This document shows, piece after piece, positions 1 through 64,000 of a DNA stretch of 64,000 bases. The notes beneath the pieces were generated by a model. The model saw nothing but the letters and a program-made list of their open reading frames with translations. It was not told where the DNA came from and ran no database searches. The stretch spans positions 45,818,001-45,882,000 of the forward strand of contig OZ320319.1 in assembly GCA_976226885.1 (NCBI GenBank). Direction: 5' to 3'. Every line of letters begins with the position of its first letter. Within the stretch, counting starts at the first letter, position 1. The DNA is from Iphione sp. A-MEVVRFRX5 (lineage: Eukaryota). The translations under genes were made by a program, and so were the position numbers.

Positions 1-2709
1 AGCCTTTCAGCTGATTAAACATTACCGTGTTTGTGAACCATCCAGGAAAATTTATGTACATCTGATATGATAAAAATCATAATCTGATCTCCCAGAAAGG
101 TACTAAAGTAGCACTCGATCCTGTGGGAAACTCAACTAAGAGGGCAACCCAGCATTAAAGGCAAACTTAATATACTTATAAAGCATTTTCTATATAGCAT
201 ACTTATAGCATTTTCTTTAATATGAAATCATGCAGCTAGACAACCTGCAGATTCAGGCTCTTGGTGCCACTGGTGATCTATATTCCGAATCGCTACTATA
301 CTTAATTATGGTCCTTACAGAAACCTCAGCAATGACAAAGACATGACAATACAGTTTGTTAGTAGCTGTAGCAATGCCAGTTATAGTGGAAACATTTGAC
401 TTCCCTGTTAACCCATACCAGATCGGCCATACAGAACTTGGGCAGATGTGCATGATGGTAACAATGGCAGGAGTCACATATTAACCCCGGTATCCAATTC
501 TTTCATTTTGGGTAAAATACATAGGGGCACTGTATACAACTTATAGTCATATCAAATTTAGAAGTTAAGATGCAGTAACCATGGAGATGTACTAACATGA
601 CCTATAAGTAGCTCACAAATTTAAAATAATCTTTAATAGTTACACGTATATACATACACATAAACCTTATACCTGTATCCAAAACAATACACTTTAAGTA
701 TATCATTGATATCTGCAATGAATTAAAGAATAGTTTCTACCAGGTTTCTTCTGAAGATTTCATGATTCAAGACCAAGGAAAATACAAGACAAATGATCCT
801 TTTTTTGCAGTCTCCCTTATTAGGATGTACAATAAAGCACAACTGTTTCAAATTATTATATGATTACTACAATTTTTCTTTACAACTAACTACTGTCTTC
901 TGTCACTTCCCTGCATAGAAATATGGAGGCAAAAGTTAAGTTAGTTGCATACGAAATTGTGATTCTGATAGATATTTTTAGTTAGGCATAATCATTTCTA
1001 TTTTTATGATATCCCACAATGCTTCCAATTTGTATCATTGATGCTGGGATGAAACATGTAAACTTAGTGATCTTGATTAAAAGTTTCTTGATTACAAACA
1101 GAGATACATTAGGTATTATAACACTGCAAATCTCCCAGTGAACTTTTCTAATCAAAGTTTTCCCTCTAGAAACATTATTTTTTAAGGTTTCCTACCAAAT
1201 GTGTAGATTTACATACATTTGTATTAATTCTACTGAAAATAATGTCTTTCAATCCTGTCATGTTACCATAGTAACCAAAGACAAAGTCAAAAGTGATCAA
1301 AATTCATATGATCCGTGGACTTTAATATAATAGATACCATCATACATGTCTTACACAGTTAAATCCAATACAAAGGATATGTTGAACCACGCTTTGTCAC
1401 ACGAATCTCCTTAATTTTGTCAGTCTGGAAGAGGTTAATGCAGGTTGTAGAGAAAGTACAGCTTTCCACATCACACTAAGATGAATTTGAACATTGTTAA
1501 GCACATTGTAGTATCTATTAAATTGTCGAACACGTTAAAGTATAACCTAAAGATAAAATATTATTTCAAGAAATCACACAGTATCACAAAAGAGCGATAA
1601 CTCACTAATTTTGACGCTGGAAGCTGTGGTTTAAACATGACCTTTATATAATTTTTCCACAATATATATAGACCATGTCTACAATATTTGAAGTAAGGCT
1701 TGGTTTGATCCACACTCCGGTTTGTCGAATTTATGCCGCCACTGACTATTTCATAGCAGTGTCCTCTATACTGTCCTGTGAGATGAAACAATGGCACAGA
1801 AGTCAATTAATCAAAATGTTTGCACAAAATGTATCAAATATGATAATAGTGTATAAGTGAGAATACTGCTAACACAATACTGAATGGATAATTTTGCCAA
1901 ATAATGACATTTTCCACTGATGAAATATATTGAATTTCATACATATATAAGTATCATCAGGTTGCATTATGCATGAGCAGTCGTATTGAGTATTTACGTG
2001 GAGTTTCTGACAGATAATAAAGGCTACCAAGAAAAGAGGGTGAGGAACATCTACAGTAGAATATGTAACAGCAAAGGGACTAGAAAGAAAATATACGGCA
2101 ATAGGGAAATCCACAAAAGCAGAAGCATTTTAACATGGATTTATAGACATGGTCCTGTCTTTGCCTCTCCCTAAAGTGAGATGTCTCGATTGGGGTGTAA
2201 CACAGTTGTGTTATAATTGAGAAAAAATATAACGCCATAAGACAATTGGCAATTTGGGATTAAGAATGTATTATTATATAGCGTCCAACTAAAAGTATTG
2301 AACGACAGAGCATTTGGTAATAGGATAAGGCTCTAGGGAGTATACAAACGACACCTGGATGACTACAATACAATGTACCTATTACATGGCAGGGACAAAG
2401 TACATGCAAGGCACCTGGAGTTAACAAGCATTGAGAACATCTGCTGTGTTTTGAGATATTTAAAGTAAATGACAGGAAGTTGGGGGCTCTTAGAGTAATG
2501 AATAGCCAATTTACATAAATTTTGATGATACTTCATGATGTAAATTCATTTGGGTATACAGTCGAACCCCGTCTACCGGGGTCGCATTAAACATAAACGC
2601 ACTGCGAAGAGTAGTAGCATATGTAGATGGATGATTTCAGCTGGATAGACACTGGCTATCACATGATAGATGATATGAAATATATCCTAGTTTGCGTATC
2701 TTTGCATTA

Positions 2710-2910
2710 AAAAACTTGGTTACACAGATTTCGACAGAATTCATTGAGATCTATGTAAAAAAAAAAATCATAGTTTACACAGATTTGTACAGAATATCTC
2801 GAGATCTATGCCAAAAACTTGTAGTTTACACAGATTTGGACAGAATTCCTGGAGATCGGCACAAAAAACTCGAAGTTTACACAGATTTGGTCCAAATTCC
2901 TTGAGATCTC
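2710..2910. repeat. Minisatellite, ~51-55 bp unit x4
   Basis: Anchor TTACACAGATTT recurs at about 2720, 2775, 2826 and 2877, each followed by AGAAT..GAGATC. Confidence 0.8.
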
Positions 2911-3752
2911 TATTCTCTCTCTCTTACTTTTGAATTACAAGGGTTGTGCAATTACTATTATGCAAGTTTTCCCTGCCAGGAGATGCATGAGTAGAGTTTT
3001 CGGAAACCAGATATTTTATCAACCATATAAATTTTCAAAAAACGAATGCACTCCAGTTAAAGAGGTTCAACTGTATCTACCCAAGACAAGCATTGAGAGT
3101 CTGCTGAGTAGAAGCTATTAGCCTAGGATATGCACTCTTTCAACAACAATTACCAAAACTTCCAAACTGTATTTGAGTTGTATCGAGCTGTACTTTGTTA
3201 CAGAGGGAGTCCGGAATGAAAGATTCCACTGTATATGTACAAGAGGCTGGTGGAGTATGGATATATGGAATTTAATGGTAAGAAGTGCTATGCAAGTTAT
3301 AAAACACCAGCTGACCATTAAGTAAAGAAACTCTTAAATTGGATTTTGAGCATGCAGTGGCGCTGTTCTTAAAATATTCATCTAAAATAAAAGTAAAGGG
3401 CTAAAGATGAGTCCATGTCATCCATGTCATCAGGATCTAGTAATGCTTTGGTTGAGAAAGATTCAAAATGAACTTATGAAGTATTAAAATGTAAGGATTA
3501 CCCGGATGAGTTCAACCTTTCAGTTCACGTCTTTCTCATATGCAATGTCCTGCAAGGTGAATAATGACACGTTATGTCAAATAACTACGGGATACTGAAG
3601 AAACCTAAAGTAATGCTGTGGGATCAAATTCGGGAAATCAGCTAGTTTCCAACTTTTAAGCTACCCGATATGAAAAGTAAGCACTACAGTTGGCACACTG
3701 CAATATAAATGGACTTCTCTCTCTGAGGGAACCTAATACTTAGCATAAACCC

Positions 3753-3758
3753 TTTATT
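3753..3758 (-). terminator. Candidate polyadenylation signal of BPHL
   Basis: AATAAA on the minus strand about 150 nt past the stop codon; position only. Confidence 0.35.
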
Positions 3759-3903
3759 AATATATATATTTTCAGAATGTGCAATCGTGTGAGGAGTGTA
3801 GTTATATGGCTCGACTGAGAGGTTTACCAGTAATGACATCATCATGGAAGATTTCCTACACCCTGTAAACCACCAGTGCAAGTACCAAAGGTACCTGTTT
3901 TCT

Positions 3904-4039
3904 TTAAGACAGTTTAGACTTACTGGTTAATCTTACCTGAAAAGATTTGGGATTGATGACAAAGTGCTCGATGAGGCTATTAATTTTTTTGTGGTATTTC
4001 ATATGAATGTTGTGCTTTCCATCTGGGAAGAAAACAAGC
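3904..4039 (-). CDS. BPHL: BPHL-like hydrolase exon 7 (last; catalytic His in GKHN)
   Basis: Acceptor tttcag; phase 2 matches exon 6; encodes (K)LVFFPDGKHNIHMKYHKKINSLIEHF...SKSKLS*, similar to the BPHL C-terminus LHLMPEGKHNLHL. Confidence 0.9.
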
Positions 4040-4652
4040 CTGAAAGAAAACATACATGCCACTCTTATTTCTGAGTATGGCTGGATTGAAACATCATTCA
4101 TAGCACTGAGTGAATGAAAGCTGGATGTTCTGTCATCTTCTTATACCTTACAACATACTGAGCTTGCATAAATGAAAGAAGATGAAGAGAGTCACTATCT
4201 TAAATATTTGATGCCATGACGTGACACTTACCATGAATGAAAATTATTCTTTTCGGAAATGATTAAAACTGGAAACTTTTGCTTATATCTGACTGGTATC
4301 AGACCTCCTCTCTTGATCTACTTTGGTGGGTGAGATTTGACAACATTACATTTAGCATCATCATGAAACCCTGTGCTAAGATCCAGATGTGGACTTCACA
4401 TGTACACGTACAATGTGTGTTAATTTTGTAACACTAAAAGTAGAAATATTCATAACGTCACTGAAAAATTGTTTATTGTCTAGGGTCTTGACACTTTTGT
4501 CCAGCTAAAAGAGGTTTTTCACTCAATTAAGATCCACCGTCTATGTCAATCTGAAAAAAAACCTGAGAGATGATTTTAGCTTGGGTCCTCACCATTTATT
4601 TCATATGAACGAGACTCATACAACTCCAACTGCTAACAACTATATCACTTAC

Positions 4653-4797
4653 TTTGCCAGAGTACGTTTCCTGACGATCTCCCATATGCTATCAACTTGA
4701 TACCGAGGAACCAAAGCATCCTTCTCCCCATGAATTAGCAGCACTGGACAGGAGACCTGCTCCAGGTCGTTCGTACATATTTCACCCTTGATACCAT
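4653..4797 (-). CDS. BPHL: BPHL-like hydrolase exon 6 (catalytic Asp in HGEKD)
   Basis: Not in the ORF track; found by hand. ttacag acceptor, gtaagt donor, 145 bp; encodes GIKGEICTNDLEQVSCPVLLIHGEKDALVPRYQVDSIWEIVRKRTLA; phases fit both neighbours. Confidence 0.92.
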
Positions 4798-6279
4798 CTG
4801 TAAAGCGCAGGTTTATAACTCAGGTTAAGAACGGTTTTTTTCATATCACACCAAAGTACCACTCTGGCCTATGCAGGTGTGGCCCGTATGGTTATGTAGC
4901 TACATGCCAATTGTCTATACTGTTAGTTTTCTCAGTTTCGTACAAGAAAAATATTTTTTTCCCATTTTTGGCAAATCATCGTAAAAATATACATATGTAT
5001 ACCGAAAAAATCCGCATCAGAGTAACTGCCACAAGTTGAAAATTCAAGAGAATACTAAGAAAAAATAACATCACTGAGAATGCCACTGCTGTTGCAGGTG
5101 ATCTTTTGTTACAGTTGACATCAAGACCCCTTTGTCAGTTGACCCTTATCAAAGATCCGAATTCTTTTTCCTCTGAGGAGTGCATTCGTTTTCACTTTCT
5201 GTTCCAGGCCATATCACCGAGCCGTAGATGACAAAGCAGACATGAGAACCTTGTGGACATTTTCAGCTAAGTCCTAAACCTCTCCATAAAGTGGCGCTCC
5301 ACTCTATACACACATAATTGAGAATCGCTTTAAGATTAGATCACATGGAAGACTACACTGGGTGAGAGACCAGAATGTTTAAGACCCAAAGAGACTTAAA
5401 TATGCATACCTGTGACTCCTCATGTAACAAAGAGTTGGAGAGATCGCTATTTTGGTCTCCTAGGCGGGTGTCAACTGTATATTCAGGTAAGGATAACCAG
5501 GCATGTGGACAGGATTAGGGCAACGGTTTTACATGGGAAAGAATATGTGGGGCAGAACTGTACCGAGCACAGGTATAGTCCTGAGCAGGGTTATCTAAAT
5601 CCATTTATATGAGATATAAAGCCACCAGTGGCTGCTACCATTTGGCCCTGCCTTCCCTAAGCTGAGCACCACTACAGATCTCTCATCTTACATGGATCTT
5701 CAAAGGTCTGTCCCCAACAAGGATACGGACTTTATCAGGAAAAGTATGAAAATTCATCTTTTGGGGCTAAACTAGACCTTCTCTAATATCAGATGGAAAT
5801 ACAGAATGCGAGTTGAGTCGGCTACACCATGACTCGACCACCAACTGCCTCGGCTGCTACCTGTCTCAGCCGCCGACTGACTTGGCCGCTGACCAAGTTG
5901 GAAGCCTATTTCCAATAACATTACACCGATTTTCATGCAACAAACGCCATTTTATAGCTAATGATGCAAGGAATGCACTTTTTAACAGTTTTATTCGAAA
6001 TTCTGGGATGAATGCATGGCCTACCCCCTAATCCAAGATGGCGGCTGTGATATAATGGGGGGGGGGTTGTTGGGGGGCTTAGCCCTCAAAATTTAGGGAA
6101 ATAAATTAGTAATTAGGGTTAGTGTTGGATTTAGAAAATCAAGAAAAGGGTCATGGTTAGGGTTAGCATTATTTTATTAGATTTGTAATGAAGTTAAATG
6201 CCTTTTGTCATTGTCAACGTCATTGTGACGTGATACAAAAAGGTGGGGGCAGGCTGCTATAGCGCATTCCCTCCCAGAA

Positions 6280-6421
6280 NNNNNNNNNNNNNNNNNNNNN
6301 NNNNNNNNNNNNNNNNNNNNNNNNNNNNNNNNNNNNNNNNNNNNNNNNNNNNNNNNNNNNNNNNNNNNNNNNNNNNNNNNNNNNNNNNNNNNNNNNNNNN
6401 NNNNNNNNNNNNNNNNNNNNN
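6280..6421. other. Assembly gap (N run)
   Basis: 142 N. Confidence 1.
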
Positions 6422-6913
6422 ATATCAGGGGTATCAGTTGATACCCCCCACAGAAGCCAGGAGTTCCACCCAGAGAAAAAATATCTTAGAGGCAGTGAGG
6501 AAAAGTGAAAAAATGTGAGGAAATGCGAAGAAATATGTTGATTACTTGTCAGGAGGTCTTCTTCCTTAATTTCCCATTATCCCACACCCACACCCCCCCA
6601 CACACACTCTACCGAAATATATGGTACCCTTTATGAATAAAGCTATCAAGGATCAAGACATGTTTAAAGTTAAGTAATGCAGGGAGTTTATCTTGATATC
6701 AATGCTGCTACCCGTATTATGTATAGCTATATTAAATAAAAACTGCAATGACATCAAGGAAACATACTTCAATTTTCATAAATGTCATTAAGATGTCAAA
6801 CATTTTTGGAGGGTCTTTTTGGAGCATATTTTCATCTTAGGAATTACAGGGCTTAAGCACAGGTGTAATTAAAAGTCAATATAACATTTACTTGCTGTTG
6901 ATAGATTACTTAC

Positions 6914-7045
6914 TTTTGTTATTGTGTATGTAACAGTTGTAGGCATCCACCCAGTCACTAGCTATTTGGCGAAAATACTCTTTATCATAAACATCCTCAA
7001 AAGGTTTGCGCAAACGTGGGCTCCAGTCATCGATATTCCTTATGC
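6914..7045 (-). CDS. BPHL: BPHL-like hydrolase exon 5
   Basis: ctatag acceptor, gtaagt donor, 132 bp; IRNIDDWSPRLRKPFEDVYDKEYFRQIASDWVDAY is similar to BPHL IRDVSKWSERTRKPLEALYG. Confidence 0.93.
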
Positions 7046-7307
7046 CTATAGAAATAAACATAAATAACAATAACCAATCAGCCACCATGGTAACAATGTA
7101 ACTTGCATGTAGCAAGTTTAAATCTTCAATGGTCAAAGTGATTGATTATCTAATACTGAAAGTAGATTTCCCCATTTTCTATGGACTTGTGAAACGAAAA
7201 TGCTAATCTGAATGTAAGCTACTCACACAGGATGTAAATTCCACGTGCAATCGTCTGTGCATATACATATATATCAACGAAGTTTAAATGACAGAACAAA
7301 AGTAAAT

Positions 7308-8300
7308 ATACTGGAAACCTTCATAAAAGACGCCCAGCTACTGCAGATAGCTCCTGCTGAGGACGGAATTCGTCCAGAACGGTACAAAAACACTTTATTT
7401 CATGTCTAAGACTGCCCGCCTACAGCGGACACTCACGTACTGCACACATCTGCCCGCATTTTACGCTAATTTTACAGTGTTTACACTTGACAATACCTCT
7501 ACCAATGGTAATGGGGAGGATCGACATGGCAGGGATGGCCACATCCTCAGATCTACCCATACCTGACACCCTGGAGGATCTCCTGCCCCTTTGAAAGGTA
7601 TCCACACCTAGGAGAGGGAGTGAGCGGGCAGGCTTATACTGTGAATCAGTGGGTTTATACCGCAAATCAGCAAGTTTATAGCAGAGGTATTATTGCCATG
7701 ATCATCCTGTTATCATGTTTACACCTTGCAATACCTTGAGATCACACATCTTCGGGTCATACTCATTGTCTAAAGTGTGACTATGACCATGCAAGTTGGG
7801 TAAAAAATGGCAAAGTTCATGCAAAGTCGGGTGGAAAACAGCAAAACTGACAACATTCATGCCGATTTGGCGGAAAATTAACAAAACTCATGCAAGTTCA
7901 GCCACAAAACGGCGATATTTATGCAAATTCAGCCGAAAAACAGTGAAATTCTATTTACTTTGTTAGGGTGGGAAAGGGGTCAAGCACCTCCATAGGGACA
8001 TCCCAGAAGTGAGAGTGAGGGGCGCAAGGACAAATAACCAGAGGTGTGAGATGTAGGCATGACTTAGAGTTAGAGAGGGCTGCCAGGAGGACAATACCCA
8101 GAGATGTGAGATATAGGCGCTACCTGGAAGGGTAGAGGGTTGGCACAAGGACAATAGCCATAGGTGTGAGATACAGGTGCCACCTGGAAGGGTAGAGGGC
8201 ATACAGGAGGACAATACCATGTTTACTCCATTTCCGGCTACTGCGGACAACCCCTACTGCAGACACAATGGTGACAGTCCCTTCATTCTCCGCTGTATAT
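7308..8300. mobile_element. Degenerate Tigger/pogo-type non-autonomous element with an internal ~59-bp tandem repeat (about 8020-8220)
   Basis: Shares CAGCGGACACTCA and GCGGACAACCCCTAC motifs with the MITE at 20352-21023; boundaries approximate. Confidence 0.45.
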
Positions 8301-9499
8301 GGTTTGTACTGTATAAATGCTTACTAGTATAGTCTAGATACCCGTGCTACAAGTGAGACAATGGTGAGATGACTAAATGTCAGTTATTCATGTCTCTATA
8401 AGTATTTCTAAAACGTTTAACACAATAATGATGTTGCAAGTACGCACGATATATAGTATCCTACAAAATTCTACTGTCCTTCTCAGTCAAGGTTCCCCTA
8501 CATATTACATGAGACAGTATCAATTACCATTTATGATTATAAGATTAATCATGTCATCGGTGAAGTCCTTCAAGTGATATGCCGTGTGCAATCTAGTCAT
8601 TCTGTGGTTACGCCTCTGTGAGAGGACGTGTCCTTGCTCATTCCAGTAACCGAGTCAGTTTTCACGGCTCTACAATGATTCCTCGGGAATCTAGATCTGA
8701 CTCGTCCCTGCAAAGCCTACAGGGTTCAGCCAGAAATCAGGCCACCCTGGAAGTTCAAACTCCCGACTCGACATGCTCCTGGGTCAGGGTCTGGTGTCTT
8801 GGTATGTCTCTGAGCATAAGCCAGAGGCACATCCCTGGGGAATTTCTAGGCTCTACCGTCATTTTTTGGAAATCTAGAGCAGAAACACTGACTGGGTCCA
8901 AGCCACCCTGAAGGGTTTCGGCTAGAAATCAGGTTACCCTTAGAGCTTAGACTCCCAACTTGGCATGCACCTGAGCCTTAGCATAGGGCACATGCCTGTG
9001 AAATTTCTAGGCTCTATGCTGATTCCTCAAGAATCTACAGCTGAATCACTCATGACATCCCTATTAGTAGATGTTAGTCCAATGGGACACAATTGTCCTT
9101 GTTGTATCGCCCCTTCAGGTGCTCCTATGGGAGCTCAGCACAGATCTGACTGCAGGTTACTGGCCACTGTCAGCTGGTCACTGGCACTCTCCTCCTAGTG
9201 GATTGGTAGCTCAGCTTGCTTTGGTCCAATTGGACCCAAATTTGGATAGGCTTTTAAGGGAGGCCTGATCCATGGACATGTCAGATATCAAGGTTCTAGC
9301 CTGAGGCTAGGTGATGCTAGGGGCAGAACAGTATGTTCCAGTCTCTACCTTGGGGAGTTCCAGACCAGTTCAAGTCCAGATCCCCCTTTGGGCTGAAGTC
9401 CCTGATCCCTCTGTCTCTCATGTAAGAGTAGGCTGGGTAACACAGTATCATTTGGCTTTGTTATCCTATCAGGAGTTTGTGTAAAAAAGCCCAGTTGAC

Positions 9500-10150
9500 C
9501 CTAACGCAGGAACATACCTACACATACCTACTTCCTGGCTACTCACCCAGCCCATCCTTCGCTGCTGAGGCAAATCTTTAGCATACACACTGTCAGGTCA
9601 CTCTGGGCTATACACATACCTTTCCTCATAGCTCTATGTCTTCCCCATTGGACACTAGAGCTGGAACTACTGATGGTTCTGTACCACCCTGACCATGCTG
9701 CCTTGTGAACAAATGTGGCTGGAGTGAACAGCTATGCAAGGGTCTCTCTCACTCGCATAGAAGTCAACTCTAGCACCCCATGAACCTTATTATGGATGTT
9801 CCAGGCTGATCAGGCTGATCACTCACACACCTATTTGGGTATCTTAGGGCTACGAGGATTGGGCATACACCTTCACATTCTTAATTTGGAGCTTTACACC
9901 TGCTGAAGACTCATGCCTTTGCAAGCCCAGTCATCCAGAGTAATAGTACTCAATCACGATTGGTTGCATACCATGAGCTCCCCTTCCCCATGAATCATGC
10001 CAGCCTAGCCTTGTGGACTCCCTCTTTTGAGCCTTGGCTTCTCCCTAGGTCAAAACAGTGACAGATGCACTGTTTTTTCCCCAGCAGCACTCCTGGAAAA
10101 AAAGGGGAGGACCATATGATGACTGGAGTGCTTGGAGGGAGAGCCTCTTT
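9500..10150 (-). pseudogene. Possible highly decayed Gypsy protease-region remnant inside a larger unresolved old repeat (about 8600-12700)
   Basis: Minus-frame ASVTVL (DTGASVT-like) near 10050; raised GC; many stops. Confidence 0.2.
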
Positions 10151-13100
10151 TAGGACTACCCCATCTCAGTCAATGTCTACCAAGTTTGATGGGGGCTTAT
10201 GCTCCCTAGCCAGGGCCCTGACTAATTTTCCTTCCTCACACTTGGGCCATCTCTATGCTGCTTAGGCCCAGGCCTCAGAGGCTGGCAGTCATACCCCCTG
10301 ATCTACAGACTCGTTATTGTTGACGTGCATACTAAAGACCCCCTTTCATGACAGTCCTTGGGTCACCATTTGGACCCTTTCCTGTGTGTTAGGCAGCGGG
10401 GTCTTCCCAGACTTCACTTTCCCCTCAGCCTACCCTGCACCTCAAGGTACCATACAGTAGGCTACACTTCAGAGGTTTCTCGATCTATGATGGAGCCATG
10501 GTCCCCAGGTCAGAGACCAGGTCTAAGGGGTGTATTAGTTTGTATAACATAGACACAGGCTCAATCTGGGTGGAGATGGGTATGCTCTCCCTTAAACAGA
10601 TCAGGGGACCCACAGAACAGCCCATGGCTGACTGAGGGTTGAACTTCAGAACTATCACAGCATGCTCAGGCAAGGGGCCAGTCCTTGCCAGAGGCCAGTA
10701 CTGCAGAATATGGCACAGATCATAACCCTGGGAGTAATGGTCATACGAAAAGGAGGGGTGGGGGCACAGGTAGTCTGACCTAGCTGGAGAGTCACCTAAG
10801 ACCTGCCCCCTTGCACCAGGGAGTGCAGCCAAAGACAAAAACCTCTTTATTCTATCTGATCGGGTGATGGCTTTTCCATGGACCAAGGATAGGATTACAA
10901 GGCAGCCCCAAGACATGTCAAGAGCCCCCTCAATCCTAGCCACAAGCCAGATCATGAGGCAGGCCATACCATCACTCACACATTAGGGTCTTCACCCTTT
11001 CTTATCCCATAGGAGTAAACCTGTTATTCCCCAGGTACAAGTAAAACTTTGCAAAGTTTATTTCTATCTTTCTTCTGTTGGGATACCCTGCTATACACTT
11101 TGATGTTTCCAATCTGTAAAGGCACTAGCCCCGCTGGTAACAGGTTTCTCTGATCATCGATGGTTTATATGGCCAGGTGTCTCAGTGCATGAAGCAGGGT
11201 CTGAGTCTGATCATACTGTAACCTAGGTATGTTAAGTACTACTGCTTGTAGAGGTCATTCAGTGCAAGACTACAACAGGACTTGGGGTCAATGAGTGCAA
11301 CTTTTGGTGCCAATTACATACTGTCAGGTCAATGGGTACACTTTGATCACCTCATGGAAATCTCCATTATATGTACTCTATTACCCTGCTGTGATTGGTT
11401 GGAGACAAATCACCCGATCTCCCTTAGTTGTTAATAAAGCTATAATTGGCTATTGAGAGGTCACTCCATATCTCCTAATATGGGGGCAGCTCCCTGATGG
11501 GTGGAAAGAGTTCTATAACTTGTTACTTTGTATCTTTTACTGGAACATGTATGTTCATTGGCTGAGATCATTCTACTGACATGACACATTGTTGCAAATA
11601 ATGGAACTGTCTCGTGATTGGTCAGATAATGAGAATAGGCCTCTGATTGGTTGATTAGCACTTAGAAAGGGAATATAAACACTGGTATTGGAAGGAAATA
11701 AACTGCAACTTTATTAATCCACTTTACAATACAGTGCATAGTTAGGTGCTGTAGGTGCATAGTGCTCTCATAAGAGGAGCTCCACACTAAGGATAGCCCT
11801 GTGGGAGGGCTTTTCTTCTCTAGGGCAGTCACTGTATCAAGCAGCATACAAACTACAACTATCATGGAACACCCCAACCCATGGGTGGACGGAGAATTCA
11901 TGAAATATTAGTGTTAAATTTCTAAATGGAGAGAGATTTCAGCCATTTTGTCATTTACTTTTTTATGCTCCTCTATTATGACATCACAATGAGTGAAAAA
12001 TCCATCTGCAGTACCTGTTCCATCAATCTCTTGGTGGTGGGTCTATTATGCAGACTCATTCAACATACTCTTCCTCAACTTTTCCTTTTTGACCTTGAGT
12101 TTCCTCCTCCCCTTAGAAGCTTACAGGCCCAAGGTCCACAGAGCACTCGTATGAGACTCTTCATGCTTCCAACATCCTCTGGCTTGAGGACATGGGTCAC
12201 GAGTTTAGAAAGACCTTGGTTCCCCAAGTAGAAGATCACCATAGCTAATGAAACTGGTGCCTGTTCATGAGAATCTCTCACAAGATGCTGGTGTTCTGCA
12301 GTACCCTAGCTGTCCAAATACACTAAGACACAATGAATAGCAGTGGGCTATACACTAGCTGCTTCACACCTCACAGCACAAGGTCCACCTCTACTAGTGA
12401 GGCTCCCTAGATGGGTCCCCCACCAGACATAATCCTCAAGCCAGTAGGCTGGTCAGAAGAATTGACTTCCATGAGGTTATATAAGAGACTGGCGCCATCA
12501 AGGGACAATTTCGACACACAATCCTGGAAAGTGCAGCCTCAAGTTTACCCTCTCAGCTCATCACTGGCTTGTACTTAGGTGTTAAGCACTTGGAGACACA
12601 GTACTTGGAGACTGTGATTTTCCCCGATTTTGTTCTGTCTTAGTGTCTTGTATTGACTCTTTTCGCCCCTTCAGAGACTATGTTATTTAGCAATAAGTGA
12701 ACGTAGGTCTTGTTCCTTTTGAACTTGGAACTTGCATTCCCTTTCTCAGGAGGATTTGGACACTGTCCTTTTACTCCTTAGCCTTAGGGTTTTTGCAACG
12801 CTCACTCAGAGAGTTAAGCCAGTGTCTGGATGTCAGGATACAGACATGGTATATAAAGCATCCACTGAATGACATTACCAATCATGTGATTAATTAGTTA
12901 AATGAATTTATAATGTTCGACTATAATCAATCTAGTGATATTGGTGACATCATATCAAGAACCACCCTGAGAAATCTGAGGCTACTGTAGTATAGGCGTG
13001 CCTTTCCTCTACTACCCTGTTCTTTGGGCCTATTTCCCAGCACAAAACTTTACAAATAACAACTAAACTGCACACGACTCACCCATTGATATGACGTCAC

Positions 13101-13639
13101 CTATATCACTGGATTAATTATAGTAAACTTCAAAAATTTGTTTAATTAATAAGGTTTACAAGGGCTGGTCCTAAAACCCATGCAGTAAAATAGAATAGAG
13201 ATTATCTTCTTTTTTCTTCATTGACAAATAATGCATCAGGTGACATGGCTAAACTATAACAATTCACCCCATGCATCCAACTGGAAAAAAACAGGGTTAA
13301 CAGCCTTTCACTAATGGAGAAACGTGAAAGAGCACTTCCAAAGATCCCGGAAATATTTAAAGGGGATAGGAACAACAATGTACGAGGGTATGGAATTGAT
13401 CCCAGTAAACTGTCAAACATGGCTTGGATAATGTAACTCCAGGAGATATTCAAGAGTAGCACGTTCTTAGGGACAAATGTAGATGATGCAATAACATTAT
13501 GCAAAAAAAAATATGATTAATATATATAACGAGAGAGTTTTCCATATTCAGCCTGGATCTGAATACTGCAGACCTTCAATTGTTATTCGAACTATAATAG
13601 TATATATGTAGGTGCAAAGGGATACTGACAACTCTTACT

Positions 13640-13830
13640 ATGGTGGGGATATGTGTCGCAGACAAAATTTCATATGAGCACAATTTGGTGATAACTTTTT
13701 CGCCAGTGGGGAGAGTATGTCTGGCAGACGACTTTTCATGGGTGCAAGTGTTTGGTAACAAATTTTCCTAAAGGTGGGGTATGTATGTGTGGCAGGCTAC
13801 TTTTCATATGTGAAAGTGTTCCCCTACCAA
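13640..13830. repeat. Degenerate ~68-bp tandem repeat x3
   Basis: Recurrent (A)CTTTTCAT...TTTGGT and GTATGT.TGGCAG blocks. Confidence 0.5.
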
Positions 13831-15628
13831 GACAGCAAAAACAAGCATGGATGCACACACGCAAGCATGCATACATGCAAATGTCTCTGTCCTGTAGGGT
13901 CCATTAGGCACGCCATCCCATCTCACTAGGTCCCTTATGTTAACCCTCCCCATGCCTTTTGTCTGCCCTGTGGCCGTACTCTGGATGGAAATGTAGGATC
14001 CTGCCTCATGTCGTCTTCATCCCCTCCAGACTGGAGTAACTAAAGACGAGAAAACAGTAAAAATACCCTAGCATTAGACTACCAAATATAAACCCAAATA
14101 AAGTATTTTGGACTTGGGTAAAACCCTTGACTCCATTTCTGATTAAGGTTGGGTTTCCATGTGTATGTGTTGCTGTGAGGCGTGTTTCCACAACCATGTT
14201 TCTTAATCATCTAACCACTGTAACAACAGTAAACACGGTCAGTGTCTTTCCATGTGTGTGGTGTTTTCCAGCCCTGAAGTATGGTAAAACACAAGAATAA
14301 AGGCAAAAATCAAGCAAATTGGCCCGAAAAAGGCAAATATCAGGCAAATTCAGTACATTATCTTACATGTAACCATGAATTTTCTTGTATTTAGGCTGAA
14401 TTTCCATGTAATTTGGCATTTTTAGGCCTAGTTTCCATGGAATGTACCATCTTTAGGCTGAATTTCCATGTACAATGTAATTTGGTGTTTGGGGGCTAAG
14501 TTTCCATGAAATGTGCCAAAAAGGGCAAAAATCATTAGGATAATAGATCAGAAATAGATCAGCAACAAAATGCACCCTGTAAATCCACAGGGGAGCAAAA
14601 GAACTTATTCAGCCGAGAAAATAATCATGTTCGACACTACGTGACTTTAGACCACATAATAAACACCCAGTCACTAATGATATATATGGTGCTCAAATAT
14701 GACAATGTGGTTTACAAGATAATACGATGAAAATTCTTGAAATCATTCAAACTACCCATCCTGAAATCTCCTTTTTAAAGAGTGAGCAACCTGGAACAAA
14801 CAGAGATATGACAACAATACAAAATAACACCCAGCAGCTGTAAATGTTATGACAAAAAATTACTTGGCGTTTTCTCTTAGTGGTTTCATCAATACATGCA
14901 ATTTAAGGTATCTACAAGCCAATATCCCTAGTTTTAAATATTATGTTTTCAACACTACATGTATATCACTAGGACTAATATCATTGAATCTCGCCAATCA
15001 CATAACCTCAATTTTTGCATACTTTTCATTGTGACCAATTAAGTTCCACTAAAACTGTATTCATATATTCAAATAACCGAGAACTGCCATTCCAGGTGAT
15101 TTACTCTAGTTGTACTGGAATTGCTGGTTGTGGGAATAGGTGAATTTGAAGAGAAAAAGTTGACTCCTGGTAAACTTTAGTCGTAAATAGTTGAGTTGTG
15201 GTGCATTTGAGGATTAAAAGGCGGAGTTTTGGGGTATCTAGCAGAAAAGGCTGAATTACAGCGAATTTGAGGAGGAGTAAGACTGTACAAGCATGTATTT
15301 CTAATTGATTGATATCATGTTTCACAGCCTAGCATGAGGCCACAAACTTCAAAATCATAAAAACCTAAAACTAGCATGATTTTATGTCAAAGGATAGCCA
15401 TTCTAGTTTTCGAGCTTTTCCTGCTCATCTAGTTTGTACTGCACTTAAAAAGCACCTTTTTTCCATGTACTTTCAGTTACTCTGCATGCAAATGACAATA
15501 ACTTACCTGTTACAACCAACAGATAACTACAGAAAAAGTCAACCATTAGCTACCAATTTACACCACCCCACACCAGAAGTTGTACTACTGTAACAAAATA
15601 AGCGTAAAAAGATGAGATAGTTTCTTAC

Positions 15629-15782
15629 TTTCATTGACCTCAACATCCTTATCGGCCATATGAGAGCAGGCTCCAAATATGATGAGGTTTTCAATATTTT
15701 CGGAGTAACTGTTTGCCATCATTATCGCTGAAATGCCACCATCACTCCACCCAACCAATGAGTATTTCTTGAAGCCAATCGT
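15629..15782 (-). CDS. BPHL: BPHL-like hydrolase exon 4 (nucleophile GWSDGG)
   Basis: 154 bp; AAG acceptor, gtaaga donor; TIGFKKYSLVGWSDGGISAIMMANSY...FGACSHMADKDVEVNE. Confidence 0.95.
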
Positions 15783-16399
15783 CTTCATATATAAAAAGAA
15801 AATGTTCATATATAGACATTCGCAAGAAGTGGATATGCACATACACTAGCAACTCGGAATTAAGACTAGTAATGGAACGGGACAATTTTGCCCTTATCTC
15901 TGGTTACCCTGCTACCACTGTTCATCATATCACATCACATCAGCGATTAGTTGCATAAATTGCAGTCCTTGAACTCGGGTCTCACAAAAATATAGGTATT
16001 CTTATGAGGTCAAGGTTATAATATAGGGCAAATACAGAGAAATTCAGTGTATATAGGGACCTCTATGCAATTTTGAATACCTTACTTGCTGATACAAATT
16101 CCCTGAATGGTTACTAGGAGTGATTTCAGTAGAAACGTAAGCCTATACATAAAGTTTTCCTTCTGGGCAAGCAGAATCACTACATATTGAAAGCGTTTAA
16201 CTAAAGGATACCACTTGTTGACTACTTAGCTGTAGTTCCTTGTGAAAATATTTATTCGTGTAGAGACAACTCTCTTGAATTGGGAAATATCAATTTCCTT
16301 CACACTTGGTACAAAGGACACTAAACAAACTGTTTGAAGACACCCAACAAAGAATTTTTTTACATTAACAAATAACTAATGTCTAAATCTAGGCCCTAT

Positions 16400-17500
16400 G
16401 AGAGGATAATGCGAGTCTCACTCAAGCATGCACTTTTTTAGTACCTAATAAGACAATGATGGATAAAACATTGTAACATGTCCATCTCACCTACCTACAT
16501 AACACACCTACCTACATCTCACAAAACCCTTTAAAAATAATTCTGTCCATCTTAATCTATATTCAGCTGCCAATCTTAACCCAACTCTTTCCACTGCTAC
16601 TAGCATTCCAAGTCTGTTTTTCAAAATCAGCCACTAAGCGATCAATAGCATCTCTCAACAACATTCTTTTTTTGTCACTTTTTCCCTCCTCTCCTCAAGG
16701 CATGAAGGTTTATTTTCTGCGGTAATGAACACTCTACTGTGGCCAGATTATTCACTTGGTTGTACTCACTGGAGTGATAGAAATCTAGGTAGATCTCACC
16801 AACAAAAACATTATATCGTTTCTGCACCAGTTTATAATCAACCATTGCTAAGTGTAGCAACGAATCAGGTGACAAGTGTCAGCAACAGCTAAGGGGTAAA
16901 TATGTAAAGACAAATTAACTTGTGGATAATCACAGTAGCTAATGAACAGTGACAGGCAACAGCTATAAAAGTTCGTGGGTGGCAGCATACGTCATCAGGC
17001 GGGAGCACAGTCCAAGGTAGGCACCATAGCGGAGTATAACAGTAGTACATGTACTTGAGTTTCAGCATAATCACCATGTCCTTAGCTAAAGTAGGTGACC
17101 AATGGTGTAGGTTCGTCAAGGCCACCGTCGACTGGTTCTCAGTAAGATCATGGGGCACAGGAGTGGTGGACGGACGGTCACCGGAACCTCCCAGACTGTC
17201 AGTAAACGGTAAGGGTGGAGAAGAAATGGCATGCAAAAGTGGATCGGGGGACCTGGACTTGATCGTAGAGGCATCTCTCAACAATGTAGATACGCTGGGG
17301 GTGTTTACAGTGGTGCTATAGTCCACTTGAATCAGACGGTCAGGACCGCCTACACTGGTAGATGGTAGGCTACTGTCGGTACATGAGCTGGGCGTCGCCT
17401 GTGGTTTTCCAGGCAGGGCAACCTTTGGAGACCTAGGGGTTGCCGTGTCTTCATCATCTGTCAGATGGAGGTCTTCCTCCAGGAGATACAACCAGAGTGA
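16400..17500 (-). mobile_element. Possible decayed non-LTR retrotransposon (APE-endonuclease-like remnant)
   Basis: Ser/Pro/Thr-rich ORF followed by VGEIYLD...RRGG fragments reminiscent of LINE APE; weak. Confidence 0.3.
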
Positions 17501-17559
17501 TCTCGTACCAAGATCAATTTGGCTAGCAGGACAGTTACTGTAGTGTCTCCATCCAGCAT

Positions 17560-17970
17560 GCTGAATGTAGTATGAAATGGTTTTAAAGAACAGCGAAACA
17601 GTTTTACTTTATAGCAGAGACAGTGTAATGGCTGGTTAATAAGTCTCAGATGTTAAAACAGTTCGGTCAGTACGTACGAAGTAGCTTCTTCCAGTTGAAA
17701 TGGTTGCTGTCGTAACAATGTGTGGGCACGTTGAGCATCTAATCTTCCAAAATGGTTCATCCCCTTCGAGTTTCTTTTGGATAGGTCAAGGTGGTTAACA
17801 GCTCTCATAGGTTACGATTACTTCGGTAGGCTATAATTACTTTTTACTTAAACAAATTTTCATTTCCAAGTGGCTGTTTTAGTATTATGTGTGCCCTTTG
17901 GACTATGTCCTTAGTTCTGGAGTGTTACTGAGCATGGTAAGTGGTGATGAACGGGATCTTTTTTTCATCA
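17560..17970 (-). mobile_element. Penelope-like GIY-YIG region remnant
   Basis: Frameshifted fragments KKIPFITTYH and IAYRSNRNL.ELL, typical of the Penelope RT/GIY-YIG linker. Confidence 0.5.
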
Positions 17971-18129
17971 GTGTGGTGATTGTCCTCAGAAAACTTCCAT
18001 GGATTTCATTGAAATAATACATCTTTACAGCATACTTCCACAAATTTCTTTGTATTTACTCAATTTAAATACAAACATCAAACACACAAGATACGTGCAG
18101 CTAATGCTGCATATGGAGGTCACATTCTT

Positions 18130-18350
18130 TCAAATAGTGAGAGTATGAGTGAGAGCATGAGTGTTAGTAACAGCATGAGTGAGAGTATAAGTGTGAGTGA
18201 AAGCATGAGTAAGAATGAGTGAGAACATGAGTATCAGTGAGAACATGAGTGCGAGTATGAGTGTGAGGAAGAACATTAGTATGAGTAAGAGCATGAGAAA
18301 GAGCATGAGTGTCAGTGAAACCATGAGTGAGAATATGAGTGAGAGGGTGA
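18130..18350. repeat. Degenerate hexamer microsatellite (ATGAGT/GAGAGT)
   Basis: Direct inspection. Confidence 0.85.
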
Positions 18351-18810
18351 TGCAGTTGAGGGCAGGTAAAGAGAAAAACTGTGATAACTCTAAAACTATT
18401 GCTCACAGAAGGACTTGAACAAAATACTGCAAGTCGAATGACAGAGATGATGGGGCATTTTAGGGTGACACAGTTGAATGGCAGGTAAAGAGAAAAAGTG
18501 TGATAACTCTGAAACTATTGCACACAGAAGGACAGGACTTGAACCAAAACTCAGTGGCCCAAATAACAGAGTTGACAGGAGTGGGTTAGGGTAGATACAG
18601 TCTAAGGGCAGGTAAAGAGAAAAACTGTGATAACTCTGAAATGATTGCACATAGAAGGACAGGACTTAAACCAAAATATTACCGGCCAAATGACAGAGGT
18701 GACAGGGGCAGGTTAGAGTGACAAGGTTGACGGGCAGATAAAGAGAAAAACCATGATAACTCTGAAACTATTGCACCTCGAAGGATGGGACTTGAACCAA
18801 AATATTCCTA
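18350..18810. repeat. Tandem repeat, ~120-127 bp x4
   Basis: Anchor GGCAG(G/A)TAAAGAGAAAAA at 18361, 18480, 18607 and 18733. Confidence 0.85.
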
Positions 18811-19684
18811 GCTGCTACCCAGCCGCCGCACCTTGGCCACCACCTGGCTGCCACCCCCCGACCGCCACCGAGCCCTGCTGGCTCTGACCCCCGTCTCCCT
18901 TGTGGGGTCGCAATCGGCGCAGTATGATTGACACTCCCACCTGCTTCCCTCGTGCTCTGGGATATAAACGCGGATATGACCTCCATTGATAACATTTCTT
19001 GCTCCCCACTCTCTGCGCAGTGGCTGCACAAGGAGTGGACTGTGACATTCATCGCATCCTACCTTGCTCAGGCTTCTCCACTCTTTCCGCCCTGCCTTGG
19101 CAACCTCGCCATTCCCTGCCGCACCTCAGTGACCATTCCTGACTGCTATCAACCCCACGTCTCTGCCTTAGCAAGCCCATCTCACCACCTCAAGAACCCA
19201 CGGCTTCAATCTTATTCTTTATCTTAAACAAGTCACTGGCATAGTTCTTTACCAGGCTAAGACTCATTACAAAAGTAAATGCAAATATGACACATGACAT
19301 CTGAGCTGACACACTATCAATGACCTATTATAACCAATACTTATTTTTGGCTTTTCATATAAACACTCATATGCTGCTATTAGCCCAAAAAAAACTTTGC
19401 AGTTTTTCATGGACATTTCCTATGTTGTGTCATTTGTCATCATCTCTAGTGGCGTCAATGCACTAATAACTAAACCATACCATACTGAGACCTAACTGAA
19501 CTACTGCCCCCTATGAAGCATTGCCTGAAAAAAAATTTTTTCCACACAAGTTTTGCCATGTCCTTATACCCACCTTTATATGTTACAGAACAACAAAACG
19601 TACGTGCATGTATTTCATTTTGAAAACTGCTTTGATTTGGGCATGGAAAACAGGAAGGACATGTTGTGAAATTGGGAAACATAC

Positions 19685-19851
19685 CTCCATTAGTCTAGCG
19701 GCAACTCTGCCGTCTCGTCGAAGGAAGTCTGTAGGCCAAGTTCGGTCTGGTGGTCTGCTAAACCCATAGCCAGGTGGGTCCCACGCAATAATAGTGAACA
19801 TTTGTCTGTTTAGAAGTTTCATCTGATAGGGGAAGTCGGTGGTACCTGAAC
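19685..19851 (-). CDS. BPHL: BPHL-like hydrolase exon 3
   Basis: 167 bp; atgcag acceptor, gtatgt donor; SGTTDFPYQMKLLNRQMFTIIAWDPPGYGFSRPPDRTWPTDFLRRDGRVAARLME. Confidence 0.95.
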
Positions 19852-20351
19852 CTGCATCATTGGATACAAGACACTAGTCCTCACAATTCTAATGATAAAT
19901 TTAACCATATAAGGAGAGGCCGCGTTGAATTATGGTTGATAGATGAATATTTACATGATTACCCAAACTATCCAAACCCTGAAGGGGGGAAGGTTTTCCT
20001 CCCGAAAGCTTGGATGTAACCTGCATGTTTCTTGATGAATACAAGACAGTTCTGGAAATAGTGTGTTGGTTTTCATTTCACTAATTCATTTACATGATTA
20101 ATCCACAATCTTGAGAAATTCGACCTTATTGGCTTTTGTACCCGTAAACTAATGCACATTCTTTCTTTCACGAGCATCCCAACTTAGATATATTAATCAT
20201 TATTCATATGTGTTTATCTACTAAATGCAAAATAACCAAGTAATGGTCCTGGAAATGGCAGAACTGGCTGCTCAAAGGGTCTCATTCTAGACCAAAGTCA
20301 GACCAAAATGTATAATATATACTCTATAGAAACATCTGACATACAAAGGTA

Positions 20352-21023
20352 CAGTGAAGCCCCTGTCTACGGACGCCCGGACACAGCGGACAACCCCTAC
20401 AACGGACATGTTTACTCTAGTCCCCAAAAAAACAGTAAATAACATGTTTATAAGAGCTCGGACACAGCGGACACTCAGATACAGCGGACACTCACCTATG
20501 GACACTCATTTTACAGTCCCATACAGTGATTATACAGGGTTTACAGCGGACAAACACCCTGGAGGAACCGCTACCAACCCTCCTTTGATGAGTCCCCACA
20601 CCTGGGAGAGGTGTGAACTTGTCACTCACACCCTGGGGGAACTGCTACGAACCCTCCTTTGATGAGTCCCACACCTGGGAGAGGTACGAGCTTGTCCCTC
20701 CCACCCTGGAGAACCTGCTACTGTCCCTCCTTTGGTGAGTCCCCACATGATACACAGCCCATAGCCAGGAACATTTTTGGGGGGTATCGGAAGATACCCT
20801 CAATACTACAGAGGTAGAACTAATTTTTTTCCTCTCTATGGAGGCAAATAGGCATTAGTGGCTTTGGGGGGTATCAGATGATACCCCAGATACCCCCTTG
20901 GCTACGGGCCTGATACATGATAGAGAGAGAGGTAGAAGGGGTAGCTCGGATACAGCGGACACCCCTGACAGCGGACGTTTTGTGTGGAGTCCCGCCAATG
21001 TCCGCTGTCAAGGGGTTTCACTG
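20352..21023. mobile_element. Tigger/pogo-type MITE with internal ~76-bp repeats
   Basis: TA-flanked imperfect TIRs CAGTGAAGCCCC / GGGGTTTCACTG; internal tandem repeat at about 20560-20750. Confidence 0.8.
20753..20912. mobile_element. Small MITE nested in the Tigger-type MITE
   Basis: Imperfect TIRs CAGCCCATAGCCA / TGGCTACGGGCCTG; internal GGGGGTATC and GATACCCC motifs. Confidence 0.55.
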
Positions 21024-21348
21024 TATATAGATAATAACCTTTACGTAAGACACTCACCCAGCAGCATCTTCATCCTCTTGTCATAATTCATTTACTGACA
21101 TACTGCCAGACATACATACTTGCCACATGCACAAATACATAATTGGTCTTATGTCAAAATCATTCCTTTTCCATATGCAACTACAGTGTATGTGCTAGTA
21201 AACTTGATACAGTTGCACTTCATCCCATTAAAATGTTTCCAAAATCTTATTTCCATTAGATTTTCGACGATACTAACGGGCAATGGAGAGAGCGGATAAT
21301 TGCTGGGAGTTGGTAAAGAAACTAACAAAAAGGTTAAGGAGTACTTAC

Positions 21349-21452
21349 CTAATGCCCCAGGTAACAGTAACAGTACACGATTTCCCTCTCCTGCTCTTTG
21401 GTAGTGGATCTTGAAATCATCCACGTCCACGAAATGTGAGGTTACCCCATGG
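21349..21452 (-). CDS. BPHL: BPHL-like hydrolase exon 2
   Basis: 104 bp; gtgtag acceptor, gtaagt donor; HGVTSHFVDVDDFKIHYQRAGEGNRVLLLLPGAL(G). Confidence 0.93.
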
Positions 21453-22646
21453 CTACACGATGAAGATCGAGGCGATCCATATGAAAGGGAAGCAGGTTAG
21501 AAGTAAAAGTCTCCAAACCGACAATTTCCATATATCCAATTAAATCGAAAGGAACCAAATGTGTCGGTTATAGAAGGACCACTGTATATCATTTTAAACT
21601 GGGTTTAATGAGATTACTGTAGACGAGGTTGGAGTTCTGTTCCCTGTGGGTGCTACCTTGAAACTGAAGCCAAATGCTTCCATACCACTGTGGTTGCTAA
21701 GGGAGCATGTGATATCATAGCATCATGACATCACAATGACAATGACACCAGATTGTCTGCAGGATGACTGAAATACATTATTCCATGTCTGGTTTAGGAC
21801 CATTTAGTCCATGGTGTTTTGGGATCAAGGTTTCGCTAAGTTAAGCTCATCAGGCACCTTAGACAGGGTCATCAAGGTATTCAACTATTGTTGATATTTA
21901 TTTCCATTAATCAATATGGTGATTATGGGTGTTATGCTCCTTTCACATTGGTGGGATTGCTCCACCCAGACTGATCTGGAATTTGCCACCACATCGTAAA
22001 AAAAAAAAAAAAAAAAAAATGGGTTTAATGAGATAATGACCTATACATAAATACACACGGCTGTTAATAAAACAACTCAAACGTGATCTGCCTTTCATGA
22101 AATTATACAGACAAATACGAGAACATGGTGCATACATGAGAGACGAGGCACGCATGCGCCTGTGTTGCCTTATCACAGGCATTGACAGATATATAACACA
22201 GGTTCAAGGGTAATCGAGAAGTAGCGTCGTGCTCTAGTTTACGTCTACAAGCACGTAACACACAAAATAAGGAGTGAGAGTGGCACAGCTACAAAACCAA
22301 TGAGGCTTTGTTAAATAATTTTGAGGACTACATCCACATTACATATCTAACTGAAAAACAAAATACATGGATAAAAAGTTACTGCTGCTGTTGAAGCAAG
22401 CTTGAAACGTTAAAATAATATGGCTGAGCCAAAGCTACATTACTGCAATGCGAAGAAAGCGACAATTCAATTGTTGACGGTGTCAAGGGATCTTTGTGGG
22501 GAGCAACAAATCCACGTCAAATTATTTTAATTGTCGATATTGTAGTGTGTGCATGAAACCATGTGGTAGCATTCCGTGAGGTATTCCGTTTGGAATGATC
22601 AGCCTCAAGTGATCCGTTTCAGGTTGATACCGATCATACTGCACAT

Positions 22647-23005
22647 ATGGTTATAATCACTACCTATCACCCAACTTTCAATGACCTCCAAGGTGCAGTC
22701 AGAGGGAACTGGGAAATACTAGCAAGATCCACTCAGACCGAAGCGATCAAAACTAATCACAGCCCTATGGAGACCCAAGAACCTATGGGAACACTTAGTA
22801 AGAGCCAAGATAAACTATGTGGAGCAATAACTGGCAGGAGCTACAATATCTGTACAAAGGATGACTGCAGATATTGTGAAAAATTGAATACCACTGGAAC
22901 GATACGATCACACATCACAGGTAGATAATACAAAGCCAAACACAACTTGAGTTTTCAAAGTTTCAAAATTATGTATTGCCTAGAATGCAAAACATGTGGG
23001 TATAA
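22647..23005 (+). mobile_element. Penelope-like GIY-YIG endonuclease fragment
   Basis: IITTYHPTFNDL...CRYCEKLNTTGTIRSHITGR*YKAKHN...IMYCLECKTCG, truncated just before the GIY motif. Confidence 0.7.
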
Positions 23006-23046
23006 AGAATCAGGAGGAGGAGGAGACAGAGAAGATGATGTACAAC

Positions 23047-24150
23047 TTATCCGATGATCCGCAGCGATACCCGGTGAAGTCCTTTCATCAGTATGTGTCC
23101 CTCTTGAACAACTCGACGATCCTCAATAAGAGTCTGGGTCTCTCCCGCTGCATCCAGGATCTGCCAGCCCATCAGTATTGGTACACGTGGGGTCGTCACA
23201 GGGGCACCAAGCCAAAGGATCAATAACTTGCCCACTCGCATCATGCTCCAGGTGTTCCAGCTGGGCTCTCTTTGGTAGAACAGCAACCACCAGAGGAACA
23301 GTCTGCCCCTGAGCGGCCTGACTGGGAATGCCCCAGCATTGGTGCTCACTAACTACAAGAGTCCCTGTAGGTCCCCTAGGCTGGCCAGGAATTCGGTAGG
23401 GTTCTAGTCAAGACTCCCCGGGCGACCAGGAAGCCCAACGACAATGCAACTTGGCTGGTAGGGCAGCCTGACCCTCGTCATCAGAAATGACAATAACTGC
23501 TGACGACTAGGTCGTCTTACCCCTCCCCATCCTTCGCAGAGGTTAGGGTGCTGAATCTGAAGGAGACGATGATCGAGACGTACATAAACGTGATGTCTCC
23601 ACAGTAGCCAGTTGGTGCACCCGGAAAGGTGAAAGTTTCTTACCTGCTCCCTGGCAGCCAGTGAGGGAGGACGACGTCATGGTTACTTTCCGCACAGCCA
23701 TAGTGGACACCACTTCAGCTGGTCCAGGACAAGCGGGAATAGTTGGGGTCACTGACGATGACTCTGAATGGCTGGACCTGGTCGCGCCCAAGGGACCTGA
23801 CCTGCTGACAGAGAGAGCAAACCTCACGCTCAGTCTCAGTCAGTTTCTTCAGCCTCTCCGTAGCCTCCATGATGAGCTGGTACACCATCTCCTCAGCAAG
23901 CTCGGCTGGAACGAGCTGCGGGGTTCCCTGGGTGGGGTTCGCCCCCTCAAACAGGAATTACTCTACCTCCACCTTCTGGCCTAGCTCACGGCCATGATGA
24001 ATGAGGCAGAGGTGCATCACTAGGTCCACACATTGACAGAAGGCCTGTCCCCGACAGGCTGCAGTCCTGGATGCACTACCACTTGCATACGGGTGTCTGG
24101 CATGAAGCTGGTGGCACTCTGCAGTGGCAGGAGGGGTGTGGTGGATTATC
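23047..24150 (-). pseudogene. Decayed homologue of the C2H2 accessory ORF
   Basis: Colinear ungapped matches to 46204-48723: finger 2 (23997-24056), helix (23844-23912, 11/23 identical), SIM-like VIVISDDE (23474-23497), C-terminal domain (23143-23214, 11/24 identical). Confidence 0.8.
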
Positions 24151-24826
24151 CTGCAATTATTGTCGCATCCAGAATTTGATAAATATTGACAAATAATCTC
24201 CAACTTCCGAAAGCAACTTCTTTTCTTCGTAGTTATGCTCTGCAACAACTCCTGGGGGATCTGCTTCCTTGCGACCACACTGTCGGCATTAGAGCCTTGA
24301 CAGGGCATCAGCATTTCCATATTTCTTTTCTGGACAGTGGATGATCCTGAAATTGTCGCAGAAGATCTCGAAGCACCTCTGGCACAGCCATTTGAGGGAG
24401 TCATGGTCGATCTGAGTCCCTACTTCTTGGGCTCCCATGTCGTGCCAGAACCACCACAGTGCCCACACAACCCCTAGGAATCCCTGTCAAATGATGCAGT
24501 AGTTCCTTTCAGCCCTAGAGACGGCAGCTGGTATAAGCAATGACGTGTTCCTGTCCATCTTGTTCTTGACTGAGTGCAGCCCTGATGCCTAGCAGTGATG
24601 CATCTGTATTCATCTGCAATTCCCCCTTAGCTCTGGGGTAAACCAGTGTGGTAGCAGCTACCAGCTCATGCTTAAATGTCACAAATGCCTCTTCACAGGC
24701 TGTCATCCGGCTGAACTCCATACCCTTTTCTGTCAGTGTGATGAGTGGAGAGGTAACATGAGCAAATCCTCATACAAAACTTCAATAATATGAGGCTAAA
24801 CTGATATAGCTCCTGACTTCCATTAA

Positions 24827-25181
24827 CCCATTAAGGGCTGAGACAAGTATGAGATAAAGTCTCATTGAGACTAGGACATGGGGCTAGACACTCTCCCAAA
24901 GGACGAGGGCTTTATAGATAATAATGCCATTACATGCCTGTTGTATGAAAGGTGTAAAAATATGTATAGGTTCTTGTCATTAGTAATGAAAAATAAGCTT
25001 ATTTCAGTTGTTTGACATGTTTTCTTAGTGGAAAATCCTTTAAAAAAATCTAGAAACACTTCAAAATATACCCTGATCCATGATGCCTCAAGGCATCATT
25101 CGTCCTCCCCATGGTGATGCCTGCAGGCATCATTAGTCTTACCAATGGTGATGCCTGAAGGCATCACTGGTCCCCATTGGG
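24827..25181. mobile_element. piggyBac-type MITE inserted in the decayed Gypsy pol
   Basis: TTAA on both sides; ends CCCATT / ATTGGG; removing it rejoins WPAPKCL-EVRSYISLASYY. Confidence 0.8.
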
Positions 25182-26747
25182 TTAAGCACTTGGGGGCTGG
25201 CCAGTCGCAGATGGCTCACATCTTCTCTGGGTCTGGGACAATACCTTTTGCTGAGACCATGTGTACTAGATACTTAACCTCCTCTTGGCAAAGCTGATGC
25301 TTTGATGGCTTGATCTTCAGCCCAGTTTCTTGATGGCATTGCAACACCACTCCTAGATTGGTCACAGGTACCCTTCACTGACTGCCCCAGCACTATCACA
25401 TCATCAAGGCAGTCAAGGCATTTGTCTTCCAGAACTCTGATGAGGATGGCTTCCATCAGCCATTCAAACATAGACGGCACATTACACAGCCCAAATGGCA
25501 TAACCTTGAACTGATAGAATCCTTCCATGGTGCTGACTACTGTCTTCTCTCTGTCCTCCAGATGAATTCCCACCTGTCAATAAATGCTGGCCAAGTCTGA
25601 GGTCAAAAAATACTTCACCCCCTGCAACGCATCAAAGGTGCCATCGGTGCATGGGAGCAGGTAAGCATCGTTCTTTGTATAACCATTCAGTTTGCAGTAA
25701 TGCACACAGAATCGTATACCACTGTCTTTCTTCCACACGAATCCCACTGGTGAGGCCCAAGGACTGAGTGAGGGCTTGAGTAATCCCTGGTCTCGCATCT
25801 TCCAAACCTCAGTTTTAGCTGGTCCATTCCTGTGGTATCCCCGGCTCTCAAGTCTATCTCTCATGAGGAAATGGCCTAGGCTTGTCCTATGCAAGTTTCA
25901 CTGAACACTCATAGAGGCTCTTCTCCAGGGTTCCACACAAATATGCTCAAGCTGTCATCTGTACTACTTAGCAAGGTGGATATCACACGTAGCCTAGACA
26001 GGCTTTCATATTAGACCTCCGGCTCCACCAGCACCGTGTCTCCTTCTGGCATCTGCATTACCTGCACTGACAACAGCTCCTGACATTGCCCTCCAATTGT
26101 ATTGGTCTCCCTCACCGTGGCCTTAGGTCTCACCCAGGTTGGCAAGAATGCTTCCACCCATCCTGTCCCAGTATGCACAGTCATGTCCCACGTTCCAAGG
26201 GTGTCCAGACCCAACAATCCCTCTGCCTCGATATTGCCAACACATACCCAGATGGACAAGAGTTCATCACCGAGCTTTACAGTGACATGAACTCTAAAAC
26301 TTCTAATGGCTGCCCATCTGCGCAAAGAACCCAGCCGCTGGACTGCTGTAGTATGACTCCAGTCAACAGATGAAATATCCGTGAGGACAGGATGGTTACT
26401 GAGGCTCCTGTGTCTATTAACCAGTTGATGGTAACCCCTCGGATAGCACCAGTAAGAATCCACCCCTTGGCTGTCTGACTCCTCCTCACCTGTAGGTTGC
26501 TGTTGCATCTAGACCCAATGTGAATGGCTGCGTGTTGTTCTGGCCATTCCCCCTGAGACTAAAGTGCTGGGCAATCCTGCTTGAAGCCAGTGCAGGGCTA
26601 GATGGATGCACTTCCTCACCGCTCCCCACACAATTTACCCTGATCATGGTGCTCCCTACTCTGTTCGTGTCAGTGCCTTTGGTAGTGACAATCTGTTCTC
26701 TCTCCTCTCCACGTAACCCCTCATAGTCTTGATTAAGCCTAGGAAGG

Positions 26748-26765
26748 ATCCCACTGCTGCCACCA
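26748..26765 (-). promoter_or_regulatory. Primer-binding site (tRNA-Leu) of the decayed Gypsy
   Basis: TGGTGGCAGCAGTGGGAT, 17/18 identical to the PBS at 40504; the LTR end begins at 26767. Confidence 0.8.
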
Positions 26766-27308
26766 ATGTTACGCAGTCTGCTGCTATAAAGACTCGTCAT
26801 ACGAGATAAAGTTTCAATAATGTTTATTGCTTAATAGCCAACTGAGAACTGAGCTAAAGCCCATCTCTACCATACCCTTTATATAATGTAGATGGGGAGC
26901 TTGCACAGACACATACTCTCACACACAGAACCCCACACACCACACTCACTCACACAAACACTCCCATATGTACCCCCACATTCTGCCCTGCACTCACGCT
27001 ATATTATCGAGGCCCCTTGTAGAAGTGCCAATGAAACAAGGAAGGGGACCTATGAGGTCTATTGTCCTACCTGCCATTCAGTCAACTGGAACTAATTAGT
27101 TCTGTCTGGGTGAACAAACTATAACATATCTTCATGCCTTGAAATCAACAAACTGTGTGTGTCAGGCTGTGTGCAATCACATACCGGTATTCAAATATAA
27201 ATTAACCTTTAAATCACTAAGATTGATACAAAAATAAGCCAGTGTCAAGAGTCCATATAGAGAAACACCATATTTTGAAATCAGAGCATTTGATGCGAAT
27301 GTATTAAG

Positions 27309-27453
27309 AGAATACATGGACACTCTGAATGTATAAACGGCCGGACGAGGTCACCCTGGCAGCGGAGCCGAACGAGCCCGCAGGGCGAGTTCGGCGTAGC
27401 TGCCAGGGTGACCGAGGTCGGCCGTTTATACATTCAGAGTGTCCATGTATTCT
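27309..27453. repeat. 145-bp nested imperfect palindrome at the Crypton 3' end
   Basis: Perfect stems of 35 bp (27309-43/27419-53), 15 bp, 7 bp and 4 bp separated by short internal loops; GCA loop. Confidence 0.97.
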
Positions 27454-27848
27454 ATTTATTATTATGCCTATGCTGATACAGAGGAGAAAGAACTAACCTG
27501 ATTTTTCTGTAAGCAGTCTTCCTTGTCAGGTTTGTTTTGACCGCCATCTTGGATTCTTGGTACGGACGCCCTCTAACATCTCGTGTCGCGAGACTTGTAA
27601 TTTTTTTTGTAAAAAACGCTTAACTAATAACATTTCGAAGAGATACATTAACTTTTATTAAGTAGAAAATGTTTGACAACAATATCTATACGAATTATAC
27701 TTAATATTGGGAAAAAACCAACTGTTTCATTATCATTTCGAAAGTGCCCGTTGCGGGAGTCGTACGTGGGCCATACGTTGTGGCAGGTGTACTGCGCACT
27801 GAAAAGCTGTATGCACAGTTTGATTTTAACTGGAAAGAAGAACAATGT

Positions 27849-27977
27849 CTACATGTGTATATTAATGTTGATGGTGCTATTTTCGATCTTGTTGCCTGCT
27901 AGGAGGCCATCAAGCATCCTGCGTTGCATCTTTACTGCTGTGGATTGCTTGTCGTTGTTCCGAACCGCCACTGCTAC
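27849..27977 (-). CDS. Crypton YR exon 4 (C-terminus)
   Basis: ttcggcag acceptor, phase 0; VAVAVRNNDK...GLLAGNKIENSTININIHM*, a typical low-complexity Crypton tail. Confidence 0.7.
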   Translation of the reverse strand, partial: VAVAVRNNDKQSTAVKMQRRMLDGLLAGNKIENSTININIHM

Positions 27978-28102
27978 CTGCCGAAACAAGCGTGCGCCAT
28001 GCTTTACTGGGCGTGTATGTTTTTTACCCGGTACAAATTTATGGACGAAAATGGAATTACACATGACAAAAGGACATATTACAAGAATTGCGATGAACTT
28101 AC

Positions 28103-28171
28103 TGTTTCTGTTTGCGAAGAAGGCTGATCATCCAGTTCCAGTAGATCTCCGAGGTCGAAGTTGGCTTCCTC
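28103..28171 (-). CDS. Crypton YR exon 3
   Basis: acttacag acceptor, gtaagt donor, 69 bp, phase 0/0; EEANFDLGDLLELDDQPSSQTET; flanking introns 124 and 125 bp. Confidence 0.7.
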
Positions 28172-28295
28172 CTGTAAGTAGAGATTTTTTACATCGAGAT
28201 GAATGTAAGTGCGCAGTTGATAATTGAAATATACTCATGTTGAATGTGGTCATTTTTTTTACTTGCATACTGAATGTGATGAGAGCATTAGTTAC

Positions 28296-29066
28296 CTGTG
28301 TGACAGTTTCAGAGGGCCTTGATACTGTAGCGGTGGGCTGCCTTGTTGGTTCCTGCGGAGTGGGTAGCACACACACTTCTGTTGAAGGGGTTTCAGTGGT
28401 ATCGTTAGATAATATTTTGAACATCTCCCTCTGCTGGGCGTAACTTGCCGTCGCATAGTTGGACAGACTTGACAGTGATTTGTGGCCTGAGAGTTGGGCC
28501 ACGACTACAGGATCGATGTTAGCATGAAGCAGGCTAGTGCATGATGTTTTCCGAACACTATGGTTGGTTTTCTTCCCCTCTAAGCCGGCTTCTTCGGCCA
28601 TCGATCGCATGACTTTCCCGATTTCGTTGGCCCCCATTGGAAGGCGGCTGTACCATATGCTGCTTTCTGGTTTGCGTTTATGGTTAATTGTTAAAAAAAA
28701 GGGTGCCTCTGGGGTTAGTTCAGATGAAGGGCGGTGTTTCTCATACTCTCGTAAAAGATGAATCGGGCATCTCTCCGGGTGTGTCTTGTTCTCCCAAAGC
28801 TTTGGATGGAATGCACGTTCATGGTTACTGTCACCCTGGCGTGTCTTTGTTAATCGCTCATTAAACTCAGCATATGTTTCACCCGTTGAATCTTTCTTAA
28901 TGGCGATATCCCCCCATCTGAGCTGCCGACTCTCCTGTCGGCCTCTGAAGCCTAAGCACTTCGTCAGCGTATACCAAAGAGCGTTTCGGAGGCCTCTGGG
29001 GGTTTTCGCAGTCATAATCTCTTTCTCCCACAAGATGTTTTCTTCCTCTTGGGTTAACGCCTCGGA
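28296..29066 (-). CDS. Crypton YR exon 2 (catalytic domain)
   Basis: tttaatag acceptor, CAG|gtaact donor; catalytic set R (GFRG), K (TKTRQG), H-x-x-R (NHSVRK), H (GHKS) and Y (SNY) intact. Confidence 0.92.
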
Positions 29067-29234
29067 CTATTAAAAATACAGAAAACGAACAACAAATGTA
29101 ATATTTCGCGGAGGCATTCACTGCTGCACCCATATGCACGACGTTAAACCCGTTACGTCTTACAGTTTGTTTACATTTGAGACCATCCAATGAACGCAAC
29201 CTTTCAATGAATGAATGGATGTCAAGACACGTAC

Positions 29235-29792
29235 CTTGTTGGGCTTGTTGCCTAGACCTTGCCCTTTCAGTTGCTTTCTGCGGGATTCCAGAACCTTTCT
29301 GCTTGTGGAAAAGGCAGGGTCAGTGATTATTGATGTACCATAGTTCTTGTTTTCCAGATAGCGTTTAACACTTCCGAACATAGACGTCAGCGATGTAGGC
29401 TCATAGTCGGTTCCGTCGGCTTTCTTTACATTGAGTAGAAAACGGCCGAGGTGGATGTCTAAATCTTTCGGAGGGATTTCCTCGATGCTTCTGCCTTCAC
29501 CGACCTCACGCAAGAATTCGTTGAGCTTGGTTATGTCTCTCCGCGTTTTCTTCACTGTCTCTGGGTTGCGGTTCAGCTCTATGTACGATCGTAGTTGTGC
29601 TGCATTTTCCTCAAAGTCGGCCAGACTCTCATCGAATTCTTCAACTAATGGCTCCTTGAAATGGACTGCTTTTCTCTTTGGAGGTGGTTCATCATTCTCA
29701 GCACCTGGGGCCTCAAACACGATTTCGGGGGGGTTAGTCTGGAGCCAATCCCCGAGAGACATATTGAGGGCTTCGATATCACGTTCCGCCAT
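29235..29792 (-). CDS. Crypton YR exon 1 (N-terminal domain)
   Basis: ATG at 29792 to AAG|gtacgt donor; contains KKADGTDYEPTSL...LKGQGLGNKPNK and joins SEALTQEEENILWEKE in frame. Confidence 0.9.
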
Positions 29793-30531
29793 TATTAGTG
29801 TCGTCTGCTGTGATAATGTTACTGCGATACGCTAGGGGCGCCACTGTGGATACGTCAGGGCGCCACTGTGGATACGTCCGTACACTCTGATACGCGCACT
29901 GTGTGCAGTACAAAGATATGTACTGATAAGCCATCAGCGGTTAGTATTTCTCCTCTGTATCAGCATAGGCATATAATAAAGAATGAGACAGACCTACAAG
30001 GTTGGGATGGAAGGTTGGACGGTCAGAGAGCAGCACTCCTAAGGTCCCCGATCCTTCTTGGCGGTGGGGGACAAAATATGGAGCTTCTCCCACCATGGCC
30101 TTTTTAGTCTCTCTTCAATACAGTGGGGATGCACACTGGCCATATCCAACTGTGCTCAAGACCCAACCCTCTATGCCGGGGACACTGGCATGCCCGATTC
30201 AACTCAAGCCCCTTCTCCAATGCCCCTGAGTGGGGCCCTGAACTGTGACATCACAGGTCCATAGAGCCGTAAGCAATGTCGCTGATGTCATGAATTTTGC
30301 ACGAGACTGTTCAAAATACAAGGCGATATAGAAACATCGTTACAAGCATTATGAACTTGGTACTGACTGACAAGGCTGACAAAGCTGTTGCTATAATTAG
30401 CATGATTTATGTGGTCGTTATGAACAAATAAAGCATAGCACGTCCAAGTTGGGAGCTTATAATATACACTTGCGAGAGGTGTGTATATATACAAATGTCC
30501 AAAGGTATCTAACCCGTTAGTATTGCCATAC

Positions 30532-30635
30532 TGCCGAGTATTCTGTGATGATACTGGATTCATCCAAAACAACGTAGAACCAACAGGTCGTCTCAGAGCC
30601 GATCGCAGTACGCCCAGCCTTACCACAGCCGCCAT
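30532..30635 (-). CDS. BPHL: BPHL-like hydrolase exon 1 (mitochondrial-presequence-like)
   Basis: aaaATGGCGG start; Arg/Ser/Leu-rich with no acidic residues; phase-2 donor at 30531 (an equally phased alternative donor would end the exon at 30514). Confidence 0.8.
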
Positions 30636-30989
30636 TTTCTACACCGTGCCATGGGTCACGGTCTCCGCTTGGTGCTCAAGGGACAGGGGAGATGCTGTAT
30701 CGGTGTGTCTTGACCTGCCCCTCCATCTGGTGGAAAACTGTAGAACTACGTGTGTCAAGGCAAAGATCGTACACATACAAGATGCGCAAGATGAGCTCAG
30801 GCAGTTATGTTAGGCAGTTGTGATGGCATAGAAAAGAATAGTCGGATTAATATTCTACCATGCAGAAAATTCAGATTAAGTTTCTGAGGAGCAGGATGTG
30901 AATAACCTTATGGGCTCCAGACAATACGACTGATAGTGTGGTTAGTCACGTTAGCCAGGTCAGTATGACGCTGGCAGATCTCAACAGTG

Positions 30990-31149
30990 GATGTCCAAAT
31001 CCACAGCCCCCCCCCCCCCCTTCAGCCGAATCAGGTTCGGCTATAGGTGTGAGTCAGTGGACACTGAGGAGCATGGAGACTCCATGTAGAGTCAGCTTCT
31101 TCTTCCGCTTCCACTGCGCTGGTAGCTCGTTCCAGCGGACGACCCCCAG
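30990..31149 (-). mobile_element. 3' end of the CR1/L2-group LINE split by the Gypsy at 31150
   Basis: LGVVRWNELPAQW continues in frame from SSYANSLCY at 36302 onward; 3' boundary approximate. Confidence 0.75.
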
Positions 31150-31293
31150 TGTTGCATTCTCTTAAATGATGCTAGAGTTACTTAAGAGAAGAGTGATTGA
31201 GTTGAGCAGCTTTATTCCATCTTGGATATAGGGCAGAGAGAGAGTACACACAGAGTGATGACATCATCAGATCACGTATGTAAACATGTAACA
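31150..31293 (-). repeat. 3' LTR (144 bp)
   Basis: TGTT...AACA; matches 36057-36181; purine tract AAGAGGGAGGA adjacent on the minus strand. Confidence 0.93.
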
Positions 31294-31641
31294 TCCTCCC
31301 TCTTAAGGAGATGAGGATCTATAGCTTTGAGGACTATTATAAATCAAAACATGTTTCGTAATTCAAATGTCAAGCTTTAAGATCTTTAAAGTTCATGTTG
31401 TCTTCTCATAGTCTTAGCCATTCATAGGCTCAAGTCCTTAGCCTGCGGGTAATCAGTGTATAAGTTGCTTAAGTAAGAAAACTAATAATATAACTGACTT
31501 TTACGTAAGGATATATGATTAAGTTTGCTTATCACTATAAGAACTAAAATTGGGGTCTGGTAGACTGCCAGATCACCCAAGGCACGTTGGCACAGGGATT
31601 ATTCTGCCCTTATGTGCCAAGTGTCAATGAGGCATCTTCGC

Positions 31642-34600
31642 TCACTGGTAGTACCGGAACGGCATTTTTATGGCTCGGCCTGATCGGGTGGTCGTGGGGC
31701 GTGGCGTAGTCTTCTTTGGCTGAGGCGGTGGTTTCGTCGGTGTTGAGCTCTTCTCAGCTGAGCTTGCCGATGAGAGTTGCTCCTTGGATTCCAGAGTGGC
31801 TGCTGGCAGGTCCTCTGTCACAGGAGATACACAGGCGTTGGTGTTGCCCTCTGTGCTCTCTTCATTTCTGGTGTTAGGCTCCTTTGTCTTTTTTAGGTGC
31901 TGTCCGTTCCTCCGAACAATACCAGATGGGGTCTCAACATGGTATGAACATTCATCCAAACGTTTGACTACAGTACCTTTCGTCCAGGTCTTTTCACCCA
32001 TCTTGAATGGCTGCAGGCGAACTGTGTCTCCATCACTTAGCACAGACAACTTGGTTGAGCCCTTGTTGGCAGAGCTTCCTTGCTTGGCTTGCCCTCGTTT
32101 GATTTCTCTCCTGGTGTGTTTCATGTCCACCAGCTCGGGCCTCAACAGAGCTGGGGCTGTTGGTAAGAGTGTCTTGGTACAACGGCTCATGAGACGTTGT
32201 GCCGGGCTTGAGAGCATACCTTGTGATGGGGTGTTGCGGTGGTCCAGAATTGCAAGGAATGGGTCGCTCCTCGTCTCCTTGCATTTTCTCATGATTTTTT
32301 TTGCGGTCTTTACTGCTGACTCTGCCTTGCCATTGGCCTTGCTGTTGTATGGACTACCGGTACTTGTGTGGTGAGTCATGTCATATTCCACACAGAAGTT
32401 CCTGAAACTCTCAGATGTAAACTGAGGTCCATTGTCTGAGATGATCGTATCTGGGATGCCGTATCTTGCAATATGGCTCTGTAGTTTGCGAATTACTGAC
32501 TTTGCATCGGTCTCAGGCAGGTGGTCAATCTCCCAGAAATTGCTCATGTAGTCGACTGTAACAAGGTATTCTCAACCATTGTAGGTAAAGATGTCTGTAC
32601 CTATCTTGGCCCATGGTCTGTCTGGGACGTCGTGGCTCATGACAGGTTGGTTTGGGTTAGCAGTCTCAAAGGTCCTGCATACACTGCATCTGGAGATATA
32701 ATCGCGTATCTCCTGGGTCATATTTGGCCAGTAGATGTACTCTTTTGCTCTTCGCAAACAGCCATCAGTTCCCAAGTGGGAGGAATGTATCTTCTCCTTC
32801 AACGTCTGGCGCTCACTCTTTGGAATGACGATCCTCTCACCCCTAAAGACTAGTCCATCATGGACTGCCATTTCATCACTCATGGAGTAGTATGGGTGCA
32901 CAATTGGTGGGGCCTGTGCTTTCTCACTGGGCCATCCTTCCAGGATGACCTGCTCAAGGGCAGTCATTGTCGGATCGACCTCGGTTGCCTTCCGTATTGC
33001 CTCAATTCGGGATTCTGTCATGGCAACATACTTGGTTGCATTACATTCTCAAACTCTTCATGTCGTCCTTCCGTAGTCTGCCGATAAGCTCGAGATAGGG
33101 TGTCAGCCAGTAGCATCTCTTTACCGGGAGTATAGGAGACGGTCACCTCATACTGCTGCAGCCTCATCAGCATGCCTTGTAGGCGCTTTGGTGCATTTGC
33201 CAAAGACTTCTTCATGATGTTCTGCAGTGGTTTGTGATCTGACATCACACTGACAGAGCGGCCAAATATGTATTGGTGAAACTTCTCTGCACTCCACACT
33301 AATGCTTCTGTGTCTGTGAGGGCTCGGCTTGCAAATGCTATCGGCTGACCCTCCTGCAGAAGAGCTGCGCCCAGTCCAGTCTTGCTCGCATCACATTGGA
33401 TAGTGAGTTCCTTCTTGGGATCGTAATAACGGAGGACTGACGCCTCACTCACTAGCCTCTTCACTTGTCTCAGTGCCTTGTCTTGCACACCGGCCCAATT
33501 CCATGGGACATCTTTCCTTGTCAGTTGTCTGATCGGCTCCATGGCATCAGACAGTCTAGGTAGGAACCTTGCGAGGTAGTTAACGAATCCATTCAGGCAT
33601 TGTACGCCCTCCACATCGCTCGGTTGCTGCATCTGTTTCACAGCCTCCACTTTTGCAGGGTCTGGCTTCAGGCCTTCGCTCGTGATCAGATGTCCCAGAA
33701 ATGTTACTGACTTCTGTCTTAACTTCATTTTCTCTGCATTGAGTTGTATACCGACATCCTGACATCTCTGCAACAGCTGTACAAGCTTGCGATCATGGTC
33801 CTTGCTGGCTTCCTCTTCTGTCTGGCCTTTACCGTAGACCATCAGATCATCAGCCACACATATCACACCCTCTAAATCCTGGATGCAGCTGTGTAGCTTC
33901 CTGGCAAAGATCTCTGATGATACGCTTGTCCTGAAAGGCAATCTCAACCATCGGTATCGGCCATGTGGGGTGGCAAAAGTAGTCAGGTATGATGACTCTT
34001 CGTCCAGCATCACATGCCAGTATCCGGACTTCAGGTCCATGGTGGAGATGATCTTTGCCTCGGACAACTCTGGGAGCACATCGTCCAATGTGCAGAGCAG
34101 GAAATGCTCCCTCTTCAGTGCCTTGTTCAAGGGTCGGGGATCAATGCAGATCCGCAGGTCACCGTTTTTCTTTGTTGCAACGACCATGGCACTCACCCAT
34201 TCTGTCGGCTCTTGCACAGGCTTGATCACCCCTTTCGTTGTCAGAGAGTCAAGTTCAGCCTTGATCCTGTGCCTTAATGCCACTGGCATGCACCTACATG
34301 GAGACACTGTAGGGGTCACAGTGGTGTCCACACGTAGCGTTGCAGTGTCAGGTAGATTCCCAATTGTGTCTTCAAAAACGTCTTCATATTTCTTCATAAT
34401 TGGGCAGCTCAGTCCAGCTTCAGGCTTTCTTTTCACTGCCGCAACCCTCTCAAAATTCTCCGTGTTCACTGAGATGAGGCCCATCTTCTGGCTTGCGGAC
34501 ACTCCGAGGACTGGCATGAGGTTGTCATCTTCCACCACCACAAATTTGACAGAGTGCTGGTCATTGCTCACAGGGTTAATGACCTCTAGGATGCACTCCC

Positions 34601-35725
34601 TGATCGGATGCTTCAGGCTCCTGTCCCACATCTCCAGTGTGCTTGTTGGAGTATCAAGCTTAGCCTTCTTGACATGCTTGAGTGGAATGAGGTTCACTGA
34701 TGCGCCAGAGTCTACTTGGAACTTGACTGGTTTTCCAGCCACTGTCATCTTTGCATAGATGAGTTTCTTTAGACGGCCCTTCACACTGTTGACCTCGCTC
34801 ACTCCATTTATTTTGTATTCATCACTGTCGGTTTCTTCAAAGTCTTCCTGATCTACGGCATTCACTTTCTTCTTGCTCTTCTTGCACACAACAGCAAAGT
34901 GGTTTCGTCCGCCGCAATCGTTGCACTGGCTCCCCCAGGCTGGACATGACTCCTTCTTGTACTCATGTTTCTGGCCACAGAACTTGCAGGTTCTGCTCTT
35001 CCGGCTCTTTGGTTTGTCCTTGTCTACCTTCCCTGATCCCTTCTCGTGCTTTGACTTTGGCTTTGGTTTCAACCTTGGCCTCACACCATGGACTTCATCT
35101 CCTCCCTTGGTGTTCATCTGTTTCATCTTCGCCCCTGCAGCTTCATTCGCTCGGCAGATGTCAATGCAGCGGTTTAGGGTAAGGTCCTGTATCTCCAGTA
35201 GCTTTTTTCGGGTCTCGTCATCTCAGAACCCATCACGAGTCGATCGCGTAGAAGTGTGTCGGTCAGGCAGTCACAAAAGTTACAACTTTTTCTCAGGTAG
35301 CGCAAAGCTGTGACGTAGGCATCGAAGTTCTCATCCGTGGCCTGCTGTCTTTCGTTGAACTTGTATCGTTCATATGTCTCGTTCAGTTGCCCGATGATAT
35401 GCTGATCAAACTTTGCTATTATCTGCAGTACCGTGCGATCGTCTTCATTGGCTTCGTCCTCGAATGCAAACCCGTTATACACACGCAATGCCTCGGGTCC
35501 GATTGAGTTCAAAAACATTGCGGTTTGATATTTTCTCTGTTGTGTGTCTAAATTGGAGATTATGGCATAGTTTCTCCACTGCTGTTTCCACAGGTTCCAA
35601 TTTTCGACTTTCCCAGCCTGTAAATCTAGGTGCCCTGGGGCCTTTATCCCGGGTATGAATTTGGCATGTGCCGCTTCAGCACCTCCCGCCTCGGCTCCCT
35701 CTCCTTGCTCCTGGTTCCCCGGCAT
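31642..35725 (-). pseudogene. gag-pol of the Mag-like element
   Basis: VDSGAS protease, VADD RT, RNase H with a deletion, integrase TDIF...SDNG...ESAV; frameshift near 35170 and in-frame TGA at 32572-32574. Confidence 0.92.
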
Positions 35726-36046
35726 GGCGACTTACTTACTCACTGACCGTGGTTTGTATTGTGACTAACGGGCACAACTGACTAACCAGTGCTGGATTGG
35801 TAAATACAGGTAAAACTTCTGTCTAGCTGTTTTAACAGGGCATAATAATCGTGGAACACTCTCTCAGGGTGGCAGTTACACAGTAGAGTTACTCTTCTTG
35901 GGATAGGAGCTGGGTTGAGCACATGGCATGGCTTCTGGCTTCAGGCCCTCTGCCACACAACAGCCTTTCCTCACTCTCTTAACAGAAGAAATAGAAAAAG
36001 CTTCCTACTCACAGTTTCTTCATGCCCTTCCCAGTCCTTTTACCTT

Positions 36047-36056
36047 GCTGCCACCA
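36047..36056 (-). promoter_or_regulatory. PBS (tRNA-Leu-like, 10 nt)
   Basis: TGGTGGCAGC directly after the 5' LTR. Confidence 0.75.
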
Positions 36057-36171
36057 TGTTGCATTCTCTTAAATGATGCTAGAGTTACTTAAGAGAAGAG
36101 TGATTGAGTTGAGCAGCTTTATTCCATCTTGGATATAGGGCAGAGAGAGAGTACACACAGAGTGATGACAT

Positions 36172-36303
36172 CATCAGATCATCAGCCACACATATCACAC
36201 CCTCTAAATCCTGGATGCAGCTGTGTAGCTTCCTGGCAAAGATCTCTGATGATACGCTTGTCCCGAAAGGCAATCTCAACCATCGGTATCGGCCATGTGG
36301 GGT
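36172..36303 (-). repeat. 132-bp copy of the internal RT segment 33840-33971 replacing the outer end of the 5' LTR
   Basis: One mismatch seen (36264 C vs 33932 T); 10-bp junction microhomology CATCAGATCA. Confidence 0.92.
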
Positions 36304-37470
36304 AGCACAGTGAGTTGGCATAACTAGAGGTCTTTGGTTTAGTTACGACCCCTCTCATATCCCGTCCATGGCACATCCTAGTCGCCTGATCCAGTGGGAT
36401 AAGACCCAATTTGATCTGTTTGTGGATGGCGCAGATAGCCTACCCTTCATCAGCACCAAGTTAGCCACCCTTGCCACGCCAAACTGTCTTTCCAGTCTCA
36501 CAGATGAGTGAAATTCCTTTCCTTGGAGGCATACCGAGCACACCTACTTAGGTGTACCTGTAGGTCCACTACTGCTGCACATGGTAGGGCACTCCAGAGG
36601 GCAGCATTGTATTGAGATACCACCAAGGACTTGAAGAGCAGCAGTCTAGCCCTGAAGGGCAGGAAGCTCTTTGTTCTGCCTACCTTCAGGGCCAAGCCCC
36701 ATGTCTGTCTCTTCACCTCCGGCAACTTTCGCGCATCTTAAGTCTTCCGTCCAGCTTATACCCCAACAGTGAAGTGGTGGCCTCATACTTCAATTGCACC
36801 CCATTAAGAGTCCGGTCAAGTGCTATCCCATGTGCCCTGCCTTGGGTACTATAGGCACACTTGGCCTCACTGAGGACCAAGTTTTCATTCTTACACCACT
36901 TGGATACGGCAGTCAGAGTCAGCATCGCCGTTTGTCACAACCGTAGCAAGTCACGAGCAAAGACCACTACAGACAAGTCGTCTGCATAGATAACCGCTCT
37001 GGTGTCAGCTGGTAGCACGTCCACTACTGTGTTAATGGCTAGATTGAATGCCACAGGGCCGAAAATTGACCCCACTGGCACCCCTTGTTGCAGTATCAGT
37101 TGGGTGGACGACACTCCATTGCAGCAGATGAACTGCCTCCGTTTGCTCAGGTATGACCATATCATCCTTCTAATGCGTGGACCGGCCCCCATGTCCATCA
37201 GTCTCCGGAGGACAGTGGCATGCGCGACCAAGTCAAACGCCTTCTTTACGTCGAATGTTTGGAGGCATGTATTCAGTCCCTTGTTGATAAGATCTTGCAC
37301 CGGTTGGTGAGGCTGACGATGGCTGTCTCCGTCCCTCGGCCTGCTCAGAAACCATGCTGACTGCTAGTTATGGCGCCTTGACCCTCCAGCCTCCGCAATA
37401 GTTCCTTTGTGAACCATCGTTACAAATCTTCCCCGGAATGGGTAGGATTGATACAGGTCGGAATTGTGAA
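36302..37470 (-). mobile_element. CR1/L2-group LINE RT remnant
   Basis: FDVKKAFDLVAH, QGVPVGSIFGP, IYADD; frameshifted; related to the LINE at 50700-52660. Confidence 0.85.
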
Positions 37471-37499
37471 TTTATTGTTTCATAGCCTATTTCTATGTA

Positions 37500-38150
37500 T
37501 AGTCATGAAGTGAACTGTTCTCAGTCTCTCATGGAGTAGCTGGCAGTGATGATGGACATGGTCCTATTGGGAATGTGAAGCTGATCTACTCTTACTTCCA
37601 CGTATCATGCCTACAGTGGAACATCCTAATTACGGACACCCTTGGTTCTGCTTCAAATTGTACGCATTTCAGAAGTGCCCTTATTACAGAACTAAGGGTT
37701 ATGTATGGAAATAGAGTAGGTTCTTGTCCAAATCATCTGCATTGTAGAAGCCTCCGCATCTGAGACGTGTCCATGAGGGGACATCACACTGTGTGTGTAT
37801 AGACCCAACAGGGAAGTCGTGGAAGATGAGACAATGATTTAGCACAAGGGCAGGGTGAGATTTAAACAGTATATGCCAGTTAAGGTGACCAAGTGGGGAC
37901 TGAAATGTTGGGGGTTAGCTGATAGCAAAAATGGCTCTCTGTTGCATTTAATACTCTTTTTTGGCAGGGAAGACCATGCTGAGGTGAACATCATTGAAAA
38001 TGTTATCCTGAAGTTGCTAAGGGGAGCTGACGTCTTTAAAAATACTGTACATCTGTATATGGACAATTGTTTCAGCTCTGTTCCTCTTTTTGATAAATTG
38101 AGAGACTTTGGTGTATTTCGCTGTGGCACTGTAAGGCCTATAGTAGGCCT
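37500..38150 (+). mobile_element. piggyBac (PGBD-like) transposase remnant
   Basis: EDETMI*HKGRVRFKQYMPVKVTKWGLKCW...LYMDNCFSSVPLF...CGTVR. Confidence 0.85.
37614..37791. mobile_element. Short Tc1/pogo-type MITE inside the piggyBac remnant
   Basis: TA-CAGTGGAAC...CACACTG ends; internal GGACAC/GTGTCC motifs. Confidence 0.55.
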
Positions 38151-38169
38151 AAGGACACCCTTCTACAAT

Positions 38170-38580
38170 GTAGGGATCACCAATCAAGAGGGAGAAAGAG
38201 GGAAAGAGTCAGAGGGAGGGAGGAATAGAGAAGGAGGGAGAGTGAGAAGGAGGAAGGGAGCGAGGCAGGGAGGGAGGAGAGAGAGACAGGAAGAGAGGGA
38301 GAGCAAGGGAGAGAGTGANNNNNNNNNNNNNNNNNNNNNNNNNNNNNNNNNNNNNNNNNNNNNNNNNNNNNNNNNNNNNNNNNNNNNNNNNNNNNNNNNN
38401 NNNNNNNNNNNNNNNNNNNNNNNNNNNNNNNNNNNNNNNNNNNNNNNNNNNNNNNNNNNNNNNNNNNNNNNNNNNNNNNNNNNNAGGAGAGAGTGAGAGG
38501 GAGAGAAATATGGAGAGAGAGAGAGGGAGAGAGGGCAGGAGGAAGGGAGAGGGATGGGAGCGAGGGAGAGGAGAGAGAGA
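38170..38580. repeat. GA-rich low-complexity tract containing an assembly gap (38319-38484)
   Basis: Direct inspection. Confidence 0.9.
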
Positions 38581-39767
38581 GTGCTTGGCTGCGGGCGAAC
38601 CTCAGGCCCCTTCTCCTACTGCAGAGCACTGACAAACATCCTTGCAACTAGCAGATTCCTGCACTCAGCTGCTGGGGGGGCCTGAGGGCCCCATCCAAGA
38701 TACAAAACCAGGTCCTGCCTTATGTGGTCCTGCTGCAGTCTCCCCCTAGCGTGATAACGAAGAACTATCCAGTTTTCAAGCATACCAGGTTTGGGCATTT
38801 ACTGTCACTATGGCCATAATGTTCTCACAAGGGGTCAGTGGGTAGTTCATTACACTCCACAGTTCAAGGAACCTAGGACATATTCACAGTACTACTACTT
38901 CTCAGATGTTGGCCGGAAAAGAAAAAAGGTTTCATGCTGGGAATTGGGCAGATGCATACATCACACTGATGGATTATATGCCCATCCAGCAGGCACATGA
39001 ATATCATAGAATGCTAGACTAGCATGTGTGAATAGCTGGAATAGCTGGAAGACAAGTGTCTGTGGCAACTATGTAGATAATGTAGTTCTGAGTAACGGGT
39101 CATATTAACGTAGATGACTAACATAGCTCCCTGCATATCACAGCCTAATCTACTAGCATGGGTAGATGTATGGAAGATAGATGTCACTGATTGTAGTGAA
39201 GCTATTGATTACCATCCATCTGAAGGTAGTTTTTGCACAGAATTGACCTTGGGGTACCAGTGAGGTAGTGACAGGTAAAACACAAGCAATGAATGGTACT
39301 GAGTGAACTCTGATTAGGTGTACTAAATTACCCCAACCTGCACTAAGTAAACCGCAAGTCAACATGTGGCAACTCTTAACACTCACCCCGAATGAACTAA
39401 AAGTATCCCCTCTTTTCTGAACAATAGTTAGGAAAAACAGTGGTAATGAATTACAAGGTGCCATAATTTTTGGACCGAGGTCACTGATATAACAGATCAC
39501 AAGGTTACACACTTTAGATGGGAGTGAGTCAGCAACAGGTACAAGGAAATTGAGTAAATAAATCACAAAGTGGCCCGTGATATATTTTGGGCAGAGGTTG
39601 CAGATATAACAGATCACAAGATGACATGTTCATAACAAATCATACCACTTGAACACTATTGGGATGTCGGTTGGGCATGGCACAAGGGCATTGGCTGAGG
39701 CCCTGGTTGTGTTATTGCTGGCATCGCATAGCAGCCTGGATCATAGGGTGTGAGCTGGCCTTTATAT

Positions 39768-39978
39768 TGTTGTGCGGAGCAGTAATATACTCCACACTGA
39801 GTTACTCAGCACGCTCAGCATGTAAGTTACTCCTCAAGTTAGCTCCGCACGTTATGACTGTATGTATAAAAGCAAGTGCGTGCGGAGCTTACTTCAGTTG
39901 CGTTCTTACCTCTCAGCAATAAACATCTAAACCTTACTTGGGAGTCTGCCTCCAGTATGTTAAGGTCTGGCCGTAACA
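39768..39978 (+). mobile_element. Solo LTR (211 bp) with ATAT TSD
   Basis: TGTT...AACA; ATAT at 39764-67 and 39979-82; TATAAAA at 39865, TCAGTT Inr at 39894-99, AATAAA downstream. Confidence 0.88.
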
Positions 39979-39982
39979 ATAT

Positions 39983-40314
39983 CTTGAATCAACTGTTCTG
40001 CCATCTTCACTGTCATGTTGTCATCGTAGTAGTAGTAGTTGCTGCTGTTGTTGTTGTTGTTGTTGTTCTGTTGCTACCATGTTGGTCCCCTGCTGTGATG
40101 TTGGGTGGGTAGGCTTTGTGGTTGAGGGACTGGTCTTGTGTGGTGGTTGGTCAGCAGGTTGGGGTGCTATCCTGGTTGCAGAAGCGGACCTCCTCTTCTG
40201 GGCCTGCAATGAGAACAGCAACTGGTAAGGTAACTCTCCCAGTATCTTTAGGGTGTGCCATTCTGTCAGGACATGCAAGCACCCAGTTCTTGACCCTCTT
40301 GACTGTCAAGATAT
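39983..40314 (-). mobile_element. Old host repeat, possibly a Tx1/L1-type ORF1 remnant, continuing at 49198-49620
   Basis: Removing the Gypsy rejoins AYLTPDDDILTVKRVK...TGRVTLPVAVLIAGPEEEVRFCNQDSTPTC; family assignment weak. Confidence 0.35.
40026..40067. repeat. Compound (GTA)(GCT)(GTT) microsatellite
   Basis: Direct inspection. Confidence 0.9.
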
Positions 40315-40501
40315 TGTTGCGGGCTCCGCTCACCGGAGCCCGCTGTTGGCGGAAATTGTGAAATTGGGGCTCCGCCCGGAGTAGCATTCTGTATATAAGT
40401 CGGGCCGGGCGGAGCTTCGTTGTCATTTGTGTCCTACCCTTAAAGTAATAAACTTCATCAACTGTTATCTGGAAGTCATGTCTCTTCGATCGGGGCGAAC
40501 A
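40315..40501 (+). repeat. 5' LTR (187 bp)
   Basis: TGTT...AACA; TATATAA at 40392, TCATTT Inr-like at 40423-28, AATAAA at 40447-52. Confidence 0.97.
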
Positions 40502-41740
40502 ATTGGTGGCAGCGGTGGGATCCCTGCCCTAGGGGCTGAGGCAGAGGAAGAGGCGGAAGTGGTCAAGCTCCGGGCGGAGTCGGCGGAGCCTGCGGAGCCC
40601 GCCGAGTCAGCGGAGGTCGCCGAGGAGCTGCCGGAGCCCGCCTGGCTCCGCCCGGAACCCGCCACTGACTGGGACGCACAGTCTATGGAGGGGGATCAGC
40701 CTCTGGGTAGCGGGGATGCCCAAACCAGAGATGAGGTGGGGCATGGGGCTGACGAGGAAGAGAGAGAACACGGGGCCCCCACCTCATCCGCCCCACACAG
40801 ATCTAACGAGGACACTGATGACCACCCTCCTCCGGAGGAAGACGAAGGAGAGGGGGAGCCGACCGACCAGGCAGCCGAGCCGCTCTGGACTAGCTTTGTC
40901 CGGGAGCTGAGTTCCGCCCTCCGGCCGGAAGGAGGAAATAAGAGGAGTCTGGTGAAACCTGACACTTACGATGGGAGTACGCCCTTGCGGGACTTTCTAC
41001 AACATTTTGAGCTGGTGGCCCTGGCAAACCGTTGGGGGGCCGGGGAGAAAGCCATCCAGTTGGGCATCACTCTGCGGAAGTCGGCACGGGCGGTCCTACG
41101 GAGTTCGGGGATCGATGTGGAGAAGCCCCGAGCTTACCAGGAACTGGTGGCCGCCCTCACGGAGAGGTTCCAATCCAAGCATCAGACAGACGCATACATC
41201 CAGCAACTGAAGGGGCGTCGGCAGGGGAAGGCCGAGGCCCTAGCGGATCTTGCAGACGAAATTGAGCAATTGGTACAGCTGGCCTACCCTGAGGCGAAAG
41301 GGGCCTGGAAGGACCGGATGTGCCGCGAATACTATGTCGGGGCCCTCAGCAACGAGAAGGTTCGGAAGTGGGTGACCCAGGCCCGAGTGGCAACCTTTCG
41401 TGAGGTGTTGTCAGCATCGCAAGTAGCGGAGTCTTATTATCAGCATAAGTCCGAAAGGGTGGGACCCAAGCGCGTGCATAAGCTGGAAGTGGCCACCGAA
41501 GAGGCTTCGACCAACAAGTCCACCCCCAAGACCGAGGCTACAGCGGCAGGCTTCGAACGGCTGGAGCTCCTGCTTCAACAGTTATTGGCAAGCCAACAAG
41601 GGGCGGAGAAAGAGAATCGCCGGCCGAACAACAAGAAATGCTTCAACTGCGGGGAGCTCGGGCATTTCAAGCGCAACTGTCCCCAGCCCTTGAAGGAGCA
41701 ACCGTCGGGAAACGGGGCAGCGGCCGCCCCTCGCCAGTAG
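40478..41740 (+). CDS. gag: Gag (about 420 aa, one CCHC knuckle)
   Basis: KPDTYDG capsid-like region and CFNCGELGHFKRNC; first AUG after the predicted TSS is 40478 (alternative start 40685). Confidence 0.9.
   Translation: MSLRSGRTIGGSGGIPALGAEAEEEAEVVKLRAESAEPAEPAESAEVAEELPEPAWLRPEPATDWDAQSMEGDQPLGSGDAQTRDEVGHGADEEEREHGAPTSSAPHRSNEDTDDHPPPEEDEGEGEPTDQAAEPLWTSFVRELSSALRPEGGNKRSLVKPDTYDGSTPLRDFLQHFELVALANRWGAGEKAIQLGITLRKSARAVLRSSGIDVEKPRAYQELVAALTERFQSKHQTDAYIQQLKGRRQGKAEALADLADEIEQLVQLAYPEAKGAWKDRMCREYYVGALSNEKVRKWVTQARVATFREVLSASQVAESYYQHKSERVGPKRVHKLEVATEEASTNKSTPKTEATAAGFERLELLLQQLLASQQGAEKENRRPNNKKCFNCGELGHFKRNCPQPLKEQPSGNGAAAAPRQ
40504..40521 (+). promoter_or_regulatory. PBS, tRNA-Leu
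   Basis: TGGTGGCAGCGGTGGGAT is complementary to the tRNA-Leu 3' end (...AUCCCACCGCUGCCA-CCA). Confidence 0.92.
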
Positions 41741-44700
41741 AGAGGGCGGCCAGCCTCCAACCCCATTTGGAAGAACATCTCAGGATGATTCGGCTGTCTT
41801 GTGAGCGGGAGGTCACTCTGGAAGGGGAGAGCGGCCCCGCAACAAACATCACGCTACCTAGTACAATCGACGGTCGGATAGTCCCCTGGTTAGTGGATAC
41901 CGGGGCGTCACTGACCCTGCTGTCGGAGGAAGTCGCCGACACCCTGTCGCTCGGGGAGTTGGAGCCGACAGTGGGGCGGATTTTGTGTGCAGACGGGAAA
42001 CCCCTACGAGTGAAGGGAAGGACGAGGTTGAAGGCGAGTTTTCAAGGGATCGAGTTGGAAGTCAAAGCCTGGGTTGCCCAAATCGACTGCCCCGCCATCT
42101 TGGGGCTGGATACGCTTCGCAAATGGAAAGCACAGGTGGACACGGAGGGGGCCGCGCTGCGGGTGCGGGTCCCCGAGGACAACGGCGCGAGTGGATGCCG
42201 GGCAGAGTTGGCGGAAGATTGCCACCTGGACGGGAGGAGCGCGGTGCAGGCCCCCTTGCGATGGACGGGGCTAGAGACCGACACTGGACCCGTGGTGGTG
42301 GAAGCCTCCCCCGAGTGGGAGGGTCGCTCGGGGATGCTACTGGCACGGACGGTGTGCCAGGCGGGAAGTCAGTCCGGAGTGGCAGAAATAACCAACCCTG
42401 GCCCCGTGGGGCGTCGACTGAGAAAAGGAACCGTTGTCGGCAGGGTCCAGCGGGTGGACGGGCCAGTGCGGGTCGTCCCGGAGAGCGAAGGGGTGGCGGA
42501 CGAAGACGTGGAGCTAGGACCAGCGCTCAGGACCCTGCTGGAGCGCCTGCCACCCATGACTACCGATGAGCGGCAGGGGGTCGAACAGATGCTGCGGCGT
42601 AACGCGCGCTGTTTCCAAGAGGACGGGCAACCGCTTGGGCACACTGACACGGTCCAGCACCGGATCGACGTACAAGGACACGCCCCCATCCGGCAGAGGG
42701 TACGCCGCCTCCCCCCCGCGAAGAAAGCACTAGTACAGCAGGAGGTGAATCGGATGCTGCAGCAAGGAGTGCTAGAGGCCTCTACCAGCCCGTGGGCGTC
42801 GCCCGTGGTTCTGGTCCGGAAGAAGGACCAATCTTGGCGATTTTGCATTGACTACCGCGCCCTTAACCGAGTAACGAAGAAGGATGCCTACCCCCTTCCG
42901 CGGATCGATGAGACACTGGACGCGTTGGAGGGGGCACGTTTCTTCTCGGCGATTGACCTGGCCAGTGGCTATTGGCAGGTAGGAGTGAGACCGGAGGGCC
43001 GAGAGAAGACGGCTGTCTGTACTCCAGGTGGGCTTTACCAGTTCCGGGTCATGCCCTTCGGACTGTGCAATGCGCCCTCCACCTTCGAGCGGTTGATGGA
43101 GGCCGTGCTCCGGGGCCTGGTTGGGCAGTCCTGCCTGGTCTACCTGGACGATGTGATCGTGATAGGGAGGACGGTAGAAGAGATGACCCGCAGGCTCGAT
43201 GACGTCTTCAGCCGCCTGGGGGAGGCCGGGCTTAAAGTAAAACCGCAGAAGTGTCAGCTGTTCCAGGGGGAGGTGGCCTATCTGGGGCACCGCGTGTCGG
43301 AGGAGGGGGTCCAGCCCGACCCTGAGAAGATCCGGGCCATTCAGGAGTGGCCTCCCCCGCGCTGTATCACGGAGTTGAGGAGCTTCATCGGACTGTGCTC
43401 CTACTACAGGAGCTTCGTGGAGGGGTTCGCCATGCTGGCGGCCCCCCTGCACGGACTCTTGGAGAAAGGACAGGAGTATCGCTGGGACGCCGAATGTCAG
43501 CAGGCGTTTGAACAGTTGAAGGAACGGTTGGTGACCGCCCCCGTCTTGGCGTACCCGCGGCCAGAGGGACAGCTAGTGCTGGACACCGATGCATCGGCGG
43601 CTGGGATCGGAGCCGTACTGTCGCAGGAGCAGCAAGGACGGGAACGGGTGTTGGCCTACGCCAGTCGAAGTCTTGCGCGCCCGGAGAAGAACTACTGCGT
43701 CACCCGGAAAGAACTGTTGGCGGTGGTCTTCGGTCTGCGTAAGTTTCGCTCTTATGTTGGAGGGCGAAAGGTGGTAATCCGGACGGACCATAGTTCCTTA
43801 CGTTGGCTATGCAGCTTCAAGGAACCCGAGGGACAGTTGGCCCACTGGCTCGAAGAGGTCCACTGTTATGACTTGGAGGTGATACACCGCCCGGGAAGGA
43901 AACACGGGAACGCTGATGGCCTCTCGCGAGTCAAGTGCCCCCAGTGCGGACGGGACCCGGAAGAGGATCTGCCGACCCTGGGGCAAGTTGCTACGGTGTC
44001 AGTGGCCCCGGCCGCATTGGACTCCTTAGCCCAAGCCCAGAAGGCTGAGCCCGAAGTGGCGGCCCTCATTCGAGCCTGGGAGGCGGAGGAGCCTCTCCCT
44101 GGACTGACTGGTAGTGATTCCCCGGAGGGGAGGTGGCTGAAGAGTGAGTCGCGGCGGTTGAGGATGAAGGACGATCTGCTTTGTCGGCGTTGGGAGGCGG
44201 AGGACGGAACGCTGTACTATCAGGCTTACGTGCCCCAGCCATTGAGATACGACATCTGGCGTGAAGTCCACGCAGGAGCGTTGGGAGGGCATCTCGGCGC
44301 TGAGAAGACAGAAGGTGCCCTTCGCCGGAAATATTGTTGGCCAGGACTCCGACGTGATGTGGGGCGTTGGGTGAAGGCTTGCCGGGAGTGCCAGGAACGA
44401 CAAGATCCAGCTCGCCGACACCGGGCTCCCCTGCAGCTTCGGGTGGCCCCGGCCCCGTGGGAGTTCGTGGCCGTGGACGTGTGCGGCCCCTTCCCCGAGA
44501 CAGAGCGAGGAAACAAGTACATCATTGTGGTGGCGGATCACTTTACGAAGTGGACGGAGGCATTCCCCACTCCGGAAGTCACGGCGGCGAAGACGGCAGA
44601 CGTCCTACTCCGAGAGATCATCTGTCGGTACGGCCCCCCCCGTATTCTTCATTCCAACCAGGGGCGGAACTTCGAGGCGGCGGTAATGCGGGAACTTCTA

Positions 44701-47700
44701 CAGCTGTTGGGCATTCAGCGGTCGCGCACCACCCCATACCATCCCCAGAGTGATGGAGTCGTCGAAAGGTTCAACCGCACTCTCCTAGGAATGTTGGCCA
44801 AGGTAGTCCGAGAAGATCAATCCGACTGGGACCTCCGAGTGCCCTTCGTCCTGGCGGCCTACCGGGCTACCCCGCACTGTACCACCGGGTTCTCTCCGAA
44901 TTGGTTAACCCTACAACGCGAGACTACGCTTCCGGTGGAGTTGATGGTGGGCAGCCCCCGAGACGAGCCCCGATCGGCTTCCGACTATGCCAAGCAGATC
45001 AGGGAGCGCTACATTCAAGGCCACCAGCTAGCCCGGCGTCACCTACAGAAGTCGGCCGAGCGTCAGAAGGATTTGTACGATCAGCGAGTTCGAGAGCAAG
45101 AATTCGACGTTGGCGATCAAGTTTGGGTCTACTCACCAATAAAGAAGAAGGGGCGGTCCCCCAAATTGCAAAGTCGCTGGTTAGGACCGTGGACGGTTCA
45201 AGCCAGGCTCAGTGCTGTCATCTACCGCATCTCTCGAAACCAGAAGACTCGGGTTGTCCACGCCGATCTGCTAAAGAAAGCGGTCTCTCCTAGTTCGGAG
45301 GAAGAAGAAAGACTCGGGCGAGTGTGTGTCGTCACCCTGATGCCGGACGCGGATGCGGCCCCGGAGGGGGCGGGCCCACCTGCTGTGCCCCCGCCCCGTT
45401 GGTACCGCTGTCGACCGAAGACAACGGGCCAGCCGCCGGTGGTTCCCCACAAGAGCACCAGGGACAGCAGGATGCCCCCGCCTCAGCAACGCCCTCCAAT
45501 ACGACGGATCCCCCAAGGCTGGGTGGACTTGGTGGCCCGGGAACTCCGTCTCCTGAGCGACCGGACTTGCCAGGTCCTGCTCCAGTCGCGGGAAGTCGCG
45601 GGACGAAAGACAGGAGAGAAGCCAGGCCCCCGCCCGGGGGCCTACCGCCGGGCATGGCAGAGACTGCGAGGAATCAGGAGGCGATTGCGGAGACAGTATG
45701 GAGGACGCGCGGTACAGCACCTGGTAGAGACCCTCTGGAGGAAGATCGGAGAGAGAAGACATCCCGCTTGGGGTCGACGACAGTTGAAGACGTCGAGCGG
45801 AACTCGCCCGGGGCCCGAGGCGGAGCACGCCCTAACGGGGCGGAGCCCGCCCAGAGCCCGAGCTCCGGGCGGAGATTATACCGCACTCCGCCGCCATCCA
45901 GCCAATCAGAAACAGACGCGGGAAAGTTCGACCAATCAGCGACTGGCGGAGCTAGCCCTGCAGGGATATAAGCTGGCGGCCTTAGAGGGGGCGATTCATT
46001 CCGTCCATCGCCGTGCTCCGCCCACCCAGAGATACTTCCCGAATATTCCCCGCCCGGAATTGAGTACGTCAGCGGAGGTTTCCGCAGAATTCGACCGGAG
46101 TCCGACTAAGTCGCTGCCGGAGCTCGCCGACCAGCGGAGCTCGCCACCTGAAGTCAGCGGAGCTCGCTCGGCGGAGGTCGCCCTACCGGAGCCCGAGAAG
46201 ACCATGACGTCCGGGGGAAGAGCCCAGTATTGCCAGTACTGTGGCTACATCTCTGACAAGCCGGGCAATTTTGATAGACACATGCTAACCCATGGGAAGC
46301 AAGGGTTTGTCCGCCGCTGTCCGGTGCCCCGTTGCCAGGGGGCACACTTCGGCCGCCGGGATGACTTCCGGCGGCACCTGGAGAACAAGCACAAGCAGGA
46401 CGCCGACAACCCCCTCGTGCTGGGCCAGGATGTAGACTTGGAGTTCATCGACCTGGCCAGCGGCCAGAACGTGTCTGTCCCTGAGAGTCGCCGAGAGGAG
46501 TACCAGCGGCAGTTGAAGGTGGAGGCGTATGAACGGGAGAAGGAAGCAGCCATGATTCGGGGGGAGGCCCCCCCACCGCGACCCAAGCTAGCCCGGAAGC
46601 CCCCCCGGGGAAGGAAGGCGTCGGCTGCCGCAGGGCGCCCTCCCCCTCCCCCCCGGGACGACGACCCAGAGGTGGACGAGGACGTGGAGGAAGAGACGGG
46701 AGTTACGGAGGGGCCCCGCCTGCGCCCCCGAGCCGGGCGCGGGGGACAGGTCTCCTCCACCGTGGCCACACCAGGGGCAGGCCGCCCACCAGTCACTCCG
46801 GGTTCCTCGGCCTCAGTAGACATTCCGCTGTTCGGGCTCGACGTGTCACCGGAGGCTCCAGAAGGACGGATCGGCCGCAAGGTCCGCAAGGCTGCGGGGA
46901 AAGCGGCCAGCCGAGGTACCTCAGCAGGGGAGACGGCCGCCGTTCCTACACCAGCGAAGCCGGCCGCGCAGGGGTCCACTTCTGCCGTCTCCACGCCGGG
47001 GGCCGCTCGGGTGCGCGGCCTTCCTCCCACCAGATCCCGACCCGCCGAGTCATCAGGGGAGTGGCCGACCCCCTCCACCCCTGGGAAGGACTTGGACTTC
47101 CAGGCCATGCGGGACGAGGCCGATCGAAGGAAGAGGAGGTACCAGCCGCAGACGTCTCCTGTCACCCCGGCCAGTCTCCCCTCACCCGCGAAGAAGGTCG
47201 CCAACATCACGTCCTCCACGATGTCGCCACTACATCGGGCGGTGATTGCCGCGGGGATTCGAGACCGCACCCCCCAGTCCACCCCCGCCTCCGCTAGTTC
47301 GTCCTACAGCGAAGCGGCACGGGAGCTGGACGCGTGGCTAGGCGAGGAGTGGGAGAACGTGGAGAGGGAGGAGCGGCCCACGGACGTGGTGGTGATTGGG
47401 TCGGATCCAGAGTCCGAGGACGAAACCCAGGTGGAAGACGCTACCGCCGCCTCTGAGCCGCTGGCCGAGCAGCTCAGCGCGAGCCCGGGGACCCCCTGTG
47501 GGCGCATCCACTATGCCCGGCTGGATGTGGCAGGGGGGGCCCCGGCAGATGATGCAGCAGCTGAGGACGTTCCCTTGTCTGAGGGGGAGGCCGCCCTCAC
47601 CCTGGCGGAGCTTGCAGAGGAAGAGCTCCGCCCGGAGCTCCCGGCGATAGAGACTGAACCTGGCGGAGCTCGCCCCGAGCCGGCGGAGCCCGCCCCTGCC

Positions 47701-48723
47701 CCGCCGCCGGAGACCACCACTCAGCCCTCGGAGCCTGGCCGGGCTCCGCCGATGGGGCCCCAACCCGAGGCGCCCGGGCAGCCGCTGACGCCAGCGGAGC
47801 CCGACGCTGGAACTGAGCCTACCCCCCCGGTACTCCCGGGACGGCGCATGGAAGCAGGGGCAGGGGAGACCCTGCCCAAGGAGATCCCCCCGGCACCCCC
47901 GGGACGGCGAGGGGAGGAGCCGGCACCTGTCCAGCCGGACCCTCCCGTGGAGATCCCCCCGGAGCTTCCGGGACGGCGCGCAGCAGACAGGCCAGACGCT
48001 CTGGCCCCTACCGAGGAACTCCCCCCGGGGCCCCCGGGACGGCGAATTGAGGCGGAGCCCGATGCTGGGGCTCCCCCTCAGGATGTCCCCCCGGCACTCC
48101 CGGGATGGCGGATGGATGAAGGGCCCGGGGACGAGGCCCCGGGCCCGGCCCTCCCCCCGGCACTCCCGGGACGGCGACTGCCGGCGACTGGAGGCGGGAC
48201 TGGCGCACCGGCTCAACCCTTGGCTACCAGTACTCCCGTGGGGGACCCCCCCGGAGCGGCCCAACCGCGGATAGGGCCGGCCCTGGCGGGCCCCGACCGT
48301 CGGGCTGAAGTGCGGCCCGGAGCCCGCAGACAGCTCCTGTTGGACCCTGCCACCGTGCCGGTGGCGGTGACCCGTTGGGCGCATGCCCGAGTGGTCACCC
48401 CCAGGACCTCACCCCCTGCCGGGTGGCGTATTGTTACGGCGGAGGGGACTGCCACCGTGACCCCTCAAAGGGACCATATTCGTGCTAGGTTCCGGCAGGG
48501 GGTGCAGTTGCTATTACGGACAGCCGACCCTGTGGATGCGGAGGAGCCGGGGCACTGGCTGCAGGACAGAGGGATTGCCGATCCCAGCCTGGACATCTCT
48601 CAGGTCTCCTCCGAACTGTCCTCTCGCCTATTGGAGCCCGAACGAGTGGAGTTGTCGTTGGAGGAAGAGTTCCAGGTGGTGGCCAGGCCAGTACAGGCCC
48701 CGGCCGCAGCTGCAGAGCGCTGA
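41638..48723 (+). CDS. pol: Pol (PR-RT-RH-IN) with a ~1150-aa C-terminal extension; -1 frame relative to gag
   Basis: LVDTGAS, YLDD, DTDAS, integrase HHCC and D-S(D>N)QG-E region, SH3-like tail ending near 45280; the frame stays open to 48723. Confidence 0.95.
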   Translation: MLQLRGARAFQAQLSPALEGATVGKRGSGRPSPVERAASLQPHLEEHLRMIRLSCEREVTLEGESGPATNITLPSTIDGRIVPWLVDTGASLTLLSEEVADTLSLGELEPTVGRILCADGKPLRVKGRTRLKASFQGIELEVKAWVAQIDCPAILGLDTLRKWKAQVDTEGAALRVRVPEDNGASGCRAELAEDCHLDGRSAVQAPLRWTGLETDTGPVVVEASPEWEGRSGMLLARTVCQAGSQSGVAEITNPGPVGRRLRKGTVVGRVQRVDGPVRVVPESEGVADEDVELGPALRTLLERLPPMTTDERQGVEQMLRRNARCFQEDGQPLGHTDTVQHRIDVQGHAPIRQRVRRLPPAKKALVQQEVNRMLQQGVLEASTSPWASPVVLVRKKDQSWRFCIDYRALNRVTKKDAYPLPRIDETLDALEGARFFSAIDLASGYWQVGVRPEGREKTAVCTPGGLYQFRVMPFGLCNAPSTFERLMEAVLRGLVGQSCLVYLDDVIVIGRTVEEMTRRLDDVFSRLGEAGLKVKPQKCQLFQGEVAYLGHRVSEEGVQPDPEKIRAIQEWPPPRCITELRSFIGLCSYYRSFVEGFAMLAAPLHGLLEKGQEYRWDAECQQAFEQLKERLVTAPVLAYPRPEGQLVLDTDASAAGIGAVLSQEQQGRERVLAYASRSLARPEKNYCVTRKELLAVVFGLRKFRSYVGGRKVVIRTDHSSLRWLCSFKEPEGQLAHWLEEVHCYDLEVIHRPGRKHGNADGLSRVKCPQCGRDPEEDLPTLGQVATVSVAPAALDSLAQAQKAEPEVAALIRAWEAEEPLPGLTGSDSPEGRWLKSESRRLRMKDDLLCRRWEAEDGTLYYQAYVPQPLRYDIWREVHAGALGGHLGAEKTEGALRRKYCWPGLRRDVGRWVKACRECQERQDPARRHRAPLQLRVAPAPWEFVAVDVCGPFPETERGNKYIIVVADHFTKWTEAFPTPEVTAAKTADVLLREIICRYGPPRILHSNQGRNFEAAVMRELLQLLGIQRSRTTPYHPQSDGVVERFNRTLLGMLAKVVREDQSDWDLRVPFVLAAYRATPHCTTGFSPNWLTLQRETTLPVELMVGSPRDEPRSASDYAKQIRERYIQGHQLARRHLQKSAERQKDLYDQRVREQEFDVGDQVWVYSPIKKKGRSPKLQSRWLGPWTVQARLSAVIYRISRNQKTRVVHADLLKKAVSPSSEEEERLGRVCVVTLMPDADAAPEGAGPPAVPPPRWYRCRPKTTGQPPVVPHKSTRDSRMPPPQQRPPIRRIPQGWVDLVARELRLLSDRTCQVLLQSREVAGRKTGEKPGPRPGAYRRAWQRLRGIRRRLRRQYGGRAVQHLVETLWRKIGERRHPAWGRRQLKTSSGTRPGPEAEHALTGRSPPRARAPGGDYTALRRHPANQKQTRESSTNQRLAELALQGYKLAALEGAIHSVHRRAPPTQRYFPNIPRPELSTSAEVSAEFDRSPTKSLPELADQRSSPPEVSGARSAEVALPEPEKTMTSGGRAQYCQYCGYISDKPGNFDRHMLTHGKQGFVRRCPVPRCQGAHFGRRDDFRRHLENKHKQDADNPLVLGQDVDLEFIDLASGQNVSVPESRREEYQRQLKVEAYEREKEAAMIRGEAPPPRPKLARKPPRGRKASAAAGRPPPPPRDDDPEVDEDVEEETGVTEGPRLRPRAGRGGQVSSTVATPGAGRPPVTPGSSASVDIPLFGLDVSPEAPEGRIGRKVRKAAGKAASRGTSAGETAAVPTPAKPAAQGSTSAVSTPGAARVRGLPPTRSRPAESSGEWPTPSTPGKDLDFQAMRDEADRRKRRYQPQTSPVTPASLPSPAKKVANITSSTMSPLHRAVIAAGIRDRTPQSTPASASSSYSEAARELDAWLGEEWENVEREERPTDVVVIGSDPESEDETQVEDATAASEPLAEQLSASPGTPCGRIHYARLDVAGGAPADDAAAEDVPLSEGEAALTLAELAEEELRPELPAIETEPGGARPEPAEPAPAPPPETTTQPSEPGRAPPMGPQPEAPGQPLTPAEPDAGTEPTPPVLPGRRMEAGAGETLPKEIPPAPPGRRGEEPAPVQPDPPVEIPPELPGRRAADRPDALAPTEELPPGPPGRRIEAEPDAGAPPQDVPPALPGWRMDEGPGDEAPGPALPPALPGRRLPATGGGTGAPAQPLATSTPVGDPPGAAQPRIGPALAGPDRRAEVRPGARRQLLLDPATVPVAVTRWAHARVVTPRTSPPAGWRIVTAEGTATVTPQRDHIRARFRQGVQLLLRTADPVDAEEPGHWLQDRGIADPSLDISQVSSELSSRLLEPERVELSLEEEFQVVARPVQAPAAAAER
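41707..41751 (+). promoter_or_regulatory. -1 ribosomal frameshift signal
   Basis: G GGA AAC in the gag frame, 8-nt spacer, stem GGCCGCCC / GGGCGGCC. Confidence 0.8.
45902..46001 (+). promoter_or_regulatory. Predicted internal Pol II core promoter inside pol
   Basis: CCAATCAG at 45902 and 45932, TATAAG at 45967, TCATTC Inr with +1 A at 45998 (31 bp from TATA). Confidence 0.7.
46204..48723 (+). CDS. Putative stand-alone 839-aa C2H2 zinc-finger accessory protein (same frame as pol)
   Basis: First ATG after the predicted internal TSS (accATG); C-x2-C-x12-H-x3-H at 46231-46293 and C-x4-C-x13-H-x4-H at 46318-46392. Confidence 0.72.
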   Translation: MTSGGRAQYCQYCGYISDKPGNFDRHMLTHGKQGFVRRCPVPRCQGAHFGRRDDFRRHLENKHKQDADNPLVLGQDVDLEFIDLASGQNVSVPESRREEYQRQLKVEAYEREKEAAMIRGEAPPPRPKLARKPPRGRKASAAAGRPPPPPRDDDPEVDEDVEEETGVTEGPRLRPRAGRGGQVSSTVATPGAGRPPVTPGSSASVDIPLFGLDVSPEAPEGRIGRKVRKAAGKAASRGTSAGETAAVPTPAKPAAQGSTSAVSTPGAARVRGLPPTRSRPAESSGEWPTPSTPGKDLDFQAMRDEADRRKRRYQPQTSPVTPASLPSPAKKVANITSSTMSPLHRAVIAAGIRDRTPQSTPASASSSYSEAARELDAWLGEEWENVEREERPTDVVVIGSDPESEDETQVEDATAASEPLAEQLSASPGTPCGRIHYARLDVAGGAPADDAAAEDVPLSEGEAALTLAELAEEELRPELPAIETEPGGARPEPAEPAPAPPPETTTQPSEPGRAPPMGPQPEAPGQPLTPAEPDAGTEPTPPVLPGRRMEAGAGETLPKEIPPAPPGRRGEEPAPVQPDPPVEIPPELPGRRAADRPDALAPTEELPPGPPGRRIEAEPDAGAPPQDVPPALPGWRMDEGPGDEAPGPALPPALPGRRLPATGGGTGAPAQPLATSTPVGDPPGAAQPRIGPALAGPDRRAEVRPGARRQLLLDPATVPVAVTRWAHARVVTPRTSPPAGWRIVTAEGTATVTPQRDHIRARFRQGVQLLLRTADPVDAEEPGHWLQDRGIADPSLDISQVSSELSSRLLEPERVELSLEEEFQVVARPVQAPAAAAER

Positions 48724-48740
48724 GTTGTTTACCGTTATGT

Positions 48741-48945
48741 TGGTCAGTACAGACCTCTTTACTCAAAGTAAGGTTTTTCCAGTAATAAGAAGATGGTTCA
48801 CGGATTTGTTGGCTGGTCAGTACAGACCTCTTTGCTCAAGTAAGGTTTTTCCAGTAATAAGAAGATGGTTCACGAATTTGTTGGTTGGTCAGTACAGACC
48901 TTTTTGCCCAAGTAGGGTTCAGCAGTAAGAAGATAGTCGATGGAT
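48741..48945 (+). repeat. 72-73 bp tandem repeat x3 in the element's 3' UTR
   Basis: TGGTCAGTACAGACCT at 48741, 48814 and 48886. Confidence 0.9.
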
Positions 48946-49006
48946 TTATTTAAGATTTATTCAAGTAGTAGTGGCTCAGGGACTGAGCCCTCTTGGGCGG
49001 GGGTAA

Positions 49007-49193
49007 TGTTGCGGGCTCCGCTCACCGGAGCCCGCTGTTGGCGGAAATTGTGAAATTGGGGCTCCGCCCGGAGTAGCATTCTGTATATAAGTCGGGCCGG
49101 GCGGAGCTTCGTTGTCATTTGTGTCCTACCCTTAAAGTAATAAACTTCATCAACTGTTATCTGGAAGTCATGTCTCTTCGATCGGGGCGAACA
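49007..49193 (+). repeat. 3' LTR (187 bp)
   Basis: Identical to 40315-40501 by eye; preceded by GGGCGGGGG PPT. Confidence 0.97.
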
Positions 49194-49739
49194 ATATCAT
49201 CATCTGGTGTCAGGTAGGCCCGTTCTTTACATAGTAGAGAGGTCAGTACGGCCTCTCGGTGAGCCCCATTAGCTGAGAGGTGATGGTTCTTTATACACCA
49301 TACCCAGGTTTCTATGTTGCATAGCAAACTGGTGCAACAGAGGCAGTGGCATCACGGATGTGTAGGGTGAGAGGCCTGCCCTTCCCAAAAGAGCAGCATC
49401 CCTCACACCATCACTGAGACATTGGTTCTTTGCCAATGTCTTGAGTGGTTTCCCAGATTGTCTCAGTTGGCAGTGCAAGGATATCCCACACTGGTCGATA
49501 GCCTCATGGGTGCTACATTGGATTCTGTCTTCTTGTATCCCATGGTTATCTGCTTTGTGATGTTCCTGGGCTGGCTTCCACATGGTTCTGGGGCCGTTTC
49601 CTGAATGCAAAAATTTAATCATGGGTATTAGGGTACCGTAATTAAGTTAAGAACATTCTTAATATTTAATCTGCATTCTTAGATTGTAGGATGTAGTTTT
49701 GTGTCCTGAATGGGGCCCTGAGATTCCCTAAACCCTTTT

Positions 49740-50600
49740 ATGACCCTTACAGGGCTGCCTGATGCTGTCATGGTTCCTGTGTCCATGATGTGGCTGACCA
49801 TGGCTGGCATGGGGCTGCCTATGGCTGACATGGAGCCATCTGTGGTCATTATGGTGTCATCTATGACCACCACAGGACTGTCTTTTGCTGTCATGGTTCC
49901 TGTATCCATAACAGGGCTGGCCATGGCTGGCATGGGGCTGGCCATGGCTGGTATGGGACTGGCCATGGCTGGTACAGGGCCATCTGTGGTCATTATGTTG
50001 CTGTCTGTGACTGTTACCCAGTCACAGACAGCATCATGATGGCCACAGATGGCCCTCTACCAACCATGGCCAGCTCCATGCTAGCCATGGCCAGCCATAT
50101 CACAGATGCAGGGACCATGACAGCAACACACCCTATGACATTCACAGGCAGCACCATGATAGCCAAAGATAGGCCAATGCCAGGCATAGGTAGCCCATGT
50201 TAGCCATGGTCAGGCCATGCCAGCCATGGCCAGCCCAATTATGGACACTGAGACCAAGACAACAAAAGGCAGCCCTGTGACAGTCACAGACAGCACCATG
50301 ATTGCCACAGATGGCCCTATGTCAGCCATTGCCAGTCCTATGCCAGCCAAGGCCAGCCCCATACTAGGAATGGCCAGCCCCATCATGATCACAAGGACCA
50401 TGGCAGCAACAGACAACCCTGTCATGTTCATAGATGGCACCATGATGGCTACAGATGGCCCTGTGCCAGTCATAGGCAGTCCATGGCAGCCATGGCCAGT
50501 CCCATGCCAGCTATGGCCAGCCCCATACCAGCCATGGCCAGCCCCATCATGATCACAGGGACCATGACAGCAACAGACAGTTCTATGATGGTCATAGATG
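49740..50600. repeat. Fold-back minisatellite (21-bp subunits in ~130-150 bp units; orientation flips at 50016)
   Basis: GGCTGGCCATGG units on the left, CCATGGCCAGCC on the right; perfect 15-bp stem 49999-50013/50019-50033. Confidence 0.85.
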
Positions 50601-50699
50601 ACACTACTCTTAATCTTACCCTTCTAGTGAGATTAAATAATGCATGGTTAACTGCTATGCAGGAACACATTTGGGGTGATTAAACAGTGGTACCATGAT

Positions 50700-52660
50700 T
50701 AAAAGTTAATTGTTAATGGTCAGCATAAGAAGACCCCGTGATGGTCCTGTACTGGACCGTGGCTGCGTGGAACTTCTCAAAGACCGCGCCTACTTCTTTG
50801 AGAAATGGCGGAAGGAAGGTTGCATAGACAGCTGGCGAATCTTTAGATTCCTGAACTGCAAAGTGGCAGCTGCCATGAGAAGGAACCAGAAATTTTTCTG
50901 GGAAAACAAGCTAGCTCAAGTGAGAGGTGACACAGCCAAAACATGGTCCGTGCTAAATGAAGCCACAGGCAGAGCGACCACCACCGACAGCCTCCCTGAC
51001 ACAGTTGCGTCGGAAAGGGAGCATGGCGTTTCTCTAGCAACAGCATTTAACAACTATTTTGTCAATGATGTCAATGCGCTAGTGCCAAATCATGCCAATG
51101 GCCCATCCTTTCCAACAAATAAAGCTGGTGTGGGCTTTGAGATAACGCCGCCTTGACCCATTGATGTACGGAACTTGGTCCAAAAAATCAATGTTCACAA
51201 GTCATCTGGGTTGGAAGGCATCCCAACAAAAATCTTGAAGCCGTTCTTCCTACTATGCCCTGAATTCTTGGCCTGGATCTATGCGAGATTTCTCTCAACC
51301 GGCATTTATCCTCAGAGCTGGAAACTAGCCCCTGTGACCCCGGTCCACAAACGGGGTGCAGTAGACGTTCTAGGTAACTACCGGCCGGTTTCAATCTTGC
51401 CCTTGCCGGGCAAGATCTGTGAACACTGGTTCACTGAGAGAATCAGCACCTATGTGGAATGGACAGGATTCCTTGCAGGATGCCAACACGGCTTCAGACA
51501 GGGACGGGGGACGGAGACGGCAATTACATCCCTATTGGGTGAGATTGCCACGCAGATCAATGCCAAAAGCTACATTTGTCTCCTTATGTGTGACTTAAAG
51601 AAGGCGTTCAATCTTGTCCCACATGACTCCATCCTCACACGCCTCAGACAGGCAGGGTTTGGACAGCGAACTATTCAGCTAATTGCCGGGTATCTTGCAG
51701 ACAGGGTCCAGTTTGTGCGTTGTGGGGGCAAGGACTCGGGAGTGCTACCCCTCAAACAAGGAGTCCCCCAGGGGTCCATTTTTGGACCCACAGCATTCAA
51801 TCTGGTGATCAACTCAATCACTGGGGTAATTGGCAATGCATGTCGACCAATACTTTATGCTGACAACCTCACAGTTGTCATAACTGCCAAGGACCTGCTT
51901 CGGTTAAGATGGCGCTCAAATGAGGTCCTACGTTGCATCCAGAGCTGGTGCCTCGATGAAGGCCTGCTGCTGAGTATCCCAAAATGTTCGTATTGCACTG
52001 TGGGGCGCGTGGCCAAGGTCCCACTTGATCTTGAGCTGAACGGCGAGGAGCTAAACCGCCCTGTGAACCCCAAGCTACTCGGATACATCATTGACGGCTG
52101 CCTAAAAATGAGAGTCAGGCTAAAGTAGGTTGTGTCCAAGAGCTGGGCCATGGCCATCCGACTTTCACGACTCAAGAATGTGCTGCCTCTGTCCACGTGC
52201 GAACTGTTGTTCAAAAGTCTGATAATGTCTCTTTTTCACTTTCATGCAGTCACCTGGTTTGGGCTATCTTCTTCTGACTAGATCAGACTCCAGGTGCACT
52301 TGAACCGATGCATAAGACTGAGCCTCCAGATGAACCCTCAACAATCAGCAATGACTATCGCGAGGAGACTGGGAATCCCGCGTATCAAAGACCTGGTCTG
52401 CATGCGTGGGCTAATTGCTGTCCACAACCTGGTCAAGCTGGGCCTTGTGCAGCTTGGTGCACCAGGGAAAACACGCTATACTAATGAGACGCGTGGACTC
52501 CTAACACGTCCGAGAACTTCATTGTTTCGAGCGTCACTCCAGTATGAGGGCGTACGTCGCTGGAACACGCTACCGTCTGAACTGAGGGGCTGCCCTCGAC
52601 TCACTATCAAAACACTTACTAGGTTAACTGTGGACGGTGAACCCACATGGGGTTCCTAGT
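50700..52660 (+). mobile_element. 5'-truncated CR1/L2-group LINE, disrupted RT ORF
   Basis: GNYRPVSILP, QHGFRQGR, DLKKAF, GVPQGSIFGP, LYADN, GVRRWNTLP; internal stops. Confidence 0.9.
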
Positions 52661-53129
52661 AACCCTATCATAACCTCCAGCTTCACACCTCCACCCCACA
52701 GGGTTGTCTGTGTCTCACAAGAGAGTCTCGCCATACGGCTCTATTGGGTGTTGTAGGCTGTAGTTACAGTGTTCCCAGGGAGGGAGGTGGGGGGGAGAAT
52801 TTGATAGGCACAGGGTGATGGCAAGCAGTGCATGCTTACTCACGTACCGGAGTACTCTCAGTTGCACTGCCTGAGATTTACTAGATCTCCCTATCGTACT
52901 TTTAGCACTTTAGGTGGGAGAAAGGGGCACAAATAAGGATCATGTTAAGGTACCACTGACATTAGATATGACCTCACTGACCAGACCCTATGTTACTCAG
53001 CAACTCTAGCAACTCAATCTAAGGTCACGTTCCTGGTCAATGTACCCATACTAACTCCATCAGTGAGCATCAATAAAGATGGTGCTGGAGATGGCTTAAG
53101 GTAGCTATATTATTTCTGTCCATAGTCAT

Positions 53130-53600
53130 CATCATGGATGGAGCCCACACTTCACTCGACTGGTTCAAGGAAAGTGACTCATGCCTTAAAGTTATGCCGT
53201 CGCTGTTACTCACTGATACATATAGTTAAATCGGTATCTGTGTCTAGATCCTACAATGACAATCATGCGTCAAAGAAATGCAATGTGTAAGATAGTTTCT
53301 GCCTGATATCTGACTATTGCTACATTTTCATTGTCGACTACTACAATAATTCCAAGGGCACCGCTGCCCCCATGCTATCCTCAACTGGTTCATGGAAAGT
53401 GACATGTGCCTTAAAGTTATGTCATAATTGTTACTTTCTGATGCATATGGCTAAATTTATTTCTTGTGTCTAGACCCTACGATGACTTTCTTGTACTAAA
53501 GAAATGCTATGTGTATAATGACCTCTACGTGATATCCGACTACAACTATTATCATCTTTAACCTACTACCATAATCCCAAGGGCACCGTTGCTGCTATTC
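53130..53600. repeat. Diverged ~225-bp tandem duplication
   Basis: CTGGTTCA.GGAAAGTGAC...CCTTAAAGTTATG...GTGTCTAGA...CCAAGGGCACCG present twice. Confidence 0.75.
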
Positions 53601-54479
53601 TCATTGTCTTGCCATGCATGTTCCCTCTGTACATAGGTTGCGTATCAACAATGACAACTCTGTATTGCACATGAGACGTTGAATAAACGCTTTTGAAATT
53701 GAAATTGAATTGCAGTACCAAAAATGCATTCTGGAATGCTGCTACTGCGATTAACTGCTCTACCGCAATTGACTTTTCTAAGACTGCTCTTAAGTTGCAT
53801 TCAGGAACCGGCCCCTGGTCCTGATGTCTTAGCAGCGAGTGATGCCTCAGTTGTGATGGTGACTGGTAAAGATTGAGGACCATTCATCCATGCATTATTG
53901 CTTATACCCCTGGGTAAATAGGCAGCTTTCATGATACTCAAGATTTGCCGTATCAGGGATCTGTGGAAATCTCAGATCACTTGTAATGTCAACCTCACAA
54001 TGCCCCGCCCCCTCCATGTTATCCCAGAATATTCCATTGGTGTGTTTCTCCAGGGTCTGATCAAACCTTCATGGTGTAACCAGTTGGCGAAACTATATAT
54101 AATCGCCATTTCTTGGAGCAATCTTAAGTTCTTAGGTTAAAAAAATAAGCATCATATGAATCGTCAACCAACTCAGAGACATAAACAACAGAGAGAAGAC
54201 TGGCAAGTTCATCATTCATAAAACTGACTTTCTAGGACCTAAAATGAATTGGCCTCGGTTGAACTGGGTGAAAAAGTATAAAGGCCAGACAAACCCTACC
54301 TATGGCTGAAGGACCACAGAGTCAAAGGTCAGAGACTGCCGTTACCTCAGCACAGAAGCAAGATTGCAAGTAACAAATGTCGGTGCTCACTTGAGAAGGC
54401 TGTTGAACATTGCTGCTTCACCAGATGATGAACTAATCATGTGACTATGGGATCAAGCGAAAACATTGGCTGTGTGGGA

Positions 54480-54840
54480 AGTCATGATGCTATAGTCTGA
54501 TAAGATACACTCAGTATTACAGTTGAATAGGGTAAGTCATGGTGCCACGGTCTGACAAGAGGTACTTGGTGACCCTGATACTGGTGTTAAGTGTGCAAAG
54601 TCGTGGTGCCACAGTCTGATAAGATGTACTTAGTGACCTCAGTCTTACAGTTGAATAGGATAAGTCGTGGTGCCATGGTCTGATGAGATGTACTTGGTGA
54701 CCCTGGTACTGGTGTTAAGTGTGCAAAGTCGTGGTGCCACAGTCTGATAAGATGTACTTGGTGACCTCAGTCTTACAGTTGAATAGGATAAGTCGCGCTG
54801 CCACAGTCAGAGATAGTGTACTCAGTGACCCTAAGACTGG
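54480..54840. repeat. Minisatellite, ~61-bp monomers arranged as ~122-bp dimers
   Basis: GTCGTGGTGCCA..GTCTGA.AAGA.GTACTT.GTGACC repeated with alternating tails. Confidence 0.85.
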
Positions 54841-54949
54841 GTTTGAGGTGCCCCAATGGGAGAAACCGTGGCACCACTGTTGGTTGTGGCAAAGAAAAAG
54901 TTAAAGGTGACCTTGGGCCCTGGTAATCCAGGCCCCTATTACTTTGTAG

Positions 54950-56060
54950 CTTTTGCCTATGCAGTGATTGGTGGAACAGAACAACACTGGACATGTTGTA
55001 GCAGTTTTATTCCATACATTGATACGTGGCCTGATCACATGACACTGTGGATTGCTATAAATAAAGGTCCAGTGTGGTAAATAAAGTCAGTCTGAACTTG
55101 GATTACGTTGTGGCACTTGTCTCTTCAGGGAATTGTAGGAACACAAAACCGCTTGGAGCAACCTTAAGGATGGGCTTGAAGACTACCTAGTGGAGCAATA
55201 CTAGTGAGGCAACTAAGCCAGAATATCAGCAGCCATACCCTGATACTACCGAGTGTAGAATTAAACACGCTTATTACAGCTGTTTATACATGAAAACTGA
55301 GAGGAAGGGCTTAGTCCTGCCTTTAGGTTTGATTGGTTAAACAGACGACCTTTGATAAGCAGACATACTTAAATACTGTAGGAAAGTTTGTGGTACCACC
55401 AGCATAAGGCTAAGTAAGTCTATTGTATCTTATGACAGTTCGTGGTACCACCAGCATAAGGCTAAGTAAGTCTGTTCATGGCACCACGAGAGTTTGGGGT
55501 GTACTAGTTGAACTCAGGAAGCTCGCTCGTGGCACCACCAGTGACTTATAGGCTAAAAATTGTACCCGAGGTCCCTGGGTAGCTAGAAGGTCACCTTGGA
55601 CCCTGGGGATCCAGGTCATTGATACTTTGTAACTAAACAGCTGTGAGCTGATTGGTAGGTAGTAATAACACAAGTCAGTTTGTAACCATTTTACTCTTCA
55701 TGTGATACATTGTTGCTATGGCGAGTGAACACCTGGTCTTGAGGTTTACTATAAATATGGGCCCTGTGTGGCCAATAAACCAGTCTGCACTTGGATACTG
55801 TTGTGGAACTTGTCTCTTCAGGGGAGTCATTAGGAACACATACCCACTTGGAGTACCTTAAGGGGAGACTTACCAGATAGTACTTCATTGGGAGGACCAG
55901 GAATAACTAAGCCAGGATTTGCTAACATATAGTTGGAGTTACTAAGTGGGAGCATTAACACACAAGCTACACTGGATTAGCCTGAATAGGACTAGACATA
56001 TCATAGTTGGAGTTACCAAGTGGGAGTACAAACACGCTTATTACAATACTGTTCTAATAA
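54950..56060. repeat. Diverged ~700-bp-period duplication
   Basis: CTATAAATA...CAGTCTG.ACTTGGAT...ACTTGTCTCTTCAGGG...GGAACACA at about 55050 and 55750. Confidence 0.6.
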
Positions 56061-56329
56061 TGAGAATAAGTAAATATAGTCGCTTTCTTACCATCATTGT
56101 TTTCCTTTTTTCTTGTTTGCCAATACAGTCTTCACCATCTTAGATTAGGCCTATAAGTCATGTGACCTGTCTTCACTAATCAGATTGAAGTAGGTTTCTT
56201 TACTTCCAGTTTGCTAGGATGCGGAATTACTTTGAAAATTGAAGAATTTAACTCTTATAACTAATTCATAATGTTTTTAACAAATGTGTCTATGACCCAT
56301 TTAATATATTTTAGTTGGTTTTGATTTGC

Positions 56330-56776
56330 TAGCAGCTAATTTTTATTTATCGTCACACTACACATATAAAACGTTGCCTGAAAGTAGGTCCGGCCATGGG
56401 GAGGAACTCTCACACAGATGTGATTTAAGACAGAGATTATTTTTCAAAATTTCTTATGTATCCAGTGAAAATATTGTAAAACAATACAAATTTATGCATT
56501 TGGTTGAGAAGTGAAAGGATTAGGGATTTTGAGGCAAGGATGCAATATCATTTGCTGTTGTTGATCACTGATTTATATAGGCTGGGTATCTGTGAGGTAA
56601 AGCAAGGGACTAAAACAAGGGCAGGACATAAGGTGCGATTGACTTATGAGTGCCCAATTTTAACTATATTTGAAAAAAGTTTCTTGGTGGAGGGCATAAG
56701 ATGTTGGAATAATTTAACCTGTAATGTTACATCTCAGAATTGCAAAGAAATCAAGGCATATACAAAGAAGTTATGA
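56330..56776 (+). mobile_element. 3' remnant of a CR1/L2-group LINE
   Basis: KSFLVEGIRCWNNL parallels ASLQYEGVRRWNTL of the LINE at 52294-52659. Confidence 0.55.
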
Positions 56777-57152
56777 GTGTTGTTTGTTAGGCGTGTTAAG
56801 CTGATATTGAAAAGCATGATTTAGTATCATGTTGATATAGTGAAAATGTTAATTAGTGGAGATATTTATGTATTCTTTGGCCACAATGAGCAGCAAGGTG
56901 TTGTACAACTGAATATGAGCTTTATGTTGAAAACCCCTATTGCAGGTGAGGCTGCAACTCAAACTAATTTTGAATTCGATTTTGAATTTGAAATTCTCTT
57001 CACTATATCCTGATTTTTCCTGAAACTCAGGAAACAAAATATAATCCGAGGAACTATTTGCTATGAGGGCTTTAAACTTGAAGGACTTCACTTGGTCACA
57101 CCTCCTTTCCCAACCACCACAACCCCTTCCTTCAGTCAGGGCCATCACAATC

Positions 57153-57154
<2 letters not shown>

Positions 57155-57187
<33 letters not shown>
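57155..57187. repeat. (GA)n microsatellite
   Basis: Direct inspection. Confidence 0.95.
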
Positions 57188-57191
<4 letters not shown>

Positions 57192-57423
57192 GTGCAAATG
57201 CCAAAGGTGATTGTTCTATGTTAAAAAGCTGAACTCAAAAGATGGCTTGTCTCATAAATCAAACACAGAACAATCTGCTCACTTGGCCAATAGAAATGAC
57301 TTACAGTGAAATGCCTCAACAGCAGACATCAGTGGGACTGTCCTCCAAGTGTCCGCTGTCAGAGGTGTCTGCTGTGTCTGAGCTCTGTACTTATAAGGTA
57401 CCAATAAGCAATAATAAAAAATC

Positions 57424-60400
57424 TGTAGAGAGAGGAGCAGATCTGAGCTGGTGGTAAACAGGAAGTGCTTTATTGAACCTCTATGTCAGGAGAGTTCCAA
57501 AATAGTGATAAAGATCGCTATCCTCTACATCTCCCTTTTTTTAAAAAAAACTTAAAATGTTTAAGAAAGTTCTTTAAATTTCGTAAGATTTGGAAAGAGT
57601 CCTTTAAGAGTCTTTTCAAATTGAAGAAATGTCTGTAATGGACTTTACATGTGTGAATAGTCTTTGAGCAACTATTGTTGAGAAGTAAAAGTGTGATAAT
57701 CAAAACAGTAAAATTAACTTGCATAATAAGGAAATCATTGCAATAGACTGTGGCTCATTCCTATGATGTTACTGGCATTATTCTGGCCATTGTGTAACAT
57801 CTTGTTGTTACTTTGTAACATAGTCTTTCGTCAAGTATGCTGGTGGTCGGGATGTGTGACCAGATCTCATGACTGCTCTCGGCTTGCCTGAAGGGGTCTT
57901 GGTTCATGACTGGCACAATCACTGGCTGTGGTGGTACAGGGCTTGATTGGTGAGGTGTGTCAAGCCTTTCCTGAGTCTCCCTTAAGTGGTGACGGTTTCG
58001 CCATAACAGCTGGTCTTTGGCATAGACTATATAGGAGCAAGGACCAACCTTTTCTTGTACTGTGCCTAGAGTCCAGACAGAAAATGTTTGTGGTTTTGCT
58101 TGGACTCCCACCGGTTGTCCGATTGTCAACTGTGGCAATGGCTTGCGGCTGTGGTCATAGCTACGCTTGTTCTTCTGTTTCCTCTTAGCCAGCTTTTCAG
58201 GTACAGTGTTGATGATGTGAGGCATATACTTTGTCTTGGCTGCAGGTAGTAGTGACCTGGTCTGTCTGGATATGAGTCACTGCGGGACTGGAGTCCAGGT
58301 CTTGGGATGGTGTGTTGCGTTGTTCAAGCAGCATGATGTAGATGTCTGTCTTGTTCTTTTTCGCCCTTTTCATCAGATTTTTGACAACTTTTACTGTTGC
58401 TTCCGCTCTGCCATTACCTTGTGGATGATGTGCTGAGCTGGCGATGTGTTTGAACTCGTGTTTCCTTGCGAACTCTGCAAACTCACTCGACGCGTAGTTA
58501 GTTCCATTGTCGCTGATGAGGACTGATGGGATTCCATGTATACTGAAGTTTCGCTTTAGGAACTTGATCACTGACTTCGACGTCATGTTTGGTAGCTCAT
58601 CAACATCGATTAAGTCACTGTAGTGGTCAACAACCACAACGTAATGTCTTCCTTCAAGCTCAAAACAATCTGAGCTCAGAATCTGGTAGGGATAATTTGG
58701 AATTGGATGACTCATCATTGGTTCTTTCTGTTGGTTCACGGCTGACTCACAACAGATACTGCACTGCCCAACAGTATCTGTGACTTCAGTGTTCATCCTT
58801 GGCCAGTAGATGACACCACAGCAGTGACGAAGGGTTGCTTGAATCCCTTGGTGAGAGGCATGTGCCTTCTCAATCATCTCAGCTCGCATGTCTCAGGGAA
58901 TGATCACGCTGGTACCACGGTACAGGAATCCACCACTGCATGCAAGTTCATCTCGTTAAGGCCAGTATTCACGCACGGCCTGGGAAACAGCTTGTTTGTC
59001 ATCAGGCCATCCAACGTTGATGACATTTGCTAACTGCTGTATGACTACATCCTTGGCTGTGTAGAGGCAGATCCTACTCAACGTTTTGCTGCTCACAGAC
59101 ACATCAAGTGAGCTGTCTGTGGTCTCCAACTCAGTGTAAATAGAGTCTTCAGTGCCCAACTGGTAGACTAGGCACTCTGTGTCAACATGCCCTGGTTGCA
59201 ATGGAAGAAAGGCCCTGCTCATGACATCAGAGACAAACATTTCTAGACCCTTTTTGTAGCAGACTGTCAGGTCACATTTCTGTAGACGCAGTCTCATCCT
59301 TTGCAGGTGCTTTGGAGAAGTAAGAATCGACTTTTTGAAGATCATCTTGAGGGATTTGTGATCACTCAACATGGTGACGTGCTTCCCTAAGACATAATTG
59401 TCAAACTTCTCCAATGCAAAGCAGATAGCTAGGCATTCCTTCTCCAGCTGACAGTAATTCTGCTCAGTCTTCGACAATGCTCTGCTGGCAAAACACATGG
59501 GCTGTCCTCCTTGCATCAGCACTGCACCCAGACCTACTGAGCTTGTATCGCACTCAACAGTGACTGGTTGTGACATGTCGTAGTAGCATAGAATGGGTGC
59601 TTCTGTGATCATCTTCTTCACTCTTTGAAAGGCTGTCTCATGTTGCGGTAGCCACTCAAAGGGACGGTCCTTGTCGCATAGATGTTGCAGAGGTTCGCAG
59701 ATCTCTGATAACTTATTGAGAAACCTGCCCAAGTAGTTGGTCATGCCAAGTAAACGTTGTACAGCTTGAACATTTTCGGGCTGAGGCATCTCAACAATTG
59801 CCCTGACTTTCTCAGGATCAGGAGAAAGCCCTTTTCTGTCAATAACATGTCCCATGTATTCTACTGAGGTGAGCTTGAACTTTAGCTTCCTTTTGTTTAG
59901 CTTCAGGTTGCACACTCTGGCTCTCTCAAGGAGTTTGATGAATGTGACATCATGTTGGCGAACGGCTTCTTCATAGGTGTCACCTGATCCATAGATGAGG
60001 ATGTCATCGGGGTGACTTCAATGTTGTTGAGGCCCTCAAGTTTCTCGGTGAGTTGTCGGCCAAACTCTTCTGGGGCTGAACTGATGCCAAATGGCATGCG
60101 TAGCCATCGATACCTTCCTTGTGGAGTCCAAAAAGTAGTAAGATAACTAGACTCTTCATCAAGTTCGACTTGCAAAAATCCATCTTTTGCATTGGCCACA
60201 CTGTACACTTGTGACTTTCCAAGGCGGGGTGCAACATCTTCGATGGTCCTCATCGGAAAGTGTGGTCTGCGTATTGCCTTATTCAGGTCTTTCGGGTCTA
60301 TGCAGATTCTCAGCTTCCCAGGTTTCTTCACAGTCACCATGTTGCTGATCCATCTGGTTGGCTCAGTCACTTTTGCGATGGTCCCATCTTGTTCTAGTTG

Positions 60401-62346
60401 CTTGAGTTTCAACTTGAGCTCACTGTGTAGTGGAACTGGCACCTGTCATGGTTGGTTCTGCACACTGGGAATGGATGGATCTGTCTCAATGTGGTAAGAT
60501 CCAATTTTTCCAAGTCCCTCAAAGACGTCCTTGTAGTCTTTAAAGACTTGTTCTTGTGTGAGCTCCTCTGAAGATATCACATGGACAACCTCCTCTTTGT
60601 TGAAGTCGATCAGCTTCAACTTCTCACATGCATTACCGGACAAGAGTGTGCATGGACCATCTTCGATGAGCTCGAAGCATAGCAATCTTCACTTGTTGCT
60701 ATCTGTCACATGTAGCCGGGCTGCTCCTAGGACATGCTCTATAGTCCTGTTAAACATCCTCAGGCGGGTGGATGAGCAGCATTTGAGGTTCATCGCTCTG
60801 CATGACAGCACAATAGTCCCGATACGTCATGATGTTGCATGTTGCTCTGGAATCCAGCTGGCATCAGATCGTGTGCTTCCCTCCATCAGGCTGTTCAAAT
60901 GCAAGGTTAGAGAAATACTGGTGCTTGTCCTTGTTGTGACCGGACACAACAAAGATGGGTTCTTCATCGGAAAACTCATCGTCATCTACAAGGTGCACCT
61001 TCTTCCTTGAATATTTCTTCTTCTGACTTCGGTCAGTGGTGTAAGACTGGCCAGATCCTGTGCCTTGCTTCTTCTTGGACATGCAAACCTTGCCAAAATG
61101 ATTCTTCCCTTGACACTTGCTGCAAGTTTTCCCAAATGCAGGACAAACACTTTGGTTGTGTGGATGCTCTCCACTGCAATACTTGCATATTGTATTGGGC
61201 TTGCTCGACACTTTATCTGCTCTCTTCTTGCCTTTATGTACATAATGCACTGAGGCATCCTCTTTAAGGCTGAGGGTCTGCAACTGCTTCGTCGCAATCT
61301 CGGTAGCTCGGCAGATCTCTTTTGCTACGTCTAAAGTGAGATCCTTGACCCGAAGGAGCTTCATCCTAATGTTATTGTCATGAATACCAATCACAATCCG
61401 ATCACATATCAGCTGTTCTTCAAGAGTGCCATAATCACAGGTACTCGCTAAATTACACAATCTTTTAATGAAAGCGTCAACAGTTTCATCTGACTTTTGT
61501 GTAGCTGTGCCAAAAACATATCGCTCATACACAGGATTCACTTTGGGCTTAAAATACGCTTCAAGGGCATCAAGAGTTTGCTTTGGATTTTTTTTCGTTC
61601 CTCCTCCGAAATTGTCCAGTATTTAAGGATCATGTTTCAATCCTTACCCATCACAGATAATAGTGTCGCTACTTGCACAGTGTTTGGTTTCTTGTCAAGT
61701 TCAGTTGTTATGCAGTAATTTTCTAAACGTTTCCGAAAATAATTCCAGTTCTCAGCCACATTTCCCTCGACTGACATTGCAGCGGGAACGGGATACCAAC
61801 CAGCGCCATTTCAATTTTGACTTCCTTGTATTAGATGTAGACAGTTCTATTTACTCAACCGGTAGAAAAATACTAAACTGTCAGTGTGCAAAGAAACACA
61901 GTCACTCTTCCATTTCTTCAAATATCCTGTCTGTCTATCCTCTTGTATAACTTGTCACCAATATTACATTAAACTTAGCAAACTGTGGGTTTCCCAGTAA
62001 TATTGTCAATTTCAGTGACTAGTTAGACAGTACAGTCCCTATGAGCACATGGTGTAGGTACAGACAAAGGAGCACATGGTGATACTAACAGTGACTATCT
62101 TAAAATATGTCCCTATTCAAAGTCTTTCAAGTTTCAATCTTTCACAGGTTTATCTACACCTGTTCTCTTTTAAAATAATAATACTTTTAGGTAACTTAGC
62201 TGTGTGTAGACTTTGTAGCATTAGTTTACTTCTGACACCATGTAGAGAGAGGAGCAGTTCTGAGCTGGTGGTAAACAGGAAGTGCTTTATTGAACCTCTA
62301 TGTCAGGAGAGTTCCAAAATAGTGGTAAATATCGCAATCTTCTACA
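57424..62346 (-). mobile_element. Older Mag-like Ty3/Gypsy element, defective
   Basis: 106-bp LTRs (57424-57529, 62241-62346; 5 differences); PBS TGGTGTCAGAAGT at 62228-40 (tRNA-Leu CAA type); PPT after 57529; imperfect 5-bp TSD AAATC/AGATC. Confidence 0.93.
57761..61870 (-). pseudogene. Fragmented gag-pol of the older Mag-like element
   Basis: Double-knuckle gag, LRICIDP and RYRWLRMPFG RT, ECDTS RNase H, SDNG integrase; multiple frameshifts. Confidence 0.9.
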
Positions 62347-62654
62347 AGATCAATAAACAATCAAAATAGCAACATTTAGTTTAATTATTTATTATGCAAG
62401 ACCCTGTGGCCAAGCCCTCCACTTTTTCAATAAGGTTTTAAGAAGCAATAATTATGGATCAATAGTACATGTAATGTACATGTAAAATGTTTTTTCCTAC
62501 ATTTGTTCCCCTAGACAATTGCCTGTGTAATTGATGTTATAAGAAAAGAATAAGCAAGTCATAATCTAAGTTTAATAATTTATTTATAATTAGATAAATA
62601 ACTTCTATATACAATACGCATCTGTTGTCAATACATGTATAGAAGGGAAATTGC

Positions 62655-62820
62655 TAAAATCATCAATCATCAATCATCATCATCAATCATCATCATCATC
62701 AATCATCGATCATTATCAATCATCGATCATCATCATCAATCATCATTGATCATCATCAATCATCAATCATCATCAATCACCATCATCATCAATCATCATC
62801 ACCATCATCATCATTATCCA
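62655..62820. repeat. ATC/CATCAAT microsatellite
   Basis: Direct inspection. Confidence 0.9.
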
Positions 62821-64000
62821 TCCTCCTCTGCCTCCTCCCTGGCATCCTGGACTAGCCTCTCCTCCCAGCCTCTGTCCAGAGGATCATGGGCTGGGCACTC
62901 CTTGTCCAGGTGCTCCTGGGGAGCCAGAGGATCATTGAGTCCTAGACCTTCCTGAGCCCTTCTCACAAGTTTAGCCAGGGGAAGGTCATCTTCATCAGTG
63001 TCCTCCAGTGAGGTGTCCTCAGGTGACACTGGCTTCACCCCACACCTCTGGAAACACCTCTGCACTGTGGTGGCCCTGATTCCCTTGATGGACCCAGCTG
63101 ATGGCCATGAGAACATCAACAAATCTGGAGATGACCAGGGGATCATTGCCAACATCAGCCTGACTGATCACATGCTCTAGTAGAAATCCCCTGATCCAGA
63201 TGTTGGAGGACACTGGTAGTGTTGGCAGGGAGGTAGATGACCTTCACATGGCTGAGCTTAAGGTCCTTTTGATGTGATGGGGCATTGTCCAGGAGAAGGG
63301 CAACATGCCTTCCCCTGGCCTTCATCCTGTTGTTGAACTGGATCAGCTACTCCTCAAAAAGACCAATAGGCATCCAGGTTTCTTATTTGCCTTCCAGGTT
63401 ACATGTAGTCTTGAAGTGTCCAGGTTCCTGAAGCACCTGGGTTTGTCAGCCTTGCCAATGACCAGGGGTTTCTGGAACTTCGCAGTCATGTTCAAACACA
63501 GCCACACTGTCAGCCTCTCCTTTGCCTTTTTCCCTGCTGTGGCATCAGTCCCCTTGACTGACAGGGTCTTGTCTGGCAGTGCTCTGAAGAATAGCCCAGT
63601 TTCATCAACATTGAAGAAATTACTGGGCTGGTAATCCTGAAGGAGCCTGGGGAGTCTGTCCAGCCACTCCTCTATTTGGTCCTGTGGGACAAACCCCCTC
63701 TCACCAGACATCTTCAGGGCTGCAATGTTGTGCCTGGCCTTGAACTGGTACACCCATCCATTTGATGCCTTGAAGTCAGGGATCTCCAGCTGGGTAGCCA
63801 CCTCCAGGGCCTTGGCCTGGATCATGGGCCGACACAGGAATGTTGATTGATCTCAGCCTGGAAAACCATGTAAACATTGTGGAGTCCAGGTTGCTCTGGA
63901 TAGGCAGGGTAACTTTTCTGGGATTAGATGTGGTTTCATACTGCTCCAGGAGTTCTTTCCTCTTCAGTATGGAGGCCACCTATGTCTTGCCAATTTTCCA
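62814..64000 (-). mobile_element. Tigger/pogo (CENP-B-type HTH + DDE_1) transposase remnant running off the window edge
   Basis: FKASNGW..FKARH, FNVDETGLFF, KERLTV, KPLVIGK; frameshifted. Confidence 0.9.

Follow-up and report, generated by a model that had tools for sequence, protein, structure and literature searches.

The GCGGAG sites around the TATA box of a solo long terminal repeat (LTR) are likely to be binding sites of a two-C2H2 protein made by the retrotransposons themselves. The solo LTR lies in the window, by which we mean the whole 64,000-nucleotide stretch of DNA that was analysed. It was ordinary as such; its value was the independent support that it provided for an element-encoded regulator. 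As with foamy-virus Tas, we favour, with moderate confidence, a finger protein that is produced from an internal promoter and acts as an activator by binding both there and at the LTR. The broader proposal is that a Ty3/gypsy clade independently evolved a circuit of the complex-retrovirus type, with its own two-finger factor, an internal promoter, sites in the LTR, leader, promoter, and synonymous codons, finger residues and sites that change together, and families that share a code and cross-switch one another's LTRs, solo LTRs included. We judge this broader proposal about as apt to be wrong as right.

The solo LTR and its young counterpart

The following features were assigned to the solo LTR and its borders.

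39764..39767, forward strand: left 4-bp target-site duplication, ATAT
39768..39978, forward strand: solo LTR of gypsy family B, 211 bp, TG...CA (from copy comparison and the target duplication)
39774..39779, forward strand: GCGGAG site near the 5' end
39790..39795, reverse strand: CpG-decayed site
39843..39848, reverse strand: upstream site, 22 bp ahead of the TATA start
39865..39871, forward strand: TATA box
39882..39887, forward strand: downstream site, TATA+17
39894..39899, forward strand: TCAGTT initiator-like element about 30 bp past the TATA box; predicted start
39918..39923, forward strand: AATAAA poly(A) signal
39979..39982, forward strand: right target-site duplication, ATAT

The initial annotation had called this stretch a solo LTR, and the TG...CA ends, the ATAT on either side, and the fact that neither a primer-binding site (PBS) nor a PPT adjoined it agreed with that assignment. 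The copy itself is probably a passive remnant. It was 94-96% identical to the other 39 of the 40 family B LTR copies that were scored, which were drawn from 961 first-look candidates. The TCAGTT element was recognised by the initiator consensus, and in the LTR types in which such an element was found, it lay at +29 to +35 from the TATA box. The annotated GCTCCGC at 39842-48 and GCGGAGC at 39882-88, the 33-bp spacer between them, and the TATAAAA starting at 39865 (+17) were all as described, and the third perfect site at 39774 was present. CTCCAC at 39790 had been read as a site decayed at its CpG, and we agree because the CpG was intact in 23 of 30 family copies.

The solo LTR was compared to the LTRs of a young family-A element in the window, which contained the following features.

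40315..40501, forward strand: 5' LTR, with sites at 40324, 40370, and 40409 and the TATA box at 40392
40504..40521, forward strand: primer-binding site, common to the clade (presumably of the tRNA-Leu type)
40574..40651, unstranded: leader and gag-start cluster of 5 sites
40385..41740, forward strand: gag frame (stop to stop) with a CCHC knuckle
41482..48723, forward strand: 2413-aa open frame with PR-RT-RH-IN, a spacer, two C2H2 fingers, and a Pro/Ala/Glu-rich tail
45687..46176, both strands: 11 GCGGAG sites around a predicted internal promoter (CCAAT at 45902 and 45932; GATATAAG at 45965)
46204..46392, forward strand: in-frame ATG and two C2H2 fingers with helices KPGNFDR and RRDDFRR (-1 to +6)
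49007..49193, forward strand: 3' LTR, followed by ATAT

As annotated, the young 5' LTR had the same layout as the solo LTR (40369-75 and 40409-15, TATA at 40392), and the 3' LTR repeated it. The exact heptamer pair held up only in part. GCTCCGC-N33-GCGGAGC was found in just 2 of 30 family copies, and the right site ended in T in most family B copies, but the hexamer pair CTCCGC/GCGGAG was intact in 22 of the 30. Thus, the conserved unit was six bases, and the heptamer was rejected as the unit. In the window, GCTCCGC was observed 26 times (3.0 expected) and hexamer pairs 4 times (0.03 expected); genome-wide, the TATA-flanking pair yielded 1,856 matches versus 1 for a reversed control.

The two LTRs had been described as dissimilar, a view that our alignments did not bear out. 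They aligned colinearly over the span between the left site and the poly(A) signal, both included. Taken alone, the segment past the right site scored 63 versus 56 for the best shuffle, or 51 versus 47 when AATAAA was removed, and none of 300 shuffles reached the score. Only the parts upstream of the left site were unrelated (263 of 300 shuffles reached the score). Convergence of unrelated LTRs on the motif was therefore rejected. Because the LTRs are homologous, their equal 33-bp spacing is partly a matter of descent, and we attribute it to common descent plus positional constraint relative to the TATA box. The site bases were better kept than their surroundings: 12 of 12 were identical in the solo and young LTRs, compared to 10 of 25 other spacer bases, a count that leaves out the TATA box.

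The two-finger clade and the variants of its motif

The parent of the solo LTR had been expected to carry a finger open reading frame with R/D/R and K/N/R residues. A finger frame was present in family B, with R/D/R in finger 2 as expected, but finger 1 was R/N/R rather than K/N/R, and both B lineages had these residues. Among the seven paired-LTR copies of B that were fetched first, six (about 5.8-6.3 kb) carried gag, protease, and the finger pair without RT, RH, or IN, the protease and fingers being in one frame; the remaining copy was 7.9 kb long with a decayed pol. A further copy (L104) had a 2101-aa PR-RT-RH-IN-finger frame. Both L104 and the window element showed the gag, PR-RT-RH-IN order, PBS, and paired LTRs that characterise Ty3/gypsy elements. 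Full and RT-less B elements shared the LTR and gag (95.8% over 1,715 bp), and their fingers differed with dN of 0.26 and dS of 1.43 over 52 codons. The B fingers are thus long diverged and under purifying selection. Since the RT-less copies had conserved fingers, the finger was retained without an integrase.

When the RT-less copies L031-L037 were compared to L104, the LTR, gag, and 3' end were shared and the protease-finger frame was long diverged, which suggests that RT-less and autonomous B elements recombined with each other. A mini-element at L007:1500-2033 consisted of two B LTRs with only 108 bp of leader between them.

The two-finger frame was found in 15 element types (A, B, B-RT-less, C33, C', D, F, I, J, K, M, O, P, Q, and R), which were gathered via finger searches, a motif-free promoter-to-PBS pattern, and motif patterns; further finger subfamilies were also seen, and the genome finger search returned many 2413-aa frames. 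In one set of 20 loci, 11 gave a finger match, the other 9 being truncated, interrupted, old, or not elements. One of those 9, type N (L117), had the inverted pair and no finger within 10 kb. LTR pairs were 98-100% identical in most types, and the families are young and abundant. The RT/RH sequences of the clade were 67-86% identical to that of A and, in a tree built without reference lineages, grouped apart from those of two fingerless gypsy elements in the window; the nearest database RT/RH sequences, which had automatic names, were at most 65% identical.

31150-36307 and 57424-62346, reverse strand: fingerless gypsy-type elements with short LTR repeats

Of these, the one at 31150-36307 contained an internal 136-bp duplication (33840/36172). 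The initial annotation had raised the prospect of the motif being common in unrelated LTRs. In these two elements, the LTR plus leader contained 0 sites, and the entire elements, each about 5 kb long, contained 0 and 1 site, respectively.

Residues R-1, D+3, and R+6 of finger 2 were invariant in 15 of 15 types, and the C/H ligands of both fingers were invariant in 14 of 14. A structure model of the pair showed two beta-beta-alpha units (pLDDT 70), and a structure search with this model ranked DNA-bound C2H2 proteins at the top, none at E<=0.001. Judged by its ligands and base-contact residues, the pair is of the classical DNA-binding C2H2 type. Fingers with Asp at +3 that read GCG are known. 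Accounts of selected fingers include helices RSDNLTR and RKDNRKR, which bind GAG, and RSDELTR, which binds GCG (PMC1920264). Finger 2 (R/D/R) would thus be predicted to read GCG, and finger 1 (x/N/R) would be predicted to read GAG and tolerate GGG.

The site variants were largely as these predictions would have it. Of the 12 types with Asn at +3 of finger 1, 10 had GAG as the commonest triplet following GCG, the exceptions being F (GTT 12, GTC 12, GAG 9) and O (GCT 19, GAG 10). In M, which has Arg at this position, GCGGGG was on top (15 GGG versus 7 GAG). In Q, which also has Arg, GCGGGG was counted 24 times, GAG was outside the top five, and both TATA sites were of this kind (CCCCGC/GCGGGG). 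To our knowledge, the standard recognition code does not include Arg at +3 as a reader of G. In P, which has Lys at +6, the G after GCG was lost (0.20 versus 0.46-0.71). Types I, J, and K have Asp at +2, a residue described as contacting the base pair 3' of the triplet under the cross-strand rule (PMC7293014). As that rule predicts, their sites were followed by a 3' G in 51 of 62 cases, compared to 16 of 172 in eight other Asn+3 types.

One prediction that we made in advance failed. A B-like promoter with two GCGGGG sites was expected to belong to a type without Asn at +3, but the family concerned, R, keeps Asn (RKANLVR). Family R is a close relative of B and D, and its sites overall were 18 GAG and 14 GGG. 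This result led us to reject the idea that sites can change from A to G only if Asn becomes Arg at +3. The core is accordingly GCGG(A/G)G, and residues and motif correspond well, if not strictly. The co-changes amounted to about three events because each mapped to one branch of the RT tree. The motif variants mostly tracked the finger residues. The two TATA sites switched jointly, with 662 GGG/GGG matches (control, 1; palindromic matches counted on both strands) versus 9 mixed pairs (control, 4). A literature search on a methylation-sensitivity rule at Asp+3 returned nothing usable.

The same sites could in principle be read by a host factor, either a GC-box reader of the Sp/KLF type or another C2H2 protein, with the element fingers serving some other end. 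Sites of A and C often had the form GGGCGGAGY, which matches the Sp1 consensus, and about half of them had GG ahead of the core (9/22, 13/23, and 9/18); moreover, R changed its TATA sites while its finger +3 residue was unchanged. However, the GG 5' of GCGG(A/G)G that marks an Sp/KLF GC box was not a feature of the solo LTR's own family (0/27 and 2/27 B sites), and it was found at 0 sites in M, O, and Q. The motif also matches the helices of the element's own fingers and shifts with them in three branches, and the fingerless gypsy elements in the window are nearly free of it. We consider a host reader quite unlikely.

Site positions and the predicted circuit

In types A, B, C, D, and F, the density of sites was 13-22/kb in the LTRs and 7-21/kb in the 700 bp ahead of the finger versus 0.5-1.6/kb in pol, and the leader also carried a site cluster. 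In the region ahead of the finger, 9 of 14 types, as well as R (10 of 15 in all), had a CCAAT-N22-50-TATA arrangement no more than 500 bp away from the finger; this arrangement was absent from 45,187 bp of pol and was not found near the finger in F, M, O, P, and Q. In 13 of 14 types, an in-frame ATG preceded the first Cys by no more than 60 nt. From these features, we infer that the CCAAT/TATA region is a putative internal promoter. Such a promoter would make a finger-only mRNA, and the protein would bind first at this promoter and later at the LTR, which would constitute a feedback loop like that of foamy-virus Tas. In the case of F (L121), a cluster of GCGGTC/GCGGTT variants outnumbered GCGGAG in the pre-finger region.

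In I, J, and K, sites also coated pol, mostly on the sense strand, with synonymous codon choice spelling out the motif all along the gene (L106, L110, and L111). In their pol genes, 34 of 46 Ala-Glu dicodons were spelled GCG-GAG versus 6 of 45 in six A-C and B-D-R types; C' and F were skipped in this count for their broken frames, and M, O, P, and Q gave 9 of 37. The sites as a whole were not a by-product of Ala-Glu codons, as the pre-finger sites occurred on both strands and in several frames in most types.

Two further ideas about the sites were rejected. In B LTRs, the CpGs within sites were intact in 101 of 120 cases (84%), compared to 174 of 210 other CpGs (83%). Because site CpGs decayed as fast as others, the B copies showed no lasting protection from methylation, and site-specific protection from CpG decay was rejected. 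Of the 46 host flanks examined for A and the 38 for B, only 2 and 3, respectively, had a site within 300 bp, and the targets were AT-rich; motif-targeted integration was rejected on this basis.

In intact copies, the finger shared one frame with pol or protease even though the length of the intervening spacer varied. Our guess is that this arrangement serves to package the regulator or to avoid a long 3' untranslated region. It would also fit fingers that act within the Pol polyprotein on RNA or cDNA, for example, in packaging, at a U3 hairpin, in intasome assembly, or in target choice. The arms of the inverted pair were complementary for 0-4 further bases inward and could fold at -16 to -29 kcal/mol, the arms switch jointly, and the sense-strand coating of pol in I, J, and K could be viewed in the same light. 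On the other hand, the RT-less parents retain the finger although they have no integrase, the sites around the promoter-like elements are on both strands, and the host flanks speak against target choice. As for a hairpin, the arm extensions followed a flank preference that each family also showed at unpaired internal sites (CGT at 16 of 23 sites in B; CGG as the top flank in A and C), and D had no extension. A role within the polyprotein has, in our view, a slender chance of being the explanation.

The arrangement around the TATA box was compared across 13 LTR types with an inverted pair, four of which (E, G, H, and R) were found solely through patterns that require the pair. The spacers were 27 bp (N and Q), 32 bp (D, F, H, and R), 33 bp (A, B, C33, C', and G), 34 bp (C34), and 38 bp (E). 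The upstream site started 15-26 bp ahead of the TATA box in these types. The downstream site started at TATA+16 to +18 in all 13 and in J and K (15 LTR types). Types I, J, K, and O had same-strand arrays in place of the inverted pair, and I, M, O, and P had no downstream site.

The initial annotation had proposed a geometry-locked dimer that bridges the inverted sites at a fixed 33 bp across TBP. A spacer of 32-34 bp in 10 of the 13 inverted-pair types, with RTs 74-86% identical to that of A where measured, would suit such a dimer. The range of spacers speaks against this version: 27 and 38 bp are about half a helical turn off. In addition, the upstream sites in I and J have the reverse orientation, the LTRs are homologous, and no dimerisation domain was identified in Pfam scans or the structure model. 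We regard the rigid dimer as very improbable. The positions appear to fit better with monomer sites that are each set by their distance from the TATA box, and the sites would then act singly.

The preinitiation complex occupies the region of the downstream site, a position that suits repression as well as activation. The same protein and sites might therefore serve to limit copy number, with binding at TATA+16 to +23 blocking the preinitiation complex. The downstream site was the most position-fixed feature and lay between the TATA box and the initiator-like element. The finger was kept in the RT-less parents, the GGG TATA sites of R could be weaker and late-filling, and Ty1 p22 (discussed below) would be a precedent for an internally promoted self-restriction factor. 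However, the downstream site is missing from I, M, O, and P, the upstream arrays of I, J, K, and O are enhancer-like, and the families are young and abundant, with near-identical LTR pairs in most types. We think that repression is unlikely and that activation by the finger protein is the better candidate.

Known systems, distant relatives, and other window features

The general view is that host transcription factors drive the promoters of LTR retrotransposons; foamy viruses and the plant VANDALs, which are DNA transposons, are known to encode DNA-binding regulators of their own. The foamy-virus Tas protein is described as a DNA-binding regulator whose gene is directly preceded by an internal promoter and whose response elements are found both there and in the U3 of the LTR (PMC3798896). 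The predicted circuit resembles this system in having a regulator frame downstream of the replication genes, a candidate internal promoter ahead of it, and sites in both the promoter and the LTR. Unlike foamy virus, the clade consists of env-less Ty3/gypsy elements whose two-C2H2 pair shares the frame of pol; no env family was identified when the long frames were scanned with Pfam, and the env, tas, and bet genes that define spumaretroviruses were not present as a set. The clade sites also differ from those of the Tas system in being 6-bp repeats that number in the tens, and activation by the finger protein is a prediction here. The comparison with Tas is thus only a claim that the two work alike.

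The VANC anti-silencing proteins of Arabidopsis VANDAL elements are reported to be sequence specific, with short targets that multiply in the element and diverge between families (PMC5735166). The clade shares with them a putative element-encoded sequence-specific protein and short sites that are multiplied inside the element and diverge between families, but its site CpGs showed no sign of protection, and the divergence of targets between families was small. By analogy, the clade would work like Tas or VANC, and it belongs to neither. Ty1 reportedly has an internal promoter (Ty1i) in an LTR retrotransposon that yields a self-regulatory product, p22, which is said to be a truncated Gag that acts after transcription rather than a DNA-binding finger protein. 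The candidate internal promoter and predicted self-regulatory product of the clade are reminiscent of Ty1i; the product here would be of the DNA-binding finger type. Non-autonomous LTR elements can share LTRs with an autonomous partner, as the RT-less B elements do with their LTR and gag, but the RT-less B elements differ in having their own long-diverged protease-finger frame under purifying selection. Within the open-access literature, to which our search was confined (subscription papers were outside its scope), we found no report of a gypsy-encoded C2H2 regulator of its own LTR.

If the proposal is correct, a convergent and readable protein-DNA code exists within a transposon clade, natural variants (P, Q, R, and I-K) would allow specificity and cross-family regulation to be examined, and a single factor made by the elements could target more than 1,800 intact promoter pairs in the genome.

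Outside this genome, one of 120 RT relatives (P0214, available as protein only) had a similar finger pair at residues ~1625-1700, so the design may extend beyond this genome. P0214 was a gypsy-type polyprotein, and its prediction looked frameshifted in the integrase. When longer proteins were searched with a finger profile, only 4 matches were obtained, all of them generic C2H2 proteins, a region search of proteins of 1,327-4,223 aa gave 0 of 27 candidates, a representative-protein search was swamped by poly-finger proteins, and no locus was found in metagenome scans. An atlas search returned small fungal C2H2 clusters, which are leads only.

Several other features of the window were observed. 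On the reverse strand, 28128-29831 contained tyrosine-recombinase/DUF3504 and QRICH1-like frames, which are Crypton-like. A further reverse-transcriptase frame at 51157-52128 on the forward strand probably belongs to a non-LTR element. The family-A element contained tandem repeats of ~70 bp in its 3' untranslated region (48740-48900). Past the low-complexity tail of its long frame was a C-terminal region of ~150 aa (48200-48720) that was ~50% conserved between A and C and had no Pfam match. This element was 336 bp away from the solo LTR (39978-40315). Two of 27 other A insertions (L043 and L136) were within 200 bp of a clade LTR, one at 182 bp from a D LTR and one at ~14 bp from an A/H-like LTR that was decayed and had no intact sites, which is a weak hint that A has a local preference for inserting near clade LTRs.

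Follow-up and report, generated by a model that had tools for sequence, protein, structure and literature searches.

Does a retrotransposon whose two encoded zinc fingers are predicted to read GCGGAG, the hexamer that frames the TATA box of its own LTR, regulate itself? The question is raised by an element within a 64,000-nucleotide stretch of the genome of Iphione sp. A-MEVVRFRX5 (GCA_976226885.1 OZ320319.1:45818001-45882000), hereafter the window, whose features are collected in Table 1. Absent from the first-pass annotation, which had proposed an autoregulatory circuit, are the fusion of the fingers to the pol frame, the full 839-aa ORF3 with its internal promoter-like region, the abundance of GCGGAG in the interior of the element and the solo LTR beside it.

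Table 1. Features of the element and of the adjacent solo LTR, in coordinates of the window
Feature	Position (nt)	Strand	Description
Solo LTR, related family	39768-39978	+	211 bp; ATAT duplication; 70% identical to element LTR
Target-site duplication	40311-40314 (5' copy); 49194-49197 (3' copy)		ATAT; flanks element LTRs
5' LTR	40315-40501	+	187 bp; TG...CA ends; U3 ~40315-40424
Palindrome, 10-bp arms	40319-40328 / 40334-40343		Contains CTCCGC (40324) and CCGGAGC; 5-29 nt from U3 end
11-bp inverted repeat, GCTCCGCCCGG / CCGGGCGGAGC	40369-40379 / 40405-40415		Brackets TATA box; holds GCGGAG 40370 (-) and 40409 (+)
5' LTR signals	40392-40398; 40423-40429; 40447-40452		TATA; Inr TCATTTG; AATAAA
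gag	40478-41740	+	ATG within U5; N-terminal (AEP)n 9-nt repeat; C-terminal CCHC zinc knuckle
PBS, TGGTGGCAGCGGTGGGAT	40504-40521	+	Presumably matches tRNA-Leu 3' end; identical 18-mer in L001, L002, L004, L007, L008
Five-site GCGGAG cluster	40574-40653		Plus strand; gag N-terminal coding repeat; ~150 nt downstream of LTR Inr
pol core	41638-45534	+	-1 frame relative to gag
pol domains	41857-42121; 42814-43296; 43483-43869; 44230-45279		PR; RT; RNase H; IN
Conserved pol end RRIPQGWVDLV	45502-45534	+
Spacer	45535-46203	+	Open in pol frame; weak coding signal
Ten GCGGAG sites in spacer	45820-46171		All three reading frames
Putative internal promoter in spacer	45902 and 45932; 45965-45972; 45996-46002		CCAATCAG (twice); GATATAAG; Inr TCATTCC; consensus strings only
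ORF3	46204-48723	+	839 aa; in frame with pol
Finger 1; finger 2	46231-46293; 46318-46392	+	N-terminal end of ORF3
ORF3 tail			Pro/Ala/Arg-rich; acidic patches aa 141-180, 381-410; basic clusters aa 225, 308
22-aa repeats in ORF3 tail	47803-48177
72-bp tandem repeat, ~3 copies	48741-48950	+	Between ORF3 stop and polypurine tract
Polypurine tract, GGGCGGGGG	48995-49003	+
3' LTR	49007-49193	+	Same three GCGGAG sites: 49016, 49062, 49101

The element, which the first-pass annotation had ended at 46392, runs from 40315 to 49193; it is a Ty3/Gypsy (Metaviridae) LTR retrotransposon, inserted very recently and still intact. It has TG...CA LTRs, a short target-site duplication, a PBS beside the 5' LTR and a polypurine tract beside the 3' LTR; the gag CCHC knuckle and the domains in PR-RT-RNase H-IN order all give Pfam matches above threshold, and the closest proteins to its pol are Ty3/Gypsy pols. 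No env was found in the element. As the two LTRs, each of 187 bp, are 100% identical and all ORFs are intact, the copy is young and probably competent.

The finger ORF described earlier does exist at 46204, but it has no upstream stop and lies in frame with pol, the two forming a single stop-free ORF of 2361 aa (41638-48723). The pols of relatives stop within a few codons of RRIPQGWVDLV, whereas the window copy reads on for ~215 open codons past this conserved end, for which we estimate a chance of ~0.003 at local GC. A codon-usage score favours the pol frame across 46177-48577 and 1147 codons beyond IN pass without a stop at 62-69% GC, which together indicate that ORF3 is coding. Outside the finger region no ORF3 homologue was found among 1.84e9 representatives and 5.8e9 clusters, and the best match of the finger region (E 7.8e-15) is to multi-finger proteins, a generic finger similarity only. 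The tails of ORF3 are not alignable among relatives, and in the window element the ~770 Pro-, Ala- and acid-rich residues that follow the fingers are probably disordered; judged from the predicted protein, two fingers and a long tail make up the plan of a DNA-binding transcription regulator.

Finger 1 (C-x2-C-x12-H-x3-H; K-1, G+2, N+3, R+6) has canonical spacing and passes Pfam zf-H2C2_5 (30.4 against a threshold of 27 bits), with Pro at +1 and without the conserved aromatic residue, while finger 2 (C-x4-C-x13-H-x4-H; R-1, D+2, D+3, R+6) has a non-canonical x13 spacing and no Pfam match. AlphaFold2 models both as beta-beta-alpha (pLDDT ~90 and 81-86) with helices that start at P20 and R52, which confirms the helix numbering; the residues are those first listed. 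The top Foldseek match is the Tramtrack two-finger/DNA complex and the other top matches are DNA-bound C2H2 arrays, at an E of only 0.03. Finger 2 (RRDDFRR) equals the engineered GCG module RSDDLVR at -1/+2/+3/+6, and finger 1 (KPGNFDR) equals the engineered GAC module DPGNLVR at +1/+2/+3/+6, but has K and not D at -1 (PMC7317221 Table 1, PMC5260015). These matches make the earlier GCG-GA reading an orthodox use of the code and support GCGGAG as the predicted target, the specificity of two fingers being 6 bp only. The tandem C2H2 pair is most like the Tramtrack domain (PDB 2DRP), its best fold match, and fingers of the Zif268/Sp1 type, with the helix of engineered GCG-reading modules in finger 2, differing from these in the extra hairpin residue (x13) of finger 2, in Pro at +1 of finger 1 and in a linker of 8 residues in place of TGEKP.

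The sites ascribed to the LTR were confirmed by coordinates, namely three copies of GCGGAG (40324 and 40370 on the minus strand, 40409 on the plus strand), near-matches to it (CCGGAG twice, GCGGAA once), the inverted repeat around the TATA box and the hairpin at 40319-40343. Three copies per LTR compare with 0.116 expected (P~1e-4 by dinucleotide shuffles, the hexamer being named in advance), and the predicted GCGGAG ranks second among the 163 distinct hexamers of the LTR, a chance of ~0.002-0.005. The hexamer is not special to the LTR, since among plus-strand hexamers it is also the most frequent in the interior of the element (24 copies, with 7.4 expected), where 17 of the 24 read GCG-GAG as Ala-Glu codons. 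The 7-mer GCGGAGC occurs 26 times in the window and only four times outside the element, three of these in the solo LTR, which carries GTGCGGAGC at 39774 (+), 39843 (-) and 39882 (+), the last two flanking its TATA box in the same aligned position and orientation as in the element. The lack of sites noted earlier for two LTRs described as Mag-like holds in the three other LTR-like repeat pairs of the window (31150/36057, 33840/36172 and 57424/62241), in which no GCGGAG was found. To all appearances this LTR family has a real cis-element in GCGGAGC, which looks functional.

The sites of the spacer fall in all three reading frames, which points to a DNA or RNA feature there and not to a peptide. 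CCAAT-, TATA- and Inr-like strings stand in the spacer at the right spacings, GCGGAGC adjoins the internal TATA as it does that of the LTR, and between 45997 and 46204 there is no ATG before the ORF3 start; similar strings lie directly upstream of ORF3 in L001 and L004. From the observed anatomy, motif enrichment, finger fold and clade distribution of ORF3 we propose, with a probability of roughly 45%, that the element-encoded fingers read GCGGAGC at the element's own promoters in a self-regulating loop, with ORF3 expressed from an internal promoter. The putative promoter at ~45900-46000 would most likely give rise to a subgenomic mRNA for ORF3, with 46204 as its first AUG; in the window copy, read-through from Pol could in addition yield ORF3 as the C-terminal part of a longer protein. 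Its fingers are the best candidate reader of GCGGAGC, and a loop in which they bind DNA would act on both the LTR and the internal promoter. One LTR site falls between TATA and Inr, so repression is as likely as activation. Methylation sensing through the CpG of the site, as first suggested, is speculative.

The analogy first drawn to foamy viruses (Spumaretrovirinae) gains in its architecture from the promoter-like strings in the window, L001 and L004, and fails for homology to Tas/Bel1. Both have an accessory gene 3' of pol. The virus has a second, TATA-type promoter inside upstream coding sequence (that of env), to which the putative internal promoter would correspond here, and a candidate motif at both this promoter and the LTR would permit a feed-forward or autoregulatory loop. 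Tas, however, lacks zinc fingers and shows no sequence similarity to ORF3, the window element is without env, and its site between TATA and Inr may mean repression. In its logic the proposed loop would resemble that of Tas and the foamy-virus internal promoter.

An ORF3 with N-terminal fingers recurs in six relatives from public assemblies (L001, L002, L003, L004, L005 and L007), placed 5-13 residues after the ORF3 Met, with pols that are 46-55% identical or in the same tree group, and on these sequences such an ORF3 is a feature of the clade. The covariation of fingers and LTR that had been put forward as a test is borne out in L004. Its fingers REDSLRR and HRKNLTR predict GTGGAN, since at +3 finger 2 has S where the window element has D, giving GTG and not GCG, and its LTR holds ~19 GTGGAG repeats and 5 GCGGAG; this match has a chance of ~0.02, independent of the window element, and the joint shift is an apparent compensatory change. 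It is not borne out in L001, L003, L005 and L007, whose predicted hexamers differ from their own LTR repeats (TCACGC, GACTAT, GCCTTCTGGCC and CCGGATC), and when enrichment is summed across six elements a permutation test shows no significance (p = 0.18). When predicted motifs are set against LTRs in a 6x6 comparison, only the window-window and L004-L004 pairs give top-10 matches, a result equalled in 24 of 720 permutations with a statistic chosen after the data were seen. The LTRs of L001, L002, L003 and L005 lack the motif G[C/T]GGAGC, and the L007 LTR has a single copy. We suggest only tentatively, as a possibility on the doubtful side, that a Ty3/Gypsy clade widespread in animals codes for a sequence-specific finger regulator of its own, expressed from an internal promoter, with residues that co-evolve with LTR motif arrays (D+3 with GCG in the window element, S+3 with GTG in L004). 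If true, this would be the counterpart, in a retrotransposon, of the transactivator circuits of complex retroviruses, and a case in nature of a finger and its binding site diverging in step.

The sites may instead be ordinary promoter-proximal sites of a host factor, an Sp/KLF GC-box or those of another CpG-motif reader, with ORF3 unrelated and the code match a coincidence. The classical GC-box core is GGGCGG, which two of the three LTR sites fit by reading GGGCGGAGC, TATA-flanking host sites are normal in LTR promoters, and the four finger-bearing relatives whose LTR repeats do not fit their finger code favour the same explanation. The core common to the LTRs of the element, the solo copy (GTGCGGAGC three times) and L004 (CGGTGGAGCAA) is nevertheless G[C/T]GGAGC and not GGGCGG, a general host site might be expected in the four LTRs from which the motif is missing as well, and the two code matches would have to arise at the low chances given above, all of which leads us to regard a host reader as unlikely. 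The GGGCGG core of an Sp1/KLF GC-box is not conserved across the sites: it is present in only two of the three LTR sites, the aligned sites of the solo LTR reading GTGCGGAGC and those of L004 GGTGGAGC; the retention of GCGGAGC in the solo LTR also argues against a GC-box. Short arrays of finger-protein sites are known from the Su(Hw) array in the 5'-UTR of Drosophila gypsy and from KRAB-ZFPs on LTRs and PBSs, and L004 with its 24 tandem sites past the TATA box resembles these, but those finger proteins come from the host, whereas the candidate reader here is a product of the element.

The fingers lie in frame with integrase here and, as C2HC plus C2H2 fingers in frame after IN, in 11 of the best 120 pol matches, L012 being a compact example, so an integrase-linked role is a serious rival, in which they would form a C-terminal DNA-binding extension that tethers the pre-integration complex, either at the end of the element's own LTR or at GCGGAG-type sites in the genome. 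The stop-free run from IN to the fingers and the site-bearing palindrome near the U3 end are consistent with it, as are the insertion of the element only 336 bp away from the solo LTR and its three GCGGAGC sites, and that of L003 inside a 166-bp satellite whose monomer contains L003's predicted GCGGAA, although these two proximities are single cases with a high chance expectation. R2 N-terminal zinc fingers recognise the integration target, and with these and the chromovirus IN chromodomain the module would share its attachment to an integration enzyme and its nucleic-acid- or chromatin-reading character, the fingers directly following IN in many relatives. In several close relatives, by contrast, the fingers belong to a separate ORF3 that has a start of its own and, in L001 and L004, a promoter-like region; in L001, L002, L004 and L005 it is set apart from pol by stops and 0.9-5 kb. 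Even fused forms keep the Met 5-13 residues ahead of the first Cys. The module also differs from that of chromoviruses in being a C2H2 pair, and the ATAT duplication common to four insertions (the window element, the solo LTR, L001 and L007) is unlike the predicted finger site and points to the integrase core as the part that chooses the target. On balance we consider a tethering function rather improbable.

C2H2 fingers can bind RNA, and ORF3 might be an RNA-binding accessory protein whose targets are the G[C/U]GGAG repeats of genomic or subgenomic 5' leaders, controlling export, translation or packaging like Rev or Cer1 CERV. The densest clusters, which are transcribed and on the plus strand, are those of the gag leader (40574-40610) and the ORF3 leader (46072-46171), together with the 24 sites of L004, every one of them past the first TATA box of L004. 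We hold this to be very unlikely, as the inverted repeat flanking TATA in untranscribed U3 suits double-stranded DNA recognition, the finger residues are those of DNA-reading modules and the strand bias in L004 is explained by tandem duplication. In favour of such a role, one Ty3/Gypsy element is documented to have an accessory export protein (PMC10309623). Non-env third ORFs after pol are shared by bdelloid Vesta and Juno, Cer1 (CERV) and plant Retand/Ogre; the abstracts on CERV and Retand describe no zinc-finger or DNA-binding ORF3, and the bdelloid paper, which reports lineage-specific gain and loss of ORF3s, says nothing about zinc fingers, C2H2 or internal promoters (PMC5408684).

That there is no circuit at all, with ORF3 a fast-evolving or decaying passenger, the motif copies products of local duplication and the code match post hoc, finds some backing in the unalignable tails, in finger 1 of L003, which is without its first Cys, in the 18% of shuffled LTRs in which some hexamer reaches at least three copies, and in both features having been seen by the earlier reader before the prediction was made, but it is most improbable given identical LTRs and intact ORFs, the persistence of a finger-bearing ORF3 across such diverged pol lineages and the conservation of the two TATA-flanking sites in the solo LTR.

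We propose, as the reading best supported by our observations, that GCGGAGC serves this LTR family as a functional cis-element and that its most likely reader would be the two zinc fingers at the N-terminus of ORF3, the third gene of the element. ORF3 would in this model bind DNA as a regulator and be transcribed from an internal promoter, with a single protein acting on both the LTR promoter and the internal promoter. The element is a complete Ty3/Gypsy LTR retrotransposon spanning 40315-49193, with a GC content of 59-69% against a background of 33-50%, and it belongs among the LTR retrotransposons that carry an accessory gene. As its LTRs are identical and its ORFs intact we consider the insertion very recent; the family is known here from this one copy. 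The primer-binding site (PBS) presumably corresponds to the 3' end of a tRNA-Leu, a gene for which was not found in a scan of the window and eight loci, and it is translated within gag (40478-40521), whose start codon sits inside U5. The gag N-terminus (40560-40650) carries (AEP)n Ala-Glu-Pro repeats, and AEPAP occurs independently in ORF3 of L002 (18990-19700), one of the pol relatives fetched from public assemblies.

Coordinates and remarks for features of the window and of the loci of pol relatives (L001-L012)
Feature	Position	Remarks
N runs in window	6280-6421, 38319-38484	
Solo LTR, related family, 211 bp	39768-39978	own ATAT duplication; 336 bp upstream of element
LTR pair	40315-40501, 49007-49193	187 bp each, identical
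ATAT target-site duplication		borders both LTRs of element
LTR TATA box	40392	consensus string; conventional spacing
LTR Inr	A at 40425	consensus string; conventional spacing
LTR AATAAA	40447	consensus string; conventional spacing
Primer-binding site, 18 nt		directly after 5' LTR
gag	ATG at 40478	within U5; CCHC knuckle at end
pol		-1 frame; PR, RT, RNase H, IN in Gypsy order
CCAATCAG boxes, two	45902, 45932	upstream of ORF3 Met; consensus strings
GATATAAG (putative TATA)	45965	consensus string
TCATTCC (putative Inr)	45996	~30 nt from GATATAAG, spacing as in TATA/Inr core promoter
Tandem repeats, 72 bp, ~three copies	48741-48950	between ORF3 stop and polypurine tract
Polypurine tract, G-rich		directly before 3' LTR
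Minisatellites, 21-bp and 64-bp periods	50011-50604 and 54472-54893	downstream of element, unrelated to it
L001 LTR repeat		TCACGC, x33
L002 LTR repeat		GCACCGGGC, about 10 copies
L003 LTR repeat		GACTAT, x18
L004 LTR repeat		24-bp unit with G[T/C]GGAGCAA, x24
L005 LTR repeat		GCCTTCTGGCC, about 5 copies
L007 LTR repeat		CCGGATC, about 29 copies
L012	9212-16666	compact; single 1873-aa ORF with C2HC + C2H2 fingers at end

The fingers do not occupy a free-standing ORF, a point that the first-pass annotation had not made; they share the reading frame of pol within a single, gag-independent ORF of 2361 codons (41638-48723). The conserved end of pol, RRIPQGWVDLV, falls at 45502-45534, and relatives stop within a few codons of it while the window copy stays open, with about 215 open codons following the conserved RRxPxxW..V end up to the ORF3 Met (45502-46203). 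Codon statistics support the pol frame throughout, weakly over 45277-46176 and strongly again from the fingers on; these statistics, together with 1147 stop-free codons, far beyond chance, led us to reject an open post-integrase frame arising from high GC alone. The fingers begin 9 residues after the Met at 46204, which opens the 839-aa region, and the tail that follows is rich in Pro, Ala, Arg and Glu and has 22-aa repeats as well as acidic patches and clusters of basic residues. When ORF3 (839 aa), the whole post-integrase extension and the 166-aa finger segment were searched for homologues, they gave only generic multi-finger proteins, and for this reason ORF3 was traced only through pol relatives, found by a search with the pol core, and the fetched loci of the nearest pols.

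L001, L002, L003, L004, L005 and L007, six loci that come from three ENA assemblies, have a third ORF in which C2H2-type fingers follow the initial Met at a distance of 5-13 residues; finger 1 of L003 is without its first Cys, and the ORF3 tails of the relatives are not alignable. The pol tree joins L001 and L002 to the window element as its sister group (100% support), L005 comes next, L003 and L007 form another clade, L004 is not placed, and L008-L010, which are without ORF3, fall outside. The PBS of L001, L002, L004 and L007 is identical to that of the window element. A C2HC and C2H2 pair in frame after the integrase was present in 11 of the best 120 pol matches. A compact element of that type, L012, has a different PBS, which we take to be Lys1,2-like, and an LTR without a repeat array. 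A finger module after the integrase therefore recurs within this Gypsy group, in three forms: fused, in frame with a spacer (as in the window) and as a separate gene. Both the frame shared with pol and the fused relatives have added weight to an alternative in which the fingers serve an integrase-linked role, one that would be compatible with DNA recognition of GCGGAG.

The putative internal promoter lies upstream of the ORF3 Met, and no ATG occurs from 45997 to 46204. A GCGGAGC is situated about 19 nt upstream of its TATA box, with eight more sites within about 210 bp downstream. A duplicated LTR-leader was considered for 45860-46260 and rejected, there being no overall homology and only GCGGAGC-type units in common. 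Strings for CCAAT/ATTGG, TATA and Inr also stand immediately upstream of ORF3 in L001 and L004, and in L002 (~18735-18758), L003 (~13585-13610) and L007 (~14170-14194) a pyrimidine tract and then CAG, resembling a splice acceptor, stand before ORF3; judged from these strings, some lineages may express ORF3 by splicing and others from an internal promoter. In L005 (~5478-5520) the stretch upstream of ORF3 has a TATA-like CATAAAAGG and then GCGGAGG and TCATCAC, an order that resembles the TATA-GCGGAGC-Inr of the window LTR.

The contact residues of both fingers are as first read: K-1, G+2, N+3 and R+6 in finger 1, with canonical C-x2-C-x12-H-x3-H spacing, and R-1, D+2, D+3 and R+6 in finger 2, with C-x4-C-x13-H-x4-H. 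Finger 1 scores above the Pfam zf-H2C2_5 threshold and finger 2 is undetected, while AlphaFold2, given 16 aligned two-finger units, models a beta-beta-alpha fold in both, with pLDDT of about 90 in the first and 81-86 in the second. The modelled helices begin at P20 and R52, which places position -1 at K19 and R51. A Foldseek comparison with the PDB ranks the two-finger/DNA complex of Tramtrack (2DRP) first, and the remaining top matches are all DNA-bound C2H2 arrays; the E-values are weak (0.03 and above), as expected for 60 residues. Among engineered modules RSDDLVR reads GCG and DPGNLVR reads GAC (PMC7317221 Table 1; PMC5260015). The window helices, RRDDFRR and KPGNFDR, have the base-contacting positions of those modules, except for K in place of D at -1. 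Under the standard code this exchange means that the 3' base read is G or T instead of C. The first-pass reading of the code, which gave GCG-GA(G/T), is orthodox.

The LTR holds GCGGAG at 40324 (-), 40370 (-) and 40409 (+), together with the near-matches CCGGAG (twice) and GCGGAA (once), all as first described, and both the inverted repeat of 11 nt that brackets the TATA box and the palindrome with 10-nt arms near the U3 end proved exact. Dinucleotide shuffles give an expectation of 0.116 for GCGGAG in the LTR (P ~1e-4 for a hexamer specified beforehand), and in 18% of shuffled LTRs some hexamer attains three copies. In the interior GCGGAG is the top plus-strand hexamer, with 24 copies against 7.4 expected, 17 of which encode Ala-Glu; within the leader of ORF3 it occurs in all three frames, which makes it a nucleic-acid feature there. 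Binding of RNA by ORF3 is one of the rival readings. Only four of the 26 GCGGAGC 7-mers in the window lie outside the element, three of them in the solo LTR, and GCGGAG is absent from the three further pairs of LTR-like direct repeats (31150/36057, 33840/36172 and 57424/62241; within 31150-36307 and 57424-62346). The solo LTR, 70% identical to the element LTR (z = 8.7 against shuffles), contains GTGCGGAGC three times, and the two copies bracketing its TATA box align exactly with sites of the element. GCGGAGC could alternatively consist of sites for a host factor; the Sp1 version of this rival lost weight and is rejected as the main reading, because the solo LTR and L004 share the GCGGAGC core and not GGGCGG. 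Were ORF3 the reader, the site between TATA and Inr suggests interference with pre-initiation complex assembly, and the acidic, proline-rich tail suggests activation.

The short LTR repeat differs in every ORF3-bearing relative, and one simple recognition code was used for the fingers of all elements. The fingers of L004 (REDSLRR and HRKNLTR) predict GTGGAN, and its LTR has 19 GTGGAG and 5 GCGGAG. Serine at +3 reads T in GNN modules, and relative to the window the fingers have S for D at +3 where the site has T for C, apparently a compensatory change at the sequence level. L007 predicts GCGGAA, which has only the central CGGA in common with its LTR repeat, although CGGAA occurs 10 times. In L001, L003 and L005, each with one non-canonical or damaged finger, the predicted hexamer does not match the LTR repeat, and L002, having a single finger, is uninformative. 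Across the 6x6 matrix of predicted motifs against LTRs the summed log-enrichment did not reach significance, since 18% of 720 permutations did as well (p = 0.18). Counted among the top-ten LTR hexamers, a statistic picked after the data were seen, the only matches in the whole matrix were the window and L004, each against its own LTR, with 24 of 720 permutations equal (p = 0.033) and an analytic chance per element of 0.002-0.025. As the two statistics disagree, the result on covariation of fingers and LTR hexamers is suggestive for the window element and L004, but as a rule for the whole clade it is negative. A coincidence of finger code and LTR motif is a further rival.

LTR retrotransposons are usually taken to rely on host transcription factors, and to our knowledge self-encoded DNA-binding regulators are known in complex retroviruses and not in Ty3/Gypsy elements. 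The nearest known system in function, for a role that we have read from sequence, is foamy virus Tas with its internal-promoter circuit, although ORF3 has no homology to Tas. Full-text searches of the literature turned up no previous account of Gypsy elements with a finger-encoding ORF3 or an internal promoter, and a survey of bdelloid ORF3s lists esterase, exonuclease and env-like types and no zinc fingers (PMC5408684). If ORF3 reads its own LTR, the element would govern its own copy number or tissue timing, finger and site could change together in each lineage, and many relatives with fingers after the integrase would need re-annotation. Such joint change of finger and site would provide a compact natural model of zinc finger-target co-evolution and would mirror the arms race of host KRAB-ZFPs. 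Whether or not the circuit is right, a clade-wide post-integrase finger gene with a putative internal promoter, for which no earlier description was found, is easily tested.

L003 is inserted (target-site duplication AAAC) in a long array of a 166-bp satellite (L003 1-5913 and 16691-23186), whose monomer holds GCGGAA, the prediction for its sister L007, which also fits the NCGGAA of L003, at a high chance expectation. An ATAT duplication is common to four insertions, the window element, the solo LTR, L001 and L007, which suggests that this integrase lineage prefers certain target sites. Three of the four are preceded by AAG, giving AAGATAT before the TG of the LTR (window 40304-40314 and 49194-49197; L001 7366-7376; L007 5407-5417).

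Follow-up and report, generated by a model that had tools for sequence, protein, structure and literature searches.

The window analysed is a stretch of 64,000 nucleotides, and all coordinates given here are positions within it. Between 40315 and 49193 it contains a young Gypsy retrotransposon, whose components outside the extended part of its pol frame are the following:

40315..40501, plus strand: 5′ LTR of 187 nt, TG...CA, same sequence as the 3′ LTR, with the ATAT target duplication on either side of the element
40370..40381, no strand assigned: inverted dyad CTCCG-NN-CGGAG in U3, within a 17-nt block identical between subfamilies A and B/C
40394..40428, plus strand: LTR core promoter, formed by TATAAG at 40394 and an Inr-like TCATTT whose A follows 31 nt further on
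40478..41740, plus strand: gag, with its ATG inside the LTR and a CCHC knuckle
40504..40521, plus strand: primer-binding site complementary to host tRNA-Leu
41482..45279, plus strand: pol, with protease, RT, RNase H and integrase with a C-terminal p58/SH3-like domain (Pfam)
41707..41713, plus strand: heptamer GGGAAAC, in the register that a −1 shift from gag to pol requires, and kept in subfamilies B/C
48742..48960, plus strand: 3′ UTR repeats of ~73 nt, 2-6 units, differing among copies
48992..49193, plus strand: G-rich polypurine tract and 3′ LTR (49007-49193)

The LTRs bounded by TG...CA, the target duplication, the order protease-RT-RNase H-integrase, the gag zinc knuckle, the tRNA primer site and the polypurine tract together place the element in Ty3/Gypsy. 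The identity of its LTRs, already reported in the initial annotation, extends over 187 of 187 positions. Matching 4-bp duplications flank 61 of 66 full-length copies, and three of the four primer-site matches fetched are tRNA-Leu genes. From the heptamer we infer a −1 gag-pol frameshift. The LTR promoter was called with the core-promoter consensus, and the word GCGGAG sits between its TATAAG and the Inr-like TCATTT.

A single stop-free frame runs from 41482 to 48723 (2,413 codons), in which Pfam recognizes, in this order, protease, RT, RNase H, the integrase zinc-binding and core domains and Integrase_p58_C, the last one ending at codon 1266 (nt 45279). The 1,147 codons that follow agree with the roughly 1150 residues past integrase first described for this locus. 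A chance or assembly artefact is ruled out, because a single frame of at least 2,340 aa is present in 13 of 79 fetched subfamily copies and the junction between integrase and fingers is free of stops in 30 of the 33 youngest ones. Roughly a dozen lineages in this genome, with integrases 54-79% identical, have the extension fused to pol, and in 15 out of 15 lineage representatives, picked for their long open frames, spacers of 79-546 codons contain no stops in the pol frame versus 3-20 in each of the other frames. Between subfamilies, dN/dS is 0.25 across 1,092 codons of the extension (fingers 0.20, C-terminal domain 0.11), and variants common to at least 4 of 39 copies show a pN/pS of 0.15-0.22 in the extension, with no shared stops. 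These values rule out a captured fragment evolving neutrally, and uphold the earlier view of the extension as part of the current, working element. The following features were recognized along it:

45313..45333, plus strand: acidic patch followed by LGRV-x-V, resembling the RNase H/integrase junction
45502..45777, plus strand: Arg-rich block under protein-level selection (dN/dS 0.15)
45768..46203, plus strand: internal promoter-like zone within the open frame, in which CGGAG occurs 14 times, spread over both strands and the three reading frames
45863-45874, inside this zone: dyad
45902 and 45932, inside this zone: CCAATCAG, part of a CCAAT-CCAAT-TATA cassette
45967, inside this zone: TATAAG, followed by Inr-like TCATTC with its A at 45998
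46204..48723, plus strand: finger protein of 839 aa in the pol frame, its start codon (ACCATG) being the first ATG past the internal TATA
46231..46293, plus strand: C2H2 finger 1, C-x2-C-x12-H-x3-H, helix KPGNFDR (K-1, G2, N3, R6)
46318..46392, plus strand: C2H2 finger 2, C-x4-C-x13-H-x4-H, helix RRDDFRR (R-1, D2, D3, R6)
46483..46557, plus strand: charged helix after the fingers (AlphaFold)
46600..47800, plus strand: disordered regions, acidic and rich in Ser/Thr-Pro, that include conserved blocks (dN/dS 0.11-0.14)
47803..48177, plus strand: Pro-rich PPxxPGRR repeats with a period of ~22 aa, whose copy number differs in frame between subfamilies
48304..48681, plus strand: conserved C-terminal domain ending in LSLEEEF, which matches no known family

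An env identity for the extension was rejected on hydropathy, with a maximum of 0.76 over 19 residues and no transmembrane segment, in agreement with the initial annotation; the extension has just two N-x-S/T sites and Pfam detected no env family in it. Neither was a chromodomain found in the element by Pfam at E values up to 0.1.

The two C2H2 fingers, described beforehand as well formed, are confirmed. Both adopt the beta-beta-alpha fold in an AlphaFold model (pLDDT 70.6), followed by an additional helix, and the pattern of classical DNA-binding fingers (C-x2,4-C-x12-H-x3,5-H, with contacts at -1, 2, 3 and 6) is canonical in finger 1, which scores against Pfam zf-H2C2_5 with an E value of 2.2e-5, under the curated cut-off. 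Finger 2, with x13, is one residue above the canonical length and receives no Pfam score, but keeps the aromatic-x5-hydrophobic-x2-His spacing. The best matches of the fingers among solved structures are DNA-binding fingers such as those of BCL11A and CTCF, with weak E-values, and Foldseek with the finger model gave no match at E 0.001. Searches with the finger region yielded no homologues at E 0.001 among 111 candidates, generic and mostly multi-finger C2H2 proteins covering little beyond the fingers in a profile search (as seen in 10 of the 150 matches listed), and generic C2H2 clusters in the Atlas. The charged helix might possibly serve for dimerisation. As for the terminal domain, proposed to be compact, its conservation is clear (dN/dS 0.11) but a compact fold is not apparent, since it models poorly (pLDDT 47.8; best VIA Z 4.3) and its Atlas recognition is low.

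In a published table of engineered zinc-finger modules, RSDDLVR corresponds to GCG and RSDNLVR to GAG (PMC5260015). By this code, finger 2 is predicted to read GCG and finger 1 to read GAG, so that the predicted target of both helices is GCG-GAG. In three subfamilies, the pentamer CGGAG is first or second among all 5-mers in the LTR and internal promoter, unlike in the RT core; the internal promoter holds 14 copies versus 4.5 after synonymous shuffling (P 5e-5), and seven more fall within the first 300 nt after the LTR. An excess of CGGAG also occurs in two other windows of pol (z 3.2 and 2.9). A motif acting at the RNA level was rejected on account of its presence on both strands, and a protein-level origin on account of its presence in all reading frames and of the synonymous shuffle.

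The finger 2 combination R-1/D3/R6 is invariant in 22 of 22 representatives, and in lineage D, with helices RKDNLKR and RKDDLRR, the U3 carries eight GCGGAG words. The second triplet varies together with finger 1: GAG goes with R, K or H at position -1 (7 out of 8), GCA arrays go with Q or L at this position, GCT with H in another clade, and a finger 1 devoid of N3/R6 is accompanied by no GCG array. There are also misfits to the code. The GCA and GCT lineages retain N3, which predicts a middle A; H at -1 pairs with G in B/C and with T in L242/L248; L251-L255 are mixed, as is lineage E (GTT 12, GTC 9, GAG 6, GAA 5). These contrasts are few, because the lineages are related. Among the 26 sites of this element, eight start with C instead of G, and the base following CGGAG is C in 18 of the 26 sites of A and T in B/C (24/34 and 18/25).

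GGGCGGAG and CCAATCAG are common words of host promoters, and the first one, a GC box of the host Sp/KLF type, makes up 7 of the 26 sites here and 11 of 34 in L080. The arrays might be host Sp/KLF and NF-Y sites; the finger protein would then bind elsewhere, to host genes, RNA or proteins, and its fit to the code would be fortuitous. The misfits to the code and the GCG-reading helix type shared by Sp/KLF fingers favour this reading, but the GGGCGG core is missing in 19 of the 26 sites, the base after CGGAG switches from C to T between A and B/C, and the word itself changes with finger 1 between lineages of one genome (GAG, GCA, GCT or none). A single host factor would not follow such lineage-wise changes, so this explanation is disfavoured and we hold it for improbable.

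The zone upstream of the finger gene is, as judged from its sequence, under constraint at the DNA level, with a synonymous divergence of 0.6-0.7 in its CCAAT/TATA part versus about 2 or more in pol. The plus strand of the element has only three TATAA[AG] words, one in each LTR and one in the internal cassette. This cassette was found in 77 of 79 copies of A and 19 of 20 of B/C. Downstream of it, the first ATG is the finger methionine in 74/77 and 18/19 of them, respectively. In the wider set, 16 of 22 representatives have a TATA-like site ahead of the finger and the other six have none; the first ATG is in frame in 14 of the 16. The finger protein thus likely has its own internal promoter, while the Arg-rich block would be made only as a portion of Pol, because it lies upstream of this promoter. 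Treating the extension only as an integrase appendage, in the manner of a chromodomain, was incomplete, given that a promoter-like cassette and a start codon lie inside the frame, that distant relatives keep the finger gene as a separate ORF, and that a junction-like motif lies between integrase and finger protein in 8 of 15 lineage representatives. In the present element, the LGRV-x-V region is likely a protease site that would free the extension.

A role inside Pol has nevertheless to be weighed, in which the fingers would either grip the LTR ends of the cDNA while it enters the nucleus or integrates, or guide integrase to sites in the host, the internal promoter being secondary. The frame kept open across unalignable spacers in all 15 representatives, the motif-rich LTR ends, and the chromodomain, PHD or OTU domains of sister lineages would fit such a role. 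On the other hand, the junction-like motif and the unfused gene of relatives argue against it, and motifs also cluster around the internal promoter, where a function at the cDNA ends does not need them. The flanks of 66 insertions contain 13 CGGAG in 38.8 kb, which is background (0.34 versus 0.30 per kb), so that motif-directed target choice within 300 nt was rejected; the preference of these insertions is limited to an NTAN/ATAT target. Targeting is the weaker reading, since the flanks show no enrichment of the predicted site, and we regard a role mainly inside Pol as unlikely.

A finger gene behind integrase is not as rare as implied, since such genes occur widely across this portion of the Gypsy tree. 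The finger-fused lineages of this genome form one branch with 99% support versus three outgroups, apart from the SCAN/IN-before-RT pols in a quick integrase tree. The nearest integrases in databases, some of them from chromodomain pols, show 41-46% identity; among the sister lineages there are chromodomain, PHD and OTU domains, with PF00385 in P0001, P0004 and P0012. Among 43 metagenome Gypsy loci, 21 have a separate Met-initiated finger ORF behind integrase, compared with none on the reverse strand, and in P0005, P0008, P0023, P0033 and P0037 a C2H2/C2HC finger ORF is in frame with pol. As in the element described here, these ORFs follow integrase and open with a C2H2 or C2HC finger, but they differ in having mostly one finger and 140-620 aa, often with a splice-acceptor-like sequence upstream (8/21 with a crude pattern); their extensions lack sequence similarity to ours and they are scattered on the integrase tree. 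Several of them show motif arrays ahead of TATA; the difference in arrays between metagenome loci with and without a finger ORF, many on contigs without LTRs, is not significant (p 0.10), and most arrays contain GGA regardless of the helix. No relatives of P0033 were found among viral contigs.

Taken together, we consider it probable that the extension encodes a conserved two-finger protein that is likely the element's own sequence-specific transcription regulator, predicted to act on (G/C)CGGAG sites in the LTR, leader and internal promoter, most likely as an activator. Of this reading, the open frame, the purifying selection, the promoter-like cassette with its ATG and the clustered motifs are seen directly in the sequence. 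The preference for activation over repression comes solely from the acidic and Pro-rich disordered tail. Repression, or a dual activity serving copy-number self-control through the same sites, would fit all the binding evidence equally well, and binding at the LTR sites that separate TATA from Inr, or at those throughout both 5′ leaders, could block initiation. However, most LTR sites lie in upstream arrays typical of enhancers, like those of lineage D, the tail ends in an acidic-hydrophobic motif with no repressor domain scored by Pfam, and the families carrying the finger protein are young and numerous, which makes repression rather unlikely.

The protein could be produced by two routes. The internal CCAAT/TATA promoter would give an RNA from near 45998 encoding the 839-aa protein, and the sites around this promoter would create a positive feedback ahead of the switching on of the LTR. 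The same protein would also be made at a low level as the end of Gag-Pol through −1 frameshifting, packaged, and likely cleaved behind integrase, so that it would travel with the cDNA and leave the new copy primed for expression.

The proposed circuit can be compared with several known systems. With the Ty3/Gypsy (Metaviridae) elements that have integrase additions it shares LTRs, 4-bp duplication, tRNA primer site, CCHC gag and the order PR-RT-RH-IN; unlike chromoviruses and PHD- or OTU-bearing pols, the addition is 1,147 aa long, with fingers predicted to read DNA and a promoter-like cassette with an ATG, and the matched words belong to the element and not to its insertion sites. Foamy viruses, with Tas (Bel-1) and its internal promoter, show the same layout, but Tas has no homology to the finger protein, which has C2H2 fingers and no spumavirus family in Pfam; their internal promoter lies in env and not in a pol extension whose protein is also fused to Pol, and activation has been shown for Tas while here it is presumed. 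In the Gypsy-type Tor3b/4b of Oikopleura, the third gene is transcribed from an internal promoter (PMC4402516), as we propose here, but encodes a membrane glycoprotein, Env, whereas ours has no transmembrane segment and is in frame with pol.

VANC of the Arabidopsis VANDAL DNA transposons is an element-encoded accessory protein acting on short, high-copy, family-specific motifs (PMC6719617). The same 2019 review counts just three mechanisms of anti-silencing encoded by transposons, all of them known from plants. That the finger protein is a comparable factor, relieving or preventing DNA methylation of its own family by way of the motifs it binds, is a very improbable alternative here. The motif is family-specific and clustered as in VANDAL, it contains a CpG, and private CpG transitions occur at about five times the non-CpG rate, i.e., copies are methylated. 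Conversely, CpG decay is equal in LTR, leader and internal promoter (0.0195) and in the body (0.0206, p 0.41); a lasting protection of promoter CpGs, suggested by a lower first count, was rejected when the difference disappeared with private mutations only. This indirect, time-averaged measure thus shows no lasting protection, but would be compatible with an effect that is transient or limited to a few source copies. The present case also differs from VANC in being a class I element of an animal-type genome, with a C2H2 fold and motifs concentrated in promoters.

The usual assumption is that LTR retrotransposons depend on transcription factors borrowed from the host. C2H2 proteins mostly come up as host repressors of transposons (PMC10547256). 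A search of the open literature returned no description of such an element. If true, a finger protein that is encoded by the element and reads the LTR of that element would amount to a Tas-like circuit beyond retroviruses. We tentatively suggest, at somewhat less than even confidence, that a Gypsy radiation has turned “complex” in the retroviral style, where each lineage has a C2H2 transactivator under an internal promoter, shipped with Pol to start new copies, and fingers and LTR arrays co-evolve into private circuits; finger-initiated third genes would then be an overlooked class of transcription factors. About a dozen lineages in one genome, with differing finger 1 helices and LTR words, offer a dataset for finger-DNA co-evolution in which this idea is directly testable, and, in terms of annotation, long “pol” frames and small post-pol ORFs in Gypsy elements may be regulator genes.

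The element at 40315-49193 is a Gypsy retrotransposon. Its LTRs, which the initial annotation described as identical, are indeed so over 187 nt and are flanked by an ATAT target duplication, and its primer site matches a host tRNA-Leu (the host genome is 1.18 Gb and CpG-depleted). The frame at 41482-48723 runs for 2,413 codons without a stop. In it Pfam recognises the Gypsy succession of protease, RT, RNase H and integrase; the integrase C-terminal domain stops at nt 45279, and codons 1584-1605 match a C2H2 finger. This confirms both that pol stays open far past integrase and that the extension (45280-48723) carries C2H2 fingers. A hydrophobic segment was looked for along the extension and none was found, in agreement with the earlier view that it is not env-like; an env-bearing Gypsy element was rejected on this ground and on the Pfam domains, and a chromovirus by the Pfam search. 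The word GGGAAAC at 41707 is conserved in a register suiting a -1 frameshift, through which gag-pol would be expressed. The gag ATG lies within the 3′ end of the LTR (window 40478-40501; MSLRSGRT), and therefore the primer-binding site is translated; this position is conserved in subfamilies B/C and in several other lineages.

Other features of the window are as follows:

28128-29066, minus strand: Crypton-like ORF (DUF3504 domain, tyrosine recombinase domain)
31642-32571, minus strand: integrase core of a second Gypsy-type element
33018-35222, minus strand: RT, RNase H and protease of the same second element
37843-38496: DDE_Tnp_1_7 (piggyBac-like) transposase fragment
49739-50604: GC-balanced tandem array immediately 3′ of the element, making up long, imperfect inverted repeats
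51157-52128: non-LTR-type reverse transcriptase fragment
57424-62346, minus strand: third Gypsy-type element, broken, with 106-nt terminal repeats 95% identical

The second Gypsy-type element (31150-36307, minus strand) has repeats of 125 and 136 nt that are unusually arranged, paired at 31150/36057 and 33840/36172. At another locus (G000:C2:83937515-83942569), an open frame of 3,444 codons that matches integrase twice, at sites 4.5 kb from each other, is likely an in-frame internal duplication.

We fetched 79 copies of the element's own subfamily, A, and 20 of B/C. A single frame of at least 2,340 aa is kept in 13 of the 79 A copies, and the finger ORF is intact in 29. The integrase-to-finger junction, for which it had been asked whether other copies are always stop-free, is open in 30/33 of the youngest, in 50/76 overall and in 9/17 of B/C. 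The 18 stops seen in the 39 copies fetched first are all private, as are the frameshifts except one. Variants common to at least four of these copies give pN/pS values of 0.05 in core pol, 0.18 from integrase to the internal TATA, 0.22 from TATA to Met and, for the finger protein, 0.15. Against L080, a natural intact copy of another subfamily, dN/dS is 0.25 for the extension, 0.20 for the fingers, 0.15 for the Arg-rich block and 0.11 for the C-terminal domain, rough values since synonymous sites are near saturation. With this 0.25 and no stop common to several of the 39 copies, the extension is real, functional and under selection, part of a working element, as had been claimed, and not neutral.

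Many additional lineages of the genome have pol frames of 2,300-2,740 aa. The finger pair is fused to pol in 42 of 44 elements picked for long frames, the other two having a broken finger and no usable 5′ end, respectively. In 15/15 lineage representatives (chosen for long open frames), the integrase-finger spacer of 79-546 codons holds no stop in the pol frame and 3-20 in each other frame, which rules out an accidental fusion. Because spacers are stop-free only in the pol frame, and fused across lineages, the fusion is maintained. The 79-codon spacer of lineage D lacks the Arg-rich block (45502-45777 in the element), a block made only within Pol. Between lineages H and I (L228/L231/L232 and L229/L230/L233), LTRs and integrase are almost the same and the differences fall in the promoter zone and the finger region, a pattern suggesting that the extension has recombined or turns over quickly.

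Just upstream of the fingers, the subfamily-conserved residues correspond to DNA words: CCAATCAG twice, 30 nt apart, followed by TATAA[AG], which on the plus strand of the element occurs three times, in both LTRs and at 45967. Synonymous divergence in this cassette zone is down to 0.6-0.7 and dN/dS is up at 0.74-1.0, indicating constraint on DNA rather than protein. An Inr-like TCATT follows TATA at a distance of 31 nt both in the LTR and at the internal site of this element; the Inr-like word is not kept in B/C. The cassette is found in 77/79 A and 19/20 B/C copies; in 74 and 18 of these, respectively, the first ATG after it encodes the Met that precedes finger 1. A TATA-like site lies between integrase and fingers in 16/22 representatives (none in six), with an in-frame first ATG in 14 of those 16. 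A transcript would probably start at this putative internal promoter.

C2H2 fingers bind DNA antiparallel. The helices have K, G, N and R (finger 1) and R, D, D and R (finger 2) at positions -1, 2, 3 and 6. Engineered modules assign RSDDLVR to GCG and RSDNLVR to GAG (available text of PMC5260015), which with antiparallel binding predicts the site 5′-GCGGAG. Of all 5-mers, CGGAG is the top or second one in the LTR, and likewise in the internal promoter zone, of three subfamilies; LTR, leader and internal zone together hold it 26 vs 5.3, 34 vs 5.5 and 25 vs 4.5 times, and the RT core shows no enrichment. Both strands carry the word, no reading frame is without it, and some of its occurrences form an inverted dyad. 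The internal zone has 14 vs 4.5 in synonymous shuffles (P 5e-5), and two further windows give z of 3.2 and 2.9. This first match was not blind, prediction and repeated word having been noticed together before the tests, and later-found lineages are the fairer test.

In these, fingers and motifs covary. Finger 2 keeps R-1/D3/R6 in 22/22 representatives, and the top triplet after GCG is GAG in 7/8 members of one group, GCA in the U3 of five elements with Q or L at -1, and GCT in two with H-1. Lineage D (helix RKDNLKR) has eight GCGGAG in U3, and L256 and L257, whose finger 1 lacks N3 and R6 (ELEGMYE), have TGCA/TGCT repeats in U3 in place of a GCG array. Unbiased 6-mer ranks concur for most lineages. 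The base 3′ of CGGAG is C in A (18/26) and T in B/C (24/34, 18/25), a single contrast. Misfits are N3 retained where the middle base is C, H-1 paired with G in B/C, and mixed cases in lineage E and L251-L255. About a third of the sites double as Sp/KLF-type GC boxes, as expected if the words were host-factor sites, a reading we hold very unlikely.

We think it rather probable that the finger protein regulates the very element that encodes it, likely as an activator: it would be made from the internal promoter, bind the element's own words with feedback on its own production, and also be packaged and delivered as part of Pol. Repression by the same protein is unlikely. That the fingers tether cDNA or direct targeting is quite unlikely: flanks of 66 insertions hold 13 CGGAG in 38.8 kb vs 0.30 per kb in the window, a host background without enrichment, and an RNase H/integrase-junction-like motif after integrase (8/15 representatives, by eye) suggests cleavage releasing the extension. 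The insertion preference is for the central TA of the 4-bp duplication. Private CpG transitions reach about five times the non-CpG rate, so the copies are methylated. A VANC-like demethylation by the protein is highly improbable, CpG decay being equal in promoters and body (0.0195 vs 0.0206, p 0.41).

Among 43 distant metagenome Gypsy loci with room after integrase, 21 have a separate finger-initiated ORF there (three near-duplicate pairs among them), against 0/43 on the reverse strand; an in-frame finger tail occurs, by pattern, in 5/120 database pols. Its own cassette and ATG, together with these separate ORFs, mark the finger protein as the product of a distinct gene. In a quick integrase tree of metagenome and database rows only, finger ORFs spread over several clades. 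The association of motif arrays with finger ORFs is not significant in the metagenome relatives (p 0.10), whose arrays do not discriminate between finger helices. Six distant finger-ORF elements (L095, L104, L107, L111, L122, L148) have dense short-word arrays upstream of TATA, with GATGA 27 times in L148; in L122, the LTR region and the stretch upstream of the third ORF share the word ACCGGA. By eye, the third ORFs of L113 and L143 lack the finger and keep the helical domain of neighbouring finger ORFs, and P0016, a Gypsy pol labelled Klebsiella (likely contamination), has a macro-domain-like tail.

Three known systems bear comparison: foamy-virus Tas, a regulator with an internal promoter (PMC3185757), which the finger protein would resemble in its working without homology to it; Tor elements, in which the third gene of a Gypsy element is able to use an internal promoter (PMC4402516), an arrangement predicted here from sequence; and VANC, a transposon protein recognising family-specific motifs (PMC6719617), a recognition predicted for the finger protein. 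Within the available text, mollusc and annelid Gypsy surveys (PMC6238403, PMC8556966) do not mention zinc, the Troyka paper mentions only a gag knuckle (PMC12440569), and an accessory-domain review (PMC6338049) and PMC10547256 describe no such element. Our search of the open literature, outside Repbase, subscription journals and supplements, found no paper on one. This Gypsy element likely encodes its own transcription factor, with finger-motif pairs that differ from lineage to lineage, and the extension is more than was first described.

Follow-up and report, generated by a model that had tools for sequence, protein, structure and literature searches.

A promoter-like block within the pol frame of a Ty3/gypsy retrotransposon of Iphione sp. 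and its candidate self-encoded zinc-finger regulator

For their transcription, LTR retrotransposons are generally considered to rely on factors supplied by the host. The window analysed here, a stretch of 64,000 nucleotides from Iphione sp. A-MEVVRFRX5 (GCA_976226885.1, contig OZ320319.1, positions 45,818,001 to 45,882,000), raises the question of whether such an element can carry, inside its own pol coding sequence, a promoter for a transcription factor of its own making. All positions given below are those of the window, and oriented features are located on its forward strand. The locus is occupied by a complete Ty3/gypsy element (family A, 40315..49193) which is intact and young: its LTRs are 99% identical to each other, and TG...CA LTR termini, an ATAT target-site duplication, a primer-binding site and a purine tract are all present. 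The Pfam scan returned the gypsy domain order, with gag followed by pol (PR-RT-RNaseH-IN), and no match to an env family among the ORFs scanned. The 5' LTR (40315..40501) has its counterpart in the 3' LTR (49007..49193), ahead of which lies the purine tract (48995). The 5' LTR contains TATATAAG at 40392, TATAAG at 40394, TCATTT with its A at 40425, 31 nt past TATAAG, AATAAA at 40447 and five SCGGAG sites, among them the palindrome CTCCG-CC-CGGAG at 40370; neither RRCCAAT nor GCGGGAA occurs in it. The primer-binding site (40504..40521), conserved in family A and its sister family B, is tRNA-Leu-like and is presumably that of tRNA-Leu. The gag ORF (40478..41740), identified from the ORF list and Pfam, begins with an ATG located within the LTR, encodes a CCHC knuckle and holds seven SCGGAG sites in its first 70 codons, at 40568-40651. 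The pol ORF (41482..48723), 2413 codons from stop to stop, encodes PR, RT, RH and IN; past these come a linker, a pair of C2H2 fingers and an acidic and proline-rich tail.

Three related families in the same genome were used for comparison. Among 150 scored matches of the finger domain in the genome, about 90 belong to family A (79-100% identical) and most of the others to sister family B (57-60% identical). The best long homologues are at most 55% identical. The distant, non-autonomous family S was traced from a solo LTR flanked by an ATAT duplication (39768..39978), located 340 bp upstream of the family A element. Family S is devoid of RT, RNase H and integrase and retains the fingers (46% identical); its LTR gave 976 first-look candidates in the genome.

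The motif coordinates of the original prediction, which described a canonical internal promoter hidden in the pol frame, were all borne out when the sequence was checked again. The word CCAATCAG is found at 45902 and 45932, 30 nt apart, TATAAG at 45967 and TCATTC at 45996. The A of the latter falls on 45998, at a distance of 31 nt from the T of the TATA box. The distal CCAAT box AGCCAATCAG (45900..45909), which we take to be of the NF-Y type, gives way to a GTGCGGAG site in family S. The proximal one, GACCAATCAG (45930..45939), lies 35 nt ahead of the TATA box (TATAAG, 45967..45972), which the pol frame translates as Tyr-Lys, and the GCGGAG situated between the two (45946..45951) occupies the same place in families A, B and S. 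An inverted pair CTCCG-GG-CGGAG with a spacer of 2 (45863..45874) is a predicted two-half-site binding element. Transcription from the predicted initiator (45996..46001, +1 at 45998) would produce a 206-nt leader (45998..46203) containing eight SCGGAG sites at 46016-46191. The first ATG past the TATA box is found at 46204 (accATGa), in the pol frame and nine codons before Cys10 of finger 1, and would open a predicted stand-alone finger protein of 839 aa (46204..48723). The lack of any ATG in this leader is real but of little weight taken alone, as 19% of the positions of this ORF are at least 206 nt away from the next ATG. The region between the CCAAT boxes also contains a word overlooked in the original prediction, GCGGGAAA (45918..45925), whose GCGGGAA portion is kept in A, B and S and which we liken to an E2F site.

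The spacing of this core (30 nt between the CCAAT boxes, 35 nt from CCAAT to TATA) recurs in 17 of 20 relatives selected for the similarity of their finger protein, the three misses being a single-CCAAT copy, a truncation and a deletion; twenty further loci, picked by the pattern itself, were left out of this count. The internal promoter thereby passes the comparative check that accompanied the original prediction. Of 30 family A copies, 29 have the twin-CCAAT-TATA core, and the pattern matches the genome 551 times, in copies of related and therefore non-independent elements, versus 0 for the reversed control. The exact TCATTC initiator did not hold up in relatives, as family B displays TTC[G]TAC or TTC[G]CAC: only a pyrimidine/purine step is conserved, found about 31 nt past the TATA box in all 17 protein-picked relatives that possess the core and in 3/3 S copies. 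Between family A and B3 (L053), fourfold sites are saturated in the PR, RT, RH and IN domains (identity 0.26-0.36), versus 14 identical out of 17 in 45860-46030, and third codon positions in the core are as conserved (0.70) as first and second ones (0.66 and 0.62). Synonymous codons are kept in 16/19 cases in 45860-45972 versus 598/1369 elsewhere (Fisher p=6e-4), the limits of this interval having been set after the motifs were seen; as a point against, a second synonymous-conserved stretch at 47800-48180 is as strong as the promoter core. In family S, the order GCGGGAA-CCAAT-GCGGAG-TATA is retained with 42 of 57 nt as in A, versus 4-14 of 28 nt in flanking bins, and the peptide past the TATA box is unrelated to that of A. 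As in a pol II promoter, CCAAT and TATA words keep a fixed spacing and orientation, with a conservation that exceeds what coding requires, and with high confidence the block is judged from its sequence to be a real internal promoter.

The same region appears to serve a second purpose. The peptides encoded at 45640-45790 and 45973-46020 show synonymous change; as this includes the codons past the TATA box, selection on the protein acts on the linker too, as part of the fused frame. This pol-finger frame is open in A, B (2608 codons in L053) and S (1350 codons in L099). Coding selection on the post-TATA peptide and on the upstream linker domain, together with this open frame, indicates a dual-coding region, so the promoter is very likely overprinted on the pol frame.

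The in-frame Met located before finger 1 is likewise kept in families A, B and S. It is the first ATG past the TATA box in all 14 B copies with the core, and no conserved splice acceptor was found near it in the 5 copies checked. On the opposite side, an out-of-frame upstream ATG is present in 3/3 S copies, and in L099 its frame ends at the finger ATG. The promoter-like block likely drives a short mRNA for the two-finger protein. One locus starting at the finger ATG (L048) was considered as a retrocopy of such an mRNA and rejected as a truncated copy, since it ends in a full LTR.

The block is embedded in a cluster of short words. The nine GCGGAG/CTCCGC sites reported between 45820 and 46206 are all real, but the count was incomplete, a tenth site at 46016 having been missed. 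The estimate of about 0.5 sites expected at ~68% GC was somewhat low, with a mean of 0.80 in dinucleotide shuffles and a regional GC content of ~60-67%, but the excess itself holds: none of 5000 shuffles reached 10. No hexamer of any kind occurred more than 9 times in these shuffles, so that the count survives the post-hoc choice of the motif. The argument that sites falling in differing reading frames denote a DNA-level motif is weaker than proposed, as 5 of the 9 lie in frame 0, where they correspond to Ala-Glu codons or to the minus-strand counterpart of these. A different comparison of codon usage can be made: Ala/Pro-Glu pairs are written with SCG-GAG codons in 21/26 cases in the promoter region versus 7/45 in the enzyme domains of three copies, a test that is weak in the window copy alone (6/11 versus 6/22).

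In its fuller form the motif reads (R)SCGGAGY; SCGGAG is found 14 times in 45750-46210. Five related copies, which share ancestry, contain 83 CGGAG sites in their internal region, of which 78 are preceded by G/C and 75 followed by C/T. CCGGAG accounts for about half of the A/B sites (38/78). Apart from the clusters in the LTR and at the 5' end of gag, a third cluster of eight sites, with a palindrome at 47626, is found within the tail coding region (47605..47799). When CTCCG and CGGAG are paired, a spacer of 2 is the commonest (30 pairs in 8 related, non-independent copies), and the inverted pair CTCCG-NN-CGGAG, a frequent arrangement of the word, stands directly upstream of the LTR TATA box in 6/8 copies examined. 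Every SCGGAG site contains a CpG; decay of sites to GTGGAG or GCAGAG is seen in old copies, and CpG-type changes make up 32 of the 117 differences that separate 29 family A copies, in an unpolarised count where shared variants are counted repeatedly. Family S has its own motif variant, GTGCGGAG, common to its LTR and its internal promoter. The corresponding TG-CGGAG flank is displayed in one S copy by 12/16 sites of the LTR and gag 5' end and by 9/13 internal sites, versus 1/29 and 0/33, respectively, in one A and one B3 copy taken together. A family-specific motif, the predicted target, has accumulated in its own element, with a flank common to the LTR and to the internal promoter, although this sharing could stem from copying between the two.

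The protein predicted to read this motif carries two C2H2 fingers. Finger 1 (46231..46293) has the helix residues K-1 N3 R6, with H-1 in B and R-1 in S; N3 and R6 are invariant in A, B and S, and the predicted triplet is GAG. Finger 2 (46318..46392) has the helix RRDDFRR (R-1 D2 D3 R6), which does not vary between A, B3 and S and has GCG as predicted triplet. Under the Zif268-type code, finger 2 plus finger 1 would read 5'-GCG GAG-3', and R-1 in finger 1 of family S would presumably make it a canonical GAG finger. The invariant residues thus predict a GCG-GAG target; the CCGGAG sites are not predicted by R6 of finger 2. Near-identical finger helices are carried by B, S and the decayed families L071-L090, among which no family with a changed finger code occurs. 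The ligands C-x2,4-C...H-x3,4-H are invariant, and the linker between the fingers, GKQGFVRR (8 residues), is not of the TGEKP type. The AlphaFold model displays two strand-strand-helix units (mean pLDDT 67) and a conserved charged helix at residues 94-118 (46483..46557, pLDDT 72-77), the conservation being apparent from the alignment. Pfam C2H2 matches are below the curated cut-off and limited to finger 1, and a fold search with the finger model returned weak C2H2 matches only (best E 0.22). The tail is rich in acidic residues (31 D/E in residues 361-480) and in proline (36 P in 481-600). No close homologue of the finger protein was obtained outside this genome at E<=0.001 and none in viral contigs; 41 matches from a further search look like generic multi-finger proteins, and the Atlas matches are generic C2H2 clusters.

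These elements can be assembled into a model. The LTRs have a TATA box, an initiator-like word and the SCGGAG motif, as seen in the four LTRs checked, all of which lack both RRCCAAT and GCGGGAA, whereas the internal block has both of the latter; a logic of the foamy-virus type is therefore the simplest model. NF-Y at the twin CCAAT boxes, a factor at the E2F-like site and TBP at the TATA box would ensure basal transcription from about 45998, the transcript ending at the poly(A) signal of the 3' LTR. Scanning to the ATG at 46204 would yield the 839-aa protein, whose finger 2 (R-1 D3 R6) would read GCG and finger 1 (N3 R6) GAG, often at inverted pairs. The acidic and proline-rich tail would activate the LTR and then feed back on the internal promoter; the protein may also keep the CpG of each site unmethylated, and the same frame would additionally be translated as a Pol fusion. 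Judged on sequence evidence, binding of the finger protein to the SCGGAG words of its own promoters is quite probable, activation rather than repression or pure anti-silencing is moderately so, and self-regulation by feedback is likely; that this feedback would reach the LTR too was absent from the original prediction. The interpretation given there, a subgenomic mRNA for the finger protein with feedback on its own promoter as in foamy virus, is supported in part, on comparative grounds. The explanation as a whole, an overprinted pol promoter combined with a self-encoded SCGGAG-binding regulator, is the best we can offer and is held with moderate confidence.

Other readings of the same data were weighed. 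The promoter could be real and its SCGGAG words could serve a host factor, acting as Sp/KLF GC boxes or as targets of some other finger protein of the host; the fingers of the element would then be used for instance to tether integration or to bind RNA. A CCAAT box, a GC box and a TATA box do make a textbook promoter, and 3 of the 14 internal A sites are GGGCGGAG, which we take to be an Sp1-type box. However, the other 11 internal A sites and 16/16 S LTR/gag sites are not GGGCGGAG, a family-specific flank common to both promoters is not what a general factor such as Sp1 would predict, and the invariant finger residues point independently to GCG-GAG under the Zif268-type code. Sp1 by itself was rejected as insufficient on the first two of these grounds, and the wider host-factor reading is considered unlikely. 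It is slightly less probable still that the finger protein binds these words and represses or limits the element, by negative feedback or copy-number control, or that its action is a purely VANC-like anti-silencing. Such roles would suit the position of eight sites downstream of the predicted start and of seven in the first 70 gag codons, as well as the CpG content and the decay of the sites described above; against them, an LTR deprived of CCAAT and E2F-like words would need an activator, and the tail has the acidic and proline-rich composition already mentioned.

A third possibility dispenses with the internal transcript: the fingers would be delivered only by a protease-cut Gag-Pol fusion or by a spliced LTR transcript, the block being an enhancer or a by-product of coding. 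As the fusion frame is open and the flanking peptides show synonymous change, the Pol fusion alone could deliver the fingers, and this frame, conserved in three families with linker peptides under coding selection, is joined by two metagenomic loci (L106 and L107) whose separate finger ORF has an AG just before its ATG. The fixed spacing and orientation of CCAAT and TATA, the conserved downstream Met, the conservation of core third positions, the lack of a conserved acceptor near the ATG and the retention of the core in S with a different peptide all argue the other way, and we regard this possibility as quite improbable. Finally, the sites might have clustered by chance in a GC-rich, low-complexity coding sequence rich in Pro, Ala and Glu, as would be suggested by the many sites in frame 0 read as Ala-Glu or Pro-Glu codons and by the cluster in the tail. 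This is largely refuted already by the shuffle test, the presence of sites in the non-coding U3 of the LTR and the conservation across saturated families, and can be given hardly any credence.

The preferred reading, that of an overprinted promoter and a self-encoded regulator, can be set against other, distant gypsy elements. One or more C2H2-type fingers directly past the integrase were found in 6 of 12 proteins inspected among 120 long pol homologues (P0144, P0153, P0154, P0156, P0158 and P0159, known as protein sequences only), and a finger ORF past the integrase was found at 2 of 4 metagenome loci, L106 and L107. A Met shortly precedes the first finger in 5 of these 6 proteins and at both loci, and the second helix of P0156, RPSDMRRH, resembles family A finger 2. 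In L106 and L107, pol is closed by a stop codon and the finger ORF stands apart, an acceptor-like AG immediately preceding its ATG, and no CCAAT-TATA block is present ahead of this ORF in either of them. Such relatives appear to make the finger ORF by splicing. It may be that the finger gene is common among these elements and in many cases spliced, the overprinted promoter being the solution of this particular lineage. A more ambitious proposition, about evenly balanced in our estimation, is that a gypsy lineage independently evolved a circuit of the complex-retrovirus kind, in which a host-driven promoter overprinted on pol yields a C2H2 factor that turns on its own LTR by way of a family-specific word, that family S dropped RT and integrase yet kept this circuit for its value, and that the finger gene is a widespread, overlooked third gene of this gypsy group.

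If the model is true, a C2H2 regulator that the element itself encodes, and whose six-base target can be read, would be a simple case, open to direct test, of an animal retrotransposon regulating itself, in convergence with foamy viruses and VANC. Its binding sites would be spread over the host genome in LTRs numbering in the hundreds, given the pattern matches and S LTR candidates counted above, and C2H2 proteins, commonly seen as silencers by which the host controls transposons, would appear in the opposite role.

A full-text literature search, covering titles and the beginnings of abstracts, with most subscription journals and Repbase outside its scope, returned no description of this arrangement. 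In the text consulted, PMC6338049 contains no mention of zinc fingers and PMC10547256 none of gypsy. Three known systems come closest in the parts of the literature consulted. In foamy virus, an internal promoter located in env has basal activity and makes Tas/Bel1, which binds both the LTR and the internal promoter (PMC7390438). The family A element is similar in its two predicted promoters, the internal one within a coding gene, and the host-type CCAAT and E2F-like words are found here only in the internal promoter and not in the LTR. It differs in being a gypsy element without env, with the block in the pol frame and a C2H2 pair in frame with Pol as candidate regulator; in addition, both promoters share one repeated word here, and the circuit is a prediction from sequence. 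It is not a spumaretrovirus genome with an env-borne promoter.

In Oikopleura, the Tor3b/4b elements produce a capped, unspliced internal transcript (Penv) starting in or after pol, for env (PMC4402516). Both they and family A are of the Ty3/gypsy type and share the position, predicted in family A, of a promoter within pol for a downstream gene; the downstream gene of Tor is however a separate env ORF, no self-encoded regulator is described in the text consulted, and its main text contains no match to zinc finger (0 matches; PMC4402516). VANC, from the VANDAL elements of Arabidopsis, is a DNA-binding protein whose short target motifs amass within the family that encodes it and vary from one related family to another (PMC5735166). 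Family A has, in the same manner, family-specific predicted target motifs accumulated in its own element, whereas VANDALs are DNA transposons and VANC acts by demethylation (PMC5735166), the candidate regulator here being a C2H2 pair with motifs at two promoters and partly in coding sequence. The finger protein gave no match to the VANC family. The family A element would work like a foamy virus, has the promoter position of Tor and follows the motif logic of VANC, while being a member of none of these groups.

The gag ATG of the family A Ty3/gypsy element is located at window 40478, within the LTR, and the PBS is part of the translated gag sequence, reading MSLRSGRTIGGSGG in both family A and B3 of the sister family B. 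In the tail coding region, a third cluster of SCGGAG, the word predicted to be the target of the element's fingers, is found with a palindrome at 47605-47799, and the family B copies display a cluster at a similar position. Six repeats of 63-69 nt each (PPxLPGRR) occupy 47800-48180, where synonymous conservation between families A and B equals in strength that of the core of the predicted internal promoter in the pol frame. This repeat stretch is possibly a DNA or RNA element.

A solo LTR of the distant family S is present nearby (39768-39978). The same ATAT target-site duplication adjoins the family A element (40311-40314) and this solo LTR (39764-39767), which suggests a target preference common to both. 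Family S is a 6.3-kb non-autonomous element (full copies L097-L099) displaying the order gag-PR-linker-fingers-tail without RT, RH and IN. A count by eye over the 150 listed copies gives more than 40 in which its 1350-codon frame is still open. An out-of-frame upstream ATG precedes the finger ORF, within its leader, in 3/3 copies; in L099 the corresponding frame closes at a TGA overlapping the start codon of the finger ORF, which may represent a stop-restart arrangement.

Elsewhere in the window, a Met/Ala-rich unit (ATGGCCAGCCC...) occurs in tandem and inverted repeats at 49680-50620, with inverted arms of at most 206 nt. Other segments resemble fragments of non-LTR reverse transcriptase ORFs (50710-52660 and 36935-37363), of a gypsy-like RT (near 36085-36440) and of a transposase (37843-38200).

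Traces of the twin CCAAT and TATA remain in old, CpG-decayed families (L071-L090), this promoter part being subject to ascertainment bias since the loci were retrieved by promoter-region DNA; traces of a finger domain, approximately 30-45% identical, likewise remain downstream. A finger ORF directly follows the integrase in distant gypsy elements as well: in 2 of 4 metagenome loci (L106:3150-3300 and L107:6640-6800), both with an acceptor-like AG preceding the finger ATG, and in 6 of the 12 proteins inspected among 120 long pol homologues (P0144, P0153, P0154, P0156, P0158 and P0159).
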